Source of the DNA: a virus | Lineage: Duplodnaviria; Heunggongvirae; Uroviricota; Caudoviricetes | Strand: one strand, 5' to 3' | Virus record (IMG/VR): IMGVR_UViG_2698536647_000006 | Length of the DNA stretch: 17,791 bases | Shown here: one piece after another, positions 1 through 17,791 of the stretch | How positions within the stretch are numbered: the first letter of the stretch is position 1 | Layout of the letters: each line of letters starts with the position of its first letter | Made by a program: the position numbers and the translations under genes | The notes under the pieces: generated by a model | Database searches by the model: none | Told to the model about the DNA's origin: nothing | Seen by the model: only the letters and a program-made list of their open reading frames with translations

Positions 1-162
1 TCACTGGTAGGCAGGTGCTCGCATCATTTCGCGGAACCTGTCGCGACGGGCTATATCGGCATTAACTGAGCGTTCTATCTCCCGTTGATCTACCTGTGTA
101 AGCTGGTGGCCTCCGTGCTCAAGTTTGGCGATGGTCAATAAGGCTATTTCGCGTGGTGTCAT
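1..162 (-). CDS. Hypothetical small protein (53 aa)
   Basis: Manual minus-strand translation: ATG at 162-160, TGA at 3-1, giving MTPREIALLTIAKLEHGGHQLTQVDQREIERSVNADIARRDRFREMMRAPAYQ. It is below the 60-aa cutoff of the supplied ORF track. Purine-rich AGAGGG lies ~8 nt upstream. No family recognised. Confidence 0.3.
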   Translation of the reverse strand: MTPREIALLTIAKLEHGGHQLTQVDQREIERSVNADIARRDRFREMMRAPAYQ

Positions 163-296
163 ACGTCATACCCTCTGGAAGGATGAAACACGCCCGGATT
201 AAATTTCATTTTTCGCGGGTATAAAAAAACGATGGGGCGGGCAGTCCCGGACAGTCAGGGCTGTAGAGATTTGACTACCCCCTCCCCGCTGGTGGT

Positions 297-578
297 CTAC
301 CTTTGCCTCTTGCCGCCATTTAACCGGAAGGCGTTACCGTTCGGTTGCGCTATCCCCATGCGGTGTTGCGTTTCGGTAACAGCTTTATGCATGTCGCCAA
401 AGTCCTCAACCTTCACGGGCGGGCGCTTCACGTTCTCCAGACACGTTTCACGGCGGCGCTTTATCCATTCCCGATAATCGTCCTCGGTGCATAACAGCAT
501 GACTTCTGCCCATCGTGCGGCAGCTCTCCGGTATAGCCCTTTTGACTCCAGCTCTTCAGCTTTCCTGTCCCTTATCAT
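297..578 (-). CDS. Small putative transcriptional regulator (PerC/Pch-like small prophage regulator?)
   Basis: 93-aa ORF with a GAGAGG RBS-like motif just upstream of the ATG at 578. The N-terminal motif AEELESKGLYRRAAARW resembles small PerC-type prophage regulators; this family call is from memory and not verified. Confidence 0.45.
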   Translation of the reverse strand: MIRDRKAEELESKGLYRRAAARWAEVMLLCTEDDYREWIKRRRETCLENVKRPPVKVEDFGDMHKAVTETQHRMGIAQPNGNAFRLNGGKRQR

Positions 579-606
579 TTCTGCCTCTCAGATTATATAG
601 ATAAGC

Positions 607-735
607 AAAAAGGTGTTGGTTCAGTTGGTTCAGTTGGTTCAATTTGTAAAGAGCGTTGTTTTTATTGTGTTTTTTCTAAAATATTGAACCAACATCAACT
701 CATTTTGAACCAACACAGCCCAGCTCTGAACCAAC
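607..735. repeat. Iteron cluster A: three tandem GTTGGTTCA (615-641) plus three spaced TGAACCAAC (685-693, 706-714, 727-735)
   Basis: Direct reading of the sequence. Positions 607-654 are identical to the reverse complement of 7766-7810. Candidate origin or cis-replication iterons for the nearby primase-helicase. Confidence 0.7.
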
Positions 736-788
736 AACACAGCGATAGATTTGTGATTGGTCCGTTATTTTCTGGCTGATATTTGAGC

Positions 789-820
789 GTATAACAGTGT
801 TATACAGTGGTATACTGTAT
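789..820 (+). promoter_or_regulatory. Tandem ~10-bp repeats TATA(A)CAGTG upstream of the 838 start; operator-like
   Basis: gTATAACAGTG / tTATACAGTG / gTATACTGTA read directly at 789-819, ending 18 nt before the ATG at 838. Tandem short repeats are the usual operator type for RHH repressors. Confidence 0.4.
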
Positions 821-837
821 GGATATTACTCACTGAT

Positions 838-1278
838 ATGGTCTTTGCAATGAGCAAATCTAATCTGATCGCGTTCCGCATCCCATCTGAATTGCAGGAT
901 GAGTTTAATCGGTCTGTTCTCGCTTCTGGAGGGGATAAAACCTCCTGGCTTGTTGATGCGATTCGCATGAAGCTGGGACAGATGGAAAAGTCTATTGATT
1001 CACGAATGCTTGGGCTGGTGGAGCGCATGGAAAAAGCCGCAGCATCGCTTATTGCCGGAAAGCCGAACATCCCACCAAAGCCATATAACGAAACGGCAGT
1101 TATAAAGATCATTGCCGATACCATCCGACAGGGATTTGATAATGGGCGTGTGATAGCTGAACGGCTCAATGAAGCAGGCTACCAAACAAAAGCTGGTAAA
1201 GCGTGGGATAAAGACATTTACAGCGCGTGGAAGCGTCAGGGTAACAATATTAAAAGAATCAATACGCTGCTTCAGTAA
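838..1278 (+). CDS. RHH (Arc/CopG-like) DNA-binding protein, 146 aa
   Basis: The N-terminus NLIAFRIPSELQDEFNRSVLASGGDKTSWLVDAIRMKL fits a strand-helix-helix pattern. The C-terminal segment IAERLNEAGYQTKAGKAWDKDIYSAWKRQ resembles the helical DNA-binding module seen in recombinase-type proteins. Start could be the ATG at 850 (MSKSNL...). Confidence 0.55.
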   Translation: MVFAMSKSNLIAFRIPSELQDEFNRSVLASGGDKTSWLVDAIRMKLGQMEKSIDSRMLGLVERMEKAAASLIAGKPNIPPKPYNETAVIKIIADTIRQGFDNGRVIAERLNEAGYQTKAGKAWDKDIYSAWKRQGNNIKRINTLLQ

Positions 1279-1307
1279 TTGATCAGTGTATAAATGATAT
1301 TTATCGC

Positions 1308-2330
1308 TCAATCGCTCCCTTTCCGCCCTTCAGCTACAGGGTCGTTGTCGGCGATAACAAAACCTAAGTCCTGAGAGAATCTCTCTCGTGGGAATCCTTT
1401 AGCAGGTAAACCCATTGAATCATATCCACATCCGGGAACATTTGGTTTAGAGTCAATAAGGTCTGCAATTTGCCGAAGCCATGTTGATCCCGGACCAAGT
1501 TGTTTAACTAAGTACCAGATAATACAGATCGCGCTAAAAATCCTCTCGCAACTCTCTGGATGGAGATTAAGTCCGTCAAAGTATTCATTATCCGGTACTG
1601 GAACTCGGGGATGCTTTCTATTCCATATTCTGGAATGGTGAGCGCAACGATTCCTTATGAGATTAAGGCACTTCAACCATTTTGCAAATGTCTGCTTATT
1701 ATCAATGCCAAAACGACGTATAATTTTCCCCTGCATATGACCATTAAGCATCGCATAATATTTAGACATCTGACCAAAATCCCAGGTCTCCACCGCCACC
1801 CAAAATGGAATCTCCTTGCCTTGGCTTCGATGCCATTCAATACAGTCATCTCTGCTTTCGTCTAATTTTACTTTTTGCTTATACACCCAATGCTCGAAGG
1901 CAGATGAGAATTTTGGATTAATGTATTTTGATGACATGTAGGCAAGTGGATCATTGCGACCAACCTCATGCGCGATGACTGAACGAACATGAATCTCTAT
2001 TCTTTCGATAGCATCAATCATCAAAAGACGCAGTTTTTTGTCAAAAAGATATAGATCGTACGTCTTCTCGAAACTGGTACCAGCAAGAAATCGGTCTGTT
2101 CTGTACGAAAGACCTTTATCTGTTGTCGCAATAATTCTTGATGGGTACCAAAAACCTGACAATCGATAATATCCAACCTGCGACAGCTTACGTATCGCAC
2201 GATTTCGATCATTGATAATCATGCCACGTTCAAGTAGCAATCCTAGCAATTCGTGATAGTCCTTATGAGGCTTTGCGGCAATCATAGTGGCGAAACAAAA
2301 GATAATAAAAGGCCCGACCGTGAAACTCAC
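1308..2330 (-). CDS. Abi_2 family abortive-infection protein (AbiD/AbiF-like)
   Basis: Length ~325-340 aa. N-terminal KPHKDYHELLGLLLERGMIINDRNRAIRKLSQVGYYRLSGFWYP and C-terminal LNLIRNRCAHHSRIWN match motifs I associate with lactococcal AbiD/AbiF-type proteins. The true start is probably the internal ATG at 2285 (MIAAKPHK...). Confidence 0.7.
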   Translation of the reverse strand: MSFTVGPFIIFCFATMIAAKPHKDYHELLGLLLERGMIINDRNRAIRKLSQVGYYRLSGFWYPSRIIATTDKGLSYRTDRFLAGTSFEKTYDLYLFDKKLRLLMIDAIERIEIHVRSVIAHEVGRNDPLAYMSSKYINPKFSSAFEHWVYKQKVKLDESRDDCIEWHRSQGKEIPFWVAVETWDFGQMSKYYAMLNGHMQGKIIRRFGIDNKQTFAKWLKCLNLIRNRCAHHSRIWNRKHPRVPVPDNEYFDGLNLHPESCERIFSAICIIWYLVKQLGPGSTWLRQIADLIDSKPNVPGCGYDSMGLPAKGFPRERFSQDLGFVIADNDPVAEGRKGSD

Positions 2331-2455
2331 ATGCCTGAAATCGGCGGCGGAGAAACAGAGGATCGGGCTCGGTTGCCTGTAACTCTATCCGAAGTTATCC
2401 ACATGTCAATGCACAGTTACTTAGGAAACTAACATAGATACTATCATCACTCACG

Positions 2456-2478
2456 AAAAACCACTATATGTGGTTTTT
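2456..2478. terminator. Perfect inverted repeat AAAAACCAC-TATAT-GTGGTTTTT; possible bidirectional terminator or insulator
   Basis: 9-bp arms read directly, flanked by A/T runs on both sides; lies upstream of the Abi gene start. The stem is AT-rich, so terminator strength is uncertain. Confidence 0.35.
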
Positions 2479-3157
2479 ATTCATATCGTTATCCACTACA
2501 GGCTGTGTCAATAATTTTTACCTATTAATTGGGTAATTTCTACATTTTCCTATGCTGGCTAGTTTCTCTACTGAAAAGTTGGCACTCCTTAATCGCTTTT
2601 CGGTTAATACTATCGGTCTTCATATTGCCAGCAGCATACGCCATCCGATAATTTCGATGCTACGCGCGCGTACTTGTCGCAAAATATCAGGCAAAGGCCA
2701 GATTCAGAACGTCGTGATAACCACCAGCACAACATGAGATGTCATGTAACGCGATTTATCACACCAGATACATGTGATTGGTGTACCCGCATAAAACATT
2801 GTCATAGCGCGTCCTGTGCGCATATACGCCGATAATCAACACATCACCACCACTCTGACTTATGTAGAGAACAGTTTCATGGTATCCCCCGCCATCGTGT
2901 GCGTACTGGTCGGACGCAGTTGCAAAAAATTTTGCAACTGATACCCCTCGCGCGCGTACTTGTCTCGAAATTGGTGTTTTGCTGTGGCAGTGATATCAGA
3001 AAAATCTTCCTGTTTCACATAAAGCGGATATGCGCGTACTGTAACGACCCCATCAACTGGGAGCGGATTTGAAATCCCGACCCAAGCTATGTACCAAATG
3101 CCATGTCTTGGATATATGATGATTGCCATTCTAAACAAAGCTAAAGGGAGGGTTGGT

Positions 3158-3508
3158 GTGAATGCTCAGGCTGTCATCATGGTTTTACTTGGTCTGATTG
3201 TCGCAAAACTATATCCAGACTGGTGGAAAGGGGTATTAGCAACTGTCGCCATCTATTTGCTTTTATCCGTCGTTAAGCGATCGTTCGTTAAGACCGTAAA
3301 TCAAGCAAAACGTTTCTCATTTAAGAATTTAATAAACTATATTACTGGGCTTATTTTTTGCCTTTCAATTTTGATCGCTTCAGCTTTTTTGCCCGTATCA
3401 ATAGCTAATTTTTTTGGCGCACCATATGAGGTAGGTTATCTATTCTCTGTTTTTTGTCTTGTTCTTTCCCTTCTTTACCTATGGATGAGAGCAAAGAACA
3501 AAAATTAG
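3158..3508 (+). CDS. Small integral membrane protein (~116 aa, four predicted TM helices); candidate immunity/partner protein
   Basis: Four hydrophobic stretches of ~15-23 residues. Strong RBS AAGGGAGG (3144-3151) sits 6 nt before the GTG at 3158; the ORF-track start at 3089 has no RBS. Convergent with the 701-aa gene. Confidence 0.5.
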   Translation: MNAQAVIMVLLGLIVAKLYPDWWKGVLATVAIYLLLSVVKRSFVKTVNQAKRFSFKNLINYITGLIFCLSILIASAFLPVSIANFFGAPYEVGYLFSVFCLVLSLLYLWMRAKNKN

Positions 3509-3522
3509 CCATCCATGGCTAA
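3500..3522 (-). terminator. Hairpin TTAGCCAT-CC-ATGGCTAA in the 18-nt gap between convergent stop codons, followed by TTTTT on the minus strand
   Basis: Read directly between stop 3506-3508 (+) and stop 3527-3529 (-). On the minus strand the stem is followed immediately by a T5 run, fitting an intrinsic terminator for the cargo operon. Confidence 0.45.
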
Positions 3523-3526
3523 CCAG

Positions 3527-5632
3527 TTATTGAGATTCTTTTTGTGATGCCTGTGCGACTCTGGTGAGCGATTGTGTGACCGTACTGATCGCTCTGTCAT
3601 ATGCTGTGCTACCTTTTGGCGTATTTGCCAGACGTAACAAGGCATTTCGTATAACAGGGCTTTCGTATGCCTTCGCTGCTCCGCCTACGACACCAGCAGC
3701 AGGAACAACAAACGCAGCCGTTTTTAGCATCCCCGCTAATACTGCTGCGTTTATGATGCCACCACCAACTAACAATCCATAAAGCTGCTGACCATTTAAG
3801 TTTTGAACGTTCGCTTTTGCCGCGTGTCTTGTATCATTGAGGTATTTAATAACGCCGTCCAGTTCCTTTCCATATACGCCTTTAAAGAAAGTTGCTGATT
3901 GCTTCCTGTTCCGGTGTAACGCATTAATAAACTTCTCAACACTGATATTTCCAGACGGATCAGTCGCCTTATCTACAGCATTCTGAACTATGGCGGCTCG
4001 TGCGTTTTGCCTACCATTGTCATCCAGAAGCCTGTAAAGCTGAGAACGTTCTGATGGGTTTTGGCTAAAAACGAGTTTTGTTACATCCTCAGGCGTGGCC
4101 TTGCCGCTGGCTATTGCCTTTTGAACGCGCGTTCTTCCCATCATGTCATTGAATCTAGCCCATGAGCGATCAACCCTAGACATATTGGTAGCTTCTTCTG
4201 AGCCTAGTTTTTGGGATACTGCTTTTTTCATATCCGCTGTATATGCCTTGTAGACAATATCGCTGGCTTTCTGGAGCGTGTCTTTATCAACAGTCTCGTT
4301 TGAATTCATGAACCGCTTTCGAAGGTCAGTTCTGTTTTCTCTCGCCAGACGCAGGTCATTGGGTCCGCTGGTGATATCGTCTTTAAATTGCTGCAAGACT
4401 TTTACCGCGGCTCTATCCTGAGATTTGCCCGGTCGGCTTAACACGGCAATCTGATTGTCGATAGCTTTTACCGTGTTTGAGAGATCGACAGGGGTATCCC
4501 CCATAGCGTCAATTATGCGGTTATATCGCTTTCCTGCTGCCTCAATGAATTTTTGCTGCCCTTTAGTCGCAGACTCATAAAGCTGTTTATCTGAAATTCC
4601 CCCCAGACCATCGCTAAATGTTCTGACTAAATTTTCTCGTGCTTGTTGTTGATTCAGTCGGTTCTTACCGGTTCCAAAAAAAGGAAGTCTTTCGCCTAAT
4701 GTCTGAGCCTGACTCTGCATAAAGGTTTTATCTTTCAGCATGTCACTGGTCATTAACGGCAGATTTCTTTCCGATGCAAAGTCGACAGCAGCCTTTGCTT
4801 CAGGCGACATATCACCACGAACAGCCCTCGAAACCGCACTCGCTGTATTTTCCAGCCCCTTACCAATACCACCAATGCCAGCAGAAATTACCGTTTGTAA
4901 CGGATCAATATCTTCTCCACCAGCAAGGCTGGTGGCTCCCTGTAGTGCTAAATCTGTAGCTGCTGATTTTCCTATGGCACCAAGCACCGTTCCAGCCCTG
5001 CCCGCTGGTGTAAACGCCAACGCATTAGCAAGAAACGAAGTCAGGTCTTGCGGTGATAAACCCGGCTTGTTTAGGGCATAATCACCTGATGGCAGAGAAA
5101 CGATAGTATTCCCCTTCTCATCCTGCCTTAATGTCGCCCCCATTCCCTGAAGAATCTTTTCCTGAGACGCGTCAGAGCCGAAAAGTTGAGACCATCCAGC
5201 CTTTAAGGCATCCATGCTTAGTGAGTTCAATTCTGGGGCAGAGGCGACATTTTGCAGTCTCTCCATCTCTGGAGTCATTCGGCTTTCGCCTGTTATAGCA
5301 TCGCGCATCGCAGCCCCAAGACTGGCTCCCTGTTCTGCTGAACGCTCAAGCCCCTCTCTTTGCTGAGTAGCTAACTTTGCATACCCTGACGCAAGAGAAT
5401 TATCAGATGATGTATGTTGAATATTTTGAGTTGCTGATTGGGATCGGTCTATTTCATTCGTTGATGGCAGTGGATAGGCAGCATAAAAAGCCTGCTTAGC
5501 CTGCTCTACACTTTCTCCGGCTTGCGGGGCCACGACTTCATTGAAGTATTGCTCCTGAGCCTGCGCTTTTTGTTCTGGTGCTAACGCCTGATACTGTGGA
5601 GAAGCGATAACATCTTTCCATGCTTTAGCCAT
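3527..5632 (-). CDS. Hypothetical 701-aa low-complexity (A/G/Q/S-rich) protein with a C-terminal hydrophobic helical hairpin
   Basis: Long ORF whose ATG (5632-5630) overlaps the upstream stop as TAATG, with GGGG 6 nt upstream. No P-loop or other catalytic motif seen by eye. Hydrophobic segment LYGLLVGGGIINAAVLAGML-KT-AAFVVPAAGVVGGAA lies ~48 residues from the C-terminus. Confidence 0.8.
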   Translation of the reverse strand: MAKAWKDVIASPQYQALAPEQKAQAQEQYFNEVVAPQAGESVEQAKQAFYAAYPLPSTNEIDRSQSATQNIQHTSSDNSLASGYAKLATQQREGLERSAEQGASLGAAMRDAITGESRMTPEMERLQNVASAPELNSLSMDALKAGWSQLFGSDASQEKILQGMGATLRQDEKGNTIVSLPSGDYALNKPGLSPQDLTSFLANALAFTPAGRAGTVLGAIGKSAATDLALQGATSLAGGEDIDPLQTVISAGIGGIGKGLENTASAVSRAVRGDMSPEAKAAVDFASERNLPLMTSDMLKDKTFMQSQAQTLGERLPFFGTGKNRLNQQQARENLVRTFSDGLGGISDKQLYESATKGQQKFIEAAGKRYNRIIDAMGDTPVDLSNTVKAIDNQIAVLSRPGKSQDRAAVKVLQQFKDDITSGPNDLRLARENRTDLRKRFMNSNETVDKDTLQKASDIVYKAYTADMKKAVSQKLGSEEATNMSRVDRSWARFNDMMGRTRVQKAIASGKATPEDVTKLVFSQNPSERSQLYRLLDDNGRQNARAAIVQNAVDKATDPSGNISVEKFINALHRNRKQSATFFKGVYGKELDGVIKYLNDTRHAAKANVQNLNGQQLYGLLVGGGIINAAVLAGMLKTAAFVVPAAGVVGGAAKAYESPVIRNALLRLANTPKGSTAYDRAISTVTQSLTRVAQASQKESQ

Positions 5633-7080
5633 TAATCACCCCATAGTGAAGAAAAGTTACTGCTGGCTGCTGGCTGTGATACCTGTGCAGGTTGAGATTG
5701 CTGCCGCTGAGATTTACCAACATTAACGTTATATTGCTGGTTGTAATTGTCGGTATATTGCTGAATGTCGCGCATTGATTGTTGTAGTGCTTCAGGGCTT
5801 GAGAAATCAGGCTTTGGCATACCCTGAAAATACCTATTGGCCTCTGCTTCGGTGTTGATGCCAGATGCCCCCATATCTCGGGCTGCCGCAATCCCCTGAT
5901 TTTGCATTTTGCCCATGATTCGCTGTGCAGCGTTGTATAGTTTCCTCTCCTCAACACCAGATGCCCGGCTACGAATATCTGCACCAAGAGCAAAAGAACC
6001 TGAAGAACCTGTAATACCTGTCATGAAGCCAAGATCGTCAATTGATGCGCCAGAAATTGCATCAAGATCTTTCTTCATTTCGTAATTCTGCGCATTAGCT
6101 GCCGATGTAGCCGGAGCAGCAATAGAACTTGCGGGGACGCGAATCATATTGCCCTCGTTGTCTATTCCTTCGTAGAACGCATTAGCACCAGCGCCGTGAA
6201 GCTTCCTACCAACCGTTACCGTTCTACCATCTGCCAGTTGCACAACATTCTCCCCGCCAGCAGCAGGACGGCCTCGAACACGAAGATATGTCTTTTGTTG
6301 CTCTGGAGACAGGCTGTTGAAATATTGATATTCTTTAACAGATGCAGGAACAGCACCTCCAGCAGTGCGCAGAGAGTTTTCACGGCTAACAGCAATGCTT
6401 TGCGCCTGTAAACCTTCCCCAGCTTTATTGCTGCGAATCGTCTCTGCCAACTCGCCACGCTCAATATCCCGACCCTCCATTCGATCTTTGATATCGAAGT
6501 ACTTCTCATGACCGAGAGAAAACAGCGCCAGATTACCTGCGAAATGCTGGAAGCCCTGCGGGTCATTAACCTGCATTTCAGCAATAGTTTCTGGAGGGAT
6601 ACCTAAACGACGCATCTCCTGCTCATTATCCATCATGAACCTGCCAAATGCGCCCGGACCAAGCGATGAGGCTACCTGTGCTTTGAGCGCCAGATTGCCA
6701 TAATCATCCCTTTGAGCATCATCGACATAACTCATCCCTTTACGGACTTCCTCAAACTCTTCTGGGAATGCTGTAATAAGATTACGCATCTGCTCCCTGT
6801 CGCCGGACGCATAAGCATCTGCATAACCTTTCTGGAATGCCGCTTTACGCTCCTGCTGTTGCTGCTGCTTATAAATATCAGCAACTCCAGCCAGACCACG
6901 TAACGCGGTCAGACCAACGTTATTTGCACCTGAGCGAGCCAGTTCATTGTTTTCGCGGATCAGACCAAGCGTTGCGTTAATGTCGCTTGCCTTTGGCGCA
7001 TTCTCATTTTGCGTACCGATGCCAGCCAGAAAACCACCAGAATTAATACCCTGTTGCCACGTAGCCATTGATTTACCCAC
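5632..7080 (-). CDS. Hypothetical 482-aa low-complexity (Q/G/A/N-rich) protein, translationally coupled to the 701-aa gene
   Basis: Long ORF with no recognisable enzymatic motif. The track start is GTG at 7080; an alternative ATG at 7068 lies 4 nt after the stop of the 57-codon ORF. Confidence 0.8.
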
Positions 7081-7246
7081 GTCCAGTTAAAGTGTAAGCC
7101 AGCGCCTTATCCATTAATCCCCGAGCAATTTCGTGGATCGTTGGCGCAACTCCTACCTCTGATTTTTTACGCTGCTCCTCCTGAATTTTCTTTATCGCTT
7201 CCATTTGCTTCTCACTTATCAATACTGGCTTTACTGAAATAGCCAT
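7073..7246 (-). CDS. Unannotated 57-aa ORF, RHH-like; first gene of the cargo operon
   Basis: Manual translation: ATG 7246-7244, TAA 7075-7073, giving [66 protein letters not shown] lies 4-5 nt upstream. Below the ORF-track cutoff. Confidence 0.45.
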
Positions 7247-7261
7247 AACGCCCCCTTAGAA

Positions 7262-7277
7262 CTGTATAAAACAACAG
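7262..7277. promoter_or_regulatory. LexA (SOS) box CTGT-N8-ACAG
   Basis: CTGTATAAAACAACAG read directly, with an AT-rich spacer. About 14/20 positions match the E. coli consensus TACTGTATATATATACAGTA, including both half-sites. A perfect TATAAT on the minus strand (7285-7280) lies just upstream, though no good -35 was found. Confidence 0.55.
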
Positions 7278-7341
7278 TTATTATAGTTTCACAAATCGCA
7301 ATATTCATCATCGTAATTGCAAAATATGAAACAAATAGCAC

Positions 7342-7374
7342 AAAAAAATGCCACCGCTCAGTAGCTGGTGGCAT
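7342..7374 (-). terminator. Rho-independent terminator (minus strand) separating the primase/iteron region from the cargo operon
   Basis: Minus strand reads ATGCCACC-AGCTACTGAGC-GGTGGCAT followed by TTTTTT: an 8-bp GC-rich stem plus T6. Confidence 0.6.
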
Positions 7375-7568
7375 CGTTCTGTATGTCAGGTTTTGACAGG
7401 TTTTTTATGGACTCTAAAAACTATATTTATGGTGTCGCATTACTCTTCACGGCAGGCGCTTTCCAGTTCTGCCCTTGCTTCTGGCTCCATTGGTAATTTG
7501 ATTCGCGATCAGCTATGCGGATGGTTTGCTGAACAGGCATAACAACTTCTCAAAGGCTGTTTTTTGAA

Positions 7569-7644
7569 CTACGAAAATTTCGTAGTGCTCACTTTCAAAA
7601 ACGTCACGCCCTTGTACACAGGATTTTACGAAAGTCTCGTAAAA
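7569..7644. promoter_or_regulatory. Two related palindromes: CTACGAAA-A-TTTCGTAG (7569-7585) and TTTTACGA-AAGTC-TCGTAAAA (7624-7644)
   Basis: Both read directly and share inverted TACGA/TCGTA half-sites, centre-to-centre ~57 bp apart. They lie between iteron cluster B and the cargo-operon promoter; candidate operator sites. Confidence 0.35.
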
Positions 7645-7694
7645 CACTCTCTGATGCCAGCCAGGTGTTGTGCGCATCAATTCAGTCACATTGT

Positions 7695-7810
7695 GTTGGT
7701 TCAAAATACCGTGTTGTTGGTTCAGTGTTGGTTCAATAAAAAGAATAAAATCCTTATAAAACAATACTCTTTACAAATTGAACCAACTGAACCAACTGAA
7801 CCAACACCTT
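7695..7810. repeat. Iteron cluster B: three spaced GTTGGTTCA (7695-7703, 7716-7724, 7727-7735) plus three tandem TGAACCAAC (7779-7805)
   Basis: Direct reading; mirror image of cluster A. Lies immediately 3' of the primase-helicase gene, so it is a candidate ori. Confidence 0.7.
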
Positions 7811-7830
7811 TTCTACGCACATGAAGAAGC

Positions 7831-10587
7831 TCATTCTTCAGATGAGTTATAATCTCCAGGCTGGTAATTGAGTACATAAACGTTTATTTGTCGTCCCTGA
7901 ATACGTGGTGATTTTCTTTGGTATCCACGACCGCTGTTTGGTGGGGTTAGCATCCCGGCTTTTTTCAACACTTCAGCAAACTGTTTTGCGTTGAAACCAC
8001 ATGCGATCTCCTTTTCAAATGTGGCCGGGAATGTGTAGAAAATCATTGGGCTTTCGTCATGTTCTCCACGCTGACGGTATCCGGCCAAATCTTTGATGGG
8101 CAAATCTGCCGGGCTGTATGGAAATGGTGCAAAACGGCTAAGCCCATAGGCATTAAGAAATGCCTCCGTTTGTTCAATAATCTGCTGATGTTCTTTGTTA
8201 CCTGTGCCGAACTCGCGCAACCATGCGTTATAGCTGTGCTGTATCGCATCACGGCATGTCTGAGCATCCCAGCCTGTTACAACCTCGCCTAACAGCAATG
8301 CGGCCTCCAGAATGGCAAATCGCGCGGCTACACGGTGAACCTGCTCACCATAATCGGATGGGATCAGACTTCTCCATCTGCTTTCGCAGTCACGAACAGT
8401 TTTAATTGCCTGTTGCTGGTGGTCTGCCAGCCATTTAATCCACTCACGCCCGGCTGCGCCGTGGTGATGCTGGTAAGCGTCTTTCAGTGCGTCTGCGTGC
8501 TGTTTTCCGTTCTGGTAATCGTGAAAGCGTACTGCTTTACTCAACGGAATATTCAGCAGTCGCACCAGTTGCCCGGCTTTGGTTTTTCGCCCGGAAGTAG
8601 CGATAAATGTTTCTAAATCCATTTCTCCAGTGCTGATTGCCACTGTACGCCAGCGTTTTAGATCCCGGTTTCCACCATCTTTAGCGCCTTGCAGTTTCCC
8701 TACACCGTTAAATAACGCATAGGCAGACTGTGAAACACTGACAGGATCAGCGCCCTGACCAACTTCATCAAGCGGTATTAGTCCGTCATTGTGGGCGGCG
8801 GCTTCATTTGCCAGCCCCAGCGCGGTTCCGTACCACGTCAGCCGCAATAAATCAGGGTTGCCGTATAAGCTGCTCGCCACGTTTGCCGTGGTGGTCTTAC
8901 CTGCGCTCGACTGCTCATAGAAATGAATGCCGAACCCGTCAGCGCCCACCAGCCCAATCAATGGCGCTGCCAGTGCTGCGCCGATCCCGGTCATCATTGA
9001 ATAGTTACCAAAGGCCAGACGCGCCACGTTATCACGCCAGCTTTTCGCGCTCCCTGAGACGGTATATCCGGCTGCGGCTGAGCTTCTCCCGCTGAACAGC
9101 ACAGGATTTTCAGGTGTTCCGATGATTTCCCCATCAGGCATGATGTACGCTCCGCATTGCCAGCCAGTGGCATGAGCAACACGCCACAATTCACGAGAGC
9201 CACTGCGTTGTAGCCAGTCTGCCAGTATTGCTCTGAGGCTGCTTTTGGTCGTGACATTTACCCCACCAGCTTTAAGTGTGCGCCATCCTTCACGTTCACC
9301 AATATCAGCCAGTGGAATAGCAGCGGTTGTCGGCGTTTCAGAACCAAACGACAGCCAGCGAAGAATGAGATACTGGTCTTTATCGTCTCTGCCAGTACCG
9401 ATAACGCTTAACGGAGAACATAACCAGCTTTCGTTATTGATGATTTCTCCACTCTGGCTGTCAGCTCTCGGAGATACCCAATAAATACCATCCTCGCGGC
9501 TTTCTATTCTTGGTTTCAGTGGGTCGGTATCCATAACCTTAAAATCGCTTCCCTCAATGGTCTGTGGCTGCTGTTTCACGCCATTACCCTGTGGTTGGTA
9601 CATTGACTTATTGAACGCTTCTGTGGCGCATTTAATGCCGTGTTTTTGGTGGTAATCATTCCAGTCTGCTTTGTGATCTGTCGGGGGTAATGCCACCCAT
9701 CCAGAAACAGATAAAGCTGCTTTTTCTGCTGCTATTCTCCCCGTGTTTTGTCTTCCTTCGCTGTGGTCGTTATCCGCAGCAATGATGATTTGTGCTGAAG
9801 GAAATTTATCCCGCAGTACCTGGGCGACATATAACAGGTTCCCGGCATCAATCGCCGCCACTGTCAGCGATTCTGGACGAATTAAATGGGCAGATAATGC
9901 CGTTGCCAGCCCTTCTGCGATTAAGATGCTCTGTGTTGTTTCTGGTGCGTTTATGGCGTGATATGCCCCTCGCTTTGCTGAACCTGTCAGGAGTCTTTTT
10001 TCACCATGTGAGGTAATAGTCTGTGCTGCTGTGACTGCGCCGGATTTATCCACCAGCGCCAGCAACAGAGATCCATCGGGCAACACTGGGAATGTAAAAT
10101 CACCTACCCCTTTCGCAACCAGATAATCAGATTTGCCGTTTACAGCCTTTCTGCGCATGTCATCAAACTGACGGGAAAACGTATCCCGTCTTTGTTGTTC
10201 GTCCTTCTCTGCCCTTTTCAGGCGCTCCTGTTCGCGTCGCTGGCGCTCGGTTTCCAGTTGTTCCCGTTTCTGGCTGGTGGCTTCTGGTGTTTCCGTTGTC
10301 CGGTAATCAATACCCAGAACATCAGCGGCAAGCAGCGCCGCCTCTGTTGTGTCGCAGTTATTTACGCGTTTAATTAAATCCAGCCCATCACCAGCGCCGC
10401 ACTGATTACAGATGAAGCTACCGCGCCCGTTGTCATCGAACCGGAATCGATCTTTGCCCCCACATGCAGGGCAGGGAGCATGACGGCGCGGAGAGTCAGG
10501 GACATTTATGTTCAGGCAGCCCAGCACATGAGGCCAGTTGTTTTCAGACGCACTGATAACCTGACGGATAAGATCAATGTTTCGCAT
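7831..10587 (-). CDS. Primase-helicase (zinc-ribbon primase, TOPRIM, P-loop NTPase), 918 aa
   Basis: Cys-rich N-terminus CPACGG...CNQCG; TOPRIM-like IAEGLATA...AADNDH; Walker A SSAGKTT and Walker B-like IPLDEVGQ. GGGGG RBS 5 nt upstream of the ATG at 10587. Architecture resembles satellite-phage replicases such as P4 alpha. Confidence 0.85.
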   Translation of the reverse strand: MRNIDLIRQVISASENNWPHVLGCLNINVPDSPRRHAPCPACGGKDRFRFDDNGRGSFICNQCGAGDGLDLIKRVNNCDTTEAALLAADVLGIDYRTTETPEATSQKREQLETERQRREQERLKRAEKDEQQRRDTFSRQFDDMRRKAVNGKSDYLVAKGVGDFTFPVLPDGSLLLALVDKSGAVTAAQTITSHGEKRLLTGSAKRGAYHAINAPETTQSILIAEGLATALSAHLIRPESLTVAAIDAGNLLYVAQVLRDKFPSAQIIIAADNDHSEGRQNTGRIAAEKAALSVSGWVALPPTDHKADWNDYHQKHGIKCATEAFNKSMYQPQGNGVKQQPQTIEGSDFKVMDTDPLKPRIESREDGIYWVSPRADSQSGEIINNESWLCSPLSVIGTGRDDKDQYLILRWLSFGSETPTTAAIPLADIGEREGWRTLKAGGVNVTTKSSLRAILADWLQRSGSRELWRVAHATGWQCGAYIMPDGEIIGTPENPVLFSGRSSAAAGYTVSGSAKSWRDNVARLAFGNYSMMTGIGAALAAPLIGLVGADGFGIHFYEQSSAGKTTTANVASSLYGNPDLLRLTWYGTALGLANEAAAHNDGLIPLDEVGQGADPVSVSQSAYALFNGVGKLQGAKDGGNRDLKRWRTVAISTGEMDLETFIATSGRKTKAGQLVRLLNIPLSKAVRFHDYQNGKQHADALKDAYQHHHGAAGREWIKWLADHQQQAIKTVRDCESRWRSLIPSDYGEQVHRVAARFAILEAALLLGEVVTGWDAQTCRDAIQHSYNAWLREFGTGNKEHQQIIEQTEAFLNAYGLSRFAPFPYSPADLPIKDLAGYRQRGEHDESPMIFYTFPATFEKEIACGFNAKQFAEVLKKAGMLTPPNSGRGYQRKSPRIQGRQINVYVLNYQPGDYNSSEE

Positions 10588-10599
10588 TCTGGCCCCCGT

Positions 10600-11202
10600 T
10601 TAGTGCGTCACTGGTGCTTCTGGGATGCCGTTTTCGTTTAGTTCGGCAATAAAGCTGTTGTGAAGATCGGCAAGCACTTCTCGCCCAAACGAAGTGAGTG
10701 TTCCCTGTTCGACATCGAACATGTTGCTGTAAAAAATGATGGCATTATTTGTTCCGACATCAACACCATATTTCTCGATCATTGCGCCCTCAATGTTGTT
10801 TGCCATAGCGAGGCGCTCTGCTACTGGATACAGCGGCATGGCGACGATGCCATTGGAATAAACAGAAACCACGGAATGATTGCCACTGTCATCAATAATG
10901 CTGACGGTGCCGTTTTCCTTTCTCATTTCATTGATGAATGCTGTTGCTATCAGCCAGCGCCACATAATCACGTGATGCTGTGATGTGTAATCGAAATATC
11001 CCTGGTTGCCGCCACTGGCAATAGCGAGATGTATAAACATGCCTTCATCTGGTTTATCGTCATAATCCCCGGCATCCAGACGATTTACGGCATCAATATA
11101 TGAGACGGTATCAACGCGTTCTGTCATGCCATCGTTGCTGCGGTACATGATGTTTACGCCGTCAGGCGTTGCTTCTGCATGGAAAGTTAAGAAATTATTC
11201 AT
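10600..11202 (-). CDS. Hypothetical protein (~200 aa)
   Basis: ORF-track frame 10600-11307. The likely start is the ATG at 11202 (MNNFLTF...), which overlaps the upstream stop as ATGAATAA. No family recognised. Confidence 0.55.
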   Translation of the reverse strand: MNNFLTFHAEATPDGVNIMYRSNDGMTERVDTVSYIDAVNRLDAGDYDDKPDEGMFIHLAIASGGNQGYFDYTSQHHVIMWRWLIATAFINEMRKENGTVSIIDDSGNHSVVSVYSNGIVAMPLYPVAERLAMANNIEGAMIEKYGVDVGTNNAIIFYSNMFDVEQGTLTSFGREVLADLHNSFIAELNENGIPEAPVTH

Positions 11203-11416
11203 GTTTCGCCTCGCCTGAATGATTCTGTAACTCATATTTGCCCAACAATTCGTCCGCTTCCTGAATAGCTTCTGGTACGCCATTGAGCAGTGACATAACC
11301 GCGCCAATCATTAACTTGTCTCTGTTGCTGGGGCTGGCCCCTTCAAGCCAGAACCCTAAAACAGTCTGAACCTGTTCGATGCGACATTGCGCTTCAATGA
11401 GCTGGATGTTGGTCAT
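11195..11416 (-). CDS. Hypothetical small protein (73 aa)
   Basis: ORF in the co-directional, overlap-coupled gene chain; no family recognised. Confidence 0.5.
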   Translation of the reverse strand: MTNIQLIEAQCRIEQVQTVLGFWLEGASPSNRDKLMIGAVMSLLNGVPEAIQEADELLGKYELQNHSGEAKHE

Positions 11417-11676
11417 TTCGCACTCTCCACATCGATTAAACCGATATCTATCAGGGAGGTAACTTTTTGTAGCCAGCTATTGATTACTGTCGCCTGTTCC
11501 CCTCCCACCGAGGGAACAATCTCATTCATCACATGAACCAGACCTGTGCGCGCTCTGGTAAGCCGTTCAGTCGCGCAATCTGCGGGAGTGAATGTGTCTG
11601 GATATGGCTCTTCGCGCCCCAGCAATGATTCAATTTCCAGCTCACACGGATGACGATAAATTAAGTTGATATTCAT
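11413..11676 (-). CDS. Hypothetical small protein (87 aa)
   Basis: ORF in the co-directional chain with a 4-nt overlap to the neighbouring gene; no family recognised. Confidence 0.5.
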   Translation of the reverse strand: MNINLIYRHPCELEIESLLGREEPYPDTFTPADCATERLTRARTGLVHVMNEIVPSVGGEQATVINSWLQKVTSLIDIGLIDVESAK

Positions 11677-11867
11677 TTTTCACCCCCAAGAATTACCAGC
11701 TCGGCACGGGCATCGTTAACCAAAGATGAGCGCGCTTTAATCGCATCCACGACATCAGCAGCGTCCATTTCTTCAGCCGAAAGACTGACAGCAACCGGGA
11801 CAGCCGCTGCTTGCTCGATTAATTGAAGTGCGGACGTAAGGCGAGGGGTATTAATTGAGTTATTCAT
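11673..11867 (-). CDS. Hypothetical small protein (64 aa; track ORF extends to 11924)
   Basis: The ATG at 11867 is preceded by GGGGG and overlaps the upstream stop as ATGAATAA; the longer track start has no RBS. Confidence 0.5.
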   Translation of the reverse strand: MNNSINTPRLTSALQLIEQAAAVPVAVSLSAEEMDAADVVDAIKARSSLVNDARAELVILGGEK

Positions 11868-12078
11868 TGGTTGCCCCCGTTTTGCATGGCATTTGTCCAC
11901 CTTCCAGCAGGAAATGAACGTCACGAACGGCGAGGTCCAATATCGCGAGTAACGCCTTCAGTTTTTCGTCTCGTGAGGGAGAGTTGCTCACCAGAATGTC
12001 GTTAATCACTTCTGTCAGTGTGATGATCTGGCTTGTGCGTTCGAGGGGATCCATATGCACATCGTAGGTTTTAATCAT
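11860..12078 (-). CDS. Hypothetical small protein (72 aa), nested in-frame at the 3' end of the 355-codon ORF
   Basis: ATG at 12078 with GGAGG 6 nt upstream, overlapping the stop of the 12071-12265 ORF as ATGATTAA. Product [30 protein letters not shown]... looks protein-like. Confidence 0.45.
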   Translation of the reverse strand: MIKTYDVHMDPLERTSQIITLTEVINDILVSNSPSRDEKLKALLAILDLAVRDVHFLLEGGQMPCKTGATNE

Positions 12079-12927
12079 GTGCCACCTCCATGCGGATACG
12101 ACCAGCAAAAAAGCAGATGTGATCGCGCACCAGAGAACGGCGAGCATCGCGTTCAGACTCGGCAGCAATATGATGAATTTTGGCGGTAATTGTCGGGCAA
12201 TCGCGGCGAACTGCGGCGATAATCCAGATAAATTGCGTTTTTTGGGTAGGGGTAGTAGCCAGCATGTGGCAGCCTCCTTCAGATAGCAGGTTACGCTACC
12301 ACCGGAAACGCCAATTTCGCTGGTGGTAGCCCAGACAGGGTTGGCGTAACCGGCTCTGAAGGATACCGGCGCTTCCGAAGAAGCCCCCGCCTGAGCCACC
12401 ATTGATTGACAAAGGCGCTGGATTATACACCAACGCCCAAAAAATGGGTGAGTCAGACCTACGACATAAAAAAAGACGCTCGGCGCGTCATATGTCGCCT
12501 TCAGAATTTTCAGGACGCCAATCCCGGCACCCGTTTTATGAGGTGCCTTATAACCATAAACCGTGTTGCCGCATAACGGCAAGCTCTTTTTTATGGACTC
12601 CGAAAACTCACTATTGGAAGAACCAGAAGCACAGTACATCGCGCTCATTTCGTTAACGTCACGCGCGTGGACGAAGGTTTTTGTGGAGTCACTACACGAG
12701 CAGAGAAAGCCATCTACGACCAGAAATTCTCTGGCATAGCCGCTGACCTTCTCAACGCTAACACCATCGACCGTAATTTCTGACATAGTTAAGGCATCCG
12801 CTCCTACCACCAGAAAATGATAAACTTTGCTTGTATCTGCTGTATTAATGTCTGACTTTGCTGTCATATTGCTGGATTTTGGCGACATACCAGCCAGTGA
12901 AAATATCTTCTTCTGGGCGGTTAGCAT
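11860..12927 (-). CDS. 355-codon ORF, probably composite; the 5' ~220 codons may be a real gene
   Basis: ATG at 12927 with GGAGG 7 nt upstream, and no in-frame stop until 11860. The middle segment overlaps a strongly RBS-fronted ORF in another frame and reads as low-quality protein; hairpins lie inside it. Confidence 0.3.
12071..12265 (-). CDS. Hypothetical small protein (64 aa)
   Basis: ATG at 12265 with a perfect AAGGAGG 7 nt upstream. It overlaps the long 355-codon ORF in a different frame. Confidence 0.4.
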   Translation of the reverse strand: MLATTPTQKTQFIWIIAAVRRDCPTITAKIHHIAAESERDARRSLVRDHICFFAGRIRMEVAHD

Positions 12928-13103
12928 TTGTTAACCTCCGCGAACTCCTTCATGAAACGTGCCAGCGGTTGTACGCATGGCGATTGATACCCGTCGCGAT
13001 AAAACGTCACTCGGTTGTGAGACACGCTTTCGACAGTAACGAGTGCTCCGTGGGCATCTTTGTAGCGTTTTTGAGGTTGTGGTGTTCCTGTCGGCTTAAA
13101 CAT
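12921..13103 (-). CDS. Small conserved island protein (~60 aa; possibly DUF4222-like)
   Basis: ATG at 13103 (MFKPTGTPQPQKRYKDAHGALVTVESVSHNRVTFYRDGYQSPCVQP...) overlaps the upstream stop as ATGTTTAA. Resembles small prophage proteins I recall; family unverified. Track ORF extends to 13190. Confidence 0.45.
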   Translation of the reverse strand: MFKPTGTPQPQKRYKDAHGALVTVESVSHNRVTFYRDGYQSPCVQPLARFMKEFAEVNKC

Positions 13104-13929
13104 GGACCGCCTCCAGACGCTTGGCGAGCCAGCGTTGCGACAGGCGGGTGAGTTCTCCTTTGCGCTGCTCATATTCCATGCCCATATCAATTAACGTGAT
13201 ATTGGTGCTTTCGAGATATGAGAGGTGCTCAAGCTGTTCTGCGTTCATATGGTCGCGAGGTTCGCCAGAATAGCCATTTATCCGCGCCCACTGCTTAGCA
13301 GTTAGCCCACCAAGAACGATACGAGAAATCATATTGCTCTCGTTTGTGTAGTGGTGTTGCTGCGTCGTTTTCCCCTGCTCGGCACGGGCCATATTCAGCG
13401 CATCGCACATTGGCTTAAAGTTGTTTGCGGCACTAATACGGGCTTTTAGCTGGCGACGATAGCGGGCGGCGATTTCAGGCACGCTACGCTGTAATTCTTC
13501 CTCGCACTGGATGAAATAACGACGGATAGCGCGACCCTGATCATTGCGTTCGATCATTGCCAGTTCTTTCGCCATTCCGACACTTAACAGATAGTCTTTG
13601 CCGGGTCTGCCAGACTGCTTAATCTTGCTGTAAGCCGCGCCATTCGGGCTTTTCCCCAAATTTGGGGAAATTGTTTTATGGACTGAGTAATCGTGCCCAA
13701 TGGTGAAGTCATATTCAGAGATGCGATCAGTGATCCATGTAGAGAAGTCTTTTCCCACGCCCAACGCTTTGTGTAACGCTTTTGCGCTAACAATATTGGT
13801 TTCACGCCCACCGATATGACCAGGAATAACCGGGACAATTGCGGCAAATTCATTACCGTTAATTGTGCCCAGAGAGGCGTTCAGATGAGGGGCAGCCTCA
13901 GAAATTAATCTGCTTTTTTCGATGTTCAT
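13096..13929 (-). CDS. Phage antirepressor-like protein (AntA/KilA-C type), 277 aa
   Basis: N-terminal VSAKALHKALGVGKDFSTWITDRISEYDFTIGHDY matches the AntA-type motif as I recall it; the C-terminal half is helical. Family call from memory. Confidence 0.6.
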   Translation of the reverse strand: MNIEKSRLISEAAPHLNASLGTINGNEFAAIVPVIPGHIGGRETNIVSAKALHKALGVGKDFSTWITDRISEYDFTIGHDYSVHKTISPNLGKSPNGAAYSKIKQSGRPGKDYLLSVGMAKELAMIERNDQGRAIRRYFIQCEEELQRSVPEIAARYRRQLKARISAANNFKPMCDALNMARAEQGKTTQQHHYTNESNMISRIVLGGLTAKQWARINGYSGEPRDHMNAEQLEHLSYLESTNITLIDMGMEYEQRKGELTRLSQRWLAKRLEAVHV

Positions 13930-13941
13930 TTTCAGTCTCCG

Positions 13942-14373
13942 TTAGGCGGCGTTAAACGCGTCCGGGTAGAGTTTCAGAATGTCGGCAATTTCCTGCTGAG
14001 AAAGTCCGTTGTGATCATTTATGTTCGCAAGATGGTTAATATGAGTGATCACTTTCAGAACATCACCACGGCAGGAGAAACGGTAGCGAAGGTGTGTTCC
14101 GATACCATCAGGATTCTTTTCGTCGATACGCTCCAGAGTGATTCCAAGCTGGCGTTCTAACTCTGTTGCATAGTTACGACCAGAAGACAGACGGCAGTAG
14201 CGAAGAATGTCATTTTCTGTCCATCCCTCTATACCAGTACGCAGCATATAGACTCTGGCACGATGCTTTTTCGGTGTGCGCTTTGGTGCTTGAAGGGATT
14301 TTGTAAGGGGCGTAACATCAGATACACGAATATCTGAATTAGCCGCCTGTAATGGGCGGTTTTTCTTTTCCAT
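13942..14373 (-). CDS. Hypothetical protein (143 aa)
   Basis: ORF immediately downstream of alpA with a 1-nt TGATG stop/start overlap; no family recognised. Confidence 0.55.
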   Translation of the reverse strand: MEKKNRPLQAANSDIRVSDVTPLTKSLQAPKRTPKKHRARVYMLRTGIEGWTENDILRYCRLSSGRNYATELERQLGITLERIDEKNPDGIGTHLRYRFSCRGDVLKVITHINHLANINDHNGLSQQEIADILKLYPDAFNAA

Positions 14374-14576
14374 CAGGCCATCTCGTCTCTAGATTCTAAT
14401 ATACACTTCTCAATCCATTCATCTATTTCAGACTCAACAAAAGCAATTGCCCGACTTCCAATTTTTACCTGTTTAGGGAACCTCCCCTGACTAATAAGAC
14501 GATAAATCCATGCTTTGCTATAACCAGTTCGCCTTTGAACTTCAGAGAGACGAATTAATGAATTGTAATTAGCCAT
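14373..14576 (-). CDS. alpA: AlpA-family phage regulatory protein (small HTH activator/excisionase-like)
   Basis: 67 aa; LIRLSEVQRRTGYSKAWIYRLISQGRFPKQVKIGSRAIAFVESEIDEWI matches the AlpA/Vis-type HTH pattern. Sits next to the integrase, as usual in tRNA islands. Confidence 0.85.
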   Translation of the reverse strand: MANYNSLIRLSEVQRRTGYSKAWIYRLISQGRFPKQVKIGSRAIAFVESEIDEWIEKCILESRDEMA

Positions 14577-14967
14577 TTATTAATATCCTGTACTAATGAC
14601 GCAATAACCCCCTCCTGCAACGAATGGCGAGAGTTTTATTTGCGTCAAATGCCGAATACGCCAAAGACCACAATATGAAAAACATATTGCGGTCTTTTAT
14701 AAAAGATAGTCAGATTGTTTTGGTTTGTTTGCTCCACAAGGGTAGAGCTACCCTGCATTTCGGCAGGATCACGCTATTAGGCGTGACATCCAGTAGTTTT
14801 AAAGAACATTCCGCTTTGTCAGCGACGTAGAAGGCTCAATACACCTTCGTTTATAAAAGAGCGATTGCCCTTCTCCAGGGCTAACTGTTAAATAGCAATC
14901 CTCTGTGAGTTTTTATCAATCTACTCCCCTATACTTTAGTAAACCTCTGTATACTTGTCCAGTTGTT

Positions 14968-16182
14968 TCATGCGTGTTTTTCAAACACCATATGCACCAC
15001 ATTTCCGCCATGCTCGAGAGAATCCATATAGTCGGCATACCATTGAAGCATCTCCCGCCTTCCATCCAGATATTGCGCATGGTTGTATGTGCCACGAATT
15101 GAGTTCTTATCAACGTGAGCGAGCTGCGTTTCTATCCACGCGGTGTTATAGCCCTGCTCATGCAAAATCGTACTCATAGTGTGCCGGAACCCATGACCAG
15201 TTACACGTCCAGCGTAGCCAATGCGCTTAAACACTTGGTTTATGCTGGCCTCGCTCATTGTTTTCCTTGGATCATTGCGCCCGGGAAACATAAGAGGGTA
15301 ATTGCCTGTTATTTCTCTAATCTTCCCAATAAGCGAAAGAGCCTGCTCAGACAATGGCACAATATGAGGCCGCCGCATTTTCATACGTGAAGCGGGTATC
15401 TCCCAGATAGCCTTGTTGAAATCAATTTCATCCCATAATGCGCCACGTAGTTCGCCAGTCCGCAAGCCGGTGATAATCAGTAGACGAGCCGCCATAACAA
15501 CCAATGCGCTTCCTGAGTAACTGGACAATGCCTTGAAAAAATCAGGTAATTCTTTGGCTGTAAGGAAAGGGTAATGATTAGATTCATGGCCTTGCATCGC
15601 GCTAGTAAGGTCTGGTGCAGGGTTATACTCTGCGCGACCAGTGACTATTGCATAGCGGAAAACTTCCCCGCACCGCTGCCTCACTTTTTTGGCTTTTTCT
15701 GTAGCACCGCGCCCCTCGATGCGCCGCAGCACATTCAGAAGTTCAAGTGGTTTGATTTCGGCGATTGGTTTTTTGCCAATGTAAGGGAACACATCTTTGT
15801 TGAAGGCTTCGAGGATGTCTGAAGCATAACCAGCAGACCATTTTTTTAATTTGCTGCTGTGCCACTCAAGGGCAATATCTTTGAAGGTGTTGTTTAACTG
15901 CGTTTCCCGGGCAATCTTTTCCTCTCGTTTCGCTTCCATCGGATCGATACCACCAGCGATACCTCTTTTCGCATCTTCACGTTTTGCCCGAGCATCGGCT
16001 AGAGTAACCTCAGGATACACACCTAGTGCCAATAGCTTCTCTTTACCAGCTACACGATATTTAAGTCGCCAGTATTTACCTCCATTAGGTTTTACCAAGA
16101 GATACAAACCGCCACCATCGGCCAGCTTGTAAGCCTTCTCTTTTGGCTTGGCTGTGTCTATTTGACGGGCATTGAGTTTCAC
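14968..16182 (-). CDS. int: P4-type tyrosine integrase
   Basis: 404 aa; N-terminal arm-binding pattern LADGGGLYLLVKPNGGKYWRLKYR and C-terminal catalytic region HGFRHT...LAH...Y. Starts at GTG 16182 with GGAGG upstream. Adjacent to the tRNA 3' end. Confidence 0.9.
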   Translation of the reverse strand: MKLNARQIDTAKPKEKAYKLADGGGLYLLVKPNGGKYWRLKYRVAGKEKLLALGVYPEVTLADARAKREDAKRGIAGGIDPMEAKREEKIARETQLNNTFKDIALEWHSSKLKKWSAGYASDILEAFNKDVFPYIGKKPIAEIKPLELLNVLRRIEGRGATEKAKKVRQRCGEVFRYAIVTGRAEYNPAPDLTSAMQGHESNHYPFLTAKELPDFFKALSSYSGSALVVMAARLLIITGLRTGELRGALWDEIDFNKAIWEIPASRMKMRRPHIVPLSEQALSLIGKIREITGNYPLMFPGRNDPRKTMSEASINQVFKRIGYAGRVTGHGFRHTMSTILHEQGYNTAWIETQLAHVDKNSIRGTYNHAQYLDGRREMLQWYADYMDSLEHGGNVVHMVFEKHA

Positions 16183-16254
16183 TTGGGGGTACCTCCACTA
16201 AACCGAACAGCAAATACCCCCATAAGTACCCCCATCTGACCGTAGATTTTGAGG

Positions 16255-16330
16255 GACTTTAGTAGACGTCAAAAGACGAACGGGGCTTTAATACGCGGAT
16301 TATAAGGGGTTTTGAAAGACTTTAGTAGAC
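16255..16330. repeat. 13-bp direct repeat GACTTTAGTAGAC (16255-16267 and 16318-16330) between int and the tRNA; candidate integrase arm-type sites
   Basis: Two exact copies read directly, 63 bp apart, inside the att-proximal non-coding region. Confidence 0.4.
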
Positions 16331-16347
16331 TTGGGGAGATGTTTGAA

Positions 16348-16423
16348 TGGTGCCGATAATAGGAGTCGAACCTACGACCTTCGCATTACGAATGCGCTGC
16401 TCTACCAACTGAGCTATATCGGC
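16348..16423 (-). tRNA. thrW: tRNA-Thr (anticodon CGU), intact with 3' CCA; island attachment site
   Basis: Minus strand reads GCCGATATAGCTCAGTTGGTAGAGCAGCGCATTCGTAATGCGAAGGTCGTAGGTTCGACTCCTATTATCGGCACCA, 76 nt with anticodon-loop TTCGTAA. Matches E. coli thrW as I recall it, and lies next to proA as in E. coli. Confidence 0.9.
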
Positions 16424-16537
16424 CCTGAAAGGACATGTTCACGAACGTGAATCACGGTGGACAAGGTTAAAACTAACCGGGCGATGCGTCAATGGCCTTG
16501 TGAATCAAATGGCTACTTTTGCATCACCCGGTTTTAT

Positions 16538-17791
16538 TTACGCACGAATGGTGTAATCACCAATGCCGATCCACTTGTAAGTGGTCAGTGCTTCCAGCCC
16601 CATTGGGCCACGCGCGTGGAGTTTTTGTGTGCTTACCGCGACTTCCGCACCCAGTCCAAACTGGCCGCCGTCGGTAAAACGCGTAGAGGCGTTAACGTAA
16701 ACAGCGGAAGAATCCACTTCGTTAACAAAACGCTGGGCGTTGCGCATATCGCGGGTCAGGATCGCATCGGAGTGTTGTGTGCCGTGTTCACGAATATGGG
16801 CGATGGCATCGTCAAGATCGCTGACGATTTTGACGTTCAAATCTAATGACAGAAACTCATCGTCATACTCTTCCGCTTTAACCGCCACCACCTTCGCGGG
16901 GCCTGTCTGCAACTGCGCCAGCGCAGCTGCATCTGCGTGTAATGTCACGCCGCTTTCCGCCATTTGTTTGCTTAATGCGGGCAGGAAGCTATCTGCTATG
17001 TTTTTATTTACCAGCAACGTTTCAACCGTATTACATGTGCTCGGACGCTGGGTTTTCGCGTTGACGATTACTTTCAGGGCTTCAGCGATCTCTGCACTTT
17101 CATCAACGTAAATATGGCATACGCCTATACCACCAGTGATCACCGGGATTGTCGACTGTTCACGGCACAGTTTATGCAAACCAGCGCCACCACGCGGGAT
17201 CAGCATGTCGATGTATTTATCCATACGCAGCATTTCACTGACCAGCGCACGGTCAGGATTATCAATCGCCTGCACGGCACCCGCCGGTAAGCAACAGGAT
17301 TTCAGGGCGTCCTGAATCACCGCCACCGTTGCCGCGTTAGTGCGACAGGTTTCTTTGCCACCACGCAGGATCACCGCATTACCGGTTTTCAGGCACAGCG
17401 AAGCGACATCAACCGTCACGTTCGGGCGCGCTTCATAAATCACGCCAATAACCCCCAGCGGTACGCGACGACGCTCAAGACGCAGGCCGCTGTCCAGTAT
17501 GCCGCCATCGATTACCTGCCCCACCGGATCGGCGAGGTTGCACACCTGACGTACATCGTCGGCAATGCCTTTCAGCCGTGCGGGCGTCAGTGCCAGACGG
17601 TCAAGCATCGCTTCGCTAAGGCCATTGGCTCGCGCGTCAGCAACATCCTGGGCGTTAGCGTTGAGGATGATTTCGCTTTGTGCTTCCAGTTCATCGGCGA
17701 TTTTTTCCAGCACGCGATTTTTTTCGCGGCTGGAGAGTTGCGCTAATTTATACGAGGCTTGCTTCGCGGCAATGCCCATTTGTTCCAGCAT
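16538..17791 (-). CDS. proA: Gamma-glutamyl phosphate reductase
   Basis: 417-aa ORF beginning [20 protein letters not shown], recognised as enterobacterial ProA; its start codon falls at the last three bases of the window. Confidence 0.95.

Follow-up and report, generated by a model that had tools for sequence, protein, structure and literature searches.

Two clusters of a 9-bp repeat face one another across about 7 kb of a 17,791-nucleotide stretch of DNA from an IMG/VR virus record (IMGVR_UViG_2698536647_000006; the whole stretch is referred to here as the window). A sequence-only reading had likened them to the paired replication sites of satellite P4 or, alternatively, to the terminal inverted repeats of a mobile cassette, and the questions raised by this locus are therefore what the clusters are and what a second, remote one could contribute. 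Sequence analysis confirmed the observation and points to a duplicated replication origin, its two copies facing each other, in an EcCIMP1-like phage-inducible chromosomal island.

Island identity and gene map

The window is assigned on its gene content to an EcCIMP1-like phage-inducible chromosomal island (PICI) of Escherichia coli integrated at thrW/proA. Read in one direction from thrW, it encodes int, alpA, antA, ash, a primase/initiator gene (Toprim_3 and DUF927; hereafter pri-rep) and perC and, as in PICIs of the EcCI type, int, alpA (14373–14576, a PF05930 match at 7.5e-20) and pri-rep all lie on the minus strand beside the tRNA-Thr attachment site. From the 57-aa open reading frame (ORF) through the integrase and att region (7098–16538), the window is 95–98% identical to EcCIMP1, for which induction, excision, circularisation, packaging and transfer by the P22-like helper phage Kapi1 have been demonstrated (PMC11773190). 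The window shows no genes for capsid, terminase, tail or lysis proteins, but it does encode two virion DNA-ejection proteins (P22 gp20-like and gp16-like); EcCIMP1, an accepted PICI, has DNA-ejection genes of the same kind (PMC11773190). The excised circle is estimated at ~17.6 kb, on which the clusters would lie 7.0 kb apart one way and ~10.4 kb apart the other way. The genes outside the bracketed segment that bear on the argument are as follows.

297–578, minus strand: perC-family regulator gene, its start 37 bp outside the distal tandem iterons
7831–10587, minus strand: pri-rep, a fused primase and replication initiator of 918 aa (Zn_Ribbon_Prim, Toprim_3, DUF927), stop codon at 7831–7833
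14373–14576, minus strand: alpA-family regulator of the island
14968–16182, minus strand: tyrosine integrase
16348–16423: tRNA-Thr (thrW)
16538–17791: proA

Residues 7–361 of pri-rep (zinc-ribbon/Toprim) are homologous to P4 alpha (33% identity, E 1e-41), with no significant similarity to P4 alpha beyond them, while the helicase half (DUF927) is homologous to SaPI Rep (PDB 8tch, E 2.5e-11), residues 415–809 aligning with residues 95–473 of the 580 of that protein. Rep binds its iterons through a winged-helix C-terminal domain (PMC9371898), and the last ~110 residues of pri-rep would, judging from their position, occupy the place of this domain; an AlphaFold model of pri-rep (mean pLDDT 49.5; below 50 at the C-terminus) was of too low quality to show whether such a fold is present.

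Anatomy of the two units

The window contains exactly 12 copies of the 9-mer GTTGGTTCA/TGAACCAAC, every one of them within the two clusters, compared with ~0.14 exact copies of GTTGGTTCA expected by chance (by arithmetic, for 17.8 kb and both strands). Allowing up to one mismatch gave 17 matches vs 4.3 ± 2.0 in shuffled sequences (0 of 200 shuffles attained 17), and the five one-mismatch copies beyond the clusters are at chance level. Copies start at 615, 624 and 633 (+) and at 685, 706 and 727 (−) in cluster A, and at 7695, 7716 and 7727 (+) and at 7779, 7788 and 7797 (−) in cluster B. The result is two mirror-image units of ~120 bp each, A (615–735) and B (7695–7805), which bracket a segment of 6,959 bp (736–7694).

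608–662: left arm of a long inverted repeat (partner 7758–7812), 55 nt, 96% complementary
615–641, plus strand: unit A (distal), outer array of three contiguous 9-bp iterons GTTGGTTCA
642–684: unit A, AT-rich spacer of 43 bp (79% AT), presumably the site of unwinding, opening with the conserved ATTTGTAAAGAG
685–735, minus strand: unit A, three inverted iterons at 685, 706 and 727, with 21-bp spacing (two helical turns)
7695–7735, plus strand: unit B (proximal), three inner iterons at 7695, 7716 and 7727, with 21- and 11-bp spacing
7736–7778: unit B, 43-bp AT-rich spacer (84% AT)
7758–7812: right arm of the long inverted repeat (partner 608–662)
7779–7805, minus strand: unit B, tandem array of three iterons, with 25 bp between its end and the stop codon of pri-rep

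Most of what had been described from the sequence is borne out by these positions. The clusters mirror each other in the opposite-strand order of their iterons and in the 43-bp spacer of both; cluster B adjoins the 3′ end of the 918-aa gene (25 bp to the stop codon at 7831–7833); and the identity of 607–654 with the reverse complement of 7766–7810 was right to within 1–2 nt, the perfect core being 46 nt (608–653 against 7767–7812). Each cluster does hold six iterons, three in tandem and three spaced, but the spacing given as ~21 bp throughout applies to A (21+21) and not to B (21+11). The 11+21 inner spacing also occurs in the proximal units of most relatives, and the proximal unit of EcCIMP1 is 21+21.

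Published PICI/SaPI origins comprise 6–12 iterons, at least two on each side and in opposite directions (PMC9371898), around an AT-rich centre, and both units have this structure with 3+3 iterons. Such origins also lie immediately downstream of rep. This is the location of unit B (7695–7805, 25 bp past the stop, with a 43-bp spacer of 84% AT) but not of unit A, which is 7.1 kb off, near perC. Unit B is predicted to be the canonical origin, directly 3′ of pri-rep, and unit A is best read as a second, inverted origin unit that is an old paralogous copy of B. The earlier proposal of iteron arrays linked to the island's primase-helicase is supported.

The enclosed DNA contains the following features.

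737–2597: variable accessory hotspot at the inner edge of unit A
838–1278, plus strand: orf146, hotspot
1308–2330, minus strand: AbiD/Abi_2, hotspot
2598–7694, minus strand: late module, partly conserved in other E. coli islands
3089–3508, plus strand: orf139, late module
3527–5632: 701-aa gp16-like DNA-transfer/transglycosylase protein, late module
5632–7080: P22 gp20-like DNA ejection protein, late module
7073–7246: 57-aa ORF, late module
7350–7365: terminator-like hairpin, late module

The pair is inverted and does not enclose the replicase, as had been stated, but what it encloses is not purely cargo. The segment first taken as accessory is mostly a conserved late module of virion DNA-delivery proteins, together with a variable hotspot of 1.9 kb, whose genes are swapped for others in the islands L050, L051 and L062.

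Conservation of the units across enterobacterial islands

Conservation of the 9-mer extends to relatives in at least 10 enterobacterial genera, and the cluster is carried by 548 of 5,426 complete E. coli genomes, at a median of two places per genome. Split forms occur in Escherichia, Salmonella, Leclercia and Cedecea, where 4.8–8.4 kb of differing genes lie between the units; compact relatives instead have a second array that directly abuts the origin, differs in its inner layout, has a 34-bp GC-rich spacer (29–38% AT) and is followed directly by SSB or PerC genes. The expectation that the repeats stay fixed while the enclosed genes vary was thus upheld in homologous islands, in which the 9-mers are kept and the genes differ; enclosure itself is a property of the split forms and not of the many relatives that enclose nothing.

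Iteron columns are 99–100% identical across six genera vs 43–61% in the columns between them, and the distal outer array of three contiguous iterons is invariant in 12 units from six genera. In four genera the distal unit has kept all of its six iterons intact, with the intervening DNA only 43–55% identical, and three split-form distal units gave 162 identical and 0 different pair-columns in iterons vs 143 and 116 elsewhere; as the sequence pairs are not independent, p-values from this comparison serve as illustration only. Every proximal and every split-form distal unit has a spacer of exactly 43 bp and 67–84% AT, the sequence of which varies. Distal spacers of Escherichia, Salmonella, Leclercia and Cedecea have a common signature unlike that of proximal spacers, and the distal units are orthologous across genera. 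Proximal and distal units also exchange sequence by gene conversion: in Salmonella islands L067/L068 the proximal spacer is converted to the distal type and the perfect arm reaches 88 nt, so that natural islands exist with a distal-type unwinding region in the place of the canonical origin. The distal unit of Salmonella, Leclercia and Cedecea lies at the island end with no perC following. At thrW in strain isolateD, only unit A and perC are left, beside an unrelated prophage.

Possible roles of the distal unit

We interpret the clusters as a pair of complete PICI-type origins served by pri-rep, and the reading that we favour, as more probable than not, is that unit A is a second unwinding-competent origin, bipartite with B. 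If pri-rep works as SaPI Rep does, its C-terminal domain would bind the iterons, and its hexamers would assemble on both sides of the AT-rich spacer, melt it and self-load. Each unit supplies three tandem iterons of 9 bp, 43 bp of AT-rich DNA as the presumed unwinding region, and three inverted iterons at intervals of one or two helical turns; unit A would act in cis with B, the two together resembling P4 ori plus crr as a bipartite origin. We propose that unit A is kept intact by selection and is therefore also bound by the initiator. The sequence data establish the anatomy and position of the units, the conservation of 9-mers and spacer length, the orthology of distal units, gene conversion and a fixed orientation, whereas protein binding, melting, and firing at A as opposed to pairing with B are inferred. 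No experiment on the origin of this family was found in the literature searched, and the EcCIMP1 paper makes no mention of iterons.

A possible but clearly less probable explanation is that unit A does not fire and is an auxiliary or control site, initiators at A and B pairing and looping out the 7-kb module. Such a site could be needed in cis for initiation (like P4 crr) or could restrain copy number by handcuffing (P1 incA, F incC). The same logic is seen in P4, with iteron units of ~120 bp after the replicase gene and a distant iteron site, and the primase domain of pri-rep is P4 alpha-like. In EcCICFT073, the initiator gene and the origin 3′ of it are enough for plasmid replication (PMC6092414), that is, on the proximal origin alone, so the distal unit may be dispensable. 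The GC-rich spacer of the second array in compact relatives is unlikely to melt, such that this array resembles a binding array rather than a melting site, and its ancestral role may have been auxiliary rather than initiating. However, split-form distal units retain exactly the 43-bp AT-rich spacer, as true origins do, the replacement of the proximal spacer by the distal type in Salmonella L067/L068 argues for full origin geometry, and no looping or handcuffing is reported for any PICI initiator in the literature searched.

A more speculative and rather improbable idea is that the facing units are a working pair whose placement on the circle matters, in which dual initiation or initiator-mediated pairing would preferentially replicate or loop out the helper-specific DNA-delivery genes and the defence hotspot. 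If so, origin architecture would set the dosage or expression of the late and defence module of a satellite, and the island would be a natural replicon whose origin halves can separate by kilobases.

Unit A is unlikely to be a relic without function, left behind when two related islands recombined, as could happen if tandem PICIs at one att site then underwent deletion. Islands at thrW do recombine, isolateD keeping only unit A and perC by its prophage, and perC lies inside the bracket in Salmonella and outside it in E. coli. Against this stand the six intact distal iterons of four genera in the face of 43–55% identity between them, the spacer length fixed at 43 bp in distal units that are orthologous across genera, and E. 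coli variant L050, in which the unit-A region is 87–88% identical to that of the window and still has six perfect iterons.

It is very unlikely that the unit A iterons are mainly an operator, at which initiator binding just upstream of perC, and in relatives upstream of the late genes, would couple transcription of the virulence regulator or late genes to replication. The tandem iterons begin 37 bp upstream of the perC start codon, and immediately after the second array of compact relatives come SSB or PerC genes, but the distal unit at the island end in Salmonella, Leclercia and Cedecea has no perC after it, no sigma-70-like promoter was found at 400–1000, and the conserved 43-bp AT-rich spacer is not needed for such a role. 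An operator function is compatible with an origin function.

A transposable cassette with the clusters as its terminal inverted repeats, or an invertible segment that recombines at them, is hardly credible and was rejected, because although a 55-nt, 96% inverted repeat brackets a gene block of varying content, the flanks of the arms differ (GATAAGCA vs CTACGCAC) with no target-site duplication or other flanking direct repeat, the ORFs between the units contain no transposase domain or invertase, and the chimeric junction diagnostic of an inversion isomer occurs in 0 of 5,426 E. coli genomes, the orientation being fixed. Compact relatives with the second array abutting the origin and nothing between, late-module exchange breakpoints in E. 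coli at ~7098 and 3100–3160 rather than at the clusters, the inner 'repeat' being the replicon's own origin in every relative, and the shifting side of perC in Salmonella and E. coli speak against it as well.

Implications and comparison with known systems

PICI origins so far described consist of one iteron/AT-rich unit directly after the initiator gene, and no description of a second unit or array was found in the literature searched. The PICI lineage described here is widespread in enterobacteria (~10% of complete E. coli genomes, including the experimentally mobilised EcCIMP1) and carries a second array; in four genera this array amounts to a full origin unit, paralogous to the first and facing it from the other side of the late module. 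This poses an experimental question for the Kapi1/EcCIMP1 pair, namely whether the origin is bipartite like P4 ori/crr and whether the second unit fires, pairs or regulates. For annotation, the 9-mer arrays mark the replicon, and the distal unit together with the conserved block at 2598–3163 delimits a hotspot with defence genes such as AbiD.

Iteron arrays split by genes are known from plasmids P1 (incC/incA) and F (incB/incC), in which two arrays of one initiator-binding repeat are separated by genes and their pairing controls initiation. In these plasmids, unlike here, the initiator gene lies between the two arrays, no unwinding region accompanies the second of them, and the initiators are RepA-type proteins, not helicases.

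The analogy with P4 ori plus crr (features taken from the NC_001609 annotation) holds in part. Shared are a multifunctional primase-helicase-initiator with a homologous, alpha-like zinc-ribbon/Toprim N-terminus, ~120-bp units next to the 3′ end of the replicase gene that combine inverted iterons with tandem ones of 9-bp period, and a further iteron site that is kilobases distant on one small circle. In contrast, the helicase and origin-binding half of P4 alpha is unrelated to the DUF927/SaPI Rep-like remainder of pri-rep, the P4 type I iteron is TGTTCACC rather than GTTGGTTCA, crr consists of two direct 120-bp repeats whereas the units here are inverted, and ori lies upstream so that the P4 pair encloses the replicase operon whereas the pair here encloses the late module. 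The PICI/SaPI origin is the closer match.

EcCIMP1 itself shares the thrW/proA site, both units in the same places and perC beside the distal unit. It differs in its 8.4-kb late module (906-aa transglycosylase protein, DUF2824 and alpA_1, vs gp20-like, 701-aa and AbiD proteins in the 7.0 kb of the window) and in its 21+21 proximal inner iterons (21+11 in the window).

Unit B matches the PICI/SaPI origin (SaPIbov1, SaPI1 and EcCICFT073; Fillol-Salom 2018, PMC6092414; Qiao 2022, PMC9371898) on every sequence criterion, with a location immediately 3′ of the initiator gene, 6–12 short iterons in two opposed sets around an AT-rich region, and a self-loading DUF927/MCM-like helicase as initiator, here primase-fused as in SaPI5 PriRep. 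The differences are iterons of 9 bp rather than 5–6 bp and a second complete inverted unit 4.8–8.4 kb off across the late module, or an abutting array in compact relatives. The bipartite PICI-type origin proposed here would be a modest, apparently undescribed variation on a known kind of origin.

Two inverted putative origin units in the island

Exact copies of the 9-mer GTTGGTTCA (reverse complement TGAACCAAC) number 12 in the window and are confined to two clusters, the distal unit A and the proximal unit B, with iterons arranged as follows.

615-735, cluster A: contiguous iterons on the + strand at 615, 624 and 633, then iterons on the - strand at 685, 706 and 727
7695-7805, cluster B: iterons on the + strand at 7695, 7716 and 7727, then contiguous iterons on the - strand at 7779, 7788 and 7797

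With up to one mismatch allowed, the window holds 17 copies against 4.3 ± 2.0 in shuffled sequences (0 of 200 shuffles reach 17), and the five imperfect copies outside the clusters are at the level expected by chance. The clusters mirror each other, as a sequence-only reading had claimed, through 55-nt inverted-repeat arms (608-662 and 7758-7812) that are 96% complementary and perfect across 608-653, and cluster B indeed abuts the 3' end of the primase-helicase gene (pri-rep), with 25 bp between cluster end and stop codon. The inner iteron spacing of ~21 bp given in that reading holds for cluster A only, the spacing in cluster B being 21+11 bp rather than 21+21, and it overlooked the stretch of exactly 43 bp and 79–84% A+T that parts the tandem from the spaced iterons in each cluster. 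Read from the sequence, the 43-bp spacer amounts to approximately four helical turns and the inner spacings of 11 or 21 bp to one or two. Origins of phage-inducible chromosomal islands (PICIs), including SaPIs, contain 6–12 iterons, with at least two per side in opposite directions (PMC9371898). Each cluster is thus predicted to be a complete PICI-type origin unit, with all published features present in B and all except position in A. Scans around both units returned no sigma-70 promoters. At 7350-7365 on the - strand, a hairpin with T-run that resembles a terminator separates the proximal origin from a 57-aa ORF, which suggests that the late module is probably transcribed apart from the pri-rep operon.

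Island backbone and initiator protein

The window contains an island adjoining tRNA-Thr (thrW) and proA, whose backbone genes run in one direction (integrase, AlpA-family regulator, AntA/AntB, DUF4222, Ash, small ORFs and the 918-aa pri-rep product) in an order matching that of Gram-negative PICIs (PMC6092414); a PerC-family regulator gene of the same direction stands beyond the bracketed segment. Over positions 7098-16538, spanning the 57-aa ORF to the integrase/att region inclusive, the window shows 95–98% identity to EcCIMP1 from E. coli MP1, which shares its integration site and for which excision, circularisation and transfer by the P22-like phage Kapi1 have been demonstrated (PMC11773190); the EcCIMP1 paper makes no mention of iterons or an origin (PMC11773190). 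In EcCIMP1, a 16-bp repeat of AGTAGACTTGGGGAGA beside a truncated second integrase marks the far end of the island and places it ~1.3 kb to the left of where the window starts. In strain EPSSH018, the 3 kb leftward of the window contained no direct att repeat matching the 3' end of tRNA-Thr. The interval separating the integrase gene from tRNA-Thr holds a 21-nt direct repeat, TTTTGA..GACTTTAGTAGAC, the copies of which (16247-16267 and 16310-16330; 90% identity) are possibly arm-type sites of the integrase.

The 918-aa protein carries Zn-ribbon/Toprim_3/DUF927 domains and is predicted to be a fusion of a primase part with a SaPI Rep-like helicase: homology to P4 alpha, in its primase part, covers residues 7-361 (33% identity, E 1e-41), and homology to the SaPI Rep helicase (PDB 8tch) covers residues ~415-809. 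SaPI Rep binds iterons through a winged-helix domain (PMC9371898), the place of which would, judged by position, be occupied by the last ~110 residues here. The AlphaFold2 model, built from an alignment of 28 sequences with 80–88% identity to the query, has a mean pLDDT of 49.5 and stays <50 throughout the C-terminal half, which is too poor for any winged-helix claim from structure.

Compact and split arrangements among relatives

Relatives were retrieved by a triple-iteron scan of one genome per species and by look-ups of pri-rep homologues. The arrays recur in related islands, the same 9-mer being used in at least ten enterobacterial genera, and the cluster is present in 548 of 5,426 complete E. 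coli genomes, at a median of two places per genome. Some genomes retain the distal unit, perC and a pRiA4b-ORF3 gene alone, next to a different thrW prophage in E. coli isolateD (L048, 12020-12140) and next to an IS-disrupted island in 2013C-4361 (L049); such lone remnants account for genomes with a single place in this count.

Two architectures were observed. In the compact form (Klebsiella, Citrobacter, Pectobacterium, Enterobacter, Erwinia, Lonsdalea and a second E. coli island type), a second array directly follows the proximal unit, spanning ~260–270 bp in all, with SSB/PerC and the late genes next. This array comprises a tandem triple, one inverted and two flipped iterons, with a 34-bp GC-rich spacer (29–38% AT) in most compact genera. 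The spacer is conserved, e.g. GCAAAATCCAGTGCTGGCGCGGGCTGGCGGGCAG (in blocks of relatives L054 12992-13035, L058 13027-13070, L033 3994-4037 and L046 6074-6117), and could fold into a hairpin or be bound by a protein of the host or the island. The split form was seen in Escherichia (the window, EcCIMP1 and the variants L050 and L051), Salmonella, Leclercia and Cedecea. Here the proximal unit is opposed, 4.8–8.4 kb away, by a complete second unit whose 43-bp spacer is AT-rich; in EcCIMP1 (block L062) the two units lie at 9853-9973 and 18393-18513. Gaps of ~950 bp and ~170 bp occur in an Erwinia MAG and another contig, respectively. Six further blocks (L016, L019, L025, L026, L041 and L044) show the proximal unit only, being too short to exclude a distal one. 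Simple insertion of cargo into a compact double origin is a weakened reading, because the compact second array, with its different inner layout and 34-bp GC-rich spacer, does not equal the split distal unit.

The motif ATTTGTAAAG (window 642-653 and 7767-7778) directly borders the tandem iterons in nearly all proximal and split-form distal units across genera, and E. coli, Salmonella, Erwinia and Lonsdalea have kept TATATA..AAGCAAAAAGGT outside the distal triple. Inspection by eye revealed no IHF or DnaA consensus match.

DNA between the units

The bracketed DNA, previously read as accessory cargo, is not free cargo but mostly the island's late module, located between the units in split forms and after both arrays in compact forms. 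In every relative this module includes a single large protein for virion DNA delivery, of varying type: ejection proteins like P22 gp20 and gp16 in E. coli, the window included, tape-measure proteins of 904–1021 aa in Salmonella, Klebsiella and Leclercia, and proteins of ~590 aa with an SLT domain in Citrobacter, Enterobacter, Pectobacterium and Cedecea.

DNA-delivery genes in the window and in genome blocks of relatives
Window: 3527-7246
L052 (Salmonella): 14876-17776
L054: 15092-18157
L058: 14295-16085
L029 (Cedecea davisae): 4642-6396
L004: 2191-4905

The EcCIMP1 paper labels these genes as candidate packaging genes only (PMC11773190). No capsid or terminase genes were found in islands of this PICI lineage, and the gene content suggests that the satellites supply or replace the helper's ejection/tape-measure protein.

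Enclosed genes were expected to vary while the repeats stay fixed, and late-module and hotspot content do differ; the late-module exchange breakpoints among E. coli islands (~7098 and 3100-3160) lie away from the clusters. The clusters were therefore rejected as crossover points of late-module swapping, only the small variable hotspot (737-2597) abutting the inner edge of unit A. This hotspot holds AbiD/Abi_2 (1308-2330, PADLOC AbiD 5.7e-58) and a 146-aa ORF (orf146) in the window; strains M10 and Ecol_244 and EcCIMP1 have genes unrelated to these, among them the small HTH gene alpA_1.

Conservation and role of the distal unit

Among 12 units from six genera, iteron columns are 99–100% identical, against 43–61% between them. 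In three split-form distal units, identical and different comparisons number 162/0 in iteron columns and 143/116 elsewhere, in pairs that are not independent, so that p-values are illustrative only. Spacer length is constant at 43 bp while spacer sequence drifts. This pattern is evidence for function of both units. The distal spacers of the four split genera share a signature unlike that of proximal spacers, which marks the distal unit as an old paralogue rather than a recent per-host duplication. Salmonella islands L067 and L068 have an 88-nt perfect inverted arm (L067 12786-12896 and 19409-19529), indicating gene conversion between the units; their proximal spacer is overwritten by the distal type. 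The spacers of L052, another Salmonella island, remain distinct. The overwritten spacers show that the canonical origin position can hold an unwinding region of distal type.

A serious alternative is that unit A acts as a crr-like or handcuffing site that does not fire, consistent with the GC-rich second array of compact forms and with the sufficiency of one origin in EcCICFT073 (PMC6092414), although the split distal unit has origin-grade geometry. Unit A may possibly serve as an operator for perC in E. coli, a role not generalisable beyond that species; PerC lies outside the bracket in E. coli and inside it in Salmonella. That unit A is a neutral relic is unlikely given the conservation pattern, even though relics do exist (isolateD keeps only unit A and perC). 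An invertible segment is excluded by a chimeric-junction search, which recovered the inversion junction in 0 of 5,426 E. coli genomes despite the inverted homologies. A transposon with terminal inverted repeats, the mobile cassette of the sequence-only reading, is likewise excluded, since neither a target-site duplication nor a transposase was found, the inner 'repeat' is the origin of the replicon itself and nothing is enclosed in compact forms.

Comparison with known systems

The proposed likeness to P4 ori/crr extends to the ori/crr logic and the primase domain, which P4 and the island have in common, whereas the helicase and origin-binding half, iteron sequence, repeat orientation and enclosed genes all differ. 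P4-type parts in the PICI backbone comprise the alpha-like primase domain, the Ash domain and, inside the bracketed module of the Cedecea davisae island, a P4 'beta' homologue (PF14350, 5e-53; L029 1998-3113). The searched literature on PICI origins and EcCIMP1 contained no description of a distal paralogous inverted origin unit, and the Kapi1/EcCIMP1 system offers a direct testbed for the second-unit question. Unit B belongs with the PICI/SaPI origins in every sequence feature; the window differs from them, and the novelty lies, in an additional origin unit, paralogous and inverted, at a distance of kilobases.

Follow-up and report, generated by a model that had tools for sequence, protein, structure and literature searches.

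A candidate AbiF-type toxin-antitoxin cassette with a conserved leader RNA in a thrW-integrated, satellite-like island

AbiD, AbiD1, AbiF and their relatives are described as pairs of a HEPN RNase toxin and a small non-coding RNA (ncRNA) encoded just upstream. In this account the RNA restrains the toxin in two ways: premature termination in cis reduces toxin expression, and the RNA occupies the active site of the protein by binding to it. Such a pair is a type III toxin-antitoxin system, and it is also the proposed ancestor of Cas13 (PMC12373285, PMC13064643, PMC12737573). The model for the AbiFCd-RCd22 system of C. difficile includes both activities, premature termination in cis and toxin binding in trans (PMC12373285). 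In the lactococcal AbiD/F group, a conserved upstream sequence is reported to be needed for function or for tolerating the gene (PMC13064643). Abi_2 genes are routinely counted in surveys of E. coli defence islands (PMC10121019). As the described AbiF systems have two components, the region upstream of an AbiF-type ORF is important to examine.

The window, that is, the whole analysed stretch of 17,791 nucleotides of viral DNA (IMG/VR record IMGVR_UViG_2698536647_000006), contains one such gene. A literature search found no experimental report on its AbiF clade. Since AbiF systems have been published as type III modules, the best reading of the locus is a HEPN RNase restrained by its own leader RNA. 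The full reading, an AbiF-type type III toxin-antitoxin/abortive-infection module forming a cassette of about 1.35 kb in a variable slot of a thrW-integrated P4/PICI-like island, is assigned a probability of roughly 0.7. The features are as follows.

1249..2592, no strand assigned: variable cargo cassette (hairpin, promoter, leader RNA, abiF) of about 1.35 kb, delimited by blastn breakpoints
1308..2285, minus strand: abiF-type CDS of 325 aa, ATG at 2285, stop at 1308-1310; predicted Abi_2/HEPN RNase toxin
2286..2330, minus strand: in-frame extension to GTG 2330, non-coding; overlaps the 3' half of the leader RNA hairpin and the U-tract
2297..2377, minus strand: conserved structured leader RNA, candidate AbiFr-like antitoxin/attenuator, from covariance model R1 and covariation
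2382..2409, minus strand: sigma-70-like promoter from a promoter scan (TTGACA, 16-nt spacer, TAGAGT)
2456..2478, no strand assigned: palindromic hairpin AAAAACCAC-ATATA-GTGGTTTTT, read from the sequence; it has the shape of a bidirectional terminator and lies upstream of the promoter

The AbiF-type protein and its start codon

The minus-strand ORF 1308..2330 is real and encodes 340 aa from the GTG at 2330. Its translation contains exactly the two motifs, VGYYRLSGFWYPSR and LIRNRCAHHSRIWNRK, from which the sequence-only reading had assigned it to the Abi_2 (AbiD/AbiF) family. That reading had proposed searches with the Abi_2 profile and with the PADLOC models. Both searches produced strong matches: the Pfam profile Abi_2 (PF07751) is matched from position 2 to 184 (of 184) with 178.4 bits (gathering cut-off 25.6; E=2.3e-52), and the PADLOC AbiD model PDLC02344 aligns from position 4 to 269 (of 277) with residues 19-310 of the protein (E=5.7e-58). 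The protein also matches phrog_2158, "abortive infection resistance protein" (E=1.9e-56), and the identical sequence is present in RefSeq as the "Abi family protein" WP_021538549.1. NCBIfam has no specific model for the 325-aa AbiF protein. The weak matches to Pfam HTH_28 (E=0.065, under the cut-off) and to flavodoxins in NCBIfam and PDB (E=0.04-0.6) were treated as noise. Three overlapping ORFs, 1560..1865 on the plus strand and 1673..1849 and 2021..2212 on the minus strand, are shadow ORFs within the strongly supported CDS.

Homology to PDB entry 8VZ6, "PbAbiF dimer bound to ncRNA", extends along the full length of the protein (E=4.2e-36, residues 4-301). An AlphaFold2 model built from a 27-sequence alignment has pLDDT 90.4 and pTM 0.86, and shows the all-alpha fold of the solved HEPN/AbiF proteins. 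In a Foldseek search with this model, 8vz6_A was the sole significant PDB match (E=7.5e-16, TM 0.76/0.83). The final 20 or so residues are modelled with low confidence and are present in the closest clade only. The HEPN motif has the Rx4H form, R211-N-R-C-A-H216, within the Rx4-6H pattern of the family, and its R211 and H216 align with R210 and H215 of PbAbiF, whose double-alanine mutant is reported to be inactive (PMC12373285). Positions R211, N212, A215, H216 and H217 are invariant in the 27-sequence alignment, where the homologues are 50-75% identical. Judged by its sequence and predicted fold, the gene is a genuine Abi_2/AbiF-family HEPN RNase gene.

The start at GTG 2330 is 45 nt too long, as had been suspected from the letters, and the true start is the ATG at 2285, giving 325 aa. 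Several observations confirm this. The RefSeq/PGAP coordinates of the gene are 1308..2285 (325 aa). The representative of the 100%-identical cluster is 325 aa long, homologues at 61-75% identity have about 320-334 aa, and the homologue N-termini (MIAAKPHKEY...) align with Met16 of the long ORF in the 27-sequence alignment. In the two closest loci (L002 and L003) the frame contains no start codon farther upstream. Finally, the extension falls inside the structured RNA.

The leader RNA upstream of the gene

The leader of abiF is a predicted structured RNA of about 80 nt with a U-rich tract that ends just ahead of the ATG. The geometry of the promoter puts the inferred transcription start near 2375, at the 5' edge of the conserved RNA. 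The stretch of about 80 nt that follows the promoter ends in GGUCGGGCC-UUUUAUUAUCUUUU. In the window copy, the 5' box AACCGAG is followed by the outer helix P1, in which 2361-2368 pairs with 2312-2319 (GCCCGAUC/GGUCGGGC). The conserved junction CCUCUG...CAC encloses a variable hairpin P2 (2320-2357), and the U-rich tail CUUUUAUUAUCUUUU runs from 2311 downward. The single-sequence minimum free energy fold of this copy agrees with the comparative structure.

For comparison, 80 loci encoding homologues of 41-68% identity were fetched from Enterobacterales, Pseudomonas, Vibrio/Photobacterium, Pasteurellaceae, Shewanella, Betaproteobacteria, Desulfobacterota including cable bacteria, and one Nitrospirae MAG. 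The element was found at the same place in 78 of them; of the two exceptions, one has no upstream sequence and the other is disrupted by an IS. The order of parts is -35 box TTGACA, 5' box AAYNGNG, outer helix P1 (GCCCGRNC/GNYYGGGC), junction CCYCUG, variable inner hairpin P2, junction YAY and a pyrimidine/U-rich tail (CCUUCUUGUUUCU) located 10-60 nt before the start codon. Upstream of the homologous leaders, at least five of the six TTGACA positions are present in 73/78 cases, and the -35 hexamer starts 34-36 nt before the AAYNG box in 67/78. This fixed distance indicates that the conserved RNA begins at the inferred transcription start.

The structure is supported by covariation. In a plain MAFFT alignment of 50 distinct copies (A2) with a 17-pair structure, 91.3% of the paired cells can pair; displacing the 3' partners by 1-3 columns lowers this to 31-44%, and none of 500 shuffles reached the observed values. 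Compensatory double changes occur in 14 of the 17 pairs; thus, P1 is formed by GCCCGAUC/GGUCGGGC in the window, by GCCUGAAC/GUUUGGGC in a Pseudomonas and by GGCGUAGC/GCUACGUC in Pasteurellaceae. Independently, RNAalifold predicted 16 of the same pairs. The stability of the window hairpin does not significantly exceed that of shuffled sequence (z=-1.3), and a first fold of 2270..2420 was likewise non-significant (z-score 0.75). It is therefore the comparative data that flag the element, as thermodynamics alone would have missed it.

Covariance model R1, built from alignment A2 and run with filters off, has one significant match in the whole window (50.6 bits, E=8e-13), which lies on the minus strand at 2297..2377; its second-best match has E=0.8. 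Exactly one match per locus, always on the gene strand, was obtained in 80/81 loci, and the sole locus missed has no upstream sequence. The match lies just upstream of the gene in 79 of those 80; in the remaining one (L053) two transposase-like ORFs stand between the match and a truncated gene. Three of the loci recovered (L009, L023, L081) are outside the seed alignment. R1 also matches upstream of AbiF homologues with 31-35% identity in two high-GC human-gut contigs (27-28 bits, E~1e-6). Thus a structured ncRNA is predicted on the same strand as abiF, immediately upstream of it and in the same predicted transcription unit. The sequence-only reading had described a single-gene defence candidate. 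This description finds no support, given the covariation-supported RNA upstream of the gene and of its homologues and the two-component nature of the characterised relatives.

An alternative reading is that the protein is an Abi system by itself and the leader is purely cis-regulatory, an attenuator and/or a translational operator like that of lactococcal abiD1, with no antitoxin that binds the protein. The 5'UTR of lactococcal abiD1 is bound by a phage protein, and this switches translation on. Indeed, the hairpin and the U-tract directly precede the start codon, no recognisable Shine-Dalgarno sequence was found for the abiF ORF (2285..1308), and PADLOC models AbiD as a single gene. AbiD1 is reported to be controlled via a structured 5'UTR and a prematurely terminated transcript (PMC12373285). 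On the other hand, the invariant nucleotides of the leader (AAYNG, CCYCUG, YAY) are mostly unpaired or at helix junctions, which fits recognition by a protein better than a plain terminator. Together with the 5' box at the very start of the transcript they exceed what a terminator needs, and the nearest solved relative, 8VZ6, is a protein-RNA complex. Purely cis-regulatory action is therefore considered unlikely.

The leader hairpin was missed by a simple terminator scan, which accepts loops of 3-8 nt and so leaves out long bipartite stems. The U-tract is interrupted in most clades (CUUCUUGUUUCU), so the efficiency of termination is uncertain, and this was counted against the toxin-antitoxin reading. 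Farther upstream lies the palindrome at 2456..2478, which may protect the module from read-through; the Raoultella locus L002 has a similar palindrome in the same position.

The proposed toxin-antitoxin mechanism follows the PbAbiF/AbiFr and AbiFCd/RCd22 systems by analogy. The sigma-70-like promoter would drive transcription from near 2375, and most transcripts would end at the hairpin and U-tract, yielding the small RNA in excess over the protein. AbiF would dimerise via its HEPN domain, so that R211 and H216 form the RNase site, and the leader RNA would bind the protein and occlude this site. If infection or loss of the cassette halted the resupply of the labile RNA, or if the RNA were otherwise displaced, AbiF would be set free. 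The free protein might then cleave cellular and phage RNA non-specifically, stopping growth and aborting the phage burst.

No credible family was found for the leader in Rfam 15, either in a scan of the window at the gathering threshold or in scans of 1200..3100 and 2270..2420 at E<=10; the snoRNA, miRNA and STnc50 matches in these scans are at chance level. In particular, the described abiF motif RF03085 had no match in the window, also when a 151-nt query was scanned at E<=10. Twenty related loci likewise matched neither RF03085 nor any other credible family. The leader of C. difficile phage phiC2, used as a positive control, matches RF03085 at 37.6 bits. The leader of the window thus falls outside the motif as described.

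A scan of viral contigs for the PbAbiF locus found nothing, but the locus was recovered from rumen and gut metagenomes with a protein identity of 100%. Its leader, ACCACUAGAACCCGCCAAGCCUCUCAACGAUGCUCAAAUGUGCGGGUCGUUUUAUUUUUAUACA-AUG, fits the RF03085 consensus as judged by eye. R1 gives this leader a low score (13 bits, E~0.15), although the match falls at the cognate position in 7/11 PbAbiF-like loci. Both RNA types occupy the same position and contain a GC-rich closing helix (CCCG../..CGGG), a CCUCU box that directly follows the 5' arm, a 3' junction of the UCAA/YAY type and a U-rich tail. Loci L018 and L022 carry a short version of the element with no P2, which looks intermediate. From these likenesses the element is taken to be a probable relative of the abiF/AbiFr RNA, extended and divergent. 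As R1 scores PbAbiF-type leaders weakly, the homology of the two types is suggested rather than demonstrated. That the leader constitutes a distinct, uncatalogued RNA family spread over several phyla, an extended abiF/AbiFr relative absent from Rfam 15, is a tentative proposal, to which we give somewhat less than even odds.

The cassette and its island

The window ends with proA and the tRNA-Thr(CGU) gene at 16348..16423, which is the thrW site. Near the tRNA there are genes for a P4-type integrase, AlpA and an Ash-family protein. The island further encodes a Zn-ribbon/Toprim/DUF927 primase, a C4/CI-type antisense RNA adjoining isrK, two P22-like ejection/injection proteins and, alongside the abiF cassette, a PerC regulator. 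A tRNA-adjacent integrase, AlpA, a primase and a P4-type immunity RNA are traits of P4-like and PICI-like satellites. No capsid, terminase or tail genes are present in the window, which makes "satellite-like" a reasonable if provisional description of the island. Neither psu, delta or sid nor PICI packaging genes were recognised among the larger ORFs scanned, and the island extends past the left end of the window. No mention of Abi2, AbiD or AbiF was found in the papers on P2/P4 hotspots that were consulted.

In blastn comparisons with E. coli islands that do not have the gene, the alignments break at 1248 and at 2593, 2598 or 2654. The flanks are conserved backbone, with a 146-aa ORF (838..1278) on one side and the sequence from 2593 onward on the other. 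In other islands, the slot is occupied by an ImmA/IrrE peptidase with a hypothetical protein, by an HTH protein or by small hypothetical proteins. R1 has no match in the abiF-less islands. The breakpoints and the missing R1 together indicate that the promoter, the RNA and the gene travel as one cassette of about 1.35 kb. The sequence-only reading was thus right to place the gene in the cargo of an island; the cassette occupies a variable slot of a tRNA-integrated, satellite-like one. In a Rahnella locus a different AbiF allele (51% identity) adjoins a homologue of the same backbone gene, which suggests, at the level of sequence, that alleles are swapped at the slot.

Two neighbouring ORFs were considered as partner genes and rejected: the convergent 146-aa ORF and a 139-aa membrane-like ORF (3089..3508). 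Neither matches PADLOC or Pfam models, and both persist in abiF-less islands.

Sequence of the region of the island between PerC and the injection proteins is present in 735 of 5426 complete E. coli genomes. A 1.4-kb query (1100..2500) with the gene, leader and promoter is covered to at least 80% in 73 of these 5426 genomes, and 76 records match it at 99% identity or more. These counts bear on whether the gene is a decaying, non-functional remnant, as a weak -10 box (TAGAGT) and the missing Shine-Dalgarno sequence might indicate. Such decay is very improbable, since the ORF is full-length and keeps all the invariant residues, the RNA has retained its structure, the query region is this widely retained, and weak expression is to be expected for a toxin gene.

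The setting of the cassette also bears on what it is for. Its type III toxin-antitoxin architecture and its location in a mobile island with an adjoining integrase and tRNA would suit an addiction or stabilisation pair that mainly keeps the island or the slot, with no meaningful anti-phage protection in E. coli. AbiFCd of C. difficile shows toxicity and neutralisation by RNA, and a clear phage-resistance phenotype was not found described for it (PMC12373285). However, lactococcal AbiD, AbiD1 and AbiF were discovered through phage-resistance phenotypes (PMC13064643), and the alternation of different cargo in the slot is typical of defence hotspots. A role limited to addiction is accordingly regarded as improbable, and an abortive-infection module is preferred.

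The gene itself is ordinary and already annotated, and what is mildly new is the leader RNA alone. This RNA has robust support, a broad phylogenetic range and no family in Rfam, but a counterpart of this kind was to be expected from the mechanism published in 2025. Its practical consequence is a correction of the unit of function, which is probably the cassette 1249..2592 and not the ORF alone. Cloning of the ORF alone, or from the GTG, would lose or truncate the probable antitoxin/attenuator RNA, and the construct could be unclonable or misbehave. R1 provides a concrete RNA signature for a large proteobacterial AbiF clade that is unannotated in current RNA and defence databases. If the RNA is indeed a distinct family, many proteobacterial "single-gene" AbiD/Abi2 calls would be RNA-protein toxin-antitoxin pairs, and the clade-specific P2 could set the specificity of toxin and cognate RNA. 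In that case several AbiF paralogues or alleles could exist side by side and replace one another at island hotspots.

Comparison with known systems

The type III systems ToxIN and AbiQ follow the same logic: an RNase toxin is neutralised by a cis-encoded RNA, a terminator sets the ratio of RNA to toxin, and the outcome is abortive infection. However, their toxins have an unrelated fold and their antitoxins are tandem 36-nt repeats processed by the toxin, whereas the RNA of the window is present in a single copy and has no repeats.

Lactococcal AbiD, AbiD1 and AbiF belong to the same Pfam family and match the same PADLOC model as the protein of the window. They are distant in sequence, plasmid-borne and found in Gram-positive hosts. 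The RF03085 motif (Weinberg et al. 2017) is, like the leader described here, situated upstream of Abi_2 genes and has a GC-rich closing stem and CCUCU. It differs in being only 37 nt long, with an inner helix of 3 bp.

AbiFCd-RCd22 of C. difficile phi027 has the same arrangement on a mobile element, with a promoter, an ncRNA, a terminator-like stem and then an Abi_2 HEPN toxin; its RNA and toxin gene are co-transcribed (PMC12373285). The two proteins are about 29% identical. RCd22 contains two RF03085 motifs and a separate terminator, whereas in the window one larger hairpin also serves as the terminator-like stem. AbiFCd is located in a prophage lysis module, and the gene of the window in a satellite-like island.

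PbAbiF-AbiFr of Prevotellaceae (PDB 8VZ6; Zilberzwige-Tal et al., Cell 2025) is described, at the level of the structure entry, as an AbiF dimer bound to ncRNA. Unlike PbAbiF, the clade of the window is known here from sequence and predicted structure. Its RNA is about twice as long as that of PbAbiF and contains the variable P2 of 7-9 bp or longer between CCYCUG and YAY. On the other hand, homology of the proteins spans their full length (E=4e-36), the Foldseek structural alignment shows about 28% identity (TM 0.76/0.83), their catalytic R/H pairs are aligned, and each ORF is directly preceded by a structured RNA that has a GC-rich outer stem, a CCUCU box and a U-rich tail.

Leader RNA in distant and disrupted loci

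The leader RNA architecture was found in two high-GC human faecal contigs annotated as 'Bacteriophage sp.':

L083, 527..588: leader RNA architecture
L084, 517..577: leader RNA architecture

Both RNAs share the architecture of the window's leader RNA; their parts are P1, CCUCUG, P2, CAAG and a UUCUUG tail. The AbiF homologues encoded behind them are just 31-35% identical to the window protein. Thus the range of the leader RNA is wider than the phyla represented in the set of 80 homologous loci.

In Candidatus Electronema halotolerans (L053), the leader RNA (1..49) is situated 3 kb upstream of the abiF gene (3007..3936). The latter is truncated, with approximately the first 20 codons missing, and two ORFs of 502 aa and 393 aa, both transposase-like, lie between the RNA and the gene. 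Judged from this arrangement, the locus seems to have been naturally disrupted by an IS, with the leader RNA parted from a truncated toxin gene.

In many Pseudomonas copies (e.g. L005, L020, L026, at about 2985..3003), the apparent ORF start is TTG preceded by GGAAG. This Shine-Dalgarno-like sequence is complementary to the conserved CCUUCU of the leader tail, and thus in these copies the tail might additionally mask the ribosome-binding site. A Shine-Dalgarno-like sequence of the Pseudomonas type is absent from the window copy.

The cassette slot and the thrW site

The locus of Rahnella woolbedingensis (L004) encodes a different AbiF allele (51% amino acid identity to the window protein) with its own leader RNA. 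This allele adjoins a homologue of the 146-aa backbone gene, 3997..4113 being 82% identical to window 1132..1248 on the nucleotide level. The presence of the same backbone gene beside another allele suggests that, across Enterobacterales, AbiF alleles are swapped at a single slot of the island.

Upstream of the cassette promoter, approximately 625 nt (2410..3035) carry no gene annotated in RefSeq, and contain only short, unsupported ORFs. Islands without abiF retain this stretch from window 2593 onward at 97-98%. The same region contains

2456..2478: perfect palindrome AAAAACCAC-ATATA-GTGGTTTTT

In E. coli AR_0017 (L001, 7238..16009), the thrW locus extends beyond the left end of the window. 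There PerC is followed by a pRiA4b ORF-3 family gene, an integrase remnant, the autotransporter toxin gene vat with a MarR regulator, IS1 fragments, a further integrase fragment, and then yagU. Given this gene content, at least two islands appear to make up the thrW site.

Apparent P4-type RNAs and ejection protein genes

Two adjacent Rfam matches fall within a long ORF annotated in RefSeq:

12319..12406 (-): C4 antisense RNA, 79.9 bits
12469..12546 (-): isrK, 67.8 bits
11860..12927: 'ash family protein' ORF

The pair resembles a P4-type immunity/regulatory RNA region. The ORF call may be partly spurious. A C4 match is also present in the Salinicola locus L047 (6545..6633), about 2.5 kb downstream of the abiF homologue.

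Besides integrase, AlpA and primase genes, the island contains two large P22-like genes:

3527..5632 (-): ejection/injection protein gene
5632..7080 (-): ejection/injection protein gene

The matches of this pair are phrog_770/29117 ('DNA transfer protein') and Pfam Inj_translocase / phrog_917. Genes for capsid, terminase or tail proteins were not found in the island within the window. It is unusual for a satellite-like element to carry its own ejection proteins; these genes may point to P22-like helper phages.

Follow-up and report, generated by a model that had tools for sequence, protein, structure and literature searches.

What does the operon in the late part of this satellite-like island encode, and what would a satellite gain from carrying it? 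The window, i.e., the whole 17,791-nt stretch of viral DNA analyzed (IMGVR_UViG_2698536647_000006), had been described in an initial annotation as containing a candidate undescribed system resembling a bacteriocin-plus-immunity module: a minus-strand operon of three ORFs, bounded by terminators, with a LexA box at its 5' end and a small membrane protein gene converging on its 3' end. The elements themselves were all recovered, as follows.

7350-7365, minus strand: terminator-like hairpin GCTACTGAGCGGTGGC with a T-run, upstream of the cassette promoter
7280-7285, minus strand: -10 hexamer of the cassette promoter, a perfect TATAAT
7262-7277, minus strand: canonical LexA (SOS) box CTGTTGTTTTATACAG, 2 nt downstream of the -10
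7073-7246, minus strand: leader ORF, 57 aa, specific to this island family
5632-7080, minus strand: mechanical ORF of the gp20 homolog, 482 aa, start GTG at 7080
5632-7068, minus strand: P22 gp20-type ejection protein, 478 aa from ATG (Pfam, phrog, BLASTP)
3527-5632, minus strand: P22 gp16-type ejection protein, 701 aa (phrog_770, BLASTP)
3503-3524, no strand assigned: hairpin TTAGCCATccATGGCTAA separating the convergent stop codons
3158-3508, plus strand: convergent membrane protein with about four TM segments, 116 aa from GTG (hydropathy)

The proposed coupling of the genes was also found: 4 nt (atca) separate the leader ORF stop codon TAA from the gp20 ATG, and the gp20/gp16 junction is TAATG. 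The real start of the gp20 homolog is likely the ATG at 7068, as in the PGAP annotation. The hairpin at 7350-7365 closes the replication zone before the cassette promoter, and the one at 3503-3524 can, as predicted from its sequence, act as a terminator for both strands. For the membrane protein, the longest ORF spans 3089-3508 (139 aa); the GTG at 3158, preceded by the RBS AAGGGAGGG, gives the 116-aa form of the initial annotation, with four or so predicted hydrophobic segments.

The two large proteins, previously thought to belong to no recognizable family, are members of well-known ones, those of P22 gp20 and gp16. The gp20 homolog matched Pfam PF16928 (Inj_translocase; score 275.9 bits, cut-off 29.7, E=3.3e-82) and phrog_917 (E=6e-199), and is 58% identical to P22 gp20 (E=1e-168). 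The gp16 homolog matched phrog_770 over its full length (residues 19-699, E=1.7e-163) and is 30% identical to P22 gp16 across 482 aa (BLASTP, E=5e-52). In the P22-type ejection machinery, the tube in the periplasm is made of gp20, and gp16 is the part at the inner membrane. NCBI (RefSeq/PGAP) already names these proteins "phage DNA ejection protein" and "injection protein" or "P22-gp16 family phage DNA ejection protein", and the alternative put forward in the initial annotation, a pair of phage ejection or internal-protein-like genes, was thus the correct one. The P22 pair has the same gene order and TAATG overlap and the same A/G/Q-rich, Cys-free composition. The A/G/Q/S richness noted earlier is real (A+G+Q+S of 37-39% and no Cys in either protein), yet ordinary, as the values for P22 gp20 and gp16 are 35-40%. 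The setting differs, however. P22 genes 20 and 16 belong to a 14-7-20-16 cluster in the phage late operon, whereas the window pair has its own promoter, LexA box, and island-specific leader ORF; no gp14, gp7, capsid, portal, terminase, or tail genes were found in the window.

These homologies bear directly on the idea of an SOS-induced pore-forming toxin divided between two large proteins, for which the 4-TM protein would be the immunity factor. The SOS box before the operon, as in colicin operons, the small convergent membrane protein, and a hydrophobic hairpin near the C-terminus of the 701-aa protein (residues ~617-650 by hydropathy) all recall such a system. The hairpin is indeed present, and it is absent from P22 gp16, but a genuine P22-like prophage, that of E. 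coli S88, encodes a gp16 with the same hydrophobic segment, and hairpin and membrane ORF were inherited together from ordinary P22-like prophages. Moreover, both proteins are full-length homologs of virion ejection proteins, the Pfam search returned no colicin or other toxin domain at E<=0.1, and the corresponding slot of relatives holds tape-measure or internal virion proteins. The bacteriocin-plus-immunity reading is effectively refuted by the homology to P22 gp20/gp16, and we regard a toxin as highly improbable.

The initial annotation had named homology to virion structural proteins within an intact prophage as evidence against a new system. The homology is clear, but the context is that of a satellite and not of an intact prophage, as seen from the rest of the island.

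14373-16182, minus strand: integration zone, with tyrosine integrase and AlpA
14968-16182: P4-type tyrosine integrase, read inward from thrW
14373-14576, minus strand: AlpA, in the integration zone
12319-12546, minus strand: C4 antisense RNA and isrK RNA, inside the Ash gene, in the Bro zone
7831-10587, minus strand: Zn-ribbon/TOPRIM/DUF927 primase, in the replication zone
7715-7805, no strand assigned: iterons in inverted sets, TGAACCAAC three times and TGTTGGTTCAG twice, just downstream of the primase gene
1308-2330, minus strand: AbiD/Abi_2 abortive-infection gene, in the accessory bay distal to the cassette
297-578, minus strand: PerC-family transcriptional activator, near the distal end of the island

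The satellite-like character suggested earlier is borne out by the integrase, AlpA, AntA, Ash, the primase, the iterons, and the C4/isrK RNAs, which are P4 CI/seqA-type immunity RNAs (PMC10111431). The iterons are the probable satellite replication origin. The island order (integrase-AlpA, AntA/Ash Bro zone with C4/isrK, DUF927 primase with iterons, late zone, accessory genes) fits gene for gene the four zones of Gram-negative PICIs, i.e., Integration, Bro (C4/isrK), Replication, and Late (PMC10111431). Related islands exist as circular assembled records of 12-23 kb, cassette position included, and none of the phage records covers >=80% of the region. By its gene content, the locus is the late zone of a satellite of the Gram-negative PICI type at thrW, and neither a prophage nor a bacteriocin system. 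We hold the protein identities and the satellite context, taken together, to be close to certain. It should be noted that no recognizable small terminase, pac site, or capsid-remodeling gene was found in the island.

Late genes of Gram-negative PICIs were proposed to be captured from helper prophages (Tommasini, Mageeney & Williams 2023, PMC10111431), and the joint visible here is a precise one. The phage-derived block (~3136-7078) begins exactly in the gp7|gp20 spacer, GGGTAA(A)TCAATG, without gp7; the island leader ORF ends at the TAA within this spacer, leaving the captured genes translationally coupled to the leader ORF and promoter of the island. At the other end, phage homology stops past the membrane ORF, at ~3136. 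Judged by these limits, the gp20/gp16 pair and the membrane protein gene were captured together from a P22-like phage. In genuine P22-like prophages (E. coli S88, Yersinia) and in an Edwardsiella island, a homolog of the membrane ORF lies 17 bp past gene 16; on this synteny, the membrane ORF is co-inherited with this type of gp16 from P22-like prophages. It occupies the slot of P22 sieA, which has the same geometry (convergent to gene 16, with a gap of ~20 nt), and both products are small, multi-pass, inner-membrane-type proteins with their own RBS. No homology was detected in the comparison with SieA type A (BLASTP E ~0.9, hhalign probability 0.5%), and the conserved SieA motif FxRYPxEAxxFNK is missing. 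Most likely, the membrane protein gene is a moron of prophage type that came along with gene 16, is expressed constitutively, and acts in the envelope or in superinfection exclusion.

How might the captured genes be expressed? The -35 of the cassette promoter is weak (ATGAAT, 17-nt spacing), and an activator may be needed because of it. CTGTTGTTTTATACAG is the sole perfect CTGT-N8-ACAG in the 17.8-kb window, a count that by itself is not significant; its significance lies in its position, 2 nt past a perfect TATAAT and with the RBS and ATG ~15 nt further on. TATAAT is present in 13/15 species-representative loci and in 7/7 sequences of alignment A1, and TATAAT and CTGT are conserved across genera. 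The 16-nt box is also kept in E. coli variants and, in other genera, in Serratia nevei, Erwinia persicina, Pantoea 1.19, Lonsdalea, and P. coffeiphila. In Klebsiella, Raoultella, Rahnella, Chimaeribacter, and some Pantoea and Erwinia, a 15-nt CTGTAT-N3-ATCAG is found instead, and only about half of the lineages have the canonical box. SOS control is not a constant of the family, since the 15-nt operator is 1 nt too short for LexA; another regulator may act there. For the cassette in the window, we predict that SOS control is rather probable. The leader ORF was modeled by AlphaFold as an extended N-terminus and two helices (pLDDT 75), compatible with an RHH fold, and no PDB match was obtained by sequence or by fold. 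On this model, a small DNA-binding regulator is possible.

The leader ORF had no matches in 50,697 phage records and was used as the seed of a search blind to cargo, which gave 15 species-representative loci. In 15/15 of them, the leader ORF lies directly downstream of the DUF927 primase gene, and the slot holds genome-delivery proteins, again in 15/15. The same leader ORF and TATAAT/CTGT promoter precede delivery-type genes in relatives of at least 12 genera. The cargo is P22 gp14-gp7-gp20-gp16 in Escherichia; a tape-measure protein and a 108-aa partner in Pantoea, Erwinia, Chimaeribacter, Lonsdalea, and Serratia silvae, and also in the separately fetched Klebsiella episome L020; podovirus internal virion proteins in Leclercia, Klebsiella, and Pectobacterium; a TMP/injection-transglycosylase-like protein in Raoultella; and a baseplate hub in Rahnella. 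Islands of Serratia and Edwardsiella also show the layout with only gp20 and gp16, but with other alleles, which makes three genera overall. In contrast, the study of Gram-negative PICIs reports capsid genes as the commonest late cargo, and its main text is silent on ejection, injection, and tape-measure proteins (PMC10111431); the cargo here consists of genome-delivery proteins, behind the conserved leader ORF and promoter. We found no earlier description of satellite cargo of this type in the literature. The EPIP satellites of Mycolicibacterium (bioRxiv 2025, PMC12822802) and capsid-forming PICIs also encode some of their own virion components, and EPIPs carry a tape-measure protein, called unusual for satellites (PMC12822802). 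However, their hosts and backbones are unrelated, they encode no P22-type ejection proteins, and descriptions of them include no conserved leader/promoter module.

The cassette could be a piece of P22-like prophage gained by recombination and hitch-hiking, without current role, in a dynamic late zone. Capture of late genes followed by loss of many of them is documented for Gram-negative PICIs (PMC10111431). The island alleles are mosaics of the P22-like phage/prophage pool (up to 92% nucleotide identity over parts), gp7 and gp14 are missing from the window, and decayed copies are known, with gp16 frameshifted in strain HNSQ2209 and gp20 truncated in a 12-kb episome. Nevertheless, the ORFs are intact in most copies and the cassettes are under purifying selection: dN/dS is 0.15-0.16 for gp20 among island copies and 0.19-0.20 for gp16; it is 0.15-0.20 in E. 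coli islands and 0.04-0.11 in Serratia islands, whose cassette dS (0.10-0.16) equals that of the primase in the island backbone (0.105). Together with the precise joint, the recurrence of the two-gene layout, and the invariant type of cargo, this makes inert capture improbable.

Our leading proposal, with confidence and doubt in equal measure, is that the cassette encodes satellite delivery proteins made upon helper induction and loaded into helper virions. DNA damage would lead to cleavage of LexA and would also induce SOS-inducible P22-like helper prophages; the cassette promoter (TATAAT and LexA box) would then fire. Satellite gp20 and gp16 would be made during helper procapsid assembly and incorporated in trans, with gp7 and gp14 supplied by the helper, so that in particles containing satellite DNA the DNA conduit across the envelope would be built from proteins encoded by the satellite. 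The likely benefit would be control of entry into recipients. Sensitivity to SieA-type injection blocks is set by gp16 and gp20, SieA escape maps to genes 16 and 20, and this pair must match, while gp7 is interchangeable (PMC10883804). In an alignment with P22 gp20, the island allele has wild-type residues at the escape positions and thus no direct sign of SieA resistance. SaPI operon I offers a precedent for a LexA-controlled satellite operon in such a position: it lies between satellite origin and accessory genes, is LexA-repressed, and encodes virion-related functions aimed at the helper (PMC5052747). It has no sequence relationship to the cassette, encodes TerS, capsid-size, and late-transcription interference proteins rather than ejection proteins, and is LexA-controlled where the control here is only predicted.

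SaPI operon I has also been described as interfering with phage reproduction (PMC5052747), and interference or defense is the main rival explanation. When a P22-like phage is induced as helper or invades, satellite gp20/gp16 would assemble alongside its ejection proteins or take their place, and its progeny, with mismatched conduit proteins, could not inject. Such interference with virion assembly would resemble that of SaPI operon I or of the Tai/Tab systems, and the membrane protein would add a SieA-like injection block. The cassette adjoins AbiD and lies in the pri-adjacent PICI hot spot where Tai anti-phage genes are found (PMC11364771), and its membrane ORF fills the sieA slot of genuine prophages. 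Mismatched ejection proteins can poison virions, since P22 particles with only a foreign gp16 assemble and are non-infectious (PMC10883804). Poisoning is not expected here, however, because the island has a full matched 16+20 pair, and such a pair functions in a heterologous P22 background (PMC10883804). Relatives carry full, functional-looking sets (gp14-gp7-gp20-gp16, TMP and partner, or three to four internal virion proteins), and purifying selection acts along their whole length, beyond the needs of a dominant-negative function. In addition, PADLOC gave no match in the cassette, the membrane ORF lacks homology to SieA type A, and an SOS-repressed promoter fits poorly with defense against an incoming lytic phage. 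We therefore consider interference or defense rather unlikely. Taken with the delivery reading, these observations suggest a satellite family that supplies its own DNA-injection hardware.

All of the elements listed in the initial annotation (the open reading frames, their coupling, the terminators, the LexA box and the convergent membrane ORF) were found in the window, which corresponds to E. coli chromosome: proA and tRNA-Thr(CGT) (thrW), followed by the island. The cassette and its immediate neighborhood comprise the following features.

3089-3508, plus strand: membrane ORF (mechanical call); a GTG start at 3158 gives 116 aa, with a strong RBS, AAGGGAGGG
3503-3524: hairpin between the convergent stop codons of the gp16-type gene and the membrane ORF
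3527-5632, minus strand: gp16-type ORF, 701 aa (ORF call)
5632-7080, minus strand: gp20-type ORF, 482 aa by mechanical start (ORF call)
7073-7246, minus strand: leader ORF, 57 aa (ORF call)
7262-7277, minus strand: LexA box, CTGTTGTTTTATACAG, 2 nt after the TATAAT and just before the RBS
7280-7285, minus strand: TATAAT -10 element, perfect match
7350-7365: terminator-like hairpin upstream of the operon

For the gp20-type gene, the ATG at 7068 (478 aa), which is the PGAP start, was preferred over the mechanical one. The TAA stop of the leader ORF is then followed by a 4-nt gap and the gp20 ATG, and the gp20- and gp16-type genes share a TAATG overlap at 5632. A TAATG-type arrangement of gp20 then gp16 is also found in ST104, N7, S88, and P22.

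The two large proteins, initially thought to fall outside any family, were both placed by homology searches. In Pfam, the gp20-type protein scored 275.9 bits (cut-off, 29.7; E=3.3e-82) with PF16928, Inj_translocase, the DNA/protein translocase of the P22 injectosome. It also matched phrog_917 over its full length (E=6e-199) and shared 58% identity with P22 gp20 over 441 aa (E=1e-168). Residues 19-699 of the 701-aa gp16-type protein matched phrog_770, the DNA transfer protein family (E=1.7e-163), and BLASTP aligned 482 aa of the protein to P22 gp16 with 30% identity (E=5e-52). This value is not out of line, as the functional gp16 proteins of P22, Sf6, HK620, and CUS-3 are 22-26% identical to one another (PMC10883804). 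It should be noted that the Pfam copy searched has no gp16 model, and that P22 gp16 and P22 SieA themselves score no match in it; Pfam negatives for gp16 and SieA are therefore uninformative. RefSeq annotates identical DNA as 'phage DNA ejection protein' plus 'injection protein' or 'P22-gp16 family phage DNA ejection protein'. The composition of both proteins (A/G/Q/S 37-39%, zero Cys) is normal for P22 gp20 and gp16, and the hydrophobic C-terminal hairpin of the gp16-type protein is shared with gp16 of a genuine P22-like prophage, that of E. coli S88. By homology, the 478/482-aa protein is a member of the P22 gp20 family and the 701-aa protein a member of the P22 gp16 family. The gp20-type protein is predicted to be packaged in the virion and released at infection as a periplasmic conduit.

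These assignments bear out ejection proteins, which the initial annotation had offered as an alternative to its preferred comparison with bacteriocin and immunity modules. That comparison found no support: a pore-forming colicin with its immunity protein is excluded by the homology of both large proteins to ejection proteins, and the cassette proteins had no Pfam match to colicin or other toxin families at E<=0.1 and no PADLOC match. The genes themselves offer nothing new, since both encode ordinary P22-type ejection proteins already recognized by automated annotation. The finding as first written is largely explained by known families, and the claim of an undescribed system should be retired.

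The joint at which the phage genes were captured could be located. Phage homology begins within the gp7|gp20 intergenic spacer (GGGGTAATCAATG in the phages, GGGTAAATCAATG in the window); the leader ORF of the island runs into this spacer and terminates at its TAA, so that translational coupling is kept. Homology to P22-like prophages extends through gp16 and the membrane ORF and ends at about 3136. These limits delineate a phage-derived block of three genes (gp20, gp16, and the membrane ORF) at about 3136-7078. The membrane ORF encodes about four hydrophobic segments. In the genuine P22-like prophages of E. coli S88 and Yersinia enterocolitica, gene 16 is followed after 17 bp by a convergent homolog of this ORF, and an Edwardsiella island has another. 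The sieA gene of P22 has the same geometry relative to gene 16, and homology to SieA was considered and rejected: the BLASTP comparison gave an E value of about 0.9, hhalign against the SieA type-A alignment gave a probability of 0.5%, and the FxRYPxEAxxFNK motif, reported in all SieA types (PMC10883804), is absent from the sequence, which leaves a positional analogy alone. The Serratia islands also have a convergent ORF, with a single TM segment, but the membrane ORF is not similar to it.

The remainder of the window has the following landmarks.

297-578: PerC homolog, at the far end of the island
7715-7805: inverted iterons, TGAACCAAC three times facing TGTTGGTTCAG twice, directly after the primase stop codon
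12319-12406, minus strand: C4 antisense RNA inside the Ash gene (Rfam, 79.9 bits, above the gathering score)
12469-12546, minus strand: isrK RNA inside the Ash gene (Rfam, 67.8 bits, above the gathering score)
14373-14576, minus strand: AlpA, next to the integrase
14968-16182, minus strand: P4-type integrase, reading inward from thrW
16348-16423, minus strand: tRNA-Thr (thrW), the att-site end of the island

After AlpA, away from thrW, come genes for an AntA protein, a DUF4222 protein, and the Ash-family protein. P4 CI/seqA-type RNA immunity elements (C4/isrK) are a reported feature of the Bro zones of PICIs (PMC10111431), and the presence of both RNAs in the Ash gene implies RNA-based control of the satellite early operon. 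A primase with Zn-ribbon, TOPRIM, and DUF927 profile matches precedes the iterons, which probably constitute the satellite origin; the Rfam search of the promoter/origin region returned sub-threshold miRNA-like matches only, owing to these inverted repeats. Beyond the cassette, away from thrW, lie AbiD and then the PerC homolog. Gram-negative PICIs are described as a series of zones (Integration, Bro with C4-isrK, Replication, and a dynamic Late zone with captured prophage late genes; PMC10111431, Tommasini et al. 2023), and the gene order of the window is that of such a four-zone satellite, with the ejection-protein cassette in its Late zone. Of note, the AbiD/Abi_2 gene (1308-2330, minus strand) faces a convergent ORF of about 140-146 aa (838-1278, plus strand) whose N-terminus is RHH-like and whose C-terminal domain is basic; Serratia (L007) and Erwinia (L013/L014) islands have this pair as well, and it may form a two-gene defense module.

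Whereas genuine P22-like prophages flank genes 20 and 16 with structural genes, the window contains no coat, portal, terminase, gp4/gp10/gp26, gp14, gp7, or tailspike gene, and no phage record covered at least 80% of the region. Several relatives are deposited as circular 12-23-kb 'plasmids' that are non-mobilizable and include the cassette position. Among these, NZ_CP148430.1 (L004; E. coli, 12 kb) has a truncated gp20, NZ_CP033626.1 (L020; K. pneumoniae) has a tape-measure gene and an assembly-style duplication of about 4.6 kb, and NZ_CP146545.1 (L019; Raoultella) is a small circular member of the family; all three carry the integrase, AlpA, the primase, and the late zone. Such small circles are probably excised, replicating islands and are consistent, as indirect support, with the helper-dependent induction, packaging, and high-frequency transfer predicted for them. 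A decayed P22-like prophage at thrW is excluded by the four-zone backbone, the circular relatives, and the precise capture joints. We also rejected a helper-embedded PICI, an idea taken from PMC10111431, in which the cassette would belong to a surrounding prophage: the island abuts thrW/proA, and the cassette is internal to it, between the primase and AbiD/PerC. When attR was sought, the 3' end of thrW was found once only, both in the window and in a homologous locus of 32 kb.

The cassette promoter combines the perfect TATAAT with a weak -35 region and TTGCAAT/GTGAAAT-like repeats upstream. The LexA box is the sole perfect CTGT-N8-ACAG in the window, a count that is unremarkable in 17.8 kb; its weight comes from its position, 2 nt past the TATAAT and before the RBS. 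A TATAAT followed by CTGT is kept across genera. The canonical 16-nt box is found in the window, in other E. coli variants, and in Serratia nevei, Erwinia persicina, Pantoea 1.19, Lonsdalea, and P. coffeiphila. A 15-nt operator, CTGTAT-N3-ATCAG, one base short for LexA, occurs instead in Klebsiella, Raoultella, Rahnella, Chimaeribacter, Serratia silvae, and some Pantoea and Erwinia, that is, in about eight lineages and about half of the related islands, versus six other lineages for the 16-nt form (15-nt loci: L025-L028, L031-L035, and L020, with promoter regions at about 8950-9000 in each). In the 15-nt lineages, either LexA control would have been lost or the conserved element would be bound by a different protein. 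SOS control is thus not a constant of the family; for the cassette in the window it is plausible from the promoter sequence. There is a precedent in operon I of the SaPIs, a virion-related satellite operon in the same position that is LexA-controlled (PMC5052747). The operator may also be a site of action for the leader protein, PerC, or a helper factor, and PerC may activate the cassette promoter with its weak -35 region. In the tape-measure-type islands (L013, L028-L032, L034, L035, and L020), the primase and the leader ORF are the immediate neighbors of the PerC homolog, one on each side.

The leader ORF itself is conserved in Escherichia, Serratia, Klebsiella, Raoultella, Erwinia, and others, and is absent from 50,697 phage records. 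Neither Foldseek with its AlphaFold model (pLDDT 75) nor a profile search matched it to any PDB entry, and an RHH fold would be a guess. It is not obligatory for the cassette, since the Edwardsiella island (L022) encodes gp20-gp16 and the same membrane ORF behind an unrelated small ORF (11891-12055, minus strand). Separately, a 22-nt direct repeat, TTTTTTATGGACTCTAAAAACT, occurs at 7401-7422 and 12587-12608 (91% identical). In the sense of the transcript, one copy just precedes the isrK/C4 region, and the other just precedes the terminator ahead of the cassette promoter. The repeat has no obvious complementarity to the C4 RNA and may be a shared regulatory site through which read-through into the late zone is tied to control by immunity RNA or an activator.

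Species-representative genomes were scanned with the leader ORF as seed, blind to cargo, and 15 loci emerged, all with the DUF927 primase upstream (62-99% identity). The genes directly after the leader ORF differ. In Escherichia, they are P22 gp14-gp7-gp20-gp16, a variant that is also common in E. coli. Nine loci (five from Pantoea and one each from Erwinia, Chimaeribacter, Lonsdalea, and Serratia silvae) encode a 108-aa protein and a tape-measure protein, a pair also present in Erwinia persicina and in the Klebsiella episome. Three or four podovirus internal virion proteins are encoded in Leclercia, two Klebsiella species, and Pectobacterium; a TMP/injection-transglycosylase-like protein in Raoultella; and a baseplate hub, then a small terminase, in Rahnella. 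For the tape-measure protein of Klebsiella, the matches are temperate Klebsiella siphoviruses. The slot behind the leader ORF thus holds the virion proteins by which the locally available phage type, whichever it is, delivers its genome across the envelope. In complete E. coli genomes, the leader/promoter module was detected in 361 of 5426 (about 6-7%), and the exact cassette of the window in 57 E. coli genomes. In the Pectobacterium locus (L036, 11716-14214), a segment of an internal-virion-type protein matches a DarB-like antirestriction PHROG (E=6e-8), which hints that co-injected proteins encoded by satellites may also bear anti-defense functions.

The cassette could be inert captured DNA, and some copies are indeed decayed: gp16 has a real frameshift in strain HNSQ2209 (L016), and gp20 is truncated in the 12-kb episome. 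Further gp16 copies are annotated by PGAP as pseudogenes 'missing C-terminus' in some genomes (L001, 14818-16633; L017, 1118-2933; about 3818-5633 in the window), yet the ORF is intact at 701 aa. This label is an annotation artifact, since an ORF of identical length is annotated as complete in PK8277 (L015). The dN/dS values were 0.15-0.16 for gp20 and 0.19-0.20 for gp16 among the E. coli island copies, and 0.04 and 0.11, respectively, among the Serratia islands. Synonymous divergence of the Serratia cassette (0.10-0.16) is similar to that of the island primase (0.105), which, with the low dN/dS, indicates that the cassette diverged together with the backbone under purifying selection. The layout with gp20 and gp16 alone is also found, as other alleles, in Edwardsiella and in Serratia, whose gp16 carries a fused SLT domain. 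Selection and recurrence both disfavor inert capture; judged from these sequence comparisons, the cassette is maintained and is not debris.

We infer a model in which satellite proteins are loaded in trans. SOS, which also induces P22-like prophages, would lead the satellite to express gp20 and gp16; these would enter helper procapsids and form the conduit of particles carrying satellite DNA, with gp7 and gp14 supplied by the helper. In P22, genes 16 and 20 need to be a matched pair while gene 7 is interchangeable, and mutations that escape SieA are restricted to 16 and 20 (PMC10883804). The model is attractive because the minimal cassette is exactly this pair. Counting against it, the gp20 allele has the wild-type residues at the P22 escape positions. 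No P22 pac site was found in the window at up to 3 mismatches, nor any TerS-like protein among the island ORFs (Pfam, PHROGs), which also counts against loading in trans.

The main rival explanation is that the cassette serves interference or defense. The region downstream of pri is a known anti-phage hot spot (PMC11364771), and mismatched E-proteins can give non-infectious particles (PMC10883804); a complete matched pair in the window and full sets in its relatives fit this explanation less well. Returning to loading in trans, we tentatively propose, with rather low confidence, a widespread enterobacterial PICI lineage with a dedicated 'ejectosome slot' of swappable content, encoding delivery proteins of whichever helper type each member uses; these would be loaded into helper virions and confer on the satellite's particles an entry specificity of their own. 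The markers of this lineage would be the DUF927 primase and a conserved leader ORF of about 55 aa behind a TATAAT/CTGT promoter, often with a LexA box; its cargo would be P22 gp20/gp16, podovirus internal virion proteins, a siphovirus tape-measure protein, or a baseplate hub.

The theft of capsids, terminases, and tails by satellites, and their capture of helper late genes, are established. The proteins themselves and the capture of late genes by Gram-negative PICIs are already known. In full-text searches of the literature on satellites and PICIs, we found no description of ejection, injection, internal virion, or tape-measure proteins as cargo, with the exception of a 2025 preprint on mycobacterial EPIP satellites, which carry a tape-measure gene; nor did we find the conserved leader/promoter module described. 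The value lies in the context: a satellite lineage with delivery proteins of its helper type as systematic cargo, behind a conserved, probably SOS-linked promoter, was not found described, and this satellite-borne slot merits modest experimental follow-up. Loading of the proteins into particles, if it occurs, would put the DNA-entry step of satellite transfer under the control of the satellites themselves, with a bearing on host range, evasion of injection-blocking superinfection exclusion, and helper interference; the cassettes would also be natural, interchangeable ejection-protein modules for studying the interplay between the P22-type conduit and SieA-type blocks. Such a slot could allow injection into cells whose resident helper prophage expresses SieA-like exclusion, and these protected helper lysogens are the very cells that the satellite needs to reach.

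Follow-up and report, generated by a model that had tools for sequence, protein, structure and literature searches.

A gp20/gp16 gene pair on a phage satellite

The window, a stretch of 17,791 nucleotides from an IMG/VR record of a virus of the Caudoviricetes, carries two adjacent ejection-protein genes, a small convergent gene and the backbone of a phage satellite:

3089..3508, plus strand: small apolar protein with several hydrophobic stretches, 139-aa ORF (129 aa from the PGAP start at 3119), running towards gene 16
3527..5632, minus strand: gp16-family ejection (DNA transfer/injection) protein gene, 701 aa, assigned by phrog_770, tblastn, PF26808 and alignment
5632..7080, minus strand: P22 gp20-type ejection protein gene, 482 aa (PF16928 Inj_translocase, E=3.3e-82; phrog_917)
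7831..16423, minus strand: EcCIMP1-type PICI backbone (thrW, integrase, AlpA-like HTH, AntA/B, ash, primase)
7831-10587: TOPRIM-DUF927 primase, 6/918 differences from EcCIMP1
14968-16182: integrase, 100% identical to that of EcCIMP1 of E. coli MP1
16348-16423: thrW tRNA-Thr, with the att core TCCTATTATC at 16355-16364

EcCIMP1 is a phage-inducible chromosomal island (PICI) of E. coli MP1 for which the P22-like phage Kapi1 acts as the mobilising helper (Pick, Stadel & Raivio 2025, PMC11773190), and its helper-dependent excision and transfer were demonstrated by experiment for EcCIMP1 itself (PMC11773190). The window shares with EcCIMP1 the thrW site, the att core, the gene order and, past the primase, a “DNA transfer” module. 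The neighbours of the gp20/gp16 cassette are PICI genes, and the gp16-family gene is the cargo of an EcCIMP1-type satellite, not of a complete phage; P22 gp16, in contrast, is phage-encoded. The two islands differ in what follows the primase: EcCIMP1 harbours gp14-gp7-gp20, then, in the place of gp16, a 906-aa protein of the transglycosylase type that is not homologous to it, and finally a 232-aa lipoprotein, whereas the window has gp20 and the gp16-family protein alone, followed by the small apolar protein, which is probably a membrane protein. A second att core or a copy of the thrW 3' end does not occur within the window, so the far end of the island lies outside it.

The composition of the island raises the question of whether it took up the cassette from a P22-like prophage and keeps it as an inactive relic with no present function. 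The island lacks capsid, portal, terminase, tail and lysis genes, the variant in the window is devoid of gp14 and gp7, which relatives possess, and PGAP calls the gp16-family gene a pseudogene in several genomes, a label whose “missing C-terminus” flag is an artefact of annotation. Yet the window, like strains EC6868, 83972 and 042, has an intact ORF, the two variants of the island are found in at least 103 and at least 181 of 5426 complete E. coli genomes, and the hairpin codons described below display an excess of synonymous changes. Moreover, EcCIMP1 shares this backbone and has been shown by experiment to function as a PICI, and in P22 the smallest unit that can be exchanged is precisely gp20 plus gp16 (PMC10883804). 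We consider a relic improbable.

The 701-aa ORF matches the PHROG family phrog_770, “DNA transfer protein”, over residues 19-699 (E=1.7e-163). In tblastn comparisons it is 66% identical to its counterpart in N7, 33% to that in Sf6 (residues 1-700) and 30% to P22 gene 16 (residues 210-683, E about 1e-38), and a precomputed PF26808 tag is attached to all 1900 of its homologues. Searches of the protein itself yielded no Pfam family at E<=0.1 and no PDB sequence match at E<=1, and NCBIfam returned no match for the ejection proteins or the small membrane protein. By homology, synteny with gp20 and its C-terminal motif, the ORF is assigned to the ejection proteins of the P22 gp16 family. Its presence in the virion, release upon adsorption and requirement for DNA entry are putative properties. 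P22 gp16, Sf6 gp13 and gp16 of phage L, termed “pilot” proteins, resemble the window protein in being homologous over most of their length and in following gene 20.

The protein is a mosaic, in which residues 1-56 are Sf6/HK620-like, the middle part is N7-like and the last approximately 96 residues constitute a distinct module, termed here “KT-type”. No isolated phage in a collection of 50,697 records possesses this module, the best match being N7 with 49%. Near-identical KT-type gp16 alleles (95-97%) are encoded in full P22-like prophages (loci L005, L015 and L022-L027), and the notion that the KT-type hairpin is specific for satellites was thus ruled out. A scan of genome contigs for loci returned five loci only.

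The upstream gene is joined closely to gene 16. The stop codon of gp20 overlaps the start codon of gp16 (TAATG), a translational coupling with the one-base coordinate overlap of P22 genes 20 and 16, which Sf6 and the HS13-1 prophage also show; the overlap in N7 comprises four bases. The gp20 alleles adjoining KT-type gp16 share 40%, 55-59% or 93% identity with gp20 of the window.

The C-terminal apolar hairpin

The sequence-only reading had placed a hydrophobic helical hairpin about 48 residues from the C-terminus of the otherwise hydrophilic 701-aa protein. Translation and Kyte-Doolittle analysis bear this out: residues 617-653 (LYGLLVGGGIINAAVLAGML-KT-AAFVVPAAGVVGGAA), encoded by 3784-3674 on the minus strand, end 48 residues before the C-terminus. 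The proposed split by Lys-Thr stands, and the two arms, thought to comprise about 17 residues each, measure 20 and 15. The elements of the region and the ORF opposite to it are:

3788..3793, minus strand: Gly614-Gln615, family “TGQ” motif leading into arm 1, from conservation in 44 sequences
3725..3784, minus strand: hairpin arm 1, residues 617-636, LYGLLVGGGIINAAVLAGML, from hydropathy; an apolar arm in all homologues
3719..3724, minus strand: turn, Lys637-Thr638, replaced by Asn/Ser-Pro in the majority of relatives; T638 aligned to P546 of P22 gp16
3674..3718, minus strand: hairpin arm 2, residues 639-653, AAFVVPAAGVVGGAA, rich in Gly and Ala, with a Pro inside its 15 residues
3659..3667, minus strand: Tyr656-Glu657-Ser658 (YES), invariant motif closing the hairpin, from alignment columns
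3564..3782, plus strand: antisense ORF of 72 aa, not a gene, the shadow of the Gly/Ala-rich coding region

In the 701-aa protein, Kyte-Doolittle windows of 19 residues exceed 1.6 in the hairpin region alone (maximum 1.86; mean of the whole protein -0.45). A single charged residue is found among the 37 residues 617-653, as compared to 22.5% charge across the whole protein, and Gly and Ala make up 46% of the segment. The single 19-residue maximum of 1.86 is not unusual, as it was reached in 1528 of 20000 composition shuffles, whereas the 37-residue mean of 1.62, reached in 32 of 20000, is unusual. Arm 1 shows a repeated small-xxx-small spacing (GxxxG/GxxxA/AxxxG) and is a marginal transmembrane candidate (KD19 1.74; Wimley-White octanol -2.7 kcal/mol). 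Arm 2 (Wimley-White octanol +3.0 kcal/mol) is too short for a stand-alone transmembrane helix, contains Pro and is unfavourable alone.

Structure prediction left the hairpin unplaced: in the AlphaFold model, built from a 44-sequence alignment, pLDDT values are 33-40 for residues 622-652, and a second Gly/Ala-rich region, residues 191-271, also stays below 50. Among the 50 PDB matches listed by Foldseek for this model, which is of low confidence in the hairpin region, the lowest E value was 0.27, which leaves no relative of solved structure. Soluble colicins keep their hairpin buried in the core, and hence a prediction of the segment as “buried” would not exclude membrane insertion.

The gp16 family comprises about 2100 representative clusters, and the layout of TGQ, Gly/Ala-rich arm 1, turn, Gly/Ala-rich arm 2 and YES..RN recurs in every member examined. 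Among the 44 aligned sequences Q615 is invariant and G614 nearly so; A640 and G650 of arm 2 are nearly invariant, and the YES motif is followed by conserved R662-N663 and an LANTP-G segment. The YES motif is present in 126 of 148 diverse representatives; in these 126, as in 44 of 44 close relatives, it is preceded by an apolar stretch with about 40% Gly plus Ala, which holds the most hydrophobic window of the protein in 74 of the 126. The C-terminal layout of P22 gp16, with TGQ, apolar hairpin and YES..RN..LANTP, equals that of the window protein. The two proteins are about 30% identical, the interval between GQ and YES is nine residues longer in the window, and the turn is Lys-Thr in the window protein and Ile-Pro in P22.

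The hairpins differ greatly in hydrophobicity. With a KD17 of 2.05, which equals the family maximum, the KT type of the window is the most hydrophobic allele of the family (median 1.34), the majority of which lies under the usual transmembrane threshold by this measure; in P22 (0.79) and Sf6 (0.74) the hairpin has hardly any hydrophobic character. The most hydrophobic windows of P22 gp16 are N-terminal, at residues 79-183. At the gp16 position of Kapi1 and EcCIMP1 non-homologous proteins are encoded, which by convergence also feature a Gly-rich apolar stretch ending about 90 residues before the C-terminus; the DeepTMHMM annotation by the Kapi1 authors assigns zero transmembrane helices to the analogous Kapi1 protein.

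A comparison of the hairpin codons of the window with those of a related locus (L020) in the minus-strand frame revealed 13 synonymous differences at 33 sites and 4 non-synonymous differences at 78 sites. This synonymous excess indicates that the hairpin is under purifying selection. Since the excess falls in the minus-strand frame, the antisense ORF 3564-3782 is indeed a shadow, as had been suggested from the letters alone, and no annotation was found for it in the related genomes examined.

The hairpin and the inner-membrane step of DNA entry

Among the ejection proteins of P22, gp16 is the least understood. The cytoplasmic membrane is regarded as the site at which proteins of the gp16 family act while DNA is delivered. 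P22 gp16 is membrane-associated and assists the transport of DNA into liposomes, according to Perez (2009) as cited in PMC10883804, and C-terminal putative transmembrane helices have been reported for all gp16-like homologues (PMC8954989). The P22 gp16 substitutions G532W and P546S allow escape from the inner-membrane exclusion protein SieA (PMC10883804). In the alignment, P22 G532 corresponds to G614 at the base and entry of arm 1, and P22 P546 to T638 in the turn. The published escape sites thus map to the base and the turn of the hairpin, which ties this element to the inner-membrane step of DNA entry.

The best explanation, which we regard as probable, is that the ORF encodes a gp16-family ejection protein, in which the hairpin represents the family's conserved C-terminal apolar element at the inner-membrane step. 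The hairpin most likely serves after ejection, either inserting into the membrane or lining a channel, and the similar apolar stretch in the Kapi1 and EcCIMP1 proteins speaks for this role. Against it count the short, unfavourable arm 2, the modest hydropathy of most family members, the second Gly/Ala-rich region of low confidence, the N-terminal maxima of P22 gp16, the DeepTMHMM annotation of the Kapi1 protein and the in vitro truncations of P22 gp16 related below; the AlphaFold model supports neither side. The protein would be soluble within the capsid of a P22-like podovirus, exit via the tail and then act at the cytoplasmic membrane to bring about DNA entry. At the inner membrane the Gly/Ala-rich hairpins of several copies might insert, or pack by way of small-xxx-small contacts between helices, and could so form or gate the membrane-proximal end of a conduit for DNA built of gp20 and gp16. 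SieA-like exclusion proteins, which reside in the inner membrane and prevent superinfection, may act on this same hairpin.

T7 gp16 provides a parallel, as it is likewise the third and largest ejection protein, is reported to insert into liposomes and has been modelled as spanning the inner membrane (PMC8954989). T7 gp16 differs from the window protein in its doubled size and in a transglycosylase domain at the N-terminus, and sequence homology between the two was not detected; a Pfam search for a transglycosylase domain in the window protein gave no match.

The same escape sites would also fit a hairpin that is not embedded in lipid and instead forms a protein-protein interface. Its small-residue helices would dock on the C-terminal region of gp20 or on a neighbouring gp16, in the virion or in the conduit, and SieA and the escape changes would act there. 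In P22, SieA-escape changes were found in both gp16 and gp20, and the two proteins behave as a matched pair, as gene 16 or gene 20 of Sf6 fails singly in P22 and both together work (PMC10883804). The gp20 of the window retains the P22-type motif that holds the gp20 escape changes (T354, T357, G366), and this motif is the most apolar stretch of gp20. The hairpins of most family members fall short of the hydrophobicity of a classical transmembrane segment, and the truncations of Perez et al., as related by Leavitt et al., indicate that P22 gp16 residues 476-609 are dispensable for membrane association in vitro (PMC10883804). However, the hairpin type is not tied to one gp20 type, given the three classes of adjoining gp20 alleles, and exposing a KT allele with a KD17 of 2.05 to water would be costly. 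An interface of this sort is a rather unlikely alternative to the membrane-directed hairpin.

The hairpin offers a concrete, mutable element for the inner-membrane step, of which a natural, extremely hydrophobic allele exists. These results sharpen current views and overturn none; the finding is an ordinary one with modest new leads.

The convergent downstream gene and the colicin analogy

The 139-aa ORF occupies the position and orientation that sieA has in P22, and its product is probably a membrane protein. A SieA homologue was considered and rejected, as BLASTP against P22 SieA gave E=0.94 and the FxRYPxEAxxFNK motif of SieA types A-C is absent. Pfam, NCBIfam and PADLOC returned nothing significant for this ORF (a weak DUF2070 match, E=0.041, lies below the cutoff), its homologues are all named “hypothetical”, and the gene occurs in no phage isolate of the collection searched. 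A counterpart that is 82-99% identical is located downstream of KT-type gp16 in prophages and islands alike. A strict coupling of the KT-type hairpin to this protein was rejected, because distant homologues follow NP-type gp16 (loci L050, L051 and L072), and one KT-type locus (L064) lacks the membrane-protein gene.

In operons of pore-forming colicins, the gene for a protein with an apolar C-terminal hairpin is likewise followed by a small, convergent membrane immunity gene. The helix 8-9 hairpin of these colicins resembles that of the window protein by analogy alone: it is Ala/Gly-rich, uncharged and near the C-terminus, and it belongs to a soluble protein that enters the inner membrane from outside. 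In colicins as in P22 with SieA, moreover, the inner-membrane protein encoded convergently downstream blocks an incoming protein. The sequence-only reading had proposed a membrane-inserting toxin or a phage membrane-channel protein, and one might accordingly view the C-terminal region as a colicin-like pore-forming domain and the small protein as its immunity protein. The 37 Gly/Ala-rich residues, uncharged but for one Lys, and the small apolar convergent gene would suit such a system, yet a hairpin of this kind alone is not diagnostic. The homology to virion ejection proteins extends over the full length, including the hairpin region, and the gene resides in a gp20-gp16 cassette. Pfam yielded no family for the 701-aa protein at E<=0.1 and no colicin-immunity match for the small protein beyond the weak DUF2070 hit, no colicin is found among the 50 Foldseek PDB matches listed, and the ORFs and annotations examined contain no lysis gene or SOS-type colicin context. 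The window protein would also differ from colicins in being delivered by a virion rather than secreted and in serving DNA passage rather than killing, and homology in sequence or predicted fold was not detected. A colicin-type toxin is therefore hardly credible. The channel reading was essentially right, in the form of the P22 gp16 family, and the hairpin-bearing protein is a variant of a known phage ejection family, not a new toxin.

The analogy with colicins invites a further, quite doubtful proposal. The gp20/gp16 cassette and the gene at the sieA position might form an entry/exclusion module of EcCIMP1-type satellites, in which the satellite would load its own gp16 and gp20 into helper particles, and the hairpin would be a specificity determinant for exclusion proteins within the bilayer, much as colicin immunity proteins read the colicin hairpin. 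If true, such a module would account for the superinfection immunity that EcCIMP1 confers and for the hypervariable, mosaic hairpin. The “DNA transfer/packaging” genes of the EcCIMP1 family are re-read here as a P22-type ejection-protein cassette, which yields direct candidates for the superinfection immunity of the satellite.

PADLOC reported AbiD alone, for the Abi gene.

Identity and composition of the 701-residue protein

The 701-residue protein is matched by PHROG 770 "DNA transfer protein" over residues 19-699 (E=1.7e-163) and by no Pfam-A model. In a tblastn search against 50,697 phage records, matches were confined to P22-like podoviruses and their relatives, with identities of 66% to N7, 33% to Sf6 over the full length and 30% to P22 gene 16 over residues 210-683. 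The gp16 family comprises 2101 representatives at 50% clustering, and no solved structure of a relative was found in the PDB, either by sequence or by fold search. The stop codon of the upstream gp20 gene overlaps the gp16 start as TAATG, a one-base coordinate overlap also found in P22. The sequence-only reading had offered a membrane-inserting toxin or a phage membrane-channel protein; given the homology to PHROG 770 and P22 gp16, it was half right, as the protein is a phage channel protein and not a toxin.

The ejection genes and the hairpin
3527-5632, minus strand: 701-aa ORF (translation)
3784-3674, minus strand: apolar hairpin, residues 617-653, LYGLLVGGGIINAAVLAGML-KT-AAFVVPAAGVVGGAA, 48 residues before the C-terminus
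5632-7080, minus strand: gp20 homologue (PF16928, E=3.3e-82), upstream of gp16

Kyte-Doolittle profile and composition bear out an apolar two-segment stretch around Lys-Thr near the C-terminus of a hydrophilic protein. Residues 617-653 form the sole region with 19-residue windows above 1.6, the protein mean being -0.45, and contain 46% Gly+Ala and one charged residue, compared with 22.5% charged residues across the whole protein. The two arms split by Lys-Thr measure 20 and 15 residues, and not about 17 each as first described. Of 20000 shuffles of this Ala-rich composition, 1528 contain a 19-residue window as strong, which makes one such window unremarkable, and 32 contain a 37-residue stretch as apolar, which is unusual. 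As transmembrane candidates, arm 1 is marginal (Wimley-White octanol -2.7 kcal/mol) and arm 2, which contains a Pro, is unfavourable alone (+3.0 kcal/mol). Between the window and the diverged gp16 allele of locus L020, the hairpin codons differ at 13 of 33 synonymous and 4 of 78 non-synonymous sites in the minus-strand frame; the antisense ORF at 3564-3782 is therefore a shadow of the gene, as had been proposed.

The hairpin in the gp16 family and its probable link to the inner membrane

Alignments of close homologues, of 78 viral loci and of 126 diverse representatives share a common layout: (T)GQ, an apolar Gly/Ala-rich arm, a turn, a second Gly-rich arm and an invariant YES motif, followed by R-N and LANTP-G. 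The turn is Asn/Ser-Pro in most members, Lys-Thr in the window and often Asp in distant members. In 74 of the 126 representatives the hairpin contains the most hydrophobic 17-residue window of the protein, and its values are mostly modest (median 1.34; at least 1.6 in 15%); the window allele, at 2.05, equals the family maximum. At the level of sequence, the hairpin is a family hallmark of gp16-type proteins. It belongs to a known protein family, and a C-terminal putative membrane segment is already in the literature: a review describes putative transmembrane helices there for every gp16-like homologue, those of P22, Sf6, HK620 and CUS-3 among them (PMC8954989). Modest new points are the family-wide layout, the unusually hydrophobic Lys-Thr allele and the alignment of SieA-escape sites to the hairpin.

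The inner-membrane superinfection-exclusion protein SieA stops P22 DNA injection (Leavitt et al. 2024, PMC10883804). Escape needs gp16 G532W and P546S plus changes in gp20; the two proteins must match as a pair, and in P22 swaps the smallest set that can be exchanged is gp20+gp16 (PMC10883804). P22 G532 aligns to G614 of the window protein, the conserved TGQ Gly that precedes arm 1 by three residues; P546 aligns to T638 in the turn, where N7 has its Pro. In the window gp20, residues 350-366 keep the P22-type motif with the escape positions T354, T357 and G366; nowhere else is this gp20 as apolar. The word "hydrophobic" is absent from PMC10883804, which argues that the escape mutations probably leave membrane association unaffected, since P22 gp16 residues 476-609 were dispensable for membrane binding in vitro (Perez et al., as cited there).

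Two proteins in the gp16 position, non-homologous to the window protein, likewise have an apolar, Gly-rich stretch that stops some 90 residues short of the C-terminus, namely Kapi1_058 of phage Kapi1 (L091 30414-32582; HK620 type) and the 906-aa SLT-type protein of the island EcCIMP1 (L092 12598-15318). The recurrence suggests that third ejection proteins share a functional need, possibly met by convergence.

In the best-supported reading, we infer that the hairpin acts after ejection, when it would insert into the membrane or line a channel. The small-xxx-small spacing of the hairpin would help several copies to pack tightly where a gp20/gp16 conduit meets the inner membrane, and SieA-type proteins might interfere with it there. 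Against this reading stand the short arm 2, the weak hydrophobicity of most alleles, P22's included, and an AlphaFold pLDDT of 33-40 at residues 622-652 (80-90 in the helical core 275-610). So do a second Gly/Ala-rich, moderately apolar region (residues 191-271; window 4820-5062, minus strand; pLDDT <50) and the N-terminal position, residues 79-183, of the most hydrophobic windows of P22 gp16. The truncation result, as relayed from Perez et al., argues against the hairpin being required for membrane binding; the hydrophobic windows in the N-terminal third of P22 gp16 may explain the reported binding without the C-terminus. The main rival takes the hairpin as a gp16-gp20 or gp16-gp16 interface, yet the same Lys-Thr-type gp16 adjoins gp20 alleles 40-93% identical to the window's, which argues against strict gp16/gp20 co-variation.

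Mosaicism and the island cassette

The Lys-Thr-type C-terminal module starts at about residue 605 (near window 3817), where DNA similarity to N7 ends. RefSeq/PGAP annotates an "injection protein, pseudogene, missing C-terminus" in strains EC6868 and 83972 that ends exactly at the module start; as the 701-aa ORF is intact in the window and three other strains, the flag is an annotation artefact of mosaicism. Another module comprises residues 1-56: it matches Sf6 exactly and HK620-type gp16 at about 75% identity, the latter protein being unrelated to the window protein beyond these residues. The Lys-Thr-type module is absent from isolated phages among the 50,697 records (best, N7, 49%) and is hosted by prophages and islands of E. 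coli, Citrobacter, Yersinia, Pectobacterium and Serratia.

By its gene content, the window places this gp16 gene in a phage-inducible chromosomal island (PICI) and not in a phage. The order is proA, thrW, P4-type integrase, AlpA-like regulator, AntA/B, ash, TOPRIM-DUF927 primase, gp20, gp16, and then the genes listed below. Compared with EcCIMP1, the integrase is identical (100%) and the primase has 6 changes in 918 residues.

The island and its accessory end
297-16423: whole island, EcCIMP1-type PICI; related loci L006, L007 and L092 (EcCIMP1)
3089-3508, plus strand: small apolar protein, 139 aa, several hydrophobic stretches, convergent with gene 16
1308-2330, minus strand: Abi_2/AbiD abortive-infection gene (Pfam 2.3e-52; PADLOC AbiD 5.7e-58)
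838-1278, plus strand: 146-aa ORF, weak recombinase-HTH similarity
297-578, minus strand: PerC-family regulator; with the 146-aa ORF and the Abi_2/AbiD gene it makes up the accessory end

The P22-like phage Kapi1 induces and transduces EcCIMP1, the PICI of E. coli MP1, which confers superinfection immunity by an unexplained mechanism; the published description of this island treats the cassette genes only as possible packaging proteins (PMC11773190). This "packaging module" is a variable P22-type ejection-protein cassette, drawn from the P22 internal-protein set. The rereading, with a candidate exclusion gene adjoining, is a further modest new point. Of 5426 complete E. coli genomes, at least 103 have one island variant and at least 181 the other; the island of strain 042 differs in integrase and insertion site.

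Cassette content and the product encoded downstream of the gp16 position
Window: gp20+gp16 only; 139-aa apolar protein
Strains 83972 and 042: gp14-gp7-gp20-gp16; 129-aa apolar protein
MP1 (EcCIMP1): gp14-gp7-gp20 and the SLT-type 906-aa protein; 232-aa lipoprotein

The gene for the 139-aa protein occupies the position of sieA in P22. Its product has no similarity to SieA, no significant family in Pfam, NCBIfam or PADLOC (one weak DUF2070 match, E=0.041, below cutoff), no homologue among the 50,697 phage records and no named homologue. The gene accompanies the Lys-Thr-type module in prophages and islands, in a coupling that is not strict. The 139-aa protein and the EcCIMP1 lipoprotein are candidates for the superinfection immunity of the PICI.

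The accessory end carries a Doc-type toxin gene in strain 042 and different hypothetical genes in 83972; since these contents differ from each other and from the window's, the region resembles a spot for variable cargo. At the other end, thrW (window 16348-16423) differs from its counterpart in the EC6868 locus (L001 28348-28423) at two positions (T/G, A/C), both in the 3' half of the tRNA gene and close to the PICI att core, which is consistent with a tRNA 3' end supplied by different island variants.

Follow-up and report, generated by a model that had tools for sequence, protein, structure and literature searches.

Related satellites and RHH proteins

The element described here resembles EcCIMP1, a PICI of E. 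coli MP1 whose integration site is tRNA-Thr, between proA and yagU, and which the P22-like phage Kapi1 mobilises (PMC11773190). A superinfection-immunity phenotype has been reported for EcCIMP1, and the larger genes that follow a small gene in this element were treated as packaging candidates (PMC11773190). In PICIs, the segment that follows pri is known as an accessory region (PMC11364771). The EcCIMP1 paper makes no mention of the small gene itself or of a LexA box (PMC11773190), and EcCIMP1 is the only studied member of these satellites.

A packaging operon controlled by LexA is known in the SaPIs (Ubeda et al. 2007, Mol Microbiol 65:41, as cited in PMC6092414). SaPI operon I and the operon examined here are both satellite operons positioned after the replication module, with packaging or virion functions behind a LexA box that would couple them to induction of the helper by the SOS response. 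The SaPIs are, however, Gram-positive elements with unrelated genes in which no RHH first gene has been described, and LexA control in the present family appears to be restricted to some lineages.

Small RHH proteins are familiar repressors of mobile elements, for example Arc and Mnt of P22 immI, CopG of pMV158, omega of pSM19035 and AmrZ. The small protein that is the subject of this work has no detectable sequence homology to these repressors. The loop between its helices A and B (S-x-x-G-x-A-P-T) is longer than the canonical G-x-S/T/N turn of RHH repressors, and its N-terminal strand is unusually hydrophobic when compared with those of the small RHH repressors. The RHH antitoxins ParD, MazE4/6/7, TacA and PrpA share with it the predicted fold of the DNA-binding domain and the position as first gene. 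The N-terminal RHH domain of TraM from the F-like plasmid pED208 (PDB 3omy/3on0) is also among the closest known systems, but no significant sequence similarity was observed between TraM and the small protein (hhalign P 0.03; no Pfam Tra_M match). TraM further differs in having a C-terminal domain for tetramerisation and TraD binding, and in belonging to a conjugative plasmid rather than to a phage satellite.

Gene content of the element

The window, which is the whole stretch of 17,791 nucleotides that was analysed, contains proA (16538-17791), a tRNA gene (16351-16423), a tyrosine integrase (14968-16182) and a small HTH gene (14373-14576). The other genes of the backbone are an AntA/AntB antirepressor, an Icd-like gene, a TOPRIM-DUF927 primase (7831-10587) and PerC. 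An integrase adjacent to a tRNA gene, an AlpA-type regulator, a primase and a downstream accessory region were all observed, together with the lack of a full structural or lysis set that is expected of a PICI. This gene content identifies the element as a phage satellite (PICI) of the EcCIMP1 type, integrated at tRNA-Thr beside proA, and its layout is collinear with that of EcCIMP1.

The accessory region contains two genes for P22-type virion proteins on the minus strand. The first encodes a gp20-type ejection protein (5632-7068; Pfam Inj_translocase, 3e-82; phrog_917) which has 64-67% identity to gene 20 of P22-like phages. The second encodes a gp16-type ejection (DNA transfer) protein (3527-5632; phrog_770, 1.7e-163; 'injection protein' in PGAP), with a 1-nt overlap between its start and the gp20 stop. 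EcCIMP1 shares with this element the tRNA-Thr/proA site and the backbone of int, AlpA-type HTH, antirepressor, Icd-like gene, TOPRIM-DUF927 primase and PerC. It also has an orthologue of the small gene (WP_001018524.1, 53 aa), and in MP1 this orthologue precedes P22-type DNA-transfer genes, being located between the primase and genes for DUF2824, gp7-like, gp20-like and gp16-like proteins. EcCIMP1 carries the full set of DUF2824, gp7-like, gp20-like and transglycosylase-bearing gp16-like proteins, whereas only gp20 and gp16 are present in the window, and the two small proteins differ in their C-terminal tails.

Sequence and conservation of the small gene

The small gene occupies positions 7246 to 7073 on the minus strand and comprises 57 codons followed by a TAA stop. 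The first-pass annotation had described it as an ORF with an ATG start and an AGGGGG ribosome-binding site which heads the operon, and all of these features were found. The Shine-Dalgarno sequence AAGGGGG is located at 7257-7251, 4 nt 5' of the ATG. The reported spacing of four nucleotides to the next gene was also observed, since the TAA (7075-7073) is followed by 'atca' and then by the ATG of the gp20-type gene at 7068, which is the same start that was chosen by PGAP. The description of the gene as unannotated holds only in relation to the 60-aa ORF track because RefSeq/PGAP lists the product as hypothetical protein WP_001018522.1. A hypothetical protein was likewise listed beneath the match in all the rows that we sampled from a search of E. 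coli genomes. We found no literature on the accession or on RHH proteins in PICIs.

The length of 57 codons alone is not beyond chance as there are 113 ORFs of at least 40 aa in the window. The gene is judged to be real because it is conserved across loci. Its frame was observed to be open and intact in all fifteen genus-level loci, which were obtained from a scan of one genome per species and represent at least ten enterobacterial genera. The loci are found in Escherichia, Leclercia, Klebsiella, Raoultella, Chimaeribacter, Pantoea, Lonsdalea, Rahnella, Erwinia, Serratia and Pectobacterium. In 120 pairwise comparisons, the mean pS was 0.76, with synonymous sites saturated, against a pN of 0.28, and the pairwise differences at codon positions 1, 2 and 3 were 0.32, 0.20 and 0.62 respectively. 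Furthermore, a near-invariant block of 18 residues is encoded by many different synonymous codons, and a strong Shine-Dalgarno sequence is kept in all the aligned loci as CAGGAGGTG or CAGGGGGTG. The small ORF is a real gene under purifying selection. Moreover, the situation that would have spoken against it, a broken frame with the downstream genes conserved, was observed in reverse: the small gene is kept while the downstream genes change.

We also considered a leader peptide or a non-coding element. Strong purifying selection on the amino-acid sequence ruled out both. A scan of positions 6900-7900 against Rfam gave no RNA family.

The family, although real, is narrow. Among 5.8 billion proteins searched there were 45 relatives, all of them from Enterobacterales wherever the source names the organism, and among these a Pfam domain was matched only once, as a stray match in a partial sequence of 84 aa. 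A profile search of 1.84 billion cluster representatives, conducted without a word index, yielded only 55. No real homologue of the small protein was found by tblastn in 50,697 phage records, which places the gene with the satellite and not with the captured cargo.

Predicted fold of the small protein

The strand-helix-helix layout that had been proposed from the sequence is borne out by the AF2 model. The model, which was built with 42 sequences including distant members of the family, has a pLDDT of 89.3 and a pTM of 0.69. Residues 1-11 are predicted to be extended (pLDDT 84) and are followed by helices at residues 12-28 and 37-54 of 57, and the monomer thus has the beta-alpha-alpha topology of the RHH superfamily. 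DSSP assigned no strand in the model. This is expected because the RHH ribbon forms only in the dimer and the model is a monomer. The model was observed to be similar in three dimensions to solved RHH domains, and the structural matches include MazE4, TacA1, ParD2, PrpA, MazE7, omega (two entries), AmrZ, CopA(SO) and NikR of H. pylori. An earlier and shallower AF2 model (pLDDT 74) gave weak structural matches only.

Sequence searches assigned the protein to none of the curated families of RHH proteins (Pfam RHH_1, Arc, CopG-type and others). Scans of the 57-aa protein against Pfam and PHROG gave no family. When 34 family members were compared with Pfam at E<=10, no RHH family was returned and the sole match was to TerS in one member, P0088. 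P0088 appears as a 'fusion' of the small protein to TerS within a decayed element, and this fusion is probably a frameshift. Searches of PDB sequences with two family profiles (A2 and A4) returned chance matches only. The hhalign scores against 14 RHH sequences and TraM were no better than those of eight non-RHH controls. Taken on the model, the RHH fold is well supported, and the small proteins would be a new, undescribed sequence family within this fold which has no Pfam, NCBIfam or PHROG model.

Conservation is not evenly distributed along the protein. Helix B is nearly invariant across the family. The N-terminal strand, VKPVLIS, is more hydrophobic than the typical DNA-reading strands of RHH proteins, and K6 is the sole conserved basic residue in it. 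The tails that follow the conserved core are short and variable (for example YTLTGRG, SLASEGA and GCM).

Organisation of the promoter

An alignment of the 170 nt upstream of the small gene from 16 loci revealed a conserved order of elements: a GC hairpin and T run (seen in many of the loci), a distal 15-bp palindrome (O1), a proximal 15-bp palindrome (O2), TATAAT, CTGTAT... and the Shine-Dalgarno sequence. In the window, the first of these is an intrinsic terminator on the minus strand (7342-7374), identified from the sequence and with a terminator scan, where ATGCCACC...GGTGGCAT is followed by T7. GC hairpins with T runs are comparably placed 5' of the promoter in several other loci. On its sequence and position, the terminator is predicted to insulate the operon promoter from transcription upstream.

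O1 (7317-7331) has the sequence TTTCA-N5-TGCAA and is centred 30 bp 5' of O2 (7287-7301), which reads TTGCG-N5-TGAAA on the minus strand and is located between the -35 and -10 elements. The half-sites of the palindromes are conserved across the loci whereas the 5-nt spacers are variable. O1 is the only exact match to TTKCA-N5-TGMAA in the window, and O2 has one mismatch to this motif. There are 24 matches to the motif in 216 kb of loci, 20 of them at two fixed sites no more than 110 nt 5' of the small ORF, but since these very homologues had been used to derive the motif, its enrichment among them is not independent evidence.

The -10 hexamer TATAAT (7280-7285, minus strand) was identified from the alignment, where it reaches the 80% consensus. 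The -35 element is weak, with ATGAAT matching at three of six positions, and a scan for the sigma-70 consensus called no full promoter because of this poor -35. The poor -35 could mean that the promoter depends on an activator, for example AlpA. Activation of the MerR type, acting on the spacer at O2, was also considered and was rejected as no better -35 was seen by eye at a spacing of 19-20 bp.

The arrangement of the palindromes is best accounted for, in our view, by a protein that controls its own operon. An alternative is that the small protein is, instead of or besides a simple repressor, a TraM-like accessory protein for DNA processing which would bind specific sites on satellite DNA and aid replication of the satellite or recognition of its DNA for packaging by the helper. 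We regard this alternative as rather unlikely since the conserved candidate binding sites are found only in the promoter of the small gene itself and TTKCA-N5-TGMAA is not enriched elsewhere in the element. In addition, the distance between the primase/ori and the small gene varies from 0.6 to 2.4 kb among the loci, and the cargo points to helpers with very different terminases. The small protein also lacks the C-terminal domain of TraM for tetramerisation and for binding the coupling protein.

The LexA box

A LexA box, AACTGTTGTTTTATACAGTT, is located at 7260-7279 on the minus strand, where it abuts the -10 element and covers the expected transcription start. The small gene had been placed directly downstream of this box and was indeed found there: the 16-bp core CTGT-N8-ACAG (7277-7262) overlaps the promoter, ends 15 nt 5' of the ATG and is the single match in the window, against 0.17 expected by chance. 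With a score of 21.1 bits, the box ranks first among the sites of its locus. The weight matrix was built from 29 E. coli LexA boxes, and these known boxes score between 12.9 and 27.2 bits with a median of 20.2.

A box within this range was observed in six of 17 loci, namely the E. coli/Escherichia loci, L008, L009 and L016. In ten other loci the site is of the CTG-N9-CAG form (CTGTATAAATAT-CAGG-type), which is one base short and scores 3-7 bits. The remaining locus (L015) has no site of this type and its best score is 9.1 bits. LexA control is apparently toggled by an indel of 1 bp. Because the box scores in only six of the 17 loci, SOS control is read from these sites as a lineage-specific overlay on a conserved cassette.

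SOS-induced effectors include the LexA-controlled Tum protein of phage 186 and the Gifsy antirepressors. They provide a model in which the small protein would act in trans, as an antirepressor or inducer of the helper prophage, and not as a regulator of its own operon. The LexA box, which would directly control the small gene in E. coli, is consistent with such a role, as is the finding that the protein is small and specific to satellites, with no homologue in the phage records searched. We nevertheless consider the role very unlikely. The protein is conserved in the 11 loci where the box is absent, its predicted RHH fold points to binding of DNA and not of a repressor, and autoregulation is the better explanation for the conserved palindromes of its promoter. 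Moreover, the types of helper implied by the cargo are too diverse for a single protein target.

As regards the module as a whole, LexA control is not one of its conserved properties.

Genes behind the small gene

The genes that follow the small gene were observed to differ widely among the loci. L002 carries the full P22 set of DUF2824, gp7, gp20 and gp16, and P22 gp14 is also among the P22-type virion genes found in this position. A T7 gp14-like protein together with large core proteins bearing an SLT domain is encoded in L003, and core proteins of the SLT-domain or head-protein type are found in L004, L005 and L015. In six loci (L007, L008, L011, L013, L014 and L016) a protein of 108 aa is followed by a tape-measure protein. 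L006 has a tape-measure or transglycosylase-like protein with a TerS-like protein, and L010 has a baseplate hub with TerS. In L023 the small gene persists though most of the cargo is deleted. Even the more distant members of the family, at 29-36% identity and adjoining a D5_N/Pox_D5 primase, are the first genes of P22_gp7/gp16 or TMP/Dit operons. Together, the small gene and its promoter make up a conserved cassette, and the genes behind it are swapped between satellites.

The position of the exchange can be seen among the E. coli genomes. A search of 5426 genomes gave 255 records that match at 90-95% identity, and in all the sampled rows below ~97% identity the match does not begin until query position 26. 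These partial matches place the junction of the cargo swap in the last ~8 codons of the ORF, and this would account for the variable C-terminal tails.

The exchange of cargo bears directly on the suggestion, made in the first-pass annotation, that the gene is antitoxin-like. In a type II TA pair, an RHH antitoxin would neutralise the protein encoded by the adjacent gene, and the pair would be autoregulated. The predicted fold of the DNA-binding domain and the first-gene position are shared with such antitoxins, but neither a conserved adjacent toxin gene nor a C-terminal toxin-neutralising extension was found. The next gene in the window encodes a P22 gp20-type ejection protein, and elsewhere unrelated virion genes (for a baseplate hub or T7-type core proteins, or TMP operons) take its place beside a small gene that is retained, also in L023, where it outlasts most of the cargo. 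Helix B at residues 37-54 of 57 in the model leaves only three residues and thus no toxin-binding domain. As the partner changes and the C-terminal tail is absent, the antitoxin reading is effectively excluded.

The nature of the cargo also raises the possibility that the small protein is a chaperone or an assembly adaptor for the virion proteins encoded downstream. The gene order suggests that it is always co-transcribed with proteins that are loaded into virions, and in the window it is located 4 nt 5' of gp20, a spacing compatible with translational coupling. A role of this kind is highly improbable when the nearly invariant helix B is set against the unrelated families of downstream proteins. 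In the TMP loci a further small ORF lies between the small gene and the tape-measure gene, and the predicted fold is typical of DNA-binding domains.

Proposed role of the small protein

Judged by gene order, members of the family are the conserved first genes of the virion-protein/packaging operons in EcCIMP1-like PICIs of Enterobacterales. From its modelled fold and the layout of its promoter, we propose that the small protein is probably an RHH autoregulator of this operon. The protein would bind the candidate operators O1 and O2 as dimers of RHH dimers. The operators are separated by 30 bp and the half-sites within each by one helical turn, an arrangement that would suit two RHH dimers in successive major grooves. 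Binding would repress the promoter of the small gene itself and thereby provide negative feedback on the operon. The location of O2 between the -35 and -10 elements suits repression, and the sign of the regulation (repressor or activator) is a guess made from this operator position.

The LexA box across the -10 element and the transcription start would add SOS control in E. coli and in a few Pantoea and Lonsdalea lineages. Induction of the helper prophage by DNA damage would then also free the operon, which here carries gp20 and gp16. In addition, the spacing of 4 nt between the stop of the small gene and the start of gp20 is compatible with translational coupling. There is nothing unusual in the fold or in the logic, in which a small RHH autorepressor is the first gene of a mobile-element operon. 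The small gene encodes a putative regulator of familiar fold, and it is useful as a marker and as a handle.

Recombination hotspot and distribution

As a marker, the RHH gene and its promoter indicate the start of a recombination hotspot in at least ten genera and with two types of primase. This hotspot is where PICI-type satellites retain ejection, tape-measure and TerS genes that are specific to their helpers. As a handle, the insulated promoter, the candidate autorepressor and, in E. coli, the SOS box offer direct experimental access to the packaging and superinfection immunity of EcCIMP1.

A broader and rather unlikely reading is that the RHH gene and promoter form a 'socket' for a swappable DNA-delivery module matched to the helper (P22 gp7/20/16, T7-type core or tape-measure), with which a whole family of enterobacterial satellites would supply delivery proteins of their own and where the RHH protein would be the switch that times production to the induction of the helper. 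By analogy with TraM, the RHH protein might also mark the satellite DNA. If the 'socket' reading is true, satellite particles would carry conduits encoded by the satellite itself. The escape of P22 from SieA exclusion maps to gp16 and gp20 (PMC10461980), which are the two P22-type proteins carried in the window, and therefore the module could let the satellite enter helper lysogens. The module could instead underlie the superinfection immunity of EcCIMP1. A membrane protein of 139 aa (3089-3508) was considered as a possible SieA analogue and gave no match in phages by tblastn.

The small gene and its promoter were found in 501 of 5426 complete E. coli genomes. Since the family is without a Pfam, NCBIfam or PHROG model, a family model could improve annotation in ~9% of complete E. 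coli genomes.

Cargo junction within the small ORF

The boundary between the conserved satellite backbone and the variable cargo was located within the last ~8 codons of the small ORF, at its 3' end (window 7073-7097), and the E. coli copies of this ORF consequently carry at least three alternative C-terminal tails. Helper-type-specific DNA-delivery genes were found downstream of the small ORF across genera, both in the window (3527-7068) and in the homologous satellite loci L002-L016 and L020-L022, and in some loci this cargo is accompanied by TerS. The cargo types observed in this position include P22 gp14/7/20/16, T7 gp14 together with SLT core proteins, a baseplate hub, and tape-measure proteins whose genes are preceded by a further small ORF. 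A literature search for helper-matched DNA-delivery cargo as a general property of a PICI family found no paper.

LexA box ahead of the small ORF

The position of the LexA box is occupied by CTG-N10-CAG in the window (7260-7279) but by CTG-N9-CAG in the homologous loci L004-L007 and L010-L014. Judged from these aligned sites, a 1-bp indel appears to switch the LexA box ahead of the small ORF on or off. The CTGTAT half-site is kept even in loci where LexA is predicted to be unable to bind. The small-ORF promoter of L014 is itself without a LexA box, and elsewhere in that locus a LexA-like site was observed that is very strong, scoring 25.9 bits with a matrix made from E. coli LexA boxes.

Unusual and decayed copies

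An identical copy of the small ORF is present in L023 (NZ_CP148430.1), a circular record of 12,152 bp filed as a 'plasmid', which has the same satellite backbone as the window and a deletion extending from within gp20 to approximately window position 1499. This record is probably an excised or episomal form of the satellite, and similar records of 17-23 kb exist in Raoultella and Klebsiella. The only disrupted copy of the small ORF that we saw is the family member P0088 of loci L018 and L019, where the reading frame continues into TerS-like sequence (189 aa), probably through a frameshift. The element in these two loci is decayed, with a truncated integrase and a remnant of the primase.

Putative replication origin

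Twelve perfect copies of the iteron TGAACCAAC were found in the window and are evenly distributed between two clusters at 615-735 and 7695-7805, with six copies in each. When one mismatch was allowed, the search of the window gave 17 copies against 4.2 expected. One of them is situated a short distance downstream of the primase gene, PerC adjoins the other, and together they flank the ~7-kb accessory region on both sides. The arrangement is reminiscent of P4 with its ori and crr, and the two clusters probably form the origin of the satellite.

Accessory genes and immunity-like RNAs

A predicted membrane protein of 139 aa is encoded on the plus strand (3089-3508), convergent to gp16, in the place where P22 has sieA; no Pfam family was assigned to it, and a tblastn search against phages gave no match. 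An Abi_2 abortive-infection-type gene (1308-2330, minus strand; Pfam 2e-52) adjoins a 146-aa ORF (838-1278, plus strand), and L006 and L010 have this pair too, at the distal end of their accessory regions. Two Rfam matches on the minus strand, to the C4 antisense RNA (79.9 bits) and the Hfq-binding sRNA isrK (67.8 bits), were assigned to 12319-12406 and 12469-12546. These RNAs are located near an Icd-like gene and downstream of an AntA/AntB antirepressor gene, an arrangement within the satellite that resembles immI of P1 and P7.

What the first reader, a model, noticed from the sequence alone, without database searches (positions are those of the whole stretch)
7262..7285. Consensus-like LexA operator next to a perfect -10 hexamer at the cargo operon
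CTGTATAAAACAACAG (7262-7277) has both LexA half-sites with an AT-rich 8-bp spacer. A perfect TATAAT on the coding strand sits just upstream (7285-7280), so LexA would occlude the transcription start. The cargo would then be switched on by DNA damage, the signal that also induces helper prophages and bacteriocins. I found no convincing -35.
Basis: partly seen in the sequence, partly recalled or inferred. Interest (0 to 1): 0.6.

Follow-up and report, generated by a model that had tools for sequence, protein, structure and literature searches.

The report
LexA switch on satellite ejection-protein operon
A textbook-quality binding site for the DNA-damage repressor LexA sits on the transcription start of a three-gene operon that encodes phage DNA-ejection proteins inside an E. 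coli phage-satellite-like island, so the island probably makes these proteins when DNA damage wakes its helper phage.

Summary
CTGTATAAAACAACAG lies at 7262-7277 and a perfect TATAAT lies two bases upstream on the minus strand (7285-7280).

The 20-mer AACTGTATAAAACAACAGTT has a LexA heterology index of 8.2. That is inside the range of proven E. coli SOS boxes. About 0.004 such sites are expected by chance in the window.

The site heads an insulated minus-strand operon with terminators on both sides. The operon encodes a 57-aa leader protein and homologues of phage P22 ejection proteins gp20 and gp16. It lies in an int-alpA-primase-ori island at tRNA-Thr.

The 40-nt promoter/operator stretch occurs in 498 of 5426 complete E. 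coli genomes. The 16-bp core was intact in every copy I inspected.

Related islands in Serratia, Erwinia, Pantoea and Lonsdalea carry canonical boxes at the same position with different spacers. Many Klebsiella and Raoultella relatives have a version one base too short, so LexA control is lineage-specific.

LexA repression lifted by SOS is the best reading. It is predicted here, not measured. The closest precedent is the LexA-controlled operon I of staphylococcal SaPIs. I rate it a new member of a known kind, of moderate interest.

The parts
7260..7279 (.). LexA (SOS) box, 20-mer AACTGTATAAAACAACAGTT; the 16-bp core CTGT-N8-ACAG is at 7262-7277
   Evidence: Sequence. HI 8.19 with the recovered Lewis matrix. 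Chance expectation 0.0037 per window and 0.00024 per intergenic region. The core is intact in all E. coli-type copies inspected.
7280..7285 (-). -10 hexamer TATAAT; predicted transcription start about 7273, inside the LexA box
   Evidence: Sequence. The hexamer is conserved in 23 of the 27 aligned promoters from about 10 genera (variants AATAAC/AATAAT in L073/L074/L081, ATAAAG in Pectobacterium L025), and the TATAAT-NN-CTGT spacing is fixed. The start site is inferred from the usual 7-nt distance and was not mapped.
7303..7308 (-). Weak -35 candidate ATGAAT at 17-bp spacing (3 of 6 matches)
   Evidence: Read. The consensus promoter scan found nothing at 9 of 12 matches or better.
7287..7302 (.). 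Proximal pseudo-palindrome ATTGCGATTTGTGAAA (family motif ATTKCA-N5-TGMAAT); it abuts the -10 and occupies the spacer and -35 zone
   Evidence: Pattern match. Conserved columns in the 27-sequence alignment A2. Its function is inferred: an operator for an unknown regulator.
7316..7331 (.). Distal copy of the same motif, TTTCATATTTTGCAAT on the - strand
   Evidence: Exact match. Conserved in A2.
7251..7257 (-). Shine-Dalgarno AAGGGGG, 4 nt before the ATG at 7246-7244
   Evidence: Sequence.
7073..7246 (-). 57-aa leader protein, a conserved family with a predicted extended N-terminus followed by two helices
   Evidence: ORF. 45 homologues. Alignment A1 has 20 invariant columns. AlphaFold pLDDT 75. 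No Pfam, PHROG, NCBIfam or PADLOC hit. No significant fold or ribbon-helix-helix (RHH) match.
5632..7068 (-). P22 gp20-like ejection protein; its start overlaps the leader stop
   Evidence: Pfam Inj_translocase 3e-82. phrog_917 6e-199. At most 67% identical to any phage in INPHARED. RefSeq calls it 'phage DNA ejection protein'.
3527..5632 (-). P22 gp16-like ejection (DNA transfer) protein; its start overlaps the gp20 stop
   Evidence: phrog_770 'DNA transfer protein' 2e-163. tblastn matches to gene 16 of ST64T, ST104, Sf6 and L at 32-66% identity.
7341..7383 (-). Intrinsic terminator that insulates the operon from the primase/ori unit upstream
   Evidence: Terminator scan. RNA fold -24.1 kcal/mol, z = -6, followed by a run of seven U.
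3495..3524 (-). Intrinsic terminator directly after the gp16-like stop codon
   Evidence: Terminator scan: 9-bp stem plus a T-run.

Best explanation
The site is a working LexA operator on the only evident promoter of a 3.8-kb operon (leader, gp20-like, gp16-like) in a PICI-like (phage-inducible chromosomal island) phage-satellite island at tRNA-Thr.

In undamaged cells a LexA dimer sits on 7260-7279. That position is immediately downstream of the -10 hexamer and over the predicted start site, so RNA polymerase cannot form or clear an open complex. DNA damage activates RecA, LexA cleaves itself and the operon is transcribed.

The same signal induces SOS-inducible P22-like prophages. The island's own matched pair of ejection proteins would therefore be present while helper procapsids assemble.

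What is shown: the sequence, its score, its geometry, the insulation of the operon, the identity of the genes, and the conservation pattern.

What is inferred: LexA binding, the start site, SOS induction, the use of the proteins in helper-built particles, and a second layer of control at the conserved ATTKCA-N5-TGMAAT palindromes that replace a -35.
For: - HI 8.19 lies within the range of proven SOS boxes. The low-HI, LexA-binding class in the PSOSP table runs up to about 13.6.
- Chance expectation is 0.0037 per window and 0.00024 in the intergenic region.
- K-12 has 14 sites at or below this HI against about 1 expected.
- The box starts 2 bp after a perfect TATAAT and ends 13 nt before the ATG, with a Shine-Dalgarno sequence between them.
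- Strong terminators flank the unit, and the three genes overlap at their junctions.
- The 40-nt stretch is present in 498 of 5426 E. coli genomes: 288 records identical, 212 with 1-2 mismatches.
- In 17 E. coli-type copies inspected, all changes fall on flank positions. The adjacent upstream stretch (about 30 nt) carries 6-7 substitutions.
- Five sequence-distinct lineages keep CTGT and ACAG at the same distance from TATAAT while all eight spacer positions vary. They are E. coli, Serratia HI 6.3, L037-39 HI 10-11, Erwinia/Pantoea/Lonsdalea HI 7.4-8.9 and Pantoea coffeiphila HI 8.2.
- In 720 kb of fetched related DNA, every box with HI <= 10 lies at this promoter except three. Two of those three head a candidate defence operon.
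- Precedent: SaPI operon I is controlled by LexA (Ubeda 2007, cited in PMC6092414).
Against: - No binding, start-site or expression data exist. A full-text search for the site sequence found no paper.
- The promoter lacks a -35 and carries conserved operator-like palindromes. LexA removal may therefore not be enough for expression.
- In 39 of 87 related loci the element is one base short (CTG-N9-CAG), yet CTGTAT is still conserved. Part of the conservation is therefore not due to LexA.
- The neighbour-joining (NJ) tree places canonical boxes in at least two clades nested among the short form.
- E. coli PICIs studied so far are reported to be induced by the helper, not by SOS (PMC6092414).
Confidence: 0.75

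Rival explanations
1. The conserved CTGTAT...CAG element is primarily an operator or 5'-leader element for another factor. Candidates are the 57-aa leader protein or a helper-phage regulator. On this view the match to LexA in E. coli is secondary, and LexA contributes little to control.
For: Of 87 related loci, 39 keep TATAAT-NN-CTGTATAAATATCAGG with N9 spacing. Another group keeps CTGTATAAATATCATG, which has no right half-site. The short form is nearly invariant across genera. The NJ tree suggests the short form may be ancestral.
Against: An HI of 8.2 is by itself predictive of LexA binding in E. coli, whatever else binds there. Within the canonical lineages the eight core bases never vary while all spacer bases do, which is the LexA signature. 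In the short-form clade CTG is mutated in several loci (L047, L051, L057, L086), as expected for relaxed constraint.
Confidence: 0.12
2. LexA binds, but the operon is a decaying remnant of a P22-like late region with no present role for the island. SOS control would then have no biological consequence.
For: In this window gp14 and gp7 are missing compared with sister islands. In strain EC6868 RefSeq annotates the gp16-like gene as incomplete.
Against: All three ORFs are intact and translationally coupled in the window. The arrangement is found in hundreds of genomes. The same leader and promoter head intact virion DNA-delivery genes in about 10 genera. P22 work shows that gp16 and gp20 are the pair that must match, while gp7 is interchangeable (PMC10461980).
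Confidence: 0.08
3. A chance AT-rich palindrome with no regulatory role.
For: The loose pattern CTGT-N8-ACAG occurs in 15% of shuffled windows.
Against: The full 20-mer score is expected 0.0037 times per window. Its position relative to the -10 is fixed across genera. The core is invariant in E. coli copies.
Confidence: 0.03
4. The box controls a divergent plus-strand transcript running towards the ori/primase side, not the ejection operon.
For: LexA boxes are symmetric and can serve divergent promoters, as at uvrA/ssb (established knowledge).
Against: No plus-strand promoter-like site was found in 6900-7900. The plus-strand ORFs at 7348-7542 and 7564-7824 have no family hits. That region holds a minus-strand terminator and ori-like iterons.
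Confidence: 0.02

Closest known systems
LexA-repressed operon I (packaging/morphogenesis operon) of Staphylococcus aureus pathogenicity islands (SaPIs; Ubeda et al. 2007, title cited in PMC6092414)
   Same: In both cases a phage satellite wires an operon of virion-related functions directly to the host SOS repressor. The operon is therefore on when SOS-inducible helper prophages are induced.
   Different: The host is Gram-negative and the box type is CTGT-N8-ACAG. The products are DNA-ejection proteins, not small terminase or capsid-remodelling proteins. No experimental data exist here.
Classical E. coli SOS promoters with the box at or just after the -10 (sulA, umuDC, colicin operons; from established knowledge)
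   Same: The operator consensus is the same, the HI is in the functional range, and the operator overlaps the start site.
   Different: There is a single box, whereas colicin promoters have two. There is no recognisable -35, and there are extra conserved palindromes upstream.
Gram-negative PICIs such as EcCICFT073 (PMC6092414)
   Same: The island layout matches: integrase at a tRNA, then alpA, then primase/replicase followed by an iteron ori, then an accessory or virion-related module, with no capsid genes.
   Different: EcCICFT073 alpA expression was reported to depend on the helper, not on SOS. That island redirects packaging, whereas this one carries ejection proteins behind a LexA box. Helper dependence of this island is untested.
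Genes 14-7-20-16 of phage P22 and other P22-like phages (PMC10461980)
   Same: gp20 and gp16 (and gp14 and gp7 in sister islands) are homologous, in the same order, with overlapping junctions.
   Different: In the phages these are late genes inside the virion operon. Here they are a stand-alone, terminator-flanked unit with its own LexA-controlled promoter and a leader gene. Identity to any sequenced phage is at most 67%.
LexA-controlled antirepressors of coliphage 186 (Tum) and Gifsy prophages (from established knowledge)
   Same: A mobile element uses host LexA directly, rather than a cleavable repressor of its own, to sense DNA damage.
   Different: Those products trigger induction. This operon encodes structural and delivery proteins.

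Membership tests
Gammaproteobacterial LexA (SOS) box | 16-bp palindromic core CTGT-N8-ACAG with an AT-rich spacer | tested here: met
   CTGTATAAAACAACAG at 7262-7277; 7 of the 8 spacer bases are A or T.
Gammaproteobacterial LexA (SOS) box | Heterology index within the range of sites that bind LexA (proven sites up to about 12.6; low-HI class up to about 13.6 in PSOSP Table S1) | tested here: met
   HI 8.19 with the matrix recovered from PMC12527982 Table S1.
Gammaproteobacterial LexA (SOS) box | Lies within or next to a promoter, so that bound LexA hinders RNA polymerase | tested here: met
   The 20-mer box directly abuts a perfect TATAAT (its CTGT core lies 2 bp downstream) and covers the predicted +1. 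The start site is predicted, not mapped.
Gammaproteobacterial LexA (SOS) box | Conserved in orthologous promoters, with half-sites more conserved than the spacer | tested here: met
   Met in E. coli and in four further lineages with different spacers. Not met in 60 of 87 family members, which have N9 spacing or no box. Control is therefore lineage-specific.
Gammaproteobacterial LexA (SOS) box | Binds LexA in vitro or in vivo, and the downstream genes are induced by DNA damage in a lexA- and recA-dependent way | not testable with these tools
No paper in the library contains the site sequence.
Phage-inducible chromosomal island (Gram-negative PICI-like satellite) | Integrase at one end, next to a specific attachment site | tested here: met
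   Tyrosine integrase at 14968-16182, next to tRNA-Thr at 16348-16423 and proA.
Phage-inducible chromosomal island (Gram-negative PICI-like satellite) | alpA regulator, followed by a primase/replicase gene with an adjacent iteron origin | tested here: met
   AlpA at 14373-14576. Toprim/DUF927 primase at 7831-10587. Iterons GTTGGTTCA x3 direct plus x3 inverted at 7693-7807.
Phage-inducible chromosomal island (Gram-negative PICI-like satellite) | No capsid, portal, large terminase or lysis genes | tested here: met
   None was found among the ORFs scanned with Pfam and PHROGs. Only part of the left end of the island lies in the window.
Phage-inducible chromosomal island (Gram-negative PICI-like satellite) | Excision, replication and packaging depend on a helper phage | not testable with these tools
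   This needs induction and transduction experiments.
P22-type ejection proteins | Homology to gp20 and gp16 over most of their length, with the genes adjacent and in that order | tested here: met
   Pfam Inj_translocase. phrog_917 and phrog_770. tblastn matches to genes 20 and 16 of P22-like phages with 90-100% coverage.
Ribbon-helix-helix regulators (considered for the 57-aa leader) | Significant sequence or fold similarity to RHH proteins | tested here: not met

The most novel reading that the evidence does not exclude
A widespread family of Enterobacterales satellite islands carries a conserved promoter-plus-leader cassette. The cassette drives whichever genome-delivery proteins match the local helper type: P22-type ejection proteins, tape-measure proteins, transglycosylase-bearing internal virion proteins or baseplate hubs. 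In the E. coli, Serratia and Erwinia/Pantoea lineages the cassette has been wired, possibly more than once, directly to host LexA. The satellites would then re-equip helper-built particles with their own DNA-entry machinery at SOS induction. The purpose could be to pass entry blocks such as SieA in recipient cells or to spoil helper virions.
Probability: 0.3. Interest if true: 0.75.

Novelty: new member of a known kind. Interest (0 to 1): 0.5.

Why it matters
If confirmed, this would be the first LexA-controlled virion-protein operon in a Gram-negative phage satellite. The PICIs studied so far in Gram-negative bacteria are described as sensing the helper rather than SOS.

It also points to a satellite strategy I did not find described in the open literature searched: satellites that bring their own DNA-delivery proteins.

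P22 work shows that gp16 and gp20 must be a matched pair and that they decide sensitivity to SieA exclusion (PMC10461980). SOS-timed supply of an alternative pair could therefore change which cells a transducing particle can enter.

In practical terms, about 9% of complete E. coli genomes carry this SOS-linked unit. It should therefore appear in mitomycin or quinolone transcriptomes of clinical strains.

Tried and rejected
- **Literature for a ready LexA site table.** A search for known box sequences returned only nucleosome papers. I used the PSOSP supplement instead.
- **Literature on satellites with ejection or tape-measure proteins, and on the site itself.** Nothing relevant turned up.
- **DNA match of the promoter region to sequenced phages.** None was found.
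- **Rfam on 7150-7900.** It gave only sub-threshold miRNA-hairpin hits, which reflect the iteron inverted repeats.
- **Second LexA-like box at 14945-14964 (HI 12.9).** It overlaps a promoter-like -35 but is absent from the sister island, so I did not build on it.
- **Defence-system reading of the operon.** There is no PADLOC hit. A LexA-repressed unit would also be off in uninfected cells.
- **Divergent-promoter reading.** Rejected because no plus-strand promoter or credible gene is present.

Full report
**1. Observation**

The plus strand reads ...TTAGAACTGTATAAAACAACAGTTATTATAGTTTCAC.... CTGTATAAAACAACAG occupies 7262-7277. ATTATA at 7280-7285 reads TATAAT on the minus strand. It is the only CTGT-N8-ACAG in the window. 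That loose pattern alone is weak evidence, because 30 of 200 shuffles contain one.

**2. Score**

Table S1 of the PSOSP paper (PMC12527982) lists potential SOS boxes of E. coli K-12 with their Lewis/Berg-von Hippel heterology index. A non-negative regression on 140 of these pairs recovered a palindromic position matrix that reproduces the published values with rmse 1e-5.

The 20-mer AACTGTATAAAACAACAGTT (7260-7279) scores 8.19. For comparison, in the same table recA scores 4.31, lexA box 1 scores 6.40, yebG 7.04, lexA box 2 8.32, uvrD 8.80, ruvAB 9.19 and polB 12.09. The gene assignments are from my memory of Fernandez de Henestrosa et al. 2000.

A site this good is expected 0.0037 times in the window, 0.00024 times in the 584-nt intergenic region at its own composition, and about once in 4.64 Mb. 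K-12 has 14 distinct sites at or below this value. The only other box in the window below HI 20 is at 14945-14964, with HI 12.9.

**3. Local anatomy**

The minus strand reads as follows. First comes a strong terminator hairpin with a run of seven U (7383-7341; -24.1 kcal/mol, z = -6). Next is TTTCATATTTTGCAAT (7331-7316), a 13-nt gap, and ATTGCGATTTGTGAAA (7302-7287). Then follow C, TATAAT (7285-7280), the LexA 20-mer (7279-7260), CT, AAGGGGG (7257-7251), CGTT and ATG (7246).

The -10 hexamer puts +1 near 7273, inside the box. This start site is an inference. There is no -35: the hexamer at 17-bp spacing is ATGAAT, and the consensus scan reports no promoter.

The ATG opens a 57-aa ORF (7073-7246). 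Its stop overlaps the start of a 478-482-aa protein, which matches Pfam Inj_translocase at 3e-82 and phrog_917. The stop of that protein overlaps the start of a 701-aa protein matching phrog_770, 'DNA transfer protein'. tblastn identifies these two as homologues of genes 20 and 16 of P22-like phages, at most 67% and 66% identical to any sequenced phage. A second terminator follows the last stop codon (3524-3503 plus a T-run).

The LexA box therefore sits on the only evident promoter of an insulated 3.8-kb unit.

**4. The island**

The window is an E. coli chromosomal island at tRNA-Thr next to proA. In order on the minus strand it contains:

- integrase (14968-16182)
- AlpA (14373-14576)
- an AntA/AntB-type protein, DUF4222 and Ash
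- small ORFs
- Toprim/DUF927 primase (7831-10587)
- GTTGGTTCA iterons in two inverted triplets (7693-7807), consistent with a replication origin
- the LexA-controlled operon
- AbiD/Abi_2 and PerC

This rests. It is the layout of Gram-negative PICI-type satellites (PMC6092414). Helper dependence is untested.

**5. Conservation in E. coli**

A 348-nt stretch around the site is found in 504 of 5426 complete genomes. The 40-nt stretch from Shine-Dalgarno sequence to -10 is found in 498 genomes. Of 500 records, 288 are identical and 212 carry 1-2 mismatches.

In the E. coli-type copies I read (L001-3, L012, L027-36, L087-89), the only changes in or next to the box are at outer position 1 or 20 of the 20-mer (HI 9.5) and in the Shine-Dalgarno spacer. 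The adjacent upstream stretch of about 30 nt carries 6-7 substitutions.

Sister islands with a different primase (DUF5906) have the same promoter and leader. These are followed by gp14-like, gp7-like, gp20-like and gp16-like genes. In the window, gp14 and gp7 are missing and the leader's C-terminus differs.

**6. Beyond E. coli**

The leader protein has homologues in Serratia, Klebsiella, Raoultella, Erwinia, Pantoea, Lonsdalea, Rahnella, Leclercia, Pectobacterium and Chimaeribacter. I classified 87 loci. In most of them the architecture is the same: two ATTKCA-N5-TGMAAT motifs, then TATAAT, then NN, then CTGTAT (alignment A2).

- A canonical CTG-N10-CAG box at the same position occurs in 27 loci from five sequence-distinct lineages:
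  - E. coli, CTGTTGTTTTATACAG
  - Serratia, CTGTGTCTATATACAG, HI 6.3
  - L037-39, CTGTATCGTTATACAG, HI 10-11
  - Erwinia/Pantoea/Lonsdalea, CTGTATAAAATAACAG, HI 7.4-8.9
  - Pantoea coffeiphila, CTGTATAAATAAACAG, HI 8.2

  All eight core bases are invariant and all eight spacer positions vary.
- In 39 loci the element is CTGTATAAATATCAGG or similar, with CTG-N9-CAG spacing. As far as I know from the LexA-DNA structure, LexA should not bind this well.
- 21 loci have no box. Several of them are point mutants of the short form, and Leclercia is a point mutant of the L037 type.

A neighbour-joining tree of the (very short) leader proteins puts the canonical boxes in at least two clades nested among short-form lineages. 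LexA control was therefore either gained more than once or lost many times. In either case it is lineage-specific, and part of the CTGTAT conservation must have another cause.

As an empirical background I scanned 720 kb of fetched related DNA. Every box with HI <= 10 lies at this promoter except three.

**7. What the promoter drives elsewhere**

After the leader gene, other lineages carry one of the following:

- tape-measure proteins of 850-1190 aa
- 600-900-aa virion proteins with a lytic transglycosylase domain
- baseplate-hub homologues
- distal-tail-like proteins

All of these are virion proteins that breach the envelope or conduct DNA into the cell.

**8. Mechanism and comparison**

The best-supported reading is plain SOS control. 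LexA sits on the start site, RecA-stimulated self-cleavage removes it, and the leader, gp20 and gp16 are made.

The closest precedent is the LexA-controlled operon I of SaPIs (Ubeda 2007, cited in PMC6092414). The box position, at or just after the -10, is as in sulA, umuDC and colicin promoters (established knowledge).

The case differs from studied E. coli PICIs, whose alpA was reported to respond to the helper and not to SOS.

Why a satellite would carry ejection proteins is open. P22 work shows that gp16 and gp20 must be a matched pair, that mismatched pairs give non-infectious particles, and that these two proteins determine sensitivity to SieA exclusion (PMC10461980). That makes both 'pass the recipient's entry block' and 'spoil helper virions' plausible. 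Neither is tested.

The missing -35 and the conserved palindromes suggest a second regulator. The always-linked leader protein is a candidate, but I found no support for a ribbon-helix-helix fold beyond a predicted extended segment followed by two helices.

**9. Verdict**

The operator itself is a new member of a well-known kind. The cassette it controls is the more interesting lead. My confidence that LexA binds and represses this promoter is about 0.75. Interest is 0.5.

Noticed in passing
window 7693-7807: Three direct copies of GTTGGTTCA(A/G) face three inverted copies across an AT-rich core, directly after the Toprim/DUF927 primase gene. This looks like the island's replication origin. 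Rfam gave only weak miRNA-hairpin hits here.
   Followed up: partly
window 14945-14964: A second, borderline LexA-like box (CTCTGTATACTTGTCCAGTT, HI 12.9) overlaps the -35 of a promoter-like site (TGGACA-17-TAAAGT). The site lies just after the integrase stop codon, upstream of the alpA/antA/primase genes. It is present in L001 and absent from the sister island L090.
   Followed up: partly
window 7287-7302 and 7316-7331; alignment A2: Two 16-17-bp pseudo-palindromes (ATTKCA-N5-TGMAAT) are conserved across about 10 genera. The proximal one abuts the -10 where a -35 should be. They probably form an operator for an unknown regulator, possibly the leader protein.
   Followed up: partly
L047 and L086, about 2025-2075: In Klebsiella-type relatives whose leader promoter has lost its CTG, a TTGCAT promoter-like site is followed by two adjacent LexA boxes (HI 6.2 and about 10.7). 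These precede a two-gene PADLOC candidate defence system (PDC-M18A/B), in a colicin-like double-box arrangement.
   Followed up: partly
L006-L011, L013-L026, L040-L086 (downstream of the leader gene): The same promoter and leader head very different virion genes in other genera: tape-measure proteins, transglycosylase-bearing internal or tail proteins, baseplate hubs and Dit-like proteins. This suggests a swappable genome-delivery module in this satellite family.
   Followed up: partly
39 related loci, e.g. L006:4960-4995, L014, L016: The sequence TATAAT-NN-CTGTATAAATATCAGG is nearly invariant across Klebsiella, Raoultella, Rahnella and Serratia silvae. It has a perfect left LexA half-site but is one base too short for a LexA box. 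This is unexplained.
   Followed up: partly
window 1308-2330 and 297-578: An AbiD/Abi_2 abortive-infection protein and a PerC-family regulator lie in the island's accessory end, downstream of the ejection operon.
   Followed up: no
window 7073-7246 versus L002 6988-7149: The leader protein is 57 aa in the window, where it is fused directly to gp20, and 53 aa with a different C-terminus in islands that keep gp14 and gp7. This is consistent with a deletion that removed genes 14 and 7.
   Followed up: partly
L001 8818-10633: In strain EC6868 RefSeq annotates the gp16-like gene as incomplete, although that region gives the same 701-aa ORF by my own ORF scan. The gene is also a full 701-aa ORF in the window. 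I did not resolve the discrepancy.
   Followed up: no

Follow-up and report, generated by a model that had tools for sequence, protein, structure and literature searches.

The interval at 11860-12927 of the window (the whole 17,791-nucleotide stretch of viral DNA that was analyzed) is likely the immunity region of a P4-like satellite, of the PLE-seqA-cI-seqC-kil/eta type, in which a 355-codon frame would be selected for being translated. Systems of this kind are known, and the window holds an ordinary member with a minor variant, namely, an icd gene that lies out of frame with the long frame. The genes that matter for the argument are as follows.

11860 to 12927, minus strand: the long 355-codon frame of the ORF list, an eta-like "ash family" ORF.
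12935 to 12939, minus strand: GGAGG, the Shine-Dalgarno sequence of the long frame, inside the 3′ end of the DUF4222 gene.
12071 to 12265, minus strand: a 64-codon icd/kil-like gene whose frame is +2 with respect to the long ORF.
11860 to 12078, minus strand: a 72-codon gene, in frame with the long ORF.
7831 to 10587: the primase gene, at the end of the downstream replication genes.

The window represents a P4-like satellite prophage of E. coli, located at tRNA-Thr beside proA. The same DNA was found in 479 of 5426 complete E. coli genomes; in one of the carriers, strain MB10, it is part of a P4-like satellite prophage integrated at tRNA-Thr and adjoining proA. The gene order there is integrase, AlpA-type HTH gene, a 143-aa ORF, AntA/B, DUF4222, and the long ORF, followed on the 3′ side by four small ORFs and then the TOPRIM/DUF927 primase. 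Between alpA and the primase, seven of the nine gene junctions in the window are start/stop overlaps, and both ends of the long ORF are among them. The long-ORF arrangement recurs in a protein cluster with 1393 members and in Klebsiella elements, where the ORF has 49% amino acid identity over 98% of its length. "Ash family" ORFs of 330 to 355 aa with the layout of the window are known in both E. coli and Klebsiella. In some relatives, the C-terminal module is swapped, and the 72-codon gene gives way to an unrelated module. Automatic annotation by PGAP treats the identical sequence in two ways; it calls either a single "ash family protein" of 355 aa or a "pseudo" ash gene accompanied by an "Icd-like protein" of 64 aa.

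Several features indicate that the long frame is more than a chance opening. First, its start codon (ATG at 12927) is preceded at a 7-nt spacing by the GGAGG and overlaps the DUF4222 stop codon (12921-12923) by 7 nt. Second, its stop codon (11860-11862) and the ATG of the following gene (11867) form an 8-nt overlap. Third, residues 116 to 220 align with residues 14 to 133 of P4 Eta (39% identity; E value, 4e-18), and the alignment stops exactly before the Kil methionine. On the strength of this alignment, the long frame is a homologue of P4 eta. Finally, phrog_6928 is shared between two frames, with its positions 31 to 148 matched by the long ORF and 138 to 194 by the 64-codon ORF. Residues 124 to 232 of the long ORF match Pfam family PF10554 (Phage_ASH) with 117.2 bits against a cutoff of 26. 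No family was found for the N-terminal 123 codons in Pfam, NCBIfam, and PHROG searches, and the 355-aa ORF did not match the NCBIfam Icd-like model NF033153.

The Pfam score could be taken to mean that the ORF encodes a true "Ash" regulatory protein of 355 aa that belongs to the Bro network, with selection acting on its amino acid sequence and with any RNA matches incidental. The existence of near-full-length ORFs in two genera agrees with this, as does the listing of the domain among the Bro-network domains in PMC10111431. However, we consider such a protein very improbable. The Phage_ASH match corresponds to nucleotides 12232 to 12558, a stretch that is coextensive with two RNAs, isrK and C4, plus the icd Shine-Dalgarno sequence. 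The AlphaFold prediction of the long ORF, made with a 10-sequence alignment and weak as evidence, gave no confident fold (mean pLDDT, 32.5). The other points against a selected protein come from the structure of the RNAs and from codon positions, which are described below.

The upstream part of the Phage_ASH stretch contains the following elements.

12553 to 12582, minus strand: a putative internal sigma-70 promoter, homologous to P4 PLE by column-by-column alignment to P4.
12468 to 12546, minus strand: an IsrK/seqA-like leader RNA (Rfam RF01394).
12526 to 12547, minus strand: isrK hairpin 1, GGCACC-N10-GGTGCC.
12511 to 12526, minus strand: isrK hairpin 2, which carries target a1.
12515 to 12521, minus strand: target a1, UUGGCGU, in isrK hairpin 2.
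12498 to 12505, minus strand: target b1, UCUGAAGG, in the IsrK-like leader.
12475 to 12489, minus strand: the isrK intrinsic terminator, a GACGC-N5-GCGTC stem with a U7 run (T7 in DNA) at 12468 to 12474.

The putative promoter consists of a −35 element TTGCCG (12577-12582), an 18-nt spacer, and a −10 element TATGGT (12553-12558), which align with TTGCCT...TATAGT of P4 directly upstream of the isrK match. The two elements agree with the consensus at 8 of 12 positions, which is below the threshold of the promoter scan. The generic scan missed this promoter and returned a lone, unrelated weak site (12755-12726); the assignment was made through the alignment to P4 and not through the scan. From this alignment, we infer promoter function and a transcription start at about 12546.

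The isrK model matched 12469-12546 with 67.8 bits (gathering threshold, 50; E value, 6.7e-13). All three hairpins were found in the minimum free energy fold of the IsrK-like RNA, and the terminator was also listed by the terminator scan. RNAalifold did not recover the terminator stem of isrK. When the Rfam-type structure itself was checked in 37 relatives, 93.6% of the helix cells were paired, compared to 32 to 41% when the partners were slid, and eight pairs showed compensatory changes on both sides. A sequence-only reading of this DNA had suggested that part of the region is a structured noncoding RNA and had listed three hairpins. The suggestion holds, since isrK scores above the Rfam gathering threshold and two of those hairpins belong to it, and the features greatly exceed what chance would give; all three hairpins exist, although each had been placed 1 nt off. 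The third, TTGCCG-N5-CGGCAA at 12566-12582, lies within the −35 element and spacer of the internal promoter and was not conserved among the relatives. It scores as terminator-like on the plus strand, and there is no plus-strand gene before it.

The second RNA and its targets lie farther downstream.

12319 to 12406, minus strand: a C4/CI-like antisense immunity RNA (Rfam RF01695).
12355 to 12363, minus strand: C4 loop b′, UCCUUCAGA.
12341 to 12347, minus strand: C4 single-stranded tail a′, ACGCCAA.
12273 to 12314, minus strand: the downstream C4 targets.
12308 to 12314, minus strand: target a2, UUGGCGU.
12275 to 12283, minus strand: target b2, UCUGAAGGA, which overlaps the icd Shine-Dalgarno sequence AAGGAGG at 12273 to 12279.

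The C4 RNA, which the sequence-only reading had not singled out, matched the complete Rfam model (positions 1 to 87 of 87) with 79.9 bits against a gathering threshold of 45 (E value, 1.3e-14). It folds with −46.4 kcal/mol (z = −4.8), and among 40 diverse relatives 14 of its 27 pairs have changes on both sides. In the window, b′ is complementary to both b1 and b2 over 8 to 9 nt, and a′ to both a1 and a2 over 7 nt. Such complementarity is locus specific. When 49 distinct loops were compared, the median match of b′ to the targets of its own locus was 8 to 9 nt compared to 4 nt across loci, and a′ matched its own targets over at least 7 nt in 49 of 49 comparisons. Judged by these matches, the C4 loop and tail and their targets determine specificity in an antisense immunity system of the P1/P4 type. 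An extended −10-like motif, TGTATAAT, at about 12424-12431 in the interval between the terminator and C4 was considered as a C4 promoter and dropped; it is not conserved outside the close lineage.

Downstream of the targets, two genes with their own signals share the remainder of the long frame. The 64-codon ORF, whose AAGGAGG had been noted from the sequence, was recognized by NF033153 with 70.3 bits (cutoff, 25) and has 40% identity to P4 Kil. The 5′ part of its RNA is C rich and G poor, i.e., rut-like. The 72-codon gene has its own Shine-Dalgarno sequence (GGAGG, 12085-12089), and its ATG at 12078 overlaps the icd stop codon by 8 nt. This ATG is in the long frame, as (12927 − 12078)/3 = 283. 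No Pfam, NCBIfam, or PHROG family was matched by the 72-codon gene. The sequence-only reading had described the 355-codon ORF and its ribosome-binding site, the internal ATG with GGAGG, and the overlapping ORF, and all of these are present.

Comparison of codon positions between the window, a second lineage of E. coli, and two Klebsiella elements with the same gene order showed which of these frames are selected as protein. In the icd segment, substitutions peaked at the third codon position of icd (7, 4, 19 and 7, 5, 20), which is position 2 of the long frame. Over the last 72 codons, the comparison with Klebsiella gave a coding-type pattern in the long frame (27, 12, 39 and 26, 12, 37). Substitutions were flat over codon positions in the promoter/isrK, spacer, C4, and linker segments (8, 10, 8; 12, 12, 11; 5, 7, 7; and 6, 5, 5), and no protein-level selection was detectable by this comparison in the Phage_ASH stretch. 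The N-terminal ~100 codons could not be aligned between E. coli and Klebsiella and showed no third-position excess between the two E. coli lineages (12, 8, 11). Protein-level selection was thus seen in the icd frame and the 72-codon gene only. By its substitution pattern, icd is under purifying selection, with its own Shine-Dalgarno sequence and ATG kept.

Because the RNA segments are flat whereas the icd and 72-codon frames are coding, the long frame is a composite, as had been proposed from the sequence; its parts are two Rfam RNAs, icd in another frame, and the 72-codon gene with its own Shine-Dalgarno sequence. The comparison of homologous islands, which had been recommended as a check, thus found the icd and 72-codon frames conserved as coding and the RNA segments not. 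A single conserved 355-aa protein had been named as the finding that would refute a composite. Although there are ORFs of that length, their conservation is not that of a single protein. The same data count against a selected Ash protein: paired stem positions change together and thereby alter the amino acids, the icd overlap follows the icd frame, and the N-terminal part is nonhomologous between relatives.

The long frame is probably translated as well. However, neither the RNA segments nor the N-terminal part shows codon periodicity, the AlphaFold prediction is unconfident, and PGAP annotates identical DNA in two ways. These points might instead suggest an annotation artifact, that is, a frame which is never translated and whose openness was inherited by chance together with conserved RNA sequence; the promoter, the two RNAs, icd, and the 72-codon gene would then be the functional units. 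We regard this as unlikely, although less so than a selected Ash protein. Its openness was examined in a wider set of modules. A DNA-pattern scan for C4, with one genome per species, yielded 120 loci, and the frame survey covered the 77 modules from many genera that had both RNAs and enough flanking sequence. The long frame was open across isrK and C4 in 64 of the 77, compared to 9 of 77 for each of the other frames; these and the following counts overstate independence because the modules are related by descent. In all 13 E. coli/P4 copies, the long frame alone was uninterrupted from a point before isrK to far beyond C4. In modules without isrK, the frame was open in 2 of 37.

The survey showed some further trends. 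First, the isrK-to-C4 spacing was a multiple of three in 62 of 77 modules even though it fell into 13 length classes, so that the register is kept through spacers of variable length. Second, each of the 59 in-register modules had the frame open over 66 nt or more on the upstream side of isrK, with a median open length of 135 nt compared to 53 and 10 nt in the other two frames. Third, the 27 longest upstream extensions fell into 16 unrelated sequence clusters. Finally, in Pseudomonas/Azotobacter modules, which have a 106-nt spacing, another frame is open over both RNAs. A spanning ORF was absent from 8 of the 77 modules, which is a point in favor of an artifact and means that the long frame is not indispensable. 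Against an artifact stand the kept register and the unrelated extensions, together with the overlaps of the long-frame start and stop with neighboring genes. The sequence-only reading had overlooked that the long frame is more than a mere artifact, being an eta homologue that is kept open and overlaps its neighbors.

The variant of the window lies at the start of icd, where it carries 2 extra nucleotides compared to most modules (GGAGGCTGCCACATGCTGGCT compared to GGAGGCTGC--CATCATGGCT). This difference takes icd out of the register of the long ORF, and the long frame therefore bypasses Icd and runs on into the 72-codon gene. Among the 49 modules with an Icd-like gene, 39 have it nested as in P4 and 10 have it out of frame as in the window, the latter including Klebsiella, Pectobacterium, and Buttiauxella elements with diverged icd. 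The frame that the long ORF uses was open through icd in 10 of 10 out-of-frame cases, compared to 13 of 38 nested ones. It is thus consistently open only where it is used, which again is not expected of an artifact. The 10 modules represent about four independent lineages, which gives roughly p = 0.01 rather than 1e-5, and the support from this openness is therefore modest.

The 2 extra nucleotides, seen against the 39 of 49 modules that lack them, could also mean that a P4-type eta with nested kil was broken here, leaving a frameshifted pseudogene, or that the assembly contains an indel. The sequence-only reading had raised a sequencing indel or accidental frameshift, and this did not hold up; it is the least credible of the explanations considered, with hardly any probability left to it. 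The same sequence is present in the 479 complete genomes and in the 1393-sequence cluster, and the layout recurs in Klebsiella, Pectobacterium, and Buttiauxella with diverged icd. Furthermore, icd keeps its Shine-Dalgarno sequence, its ATG, and its purifying selection, and the shifted frame is open and ends in a start/stop overlap.

The closest known system is P4 itself. The C4 model matches the P4 CI RNA gene at 8420-8507 and the isrK model the seqA leader at 8615-8692; IsrK has been equated with seqA and C4 with CI (PMC3632133; PMC4825925). P4 eta extends from an ATGA overlap with the vis stop codon (8767) to 8168, has 199 codons, and encloses PLE, seqA, cI, and kil. P4 and the window have the same order of promoter, IsrK/seqA, C4/CI, target at the Shine-Dalgarno sequence, and kil/icd; in both, the module sits between an alpA/vis homologue and the primase operon, and the long ORF begins ahead of the internal promoter, its start overlapping the stop codon of the gene before it. 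They differ in that P4 nests kil in eta whereas the icd of the window is in the +2 frame. Compared to P4 eta, the long ORF of the window has about 115 extra N-terminal codons and the extension made up by the 72-codon gene, and unlike in P4, a 143-aa hypothetical ORF, AntA/B, and DUF4222 lie between alpA and the long ORF. In the part of PMC10111431 that summarizes Forti 1999, the P4 promoter is described as constitutive and internal to eta, Kil as a truncated Eta, and Eta as coupled to the alpA homologue, with Eta translation preventing the immunity-specific, Rho-dependent termination and with CI arising by processing. In P4, Phage_ASH matches the obsolete "cI gene product" CDS, and P4 epsilon belongs to another family, PF25738.

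The immI region of P1 and P7 is made up of the c4 antisense RNA, icd, and ant, and the C4-family RNA shares a transcript with its targets. P1 C4 uses a′ and b′ to pair at two sites, one upstream (a1/b1) and one at the ribosome-binding site of icd (a2/b2). The window has the same combination of a C4-family RNA, a two-site a′/b′ pairing scheme, and an Icd-like product. P1 has an antirepressor gene 3′ of icd, whereas the window has the 72-codon ORF, small ORFs, and the primase; its AntA/B-type gene lies upstream of the module, unlike P1 ant.

The third system is Gifsy-1, in which orf45 was experimentally shown to be translated and coupled to anrP (Hershko-Shalev 2016, PMC4825925). We found that orf45 is in the register of the long frame, starting from the AUG of the C4 homologue (nt 107, in agreement with that paper) and ending in an ATGA overlap. 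Gifsy-1 and the window share an IsrK RNA with an intrinsic terminator, leaky in Gifsy-1, and a C4-like RNA downstream of it (STnc1160 in Gifsy-1). The Gifsy-1 frame has 45 codons and begins only at the C4 AUG, with a stop codon 6 nt upstream, whereas that of the window starts farther upstream; the gene regulated in Gifsy-1 is an antirepressor, unlike in the window. Taken together, the reports of translation for P4 eta and Gifsy-1 orf45 are a further argument against a frame that is never translated.

Our preferred reading, an immunity region whose long frame is selected for being translated, draws every dynamic step from P4 and Gifsy-1. In the prophage state, the internal promoter would fire at about 12546, by homology to P4, and most transcripts would end at the intrinsic terminator to give an IsrK/seqA-like RNA of ~78 nt. 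Transcripts that read through would be processed to the C4/CI-like RNA, whose a′ and b′ would base pair with a1/b1 of the leader as well as with a2/b2 at the Shine-Dalgarno sequence of icd. With icd left untranslated, the untranslated RNA would be terminated, by Rho in P4, and the downstream replication genes, with the primase last, would be kept silent. Upon induction, transcripts would begin upstream, ahead of alpA, and ribosomes would move from one overlapping ORF to the next until they enter the long frame, where they would go on translating through the terminator, C4, and the targets. Translation of the long frame would block RNA pairing and termination, so that the transcript reaches the replication genes. 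The long frame would then be selected for being translated, and its product would itself not be selected.

A stronger form of this reading is that the "ash family" frame is purely a conduit for ribosomes, held open by selection in many lineages, over unrelated sequence and even in different registers relative to the RNAs, with its amino acid sequence irrelevant. We give this about an even chance. If it is true, upstream-initiated transcripts would override the RNA-based immunity switch, and ribosomes reading through the out-of-frame variant would also make no toxic Icd/Kil moiety. The conservation of the PF10554 "protein family" would then be due to two RNA genes, and the use of PF10554 as a P4 epsilon marker in satellite detection would really detect immunity RNAs. 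PF10554 is in use as such a marker even though P4 epsilon belongs elsewhere.

The biology itself has already been described, as the work on P4 immunity and eta dates from the 1990s and both RNAs are recognized by Rfam. The present analysis is of value mostly for annotation. On the preferred reading, thousands of enterobacterial CDSs, annotated as "ash family protein," as long "Icd-like" proteins, or in some cases as "Rha family," would be read-through frames over an RNA switch; in many cases, the real icd gene is unannotated. Through the survey, the pattern in which an ORF stays open across immunity RNAs is extended to dozens of elements besides P4, and the recurrent out-of-frame icd variant could serve to separate read-through from Kil toxicity experimentally.

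The RNA module, isrK (a seqA-like leader RNA, RF01394) followed by C4 (a CI-like antisense immunity RNA, RF01695), is embedded in RefSeq coding sequences carrying differing names, namely, "Icd-like," "ash family," and "Rha family regulatory protein," and the "Icd-like" ones that enclose it are 185 to 303 aa long. Enclosing coding sequences in the comparison loci were as follows:

L005 1501-2412, CDS enclosing the RNA module
L007 1325-1882, CDS enclosing the RNA module
L009 1276-1821, CDS enclosing the RNA module
L012 974-1816, CDS enclosing the RNA module
L013 1234-1812, CDS enclosing the RNA module

The translated isrK/C4 region itself matches Pfam PF10554 (Phage_ASH) at window 12232-12558. 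In phage P4 (L014), the PF10554 match is the obsolete "cI gene product" CDS, and the P4 epsilon family is PF25738 instead of PF10554 (the intervals compared were L014 8168-8584 and 7888-8175). One published study that surveyed P4-like satellites took PF10554 to mark epsilon (PMC8628076).

In e14-like lambdoid prophages the module is placed after ymfL/DUF4222, and in E. coli S88 two copies form a tandem pair. In the Pseudomonas/Azotobacter isrK-C4 modules (L041, L049, L089, L101, L102, and L115), the spacing is 106 nt and a long ORF is open over both isrK and C4; however, its register over C4 differs from that of the enterobacterial modules. At the N-terminal end of the window's long ORF, the first ~15 codons (AQxKxxSLAGL/M; window 12883-12927, minus strand) are kept between E. 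coli and Klebsiella, whereas the ~90 codons that follow are unalignable between the two. This conservation may lie in a peptide, in an initiation region, or in a nucleic-acid site.

The stretch separating the isrK terminator from C4 contains an extended -10-like motif, TGTATAAT (window about 12424-12431, minus strand), about 18 nt upstream of the C4 5′ end. The motif was found in the window, L004, and the Klebsiella oxytoca relative (L137) and was absent from P4 and most relatives. This motif could be a lineage-specific second C4 promoter. The K. oxytoca relative also has a match to the Rfam int-alpA RNA (RF02996) between integrase and alpA (L137 417-485, plus strand); the equivalent place in the window gave no match at an E value of ≤0.1.

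The satellite carries the following genes (window coordinates):

1308-2330, minus strand, Abi_2 (abortive-infection-like) gene
3527-5632 and 5632-7080, both minus strand, two P22-type DNA ejection/injectosome genes (Inj_translocase and a 701-aa partner)

For a P4-like element, the ejection/injectosome pair is unusual cargo; the 701-aa partner gene is a pseudogene in E. coli strain MB10, which carries the same satellite. Separately, a small ORF of the operon, 87 aa long (L004 754-1017 and L003 1314-1577), bears the RefSeq name "nicotinic acetylcholine receptor subunit beta," obviously a name-propagation error.
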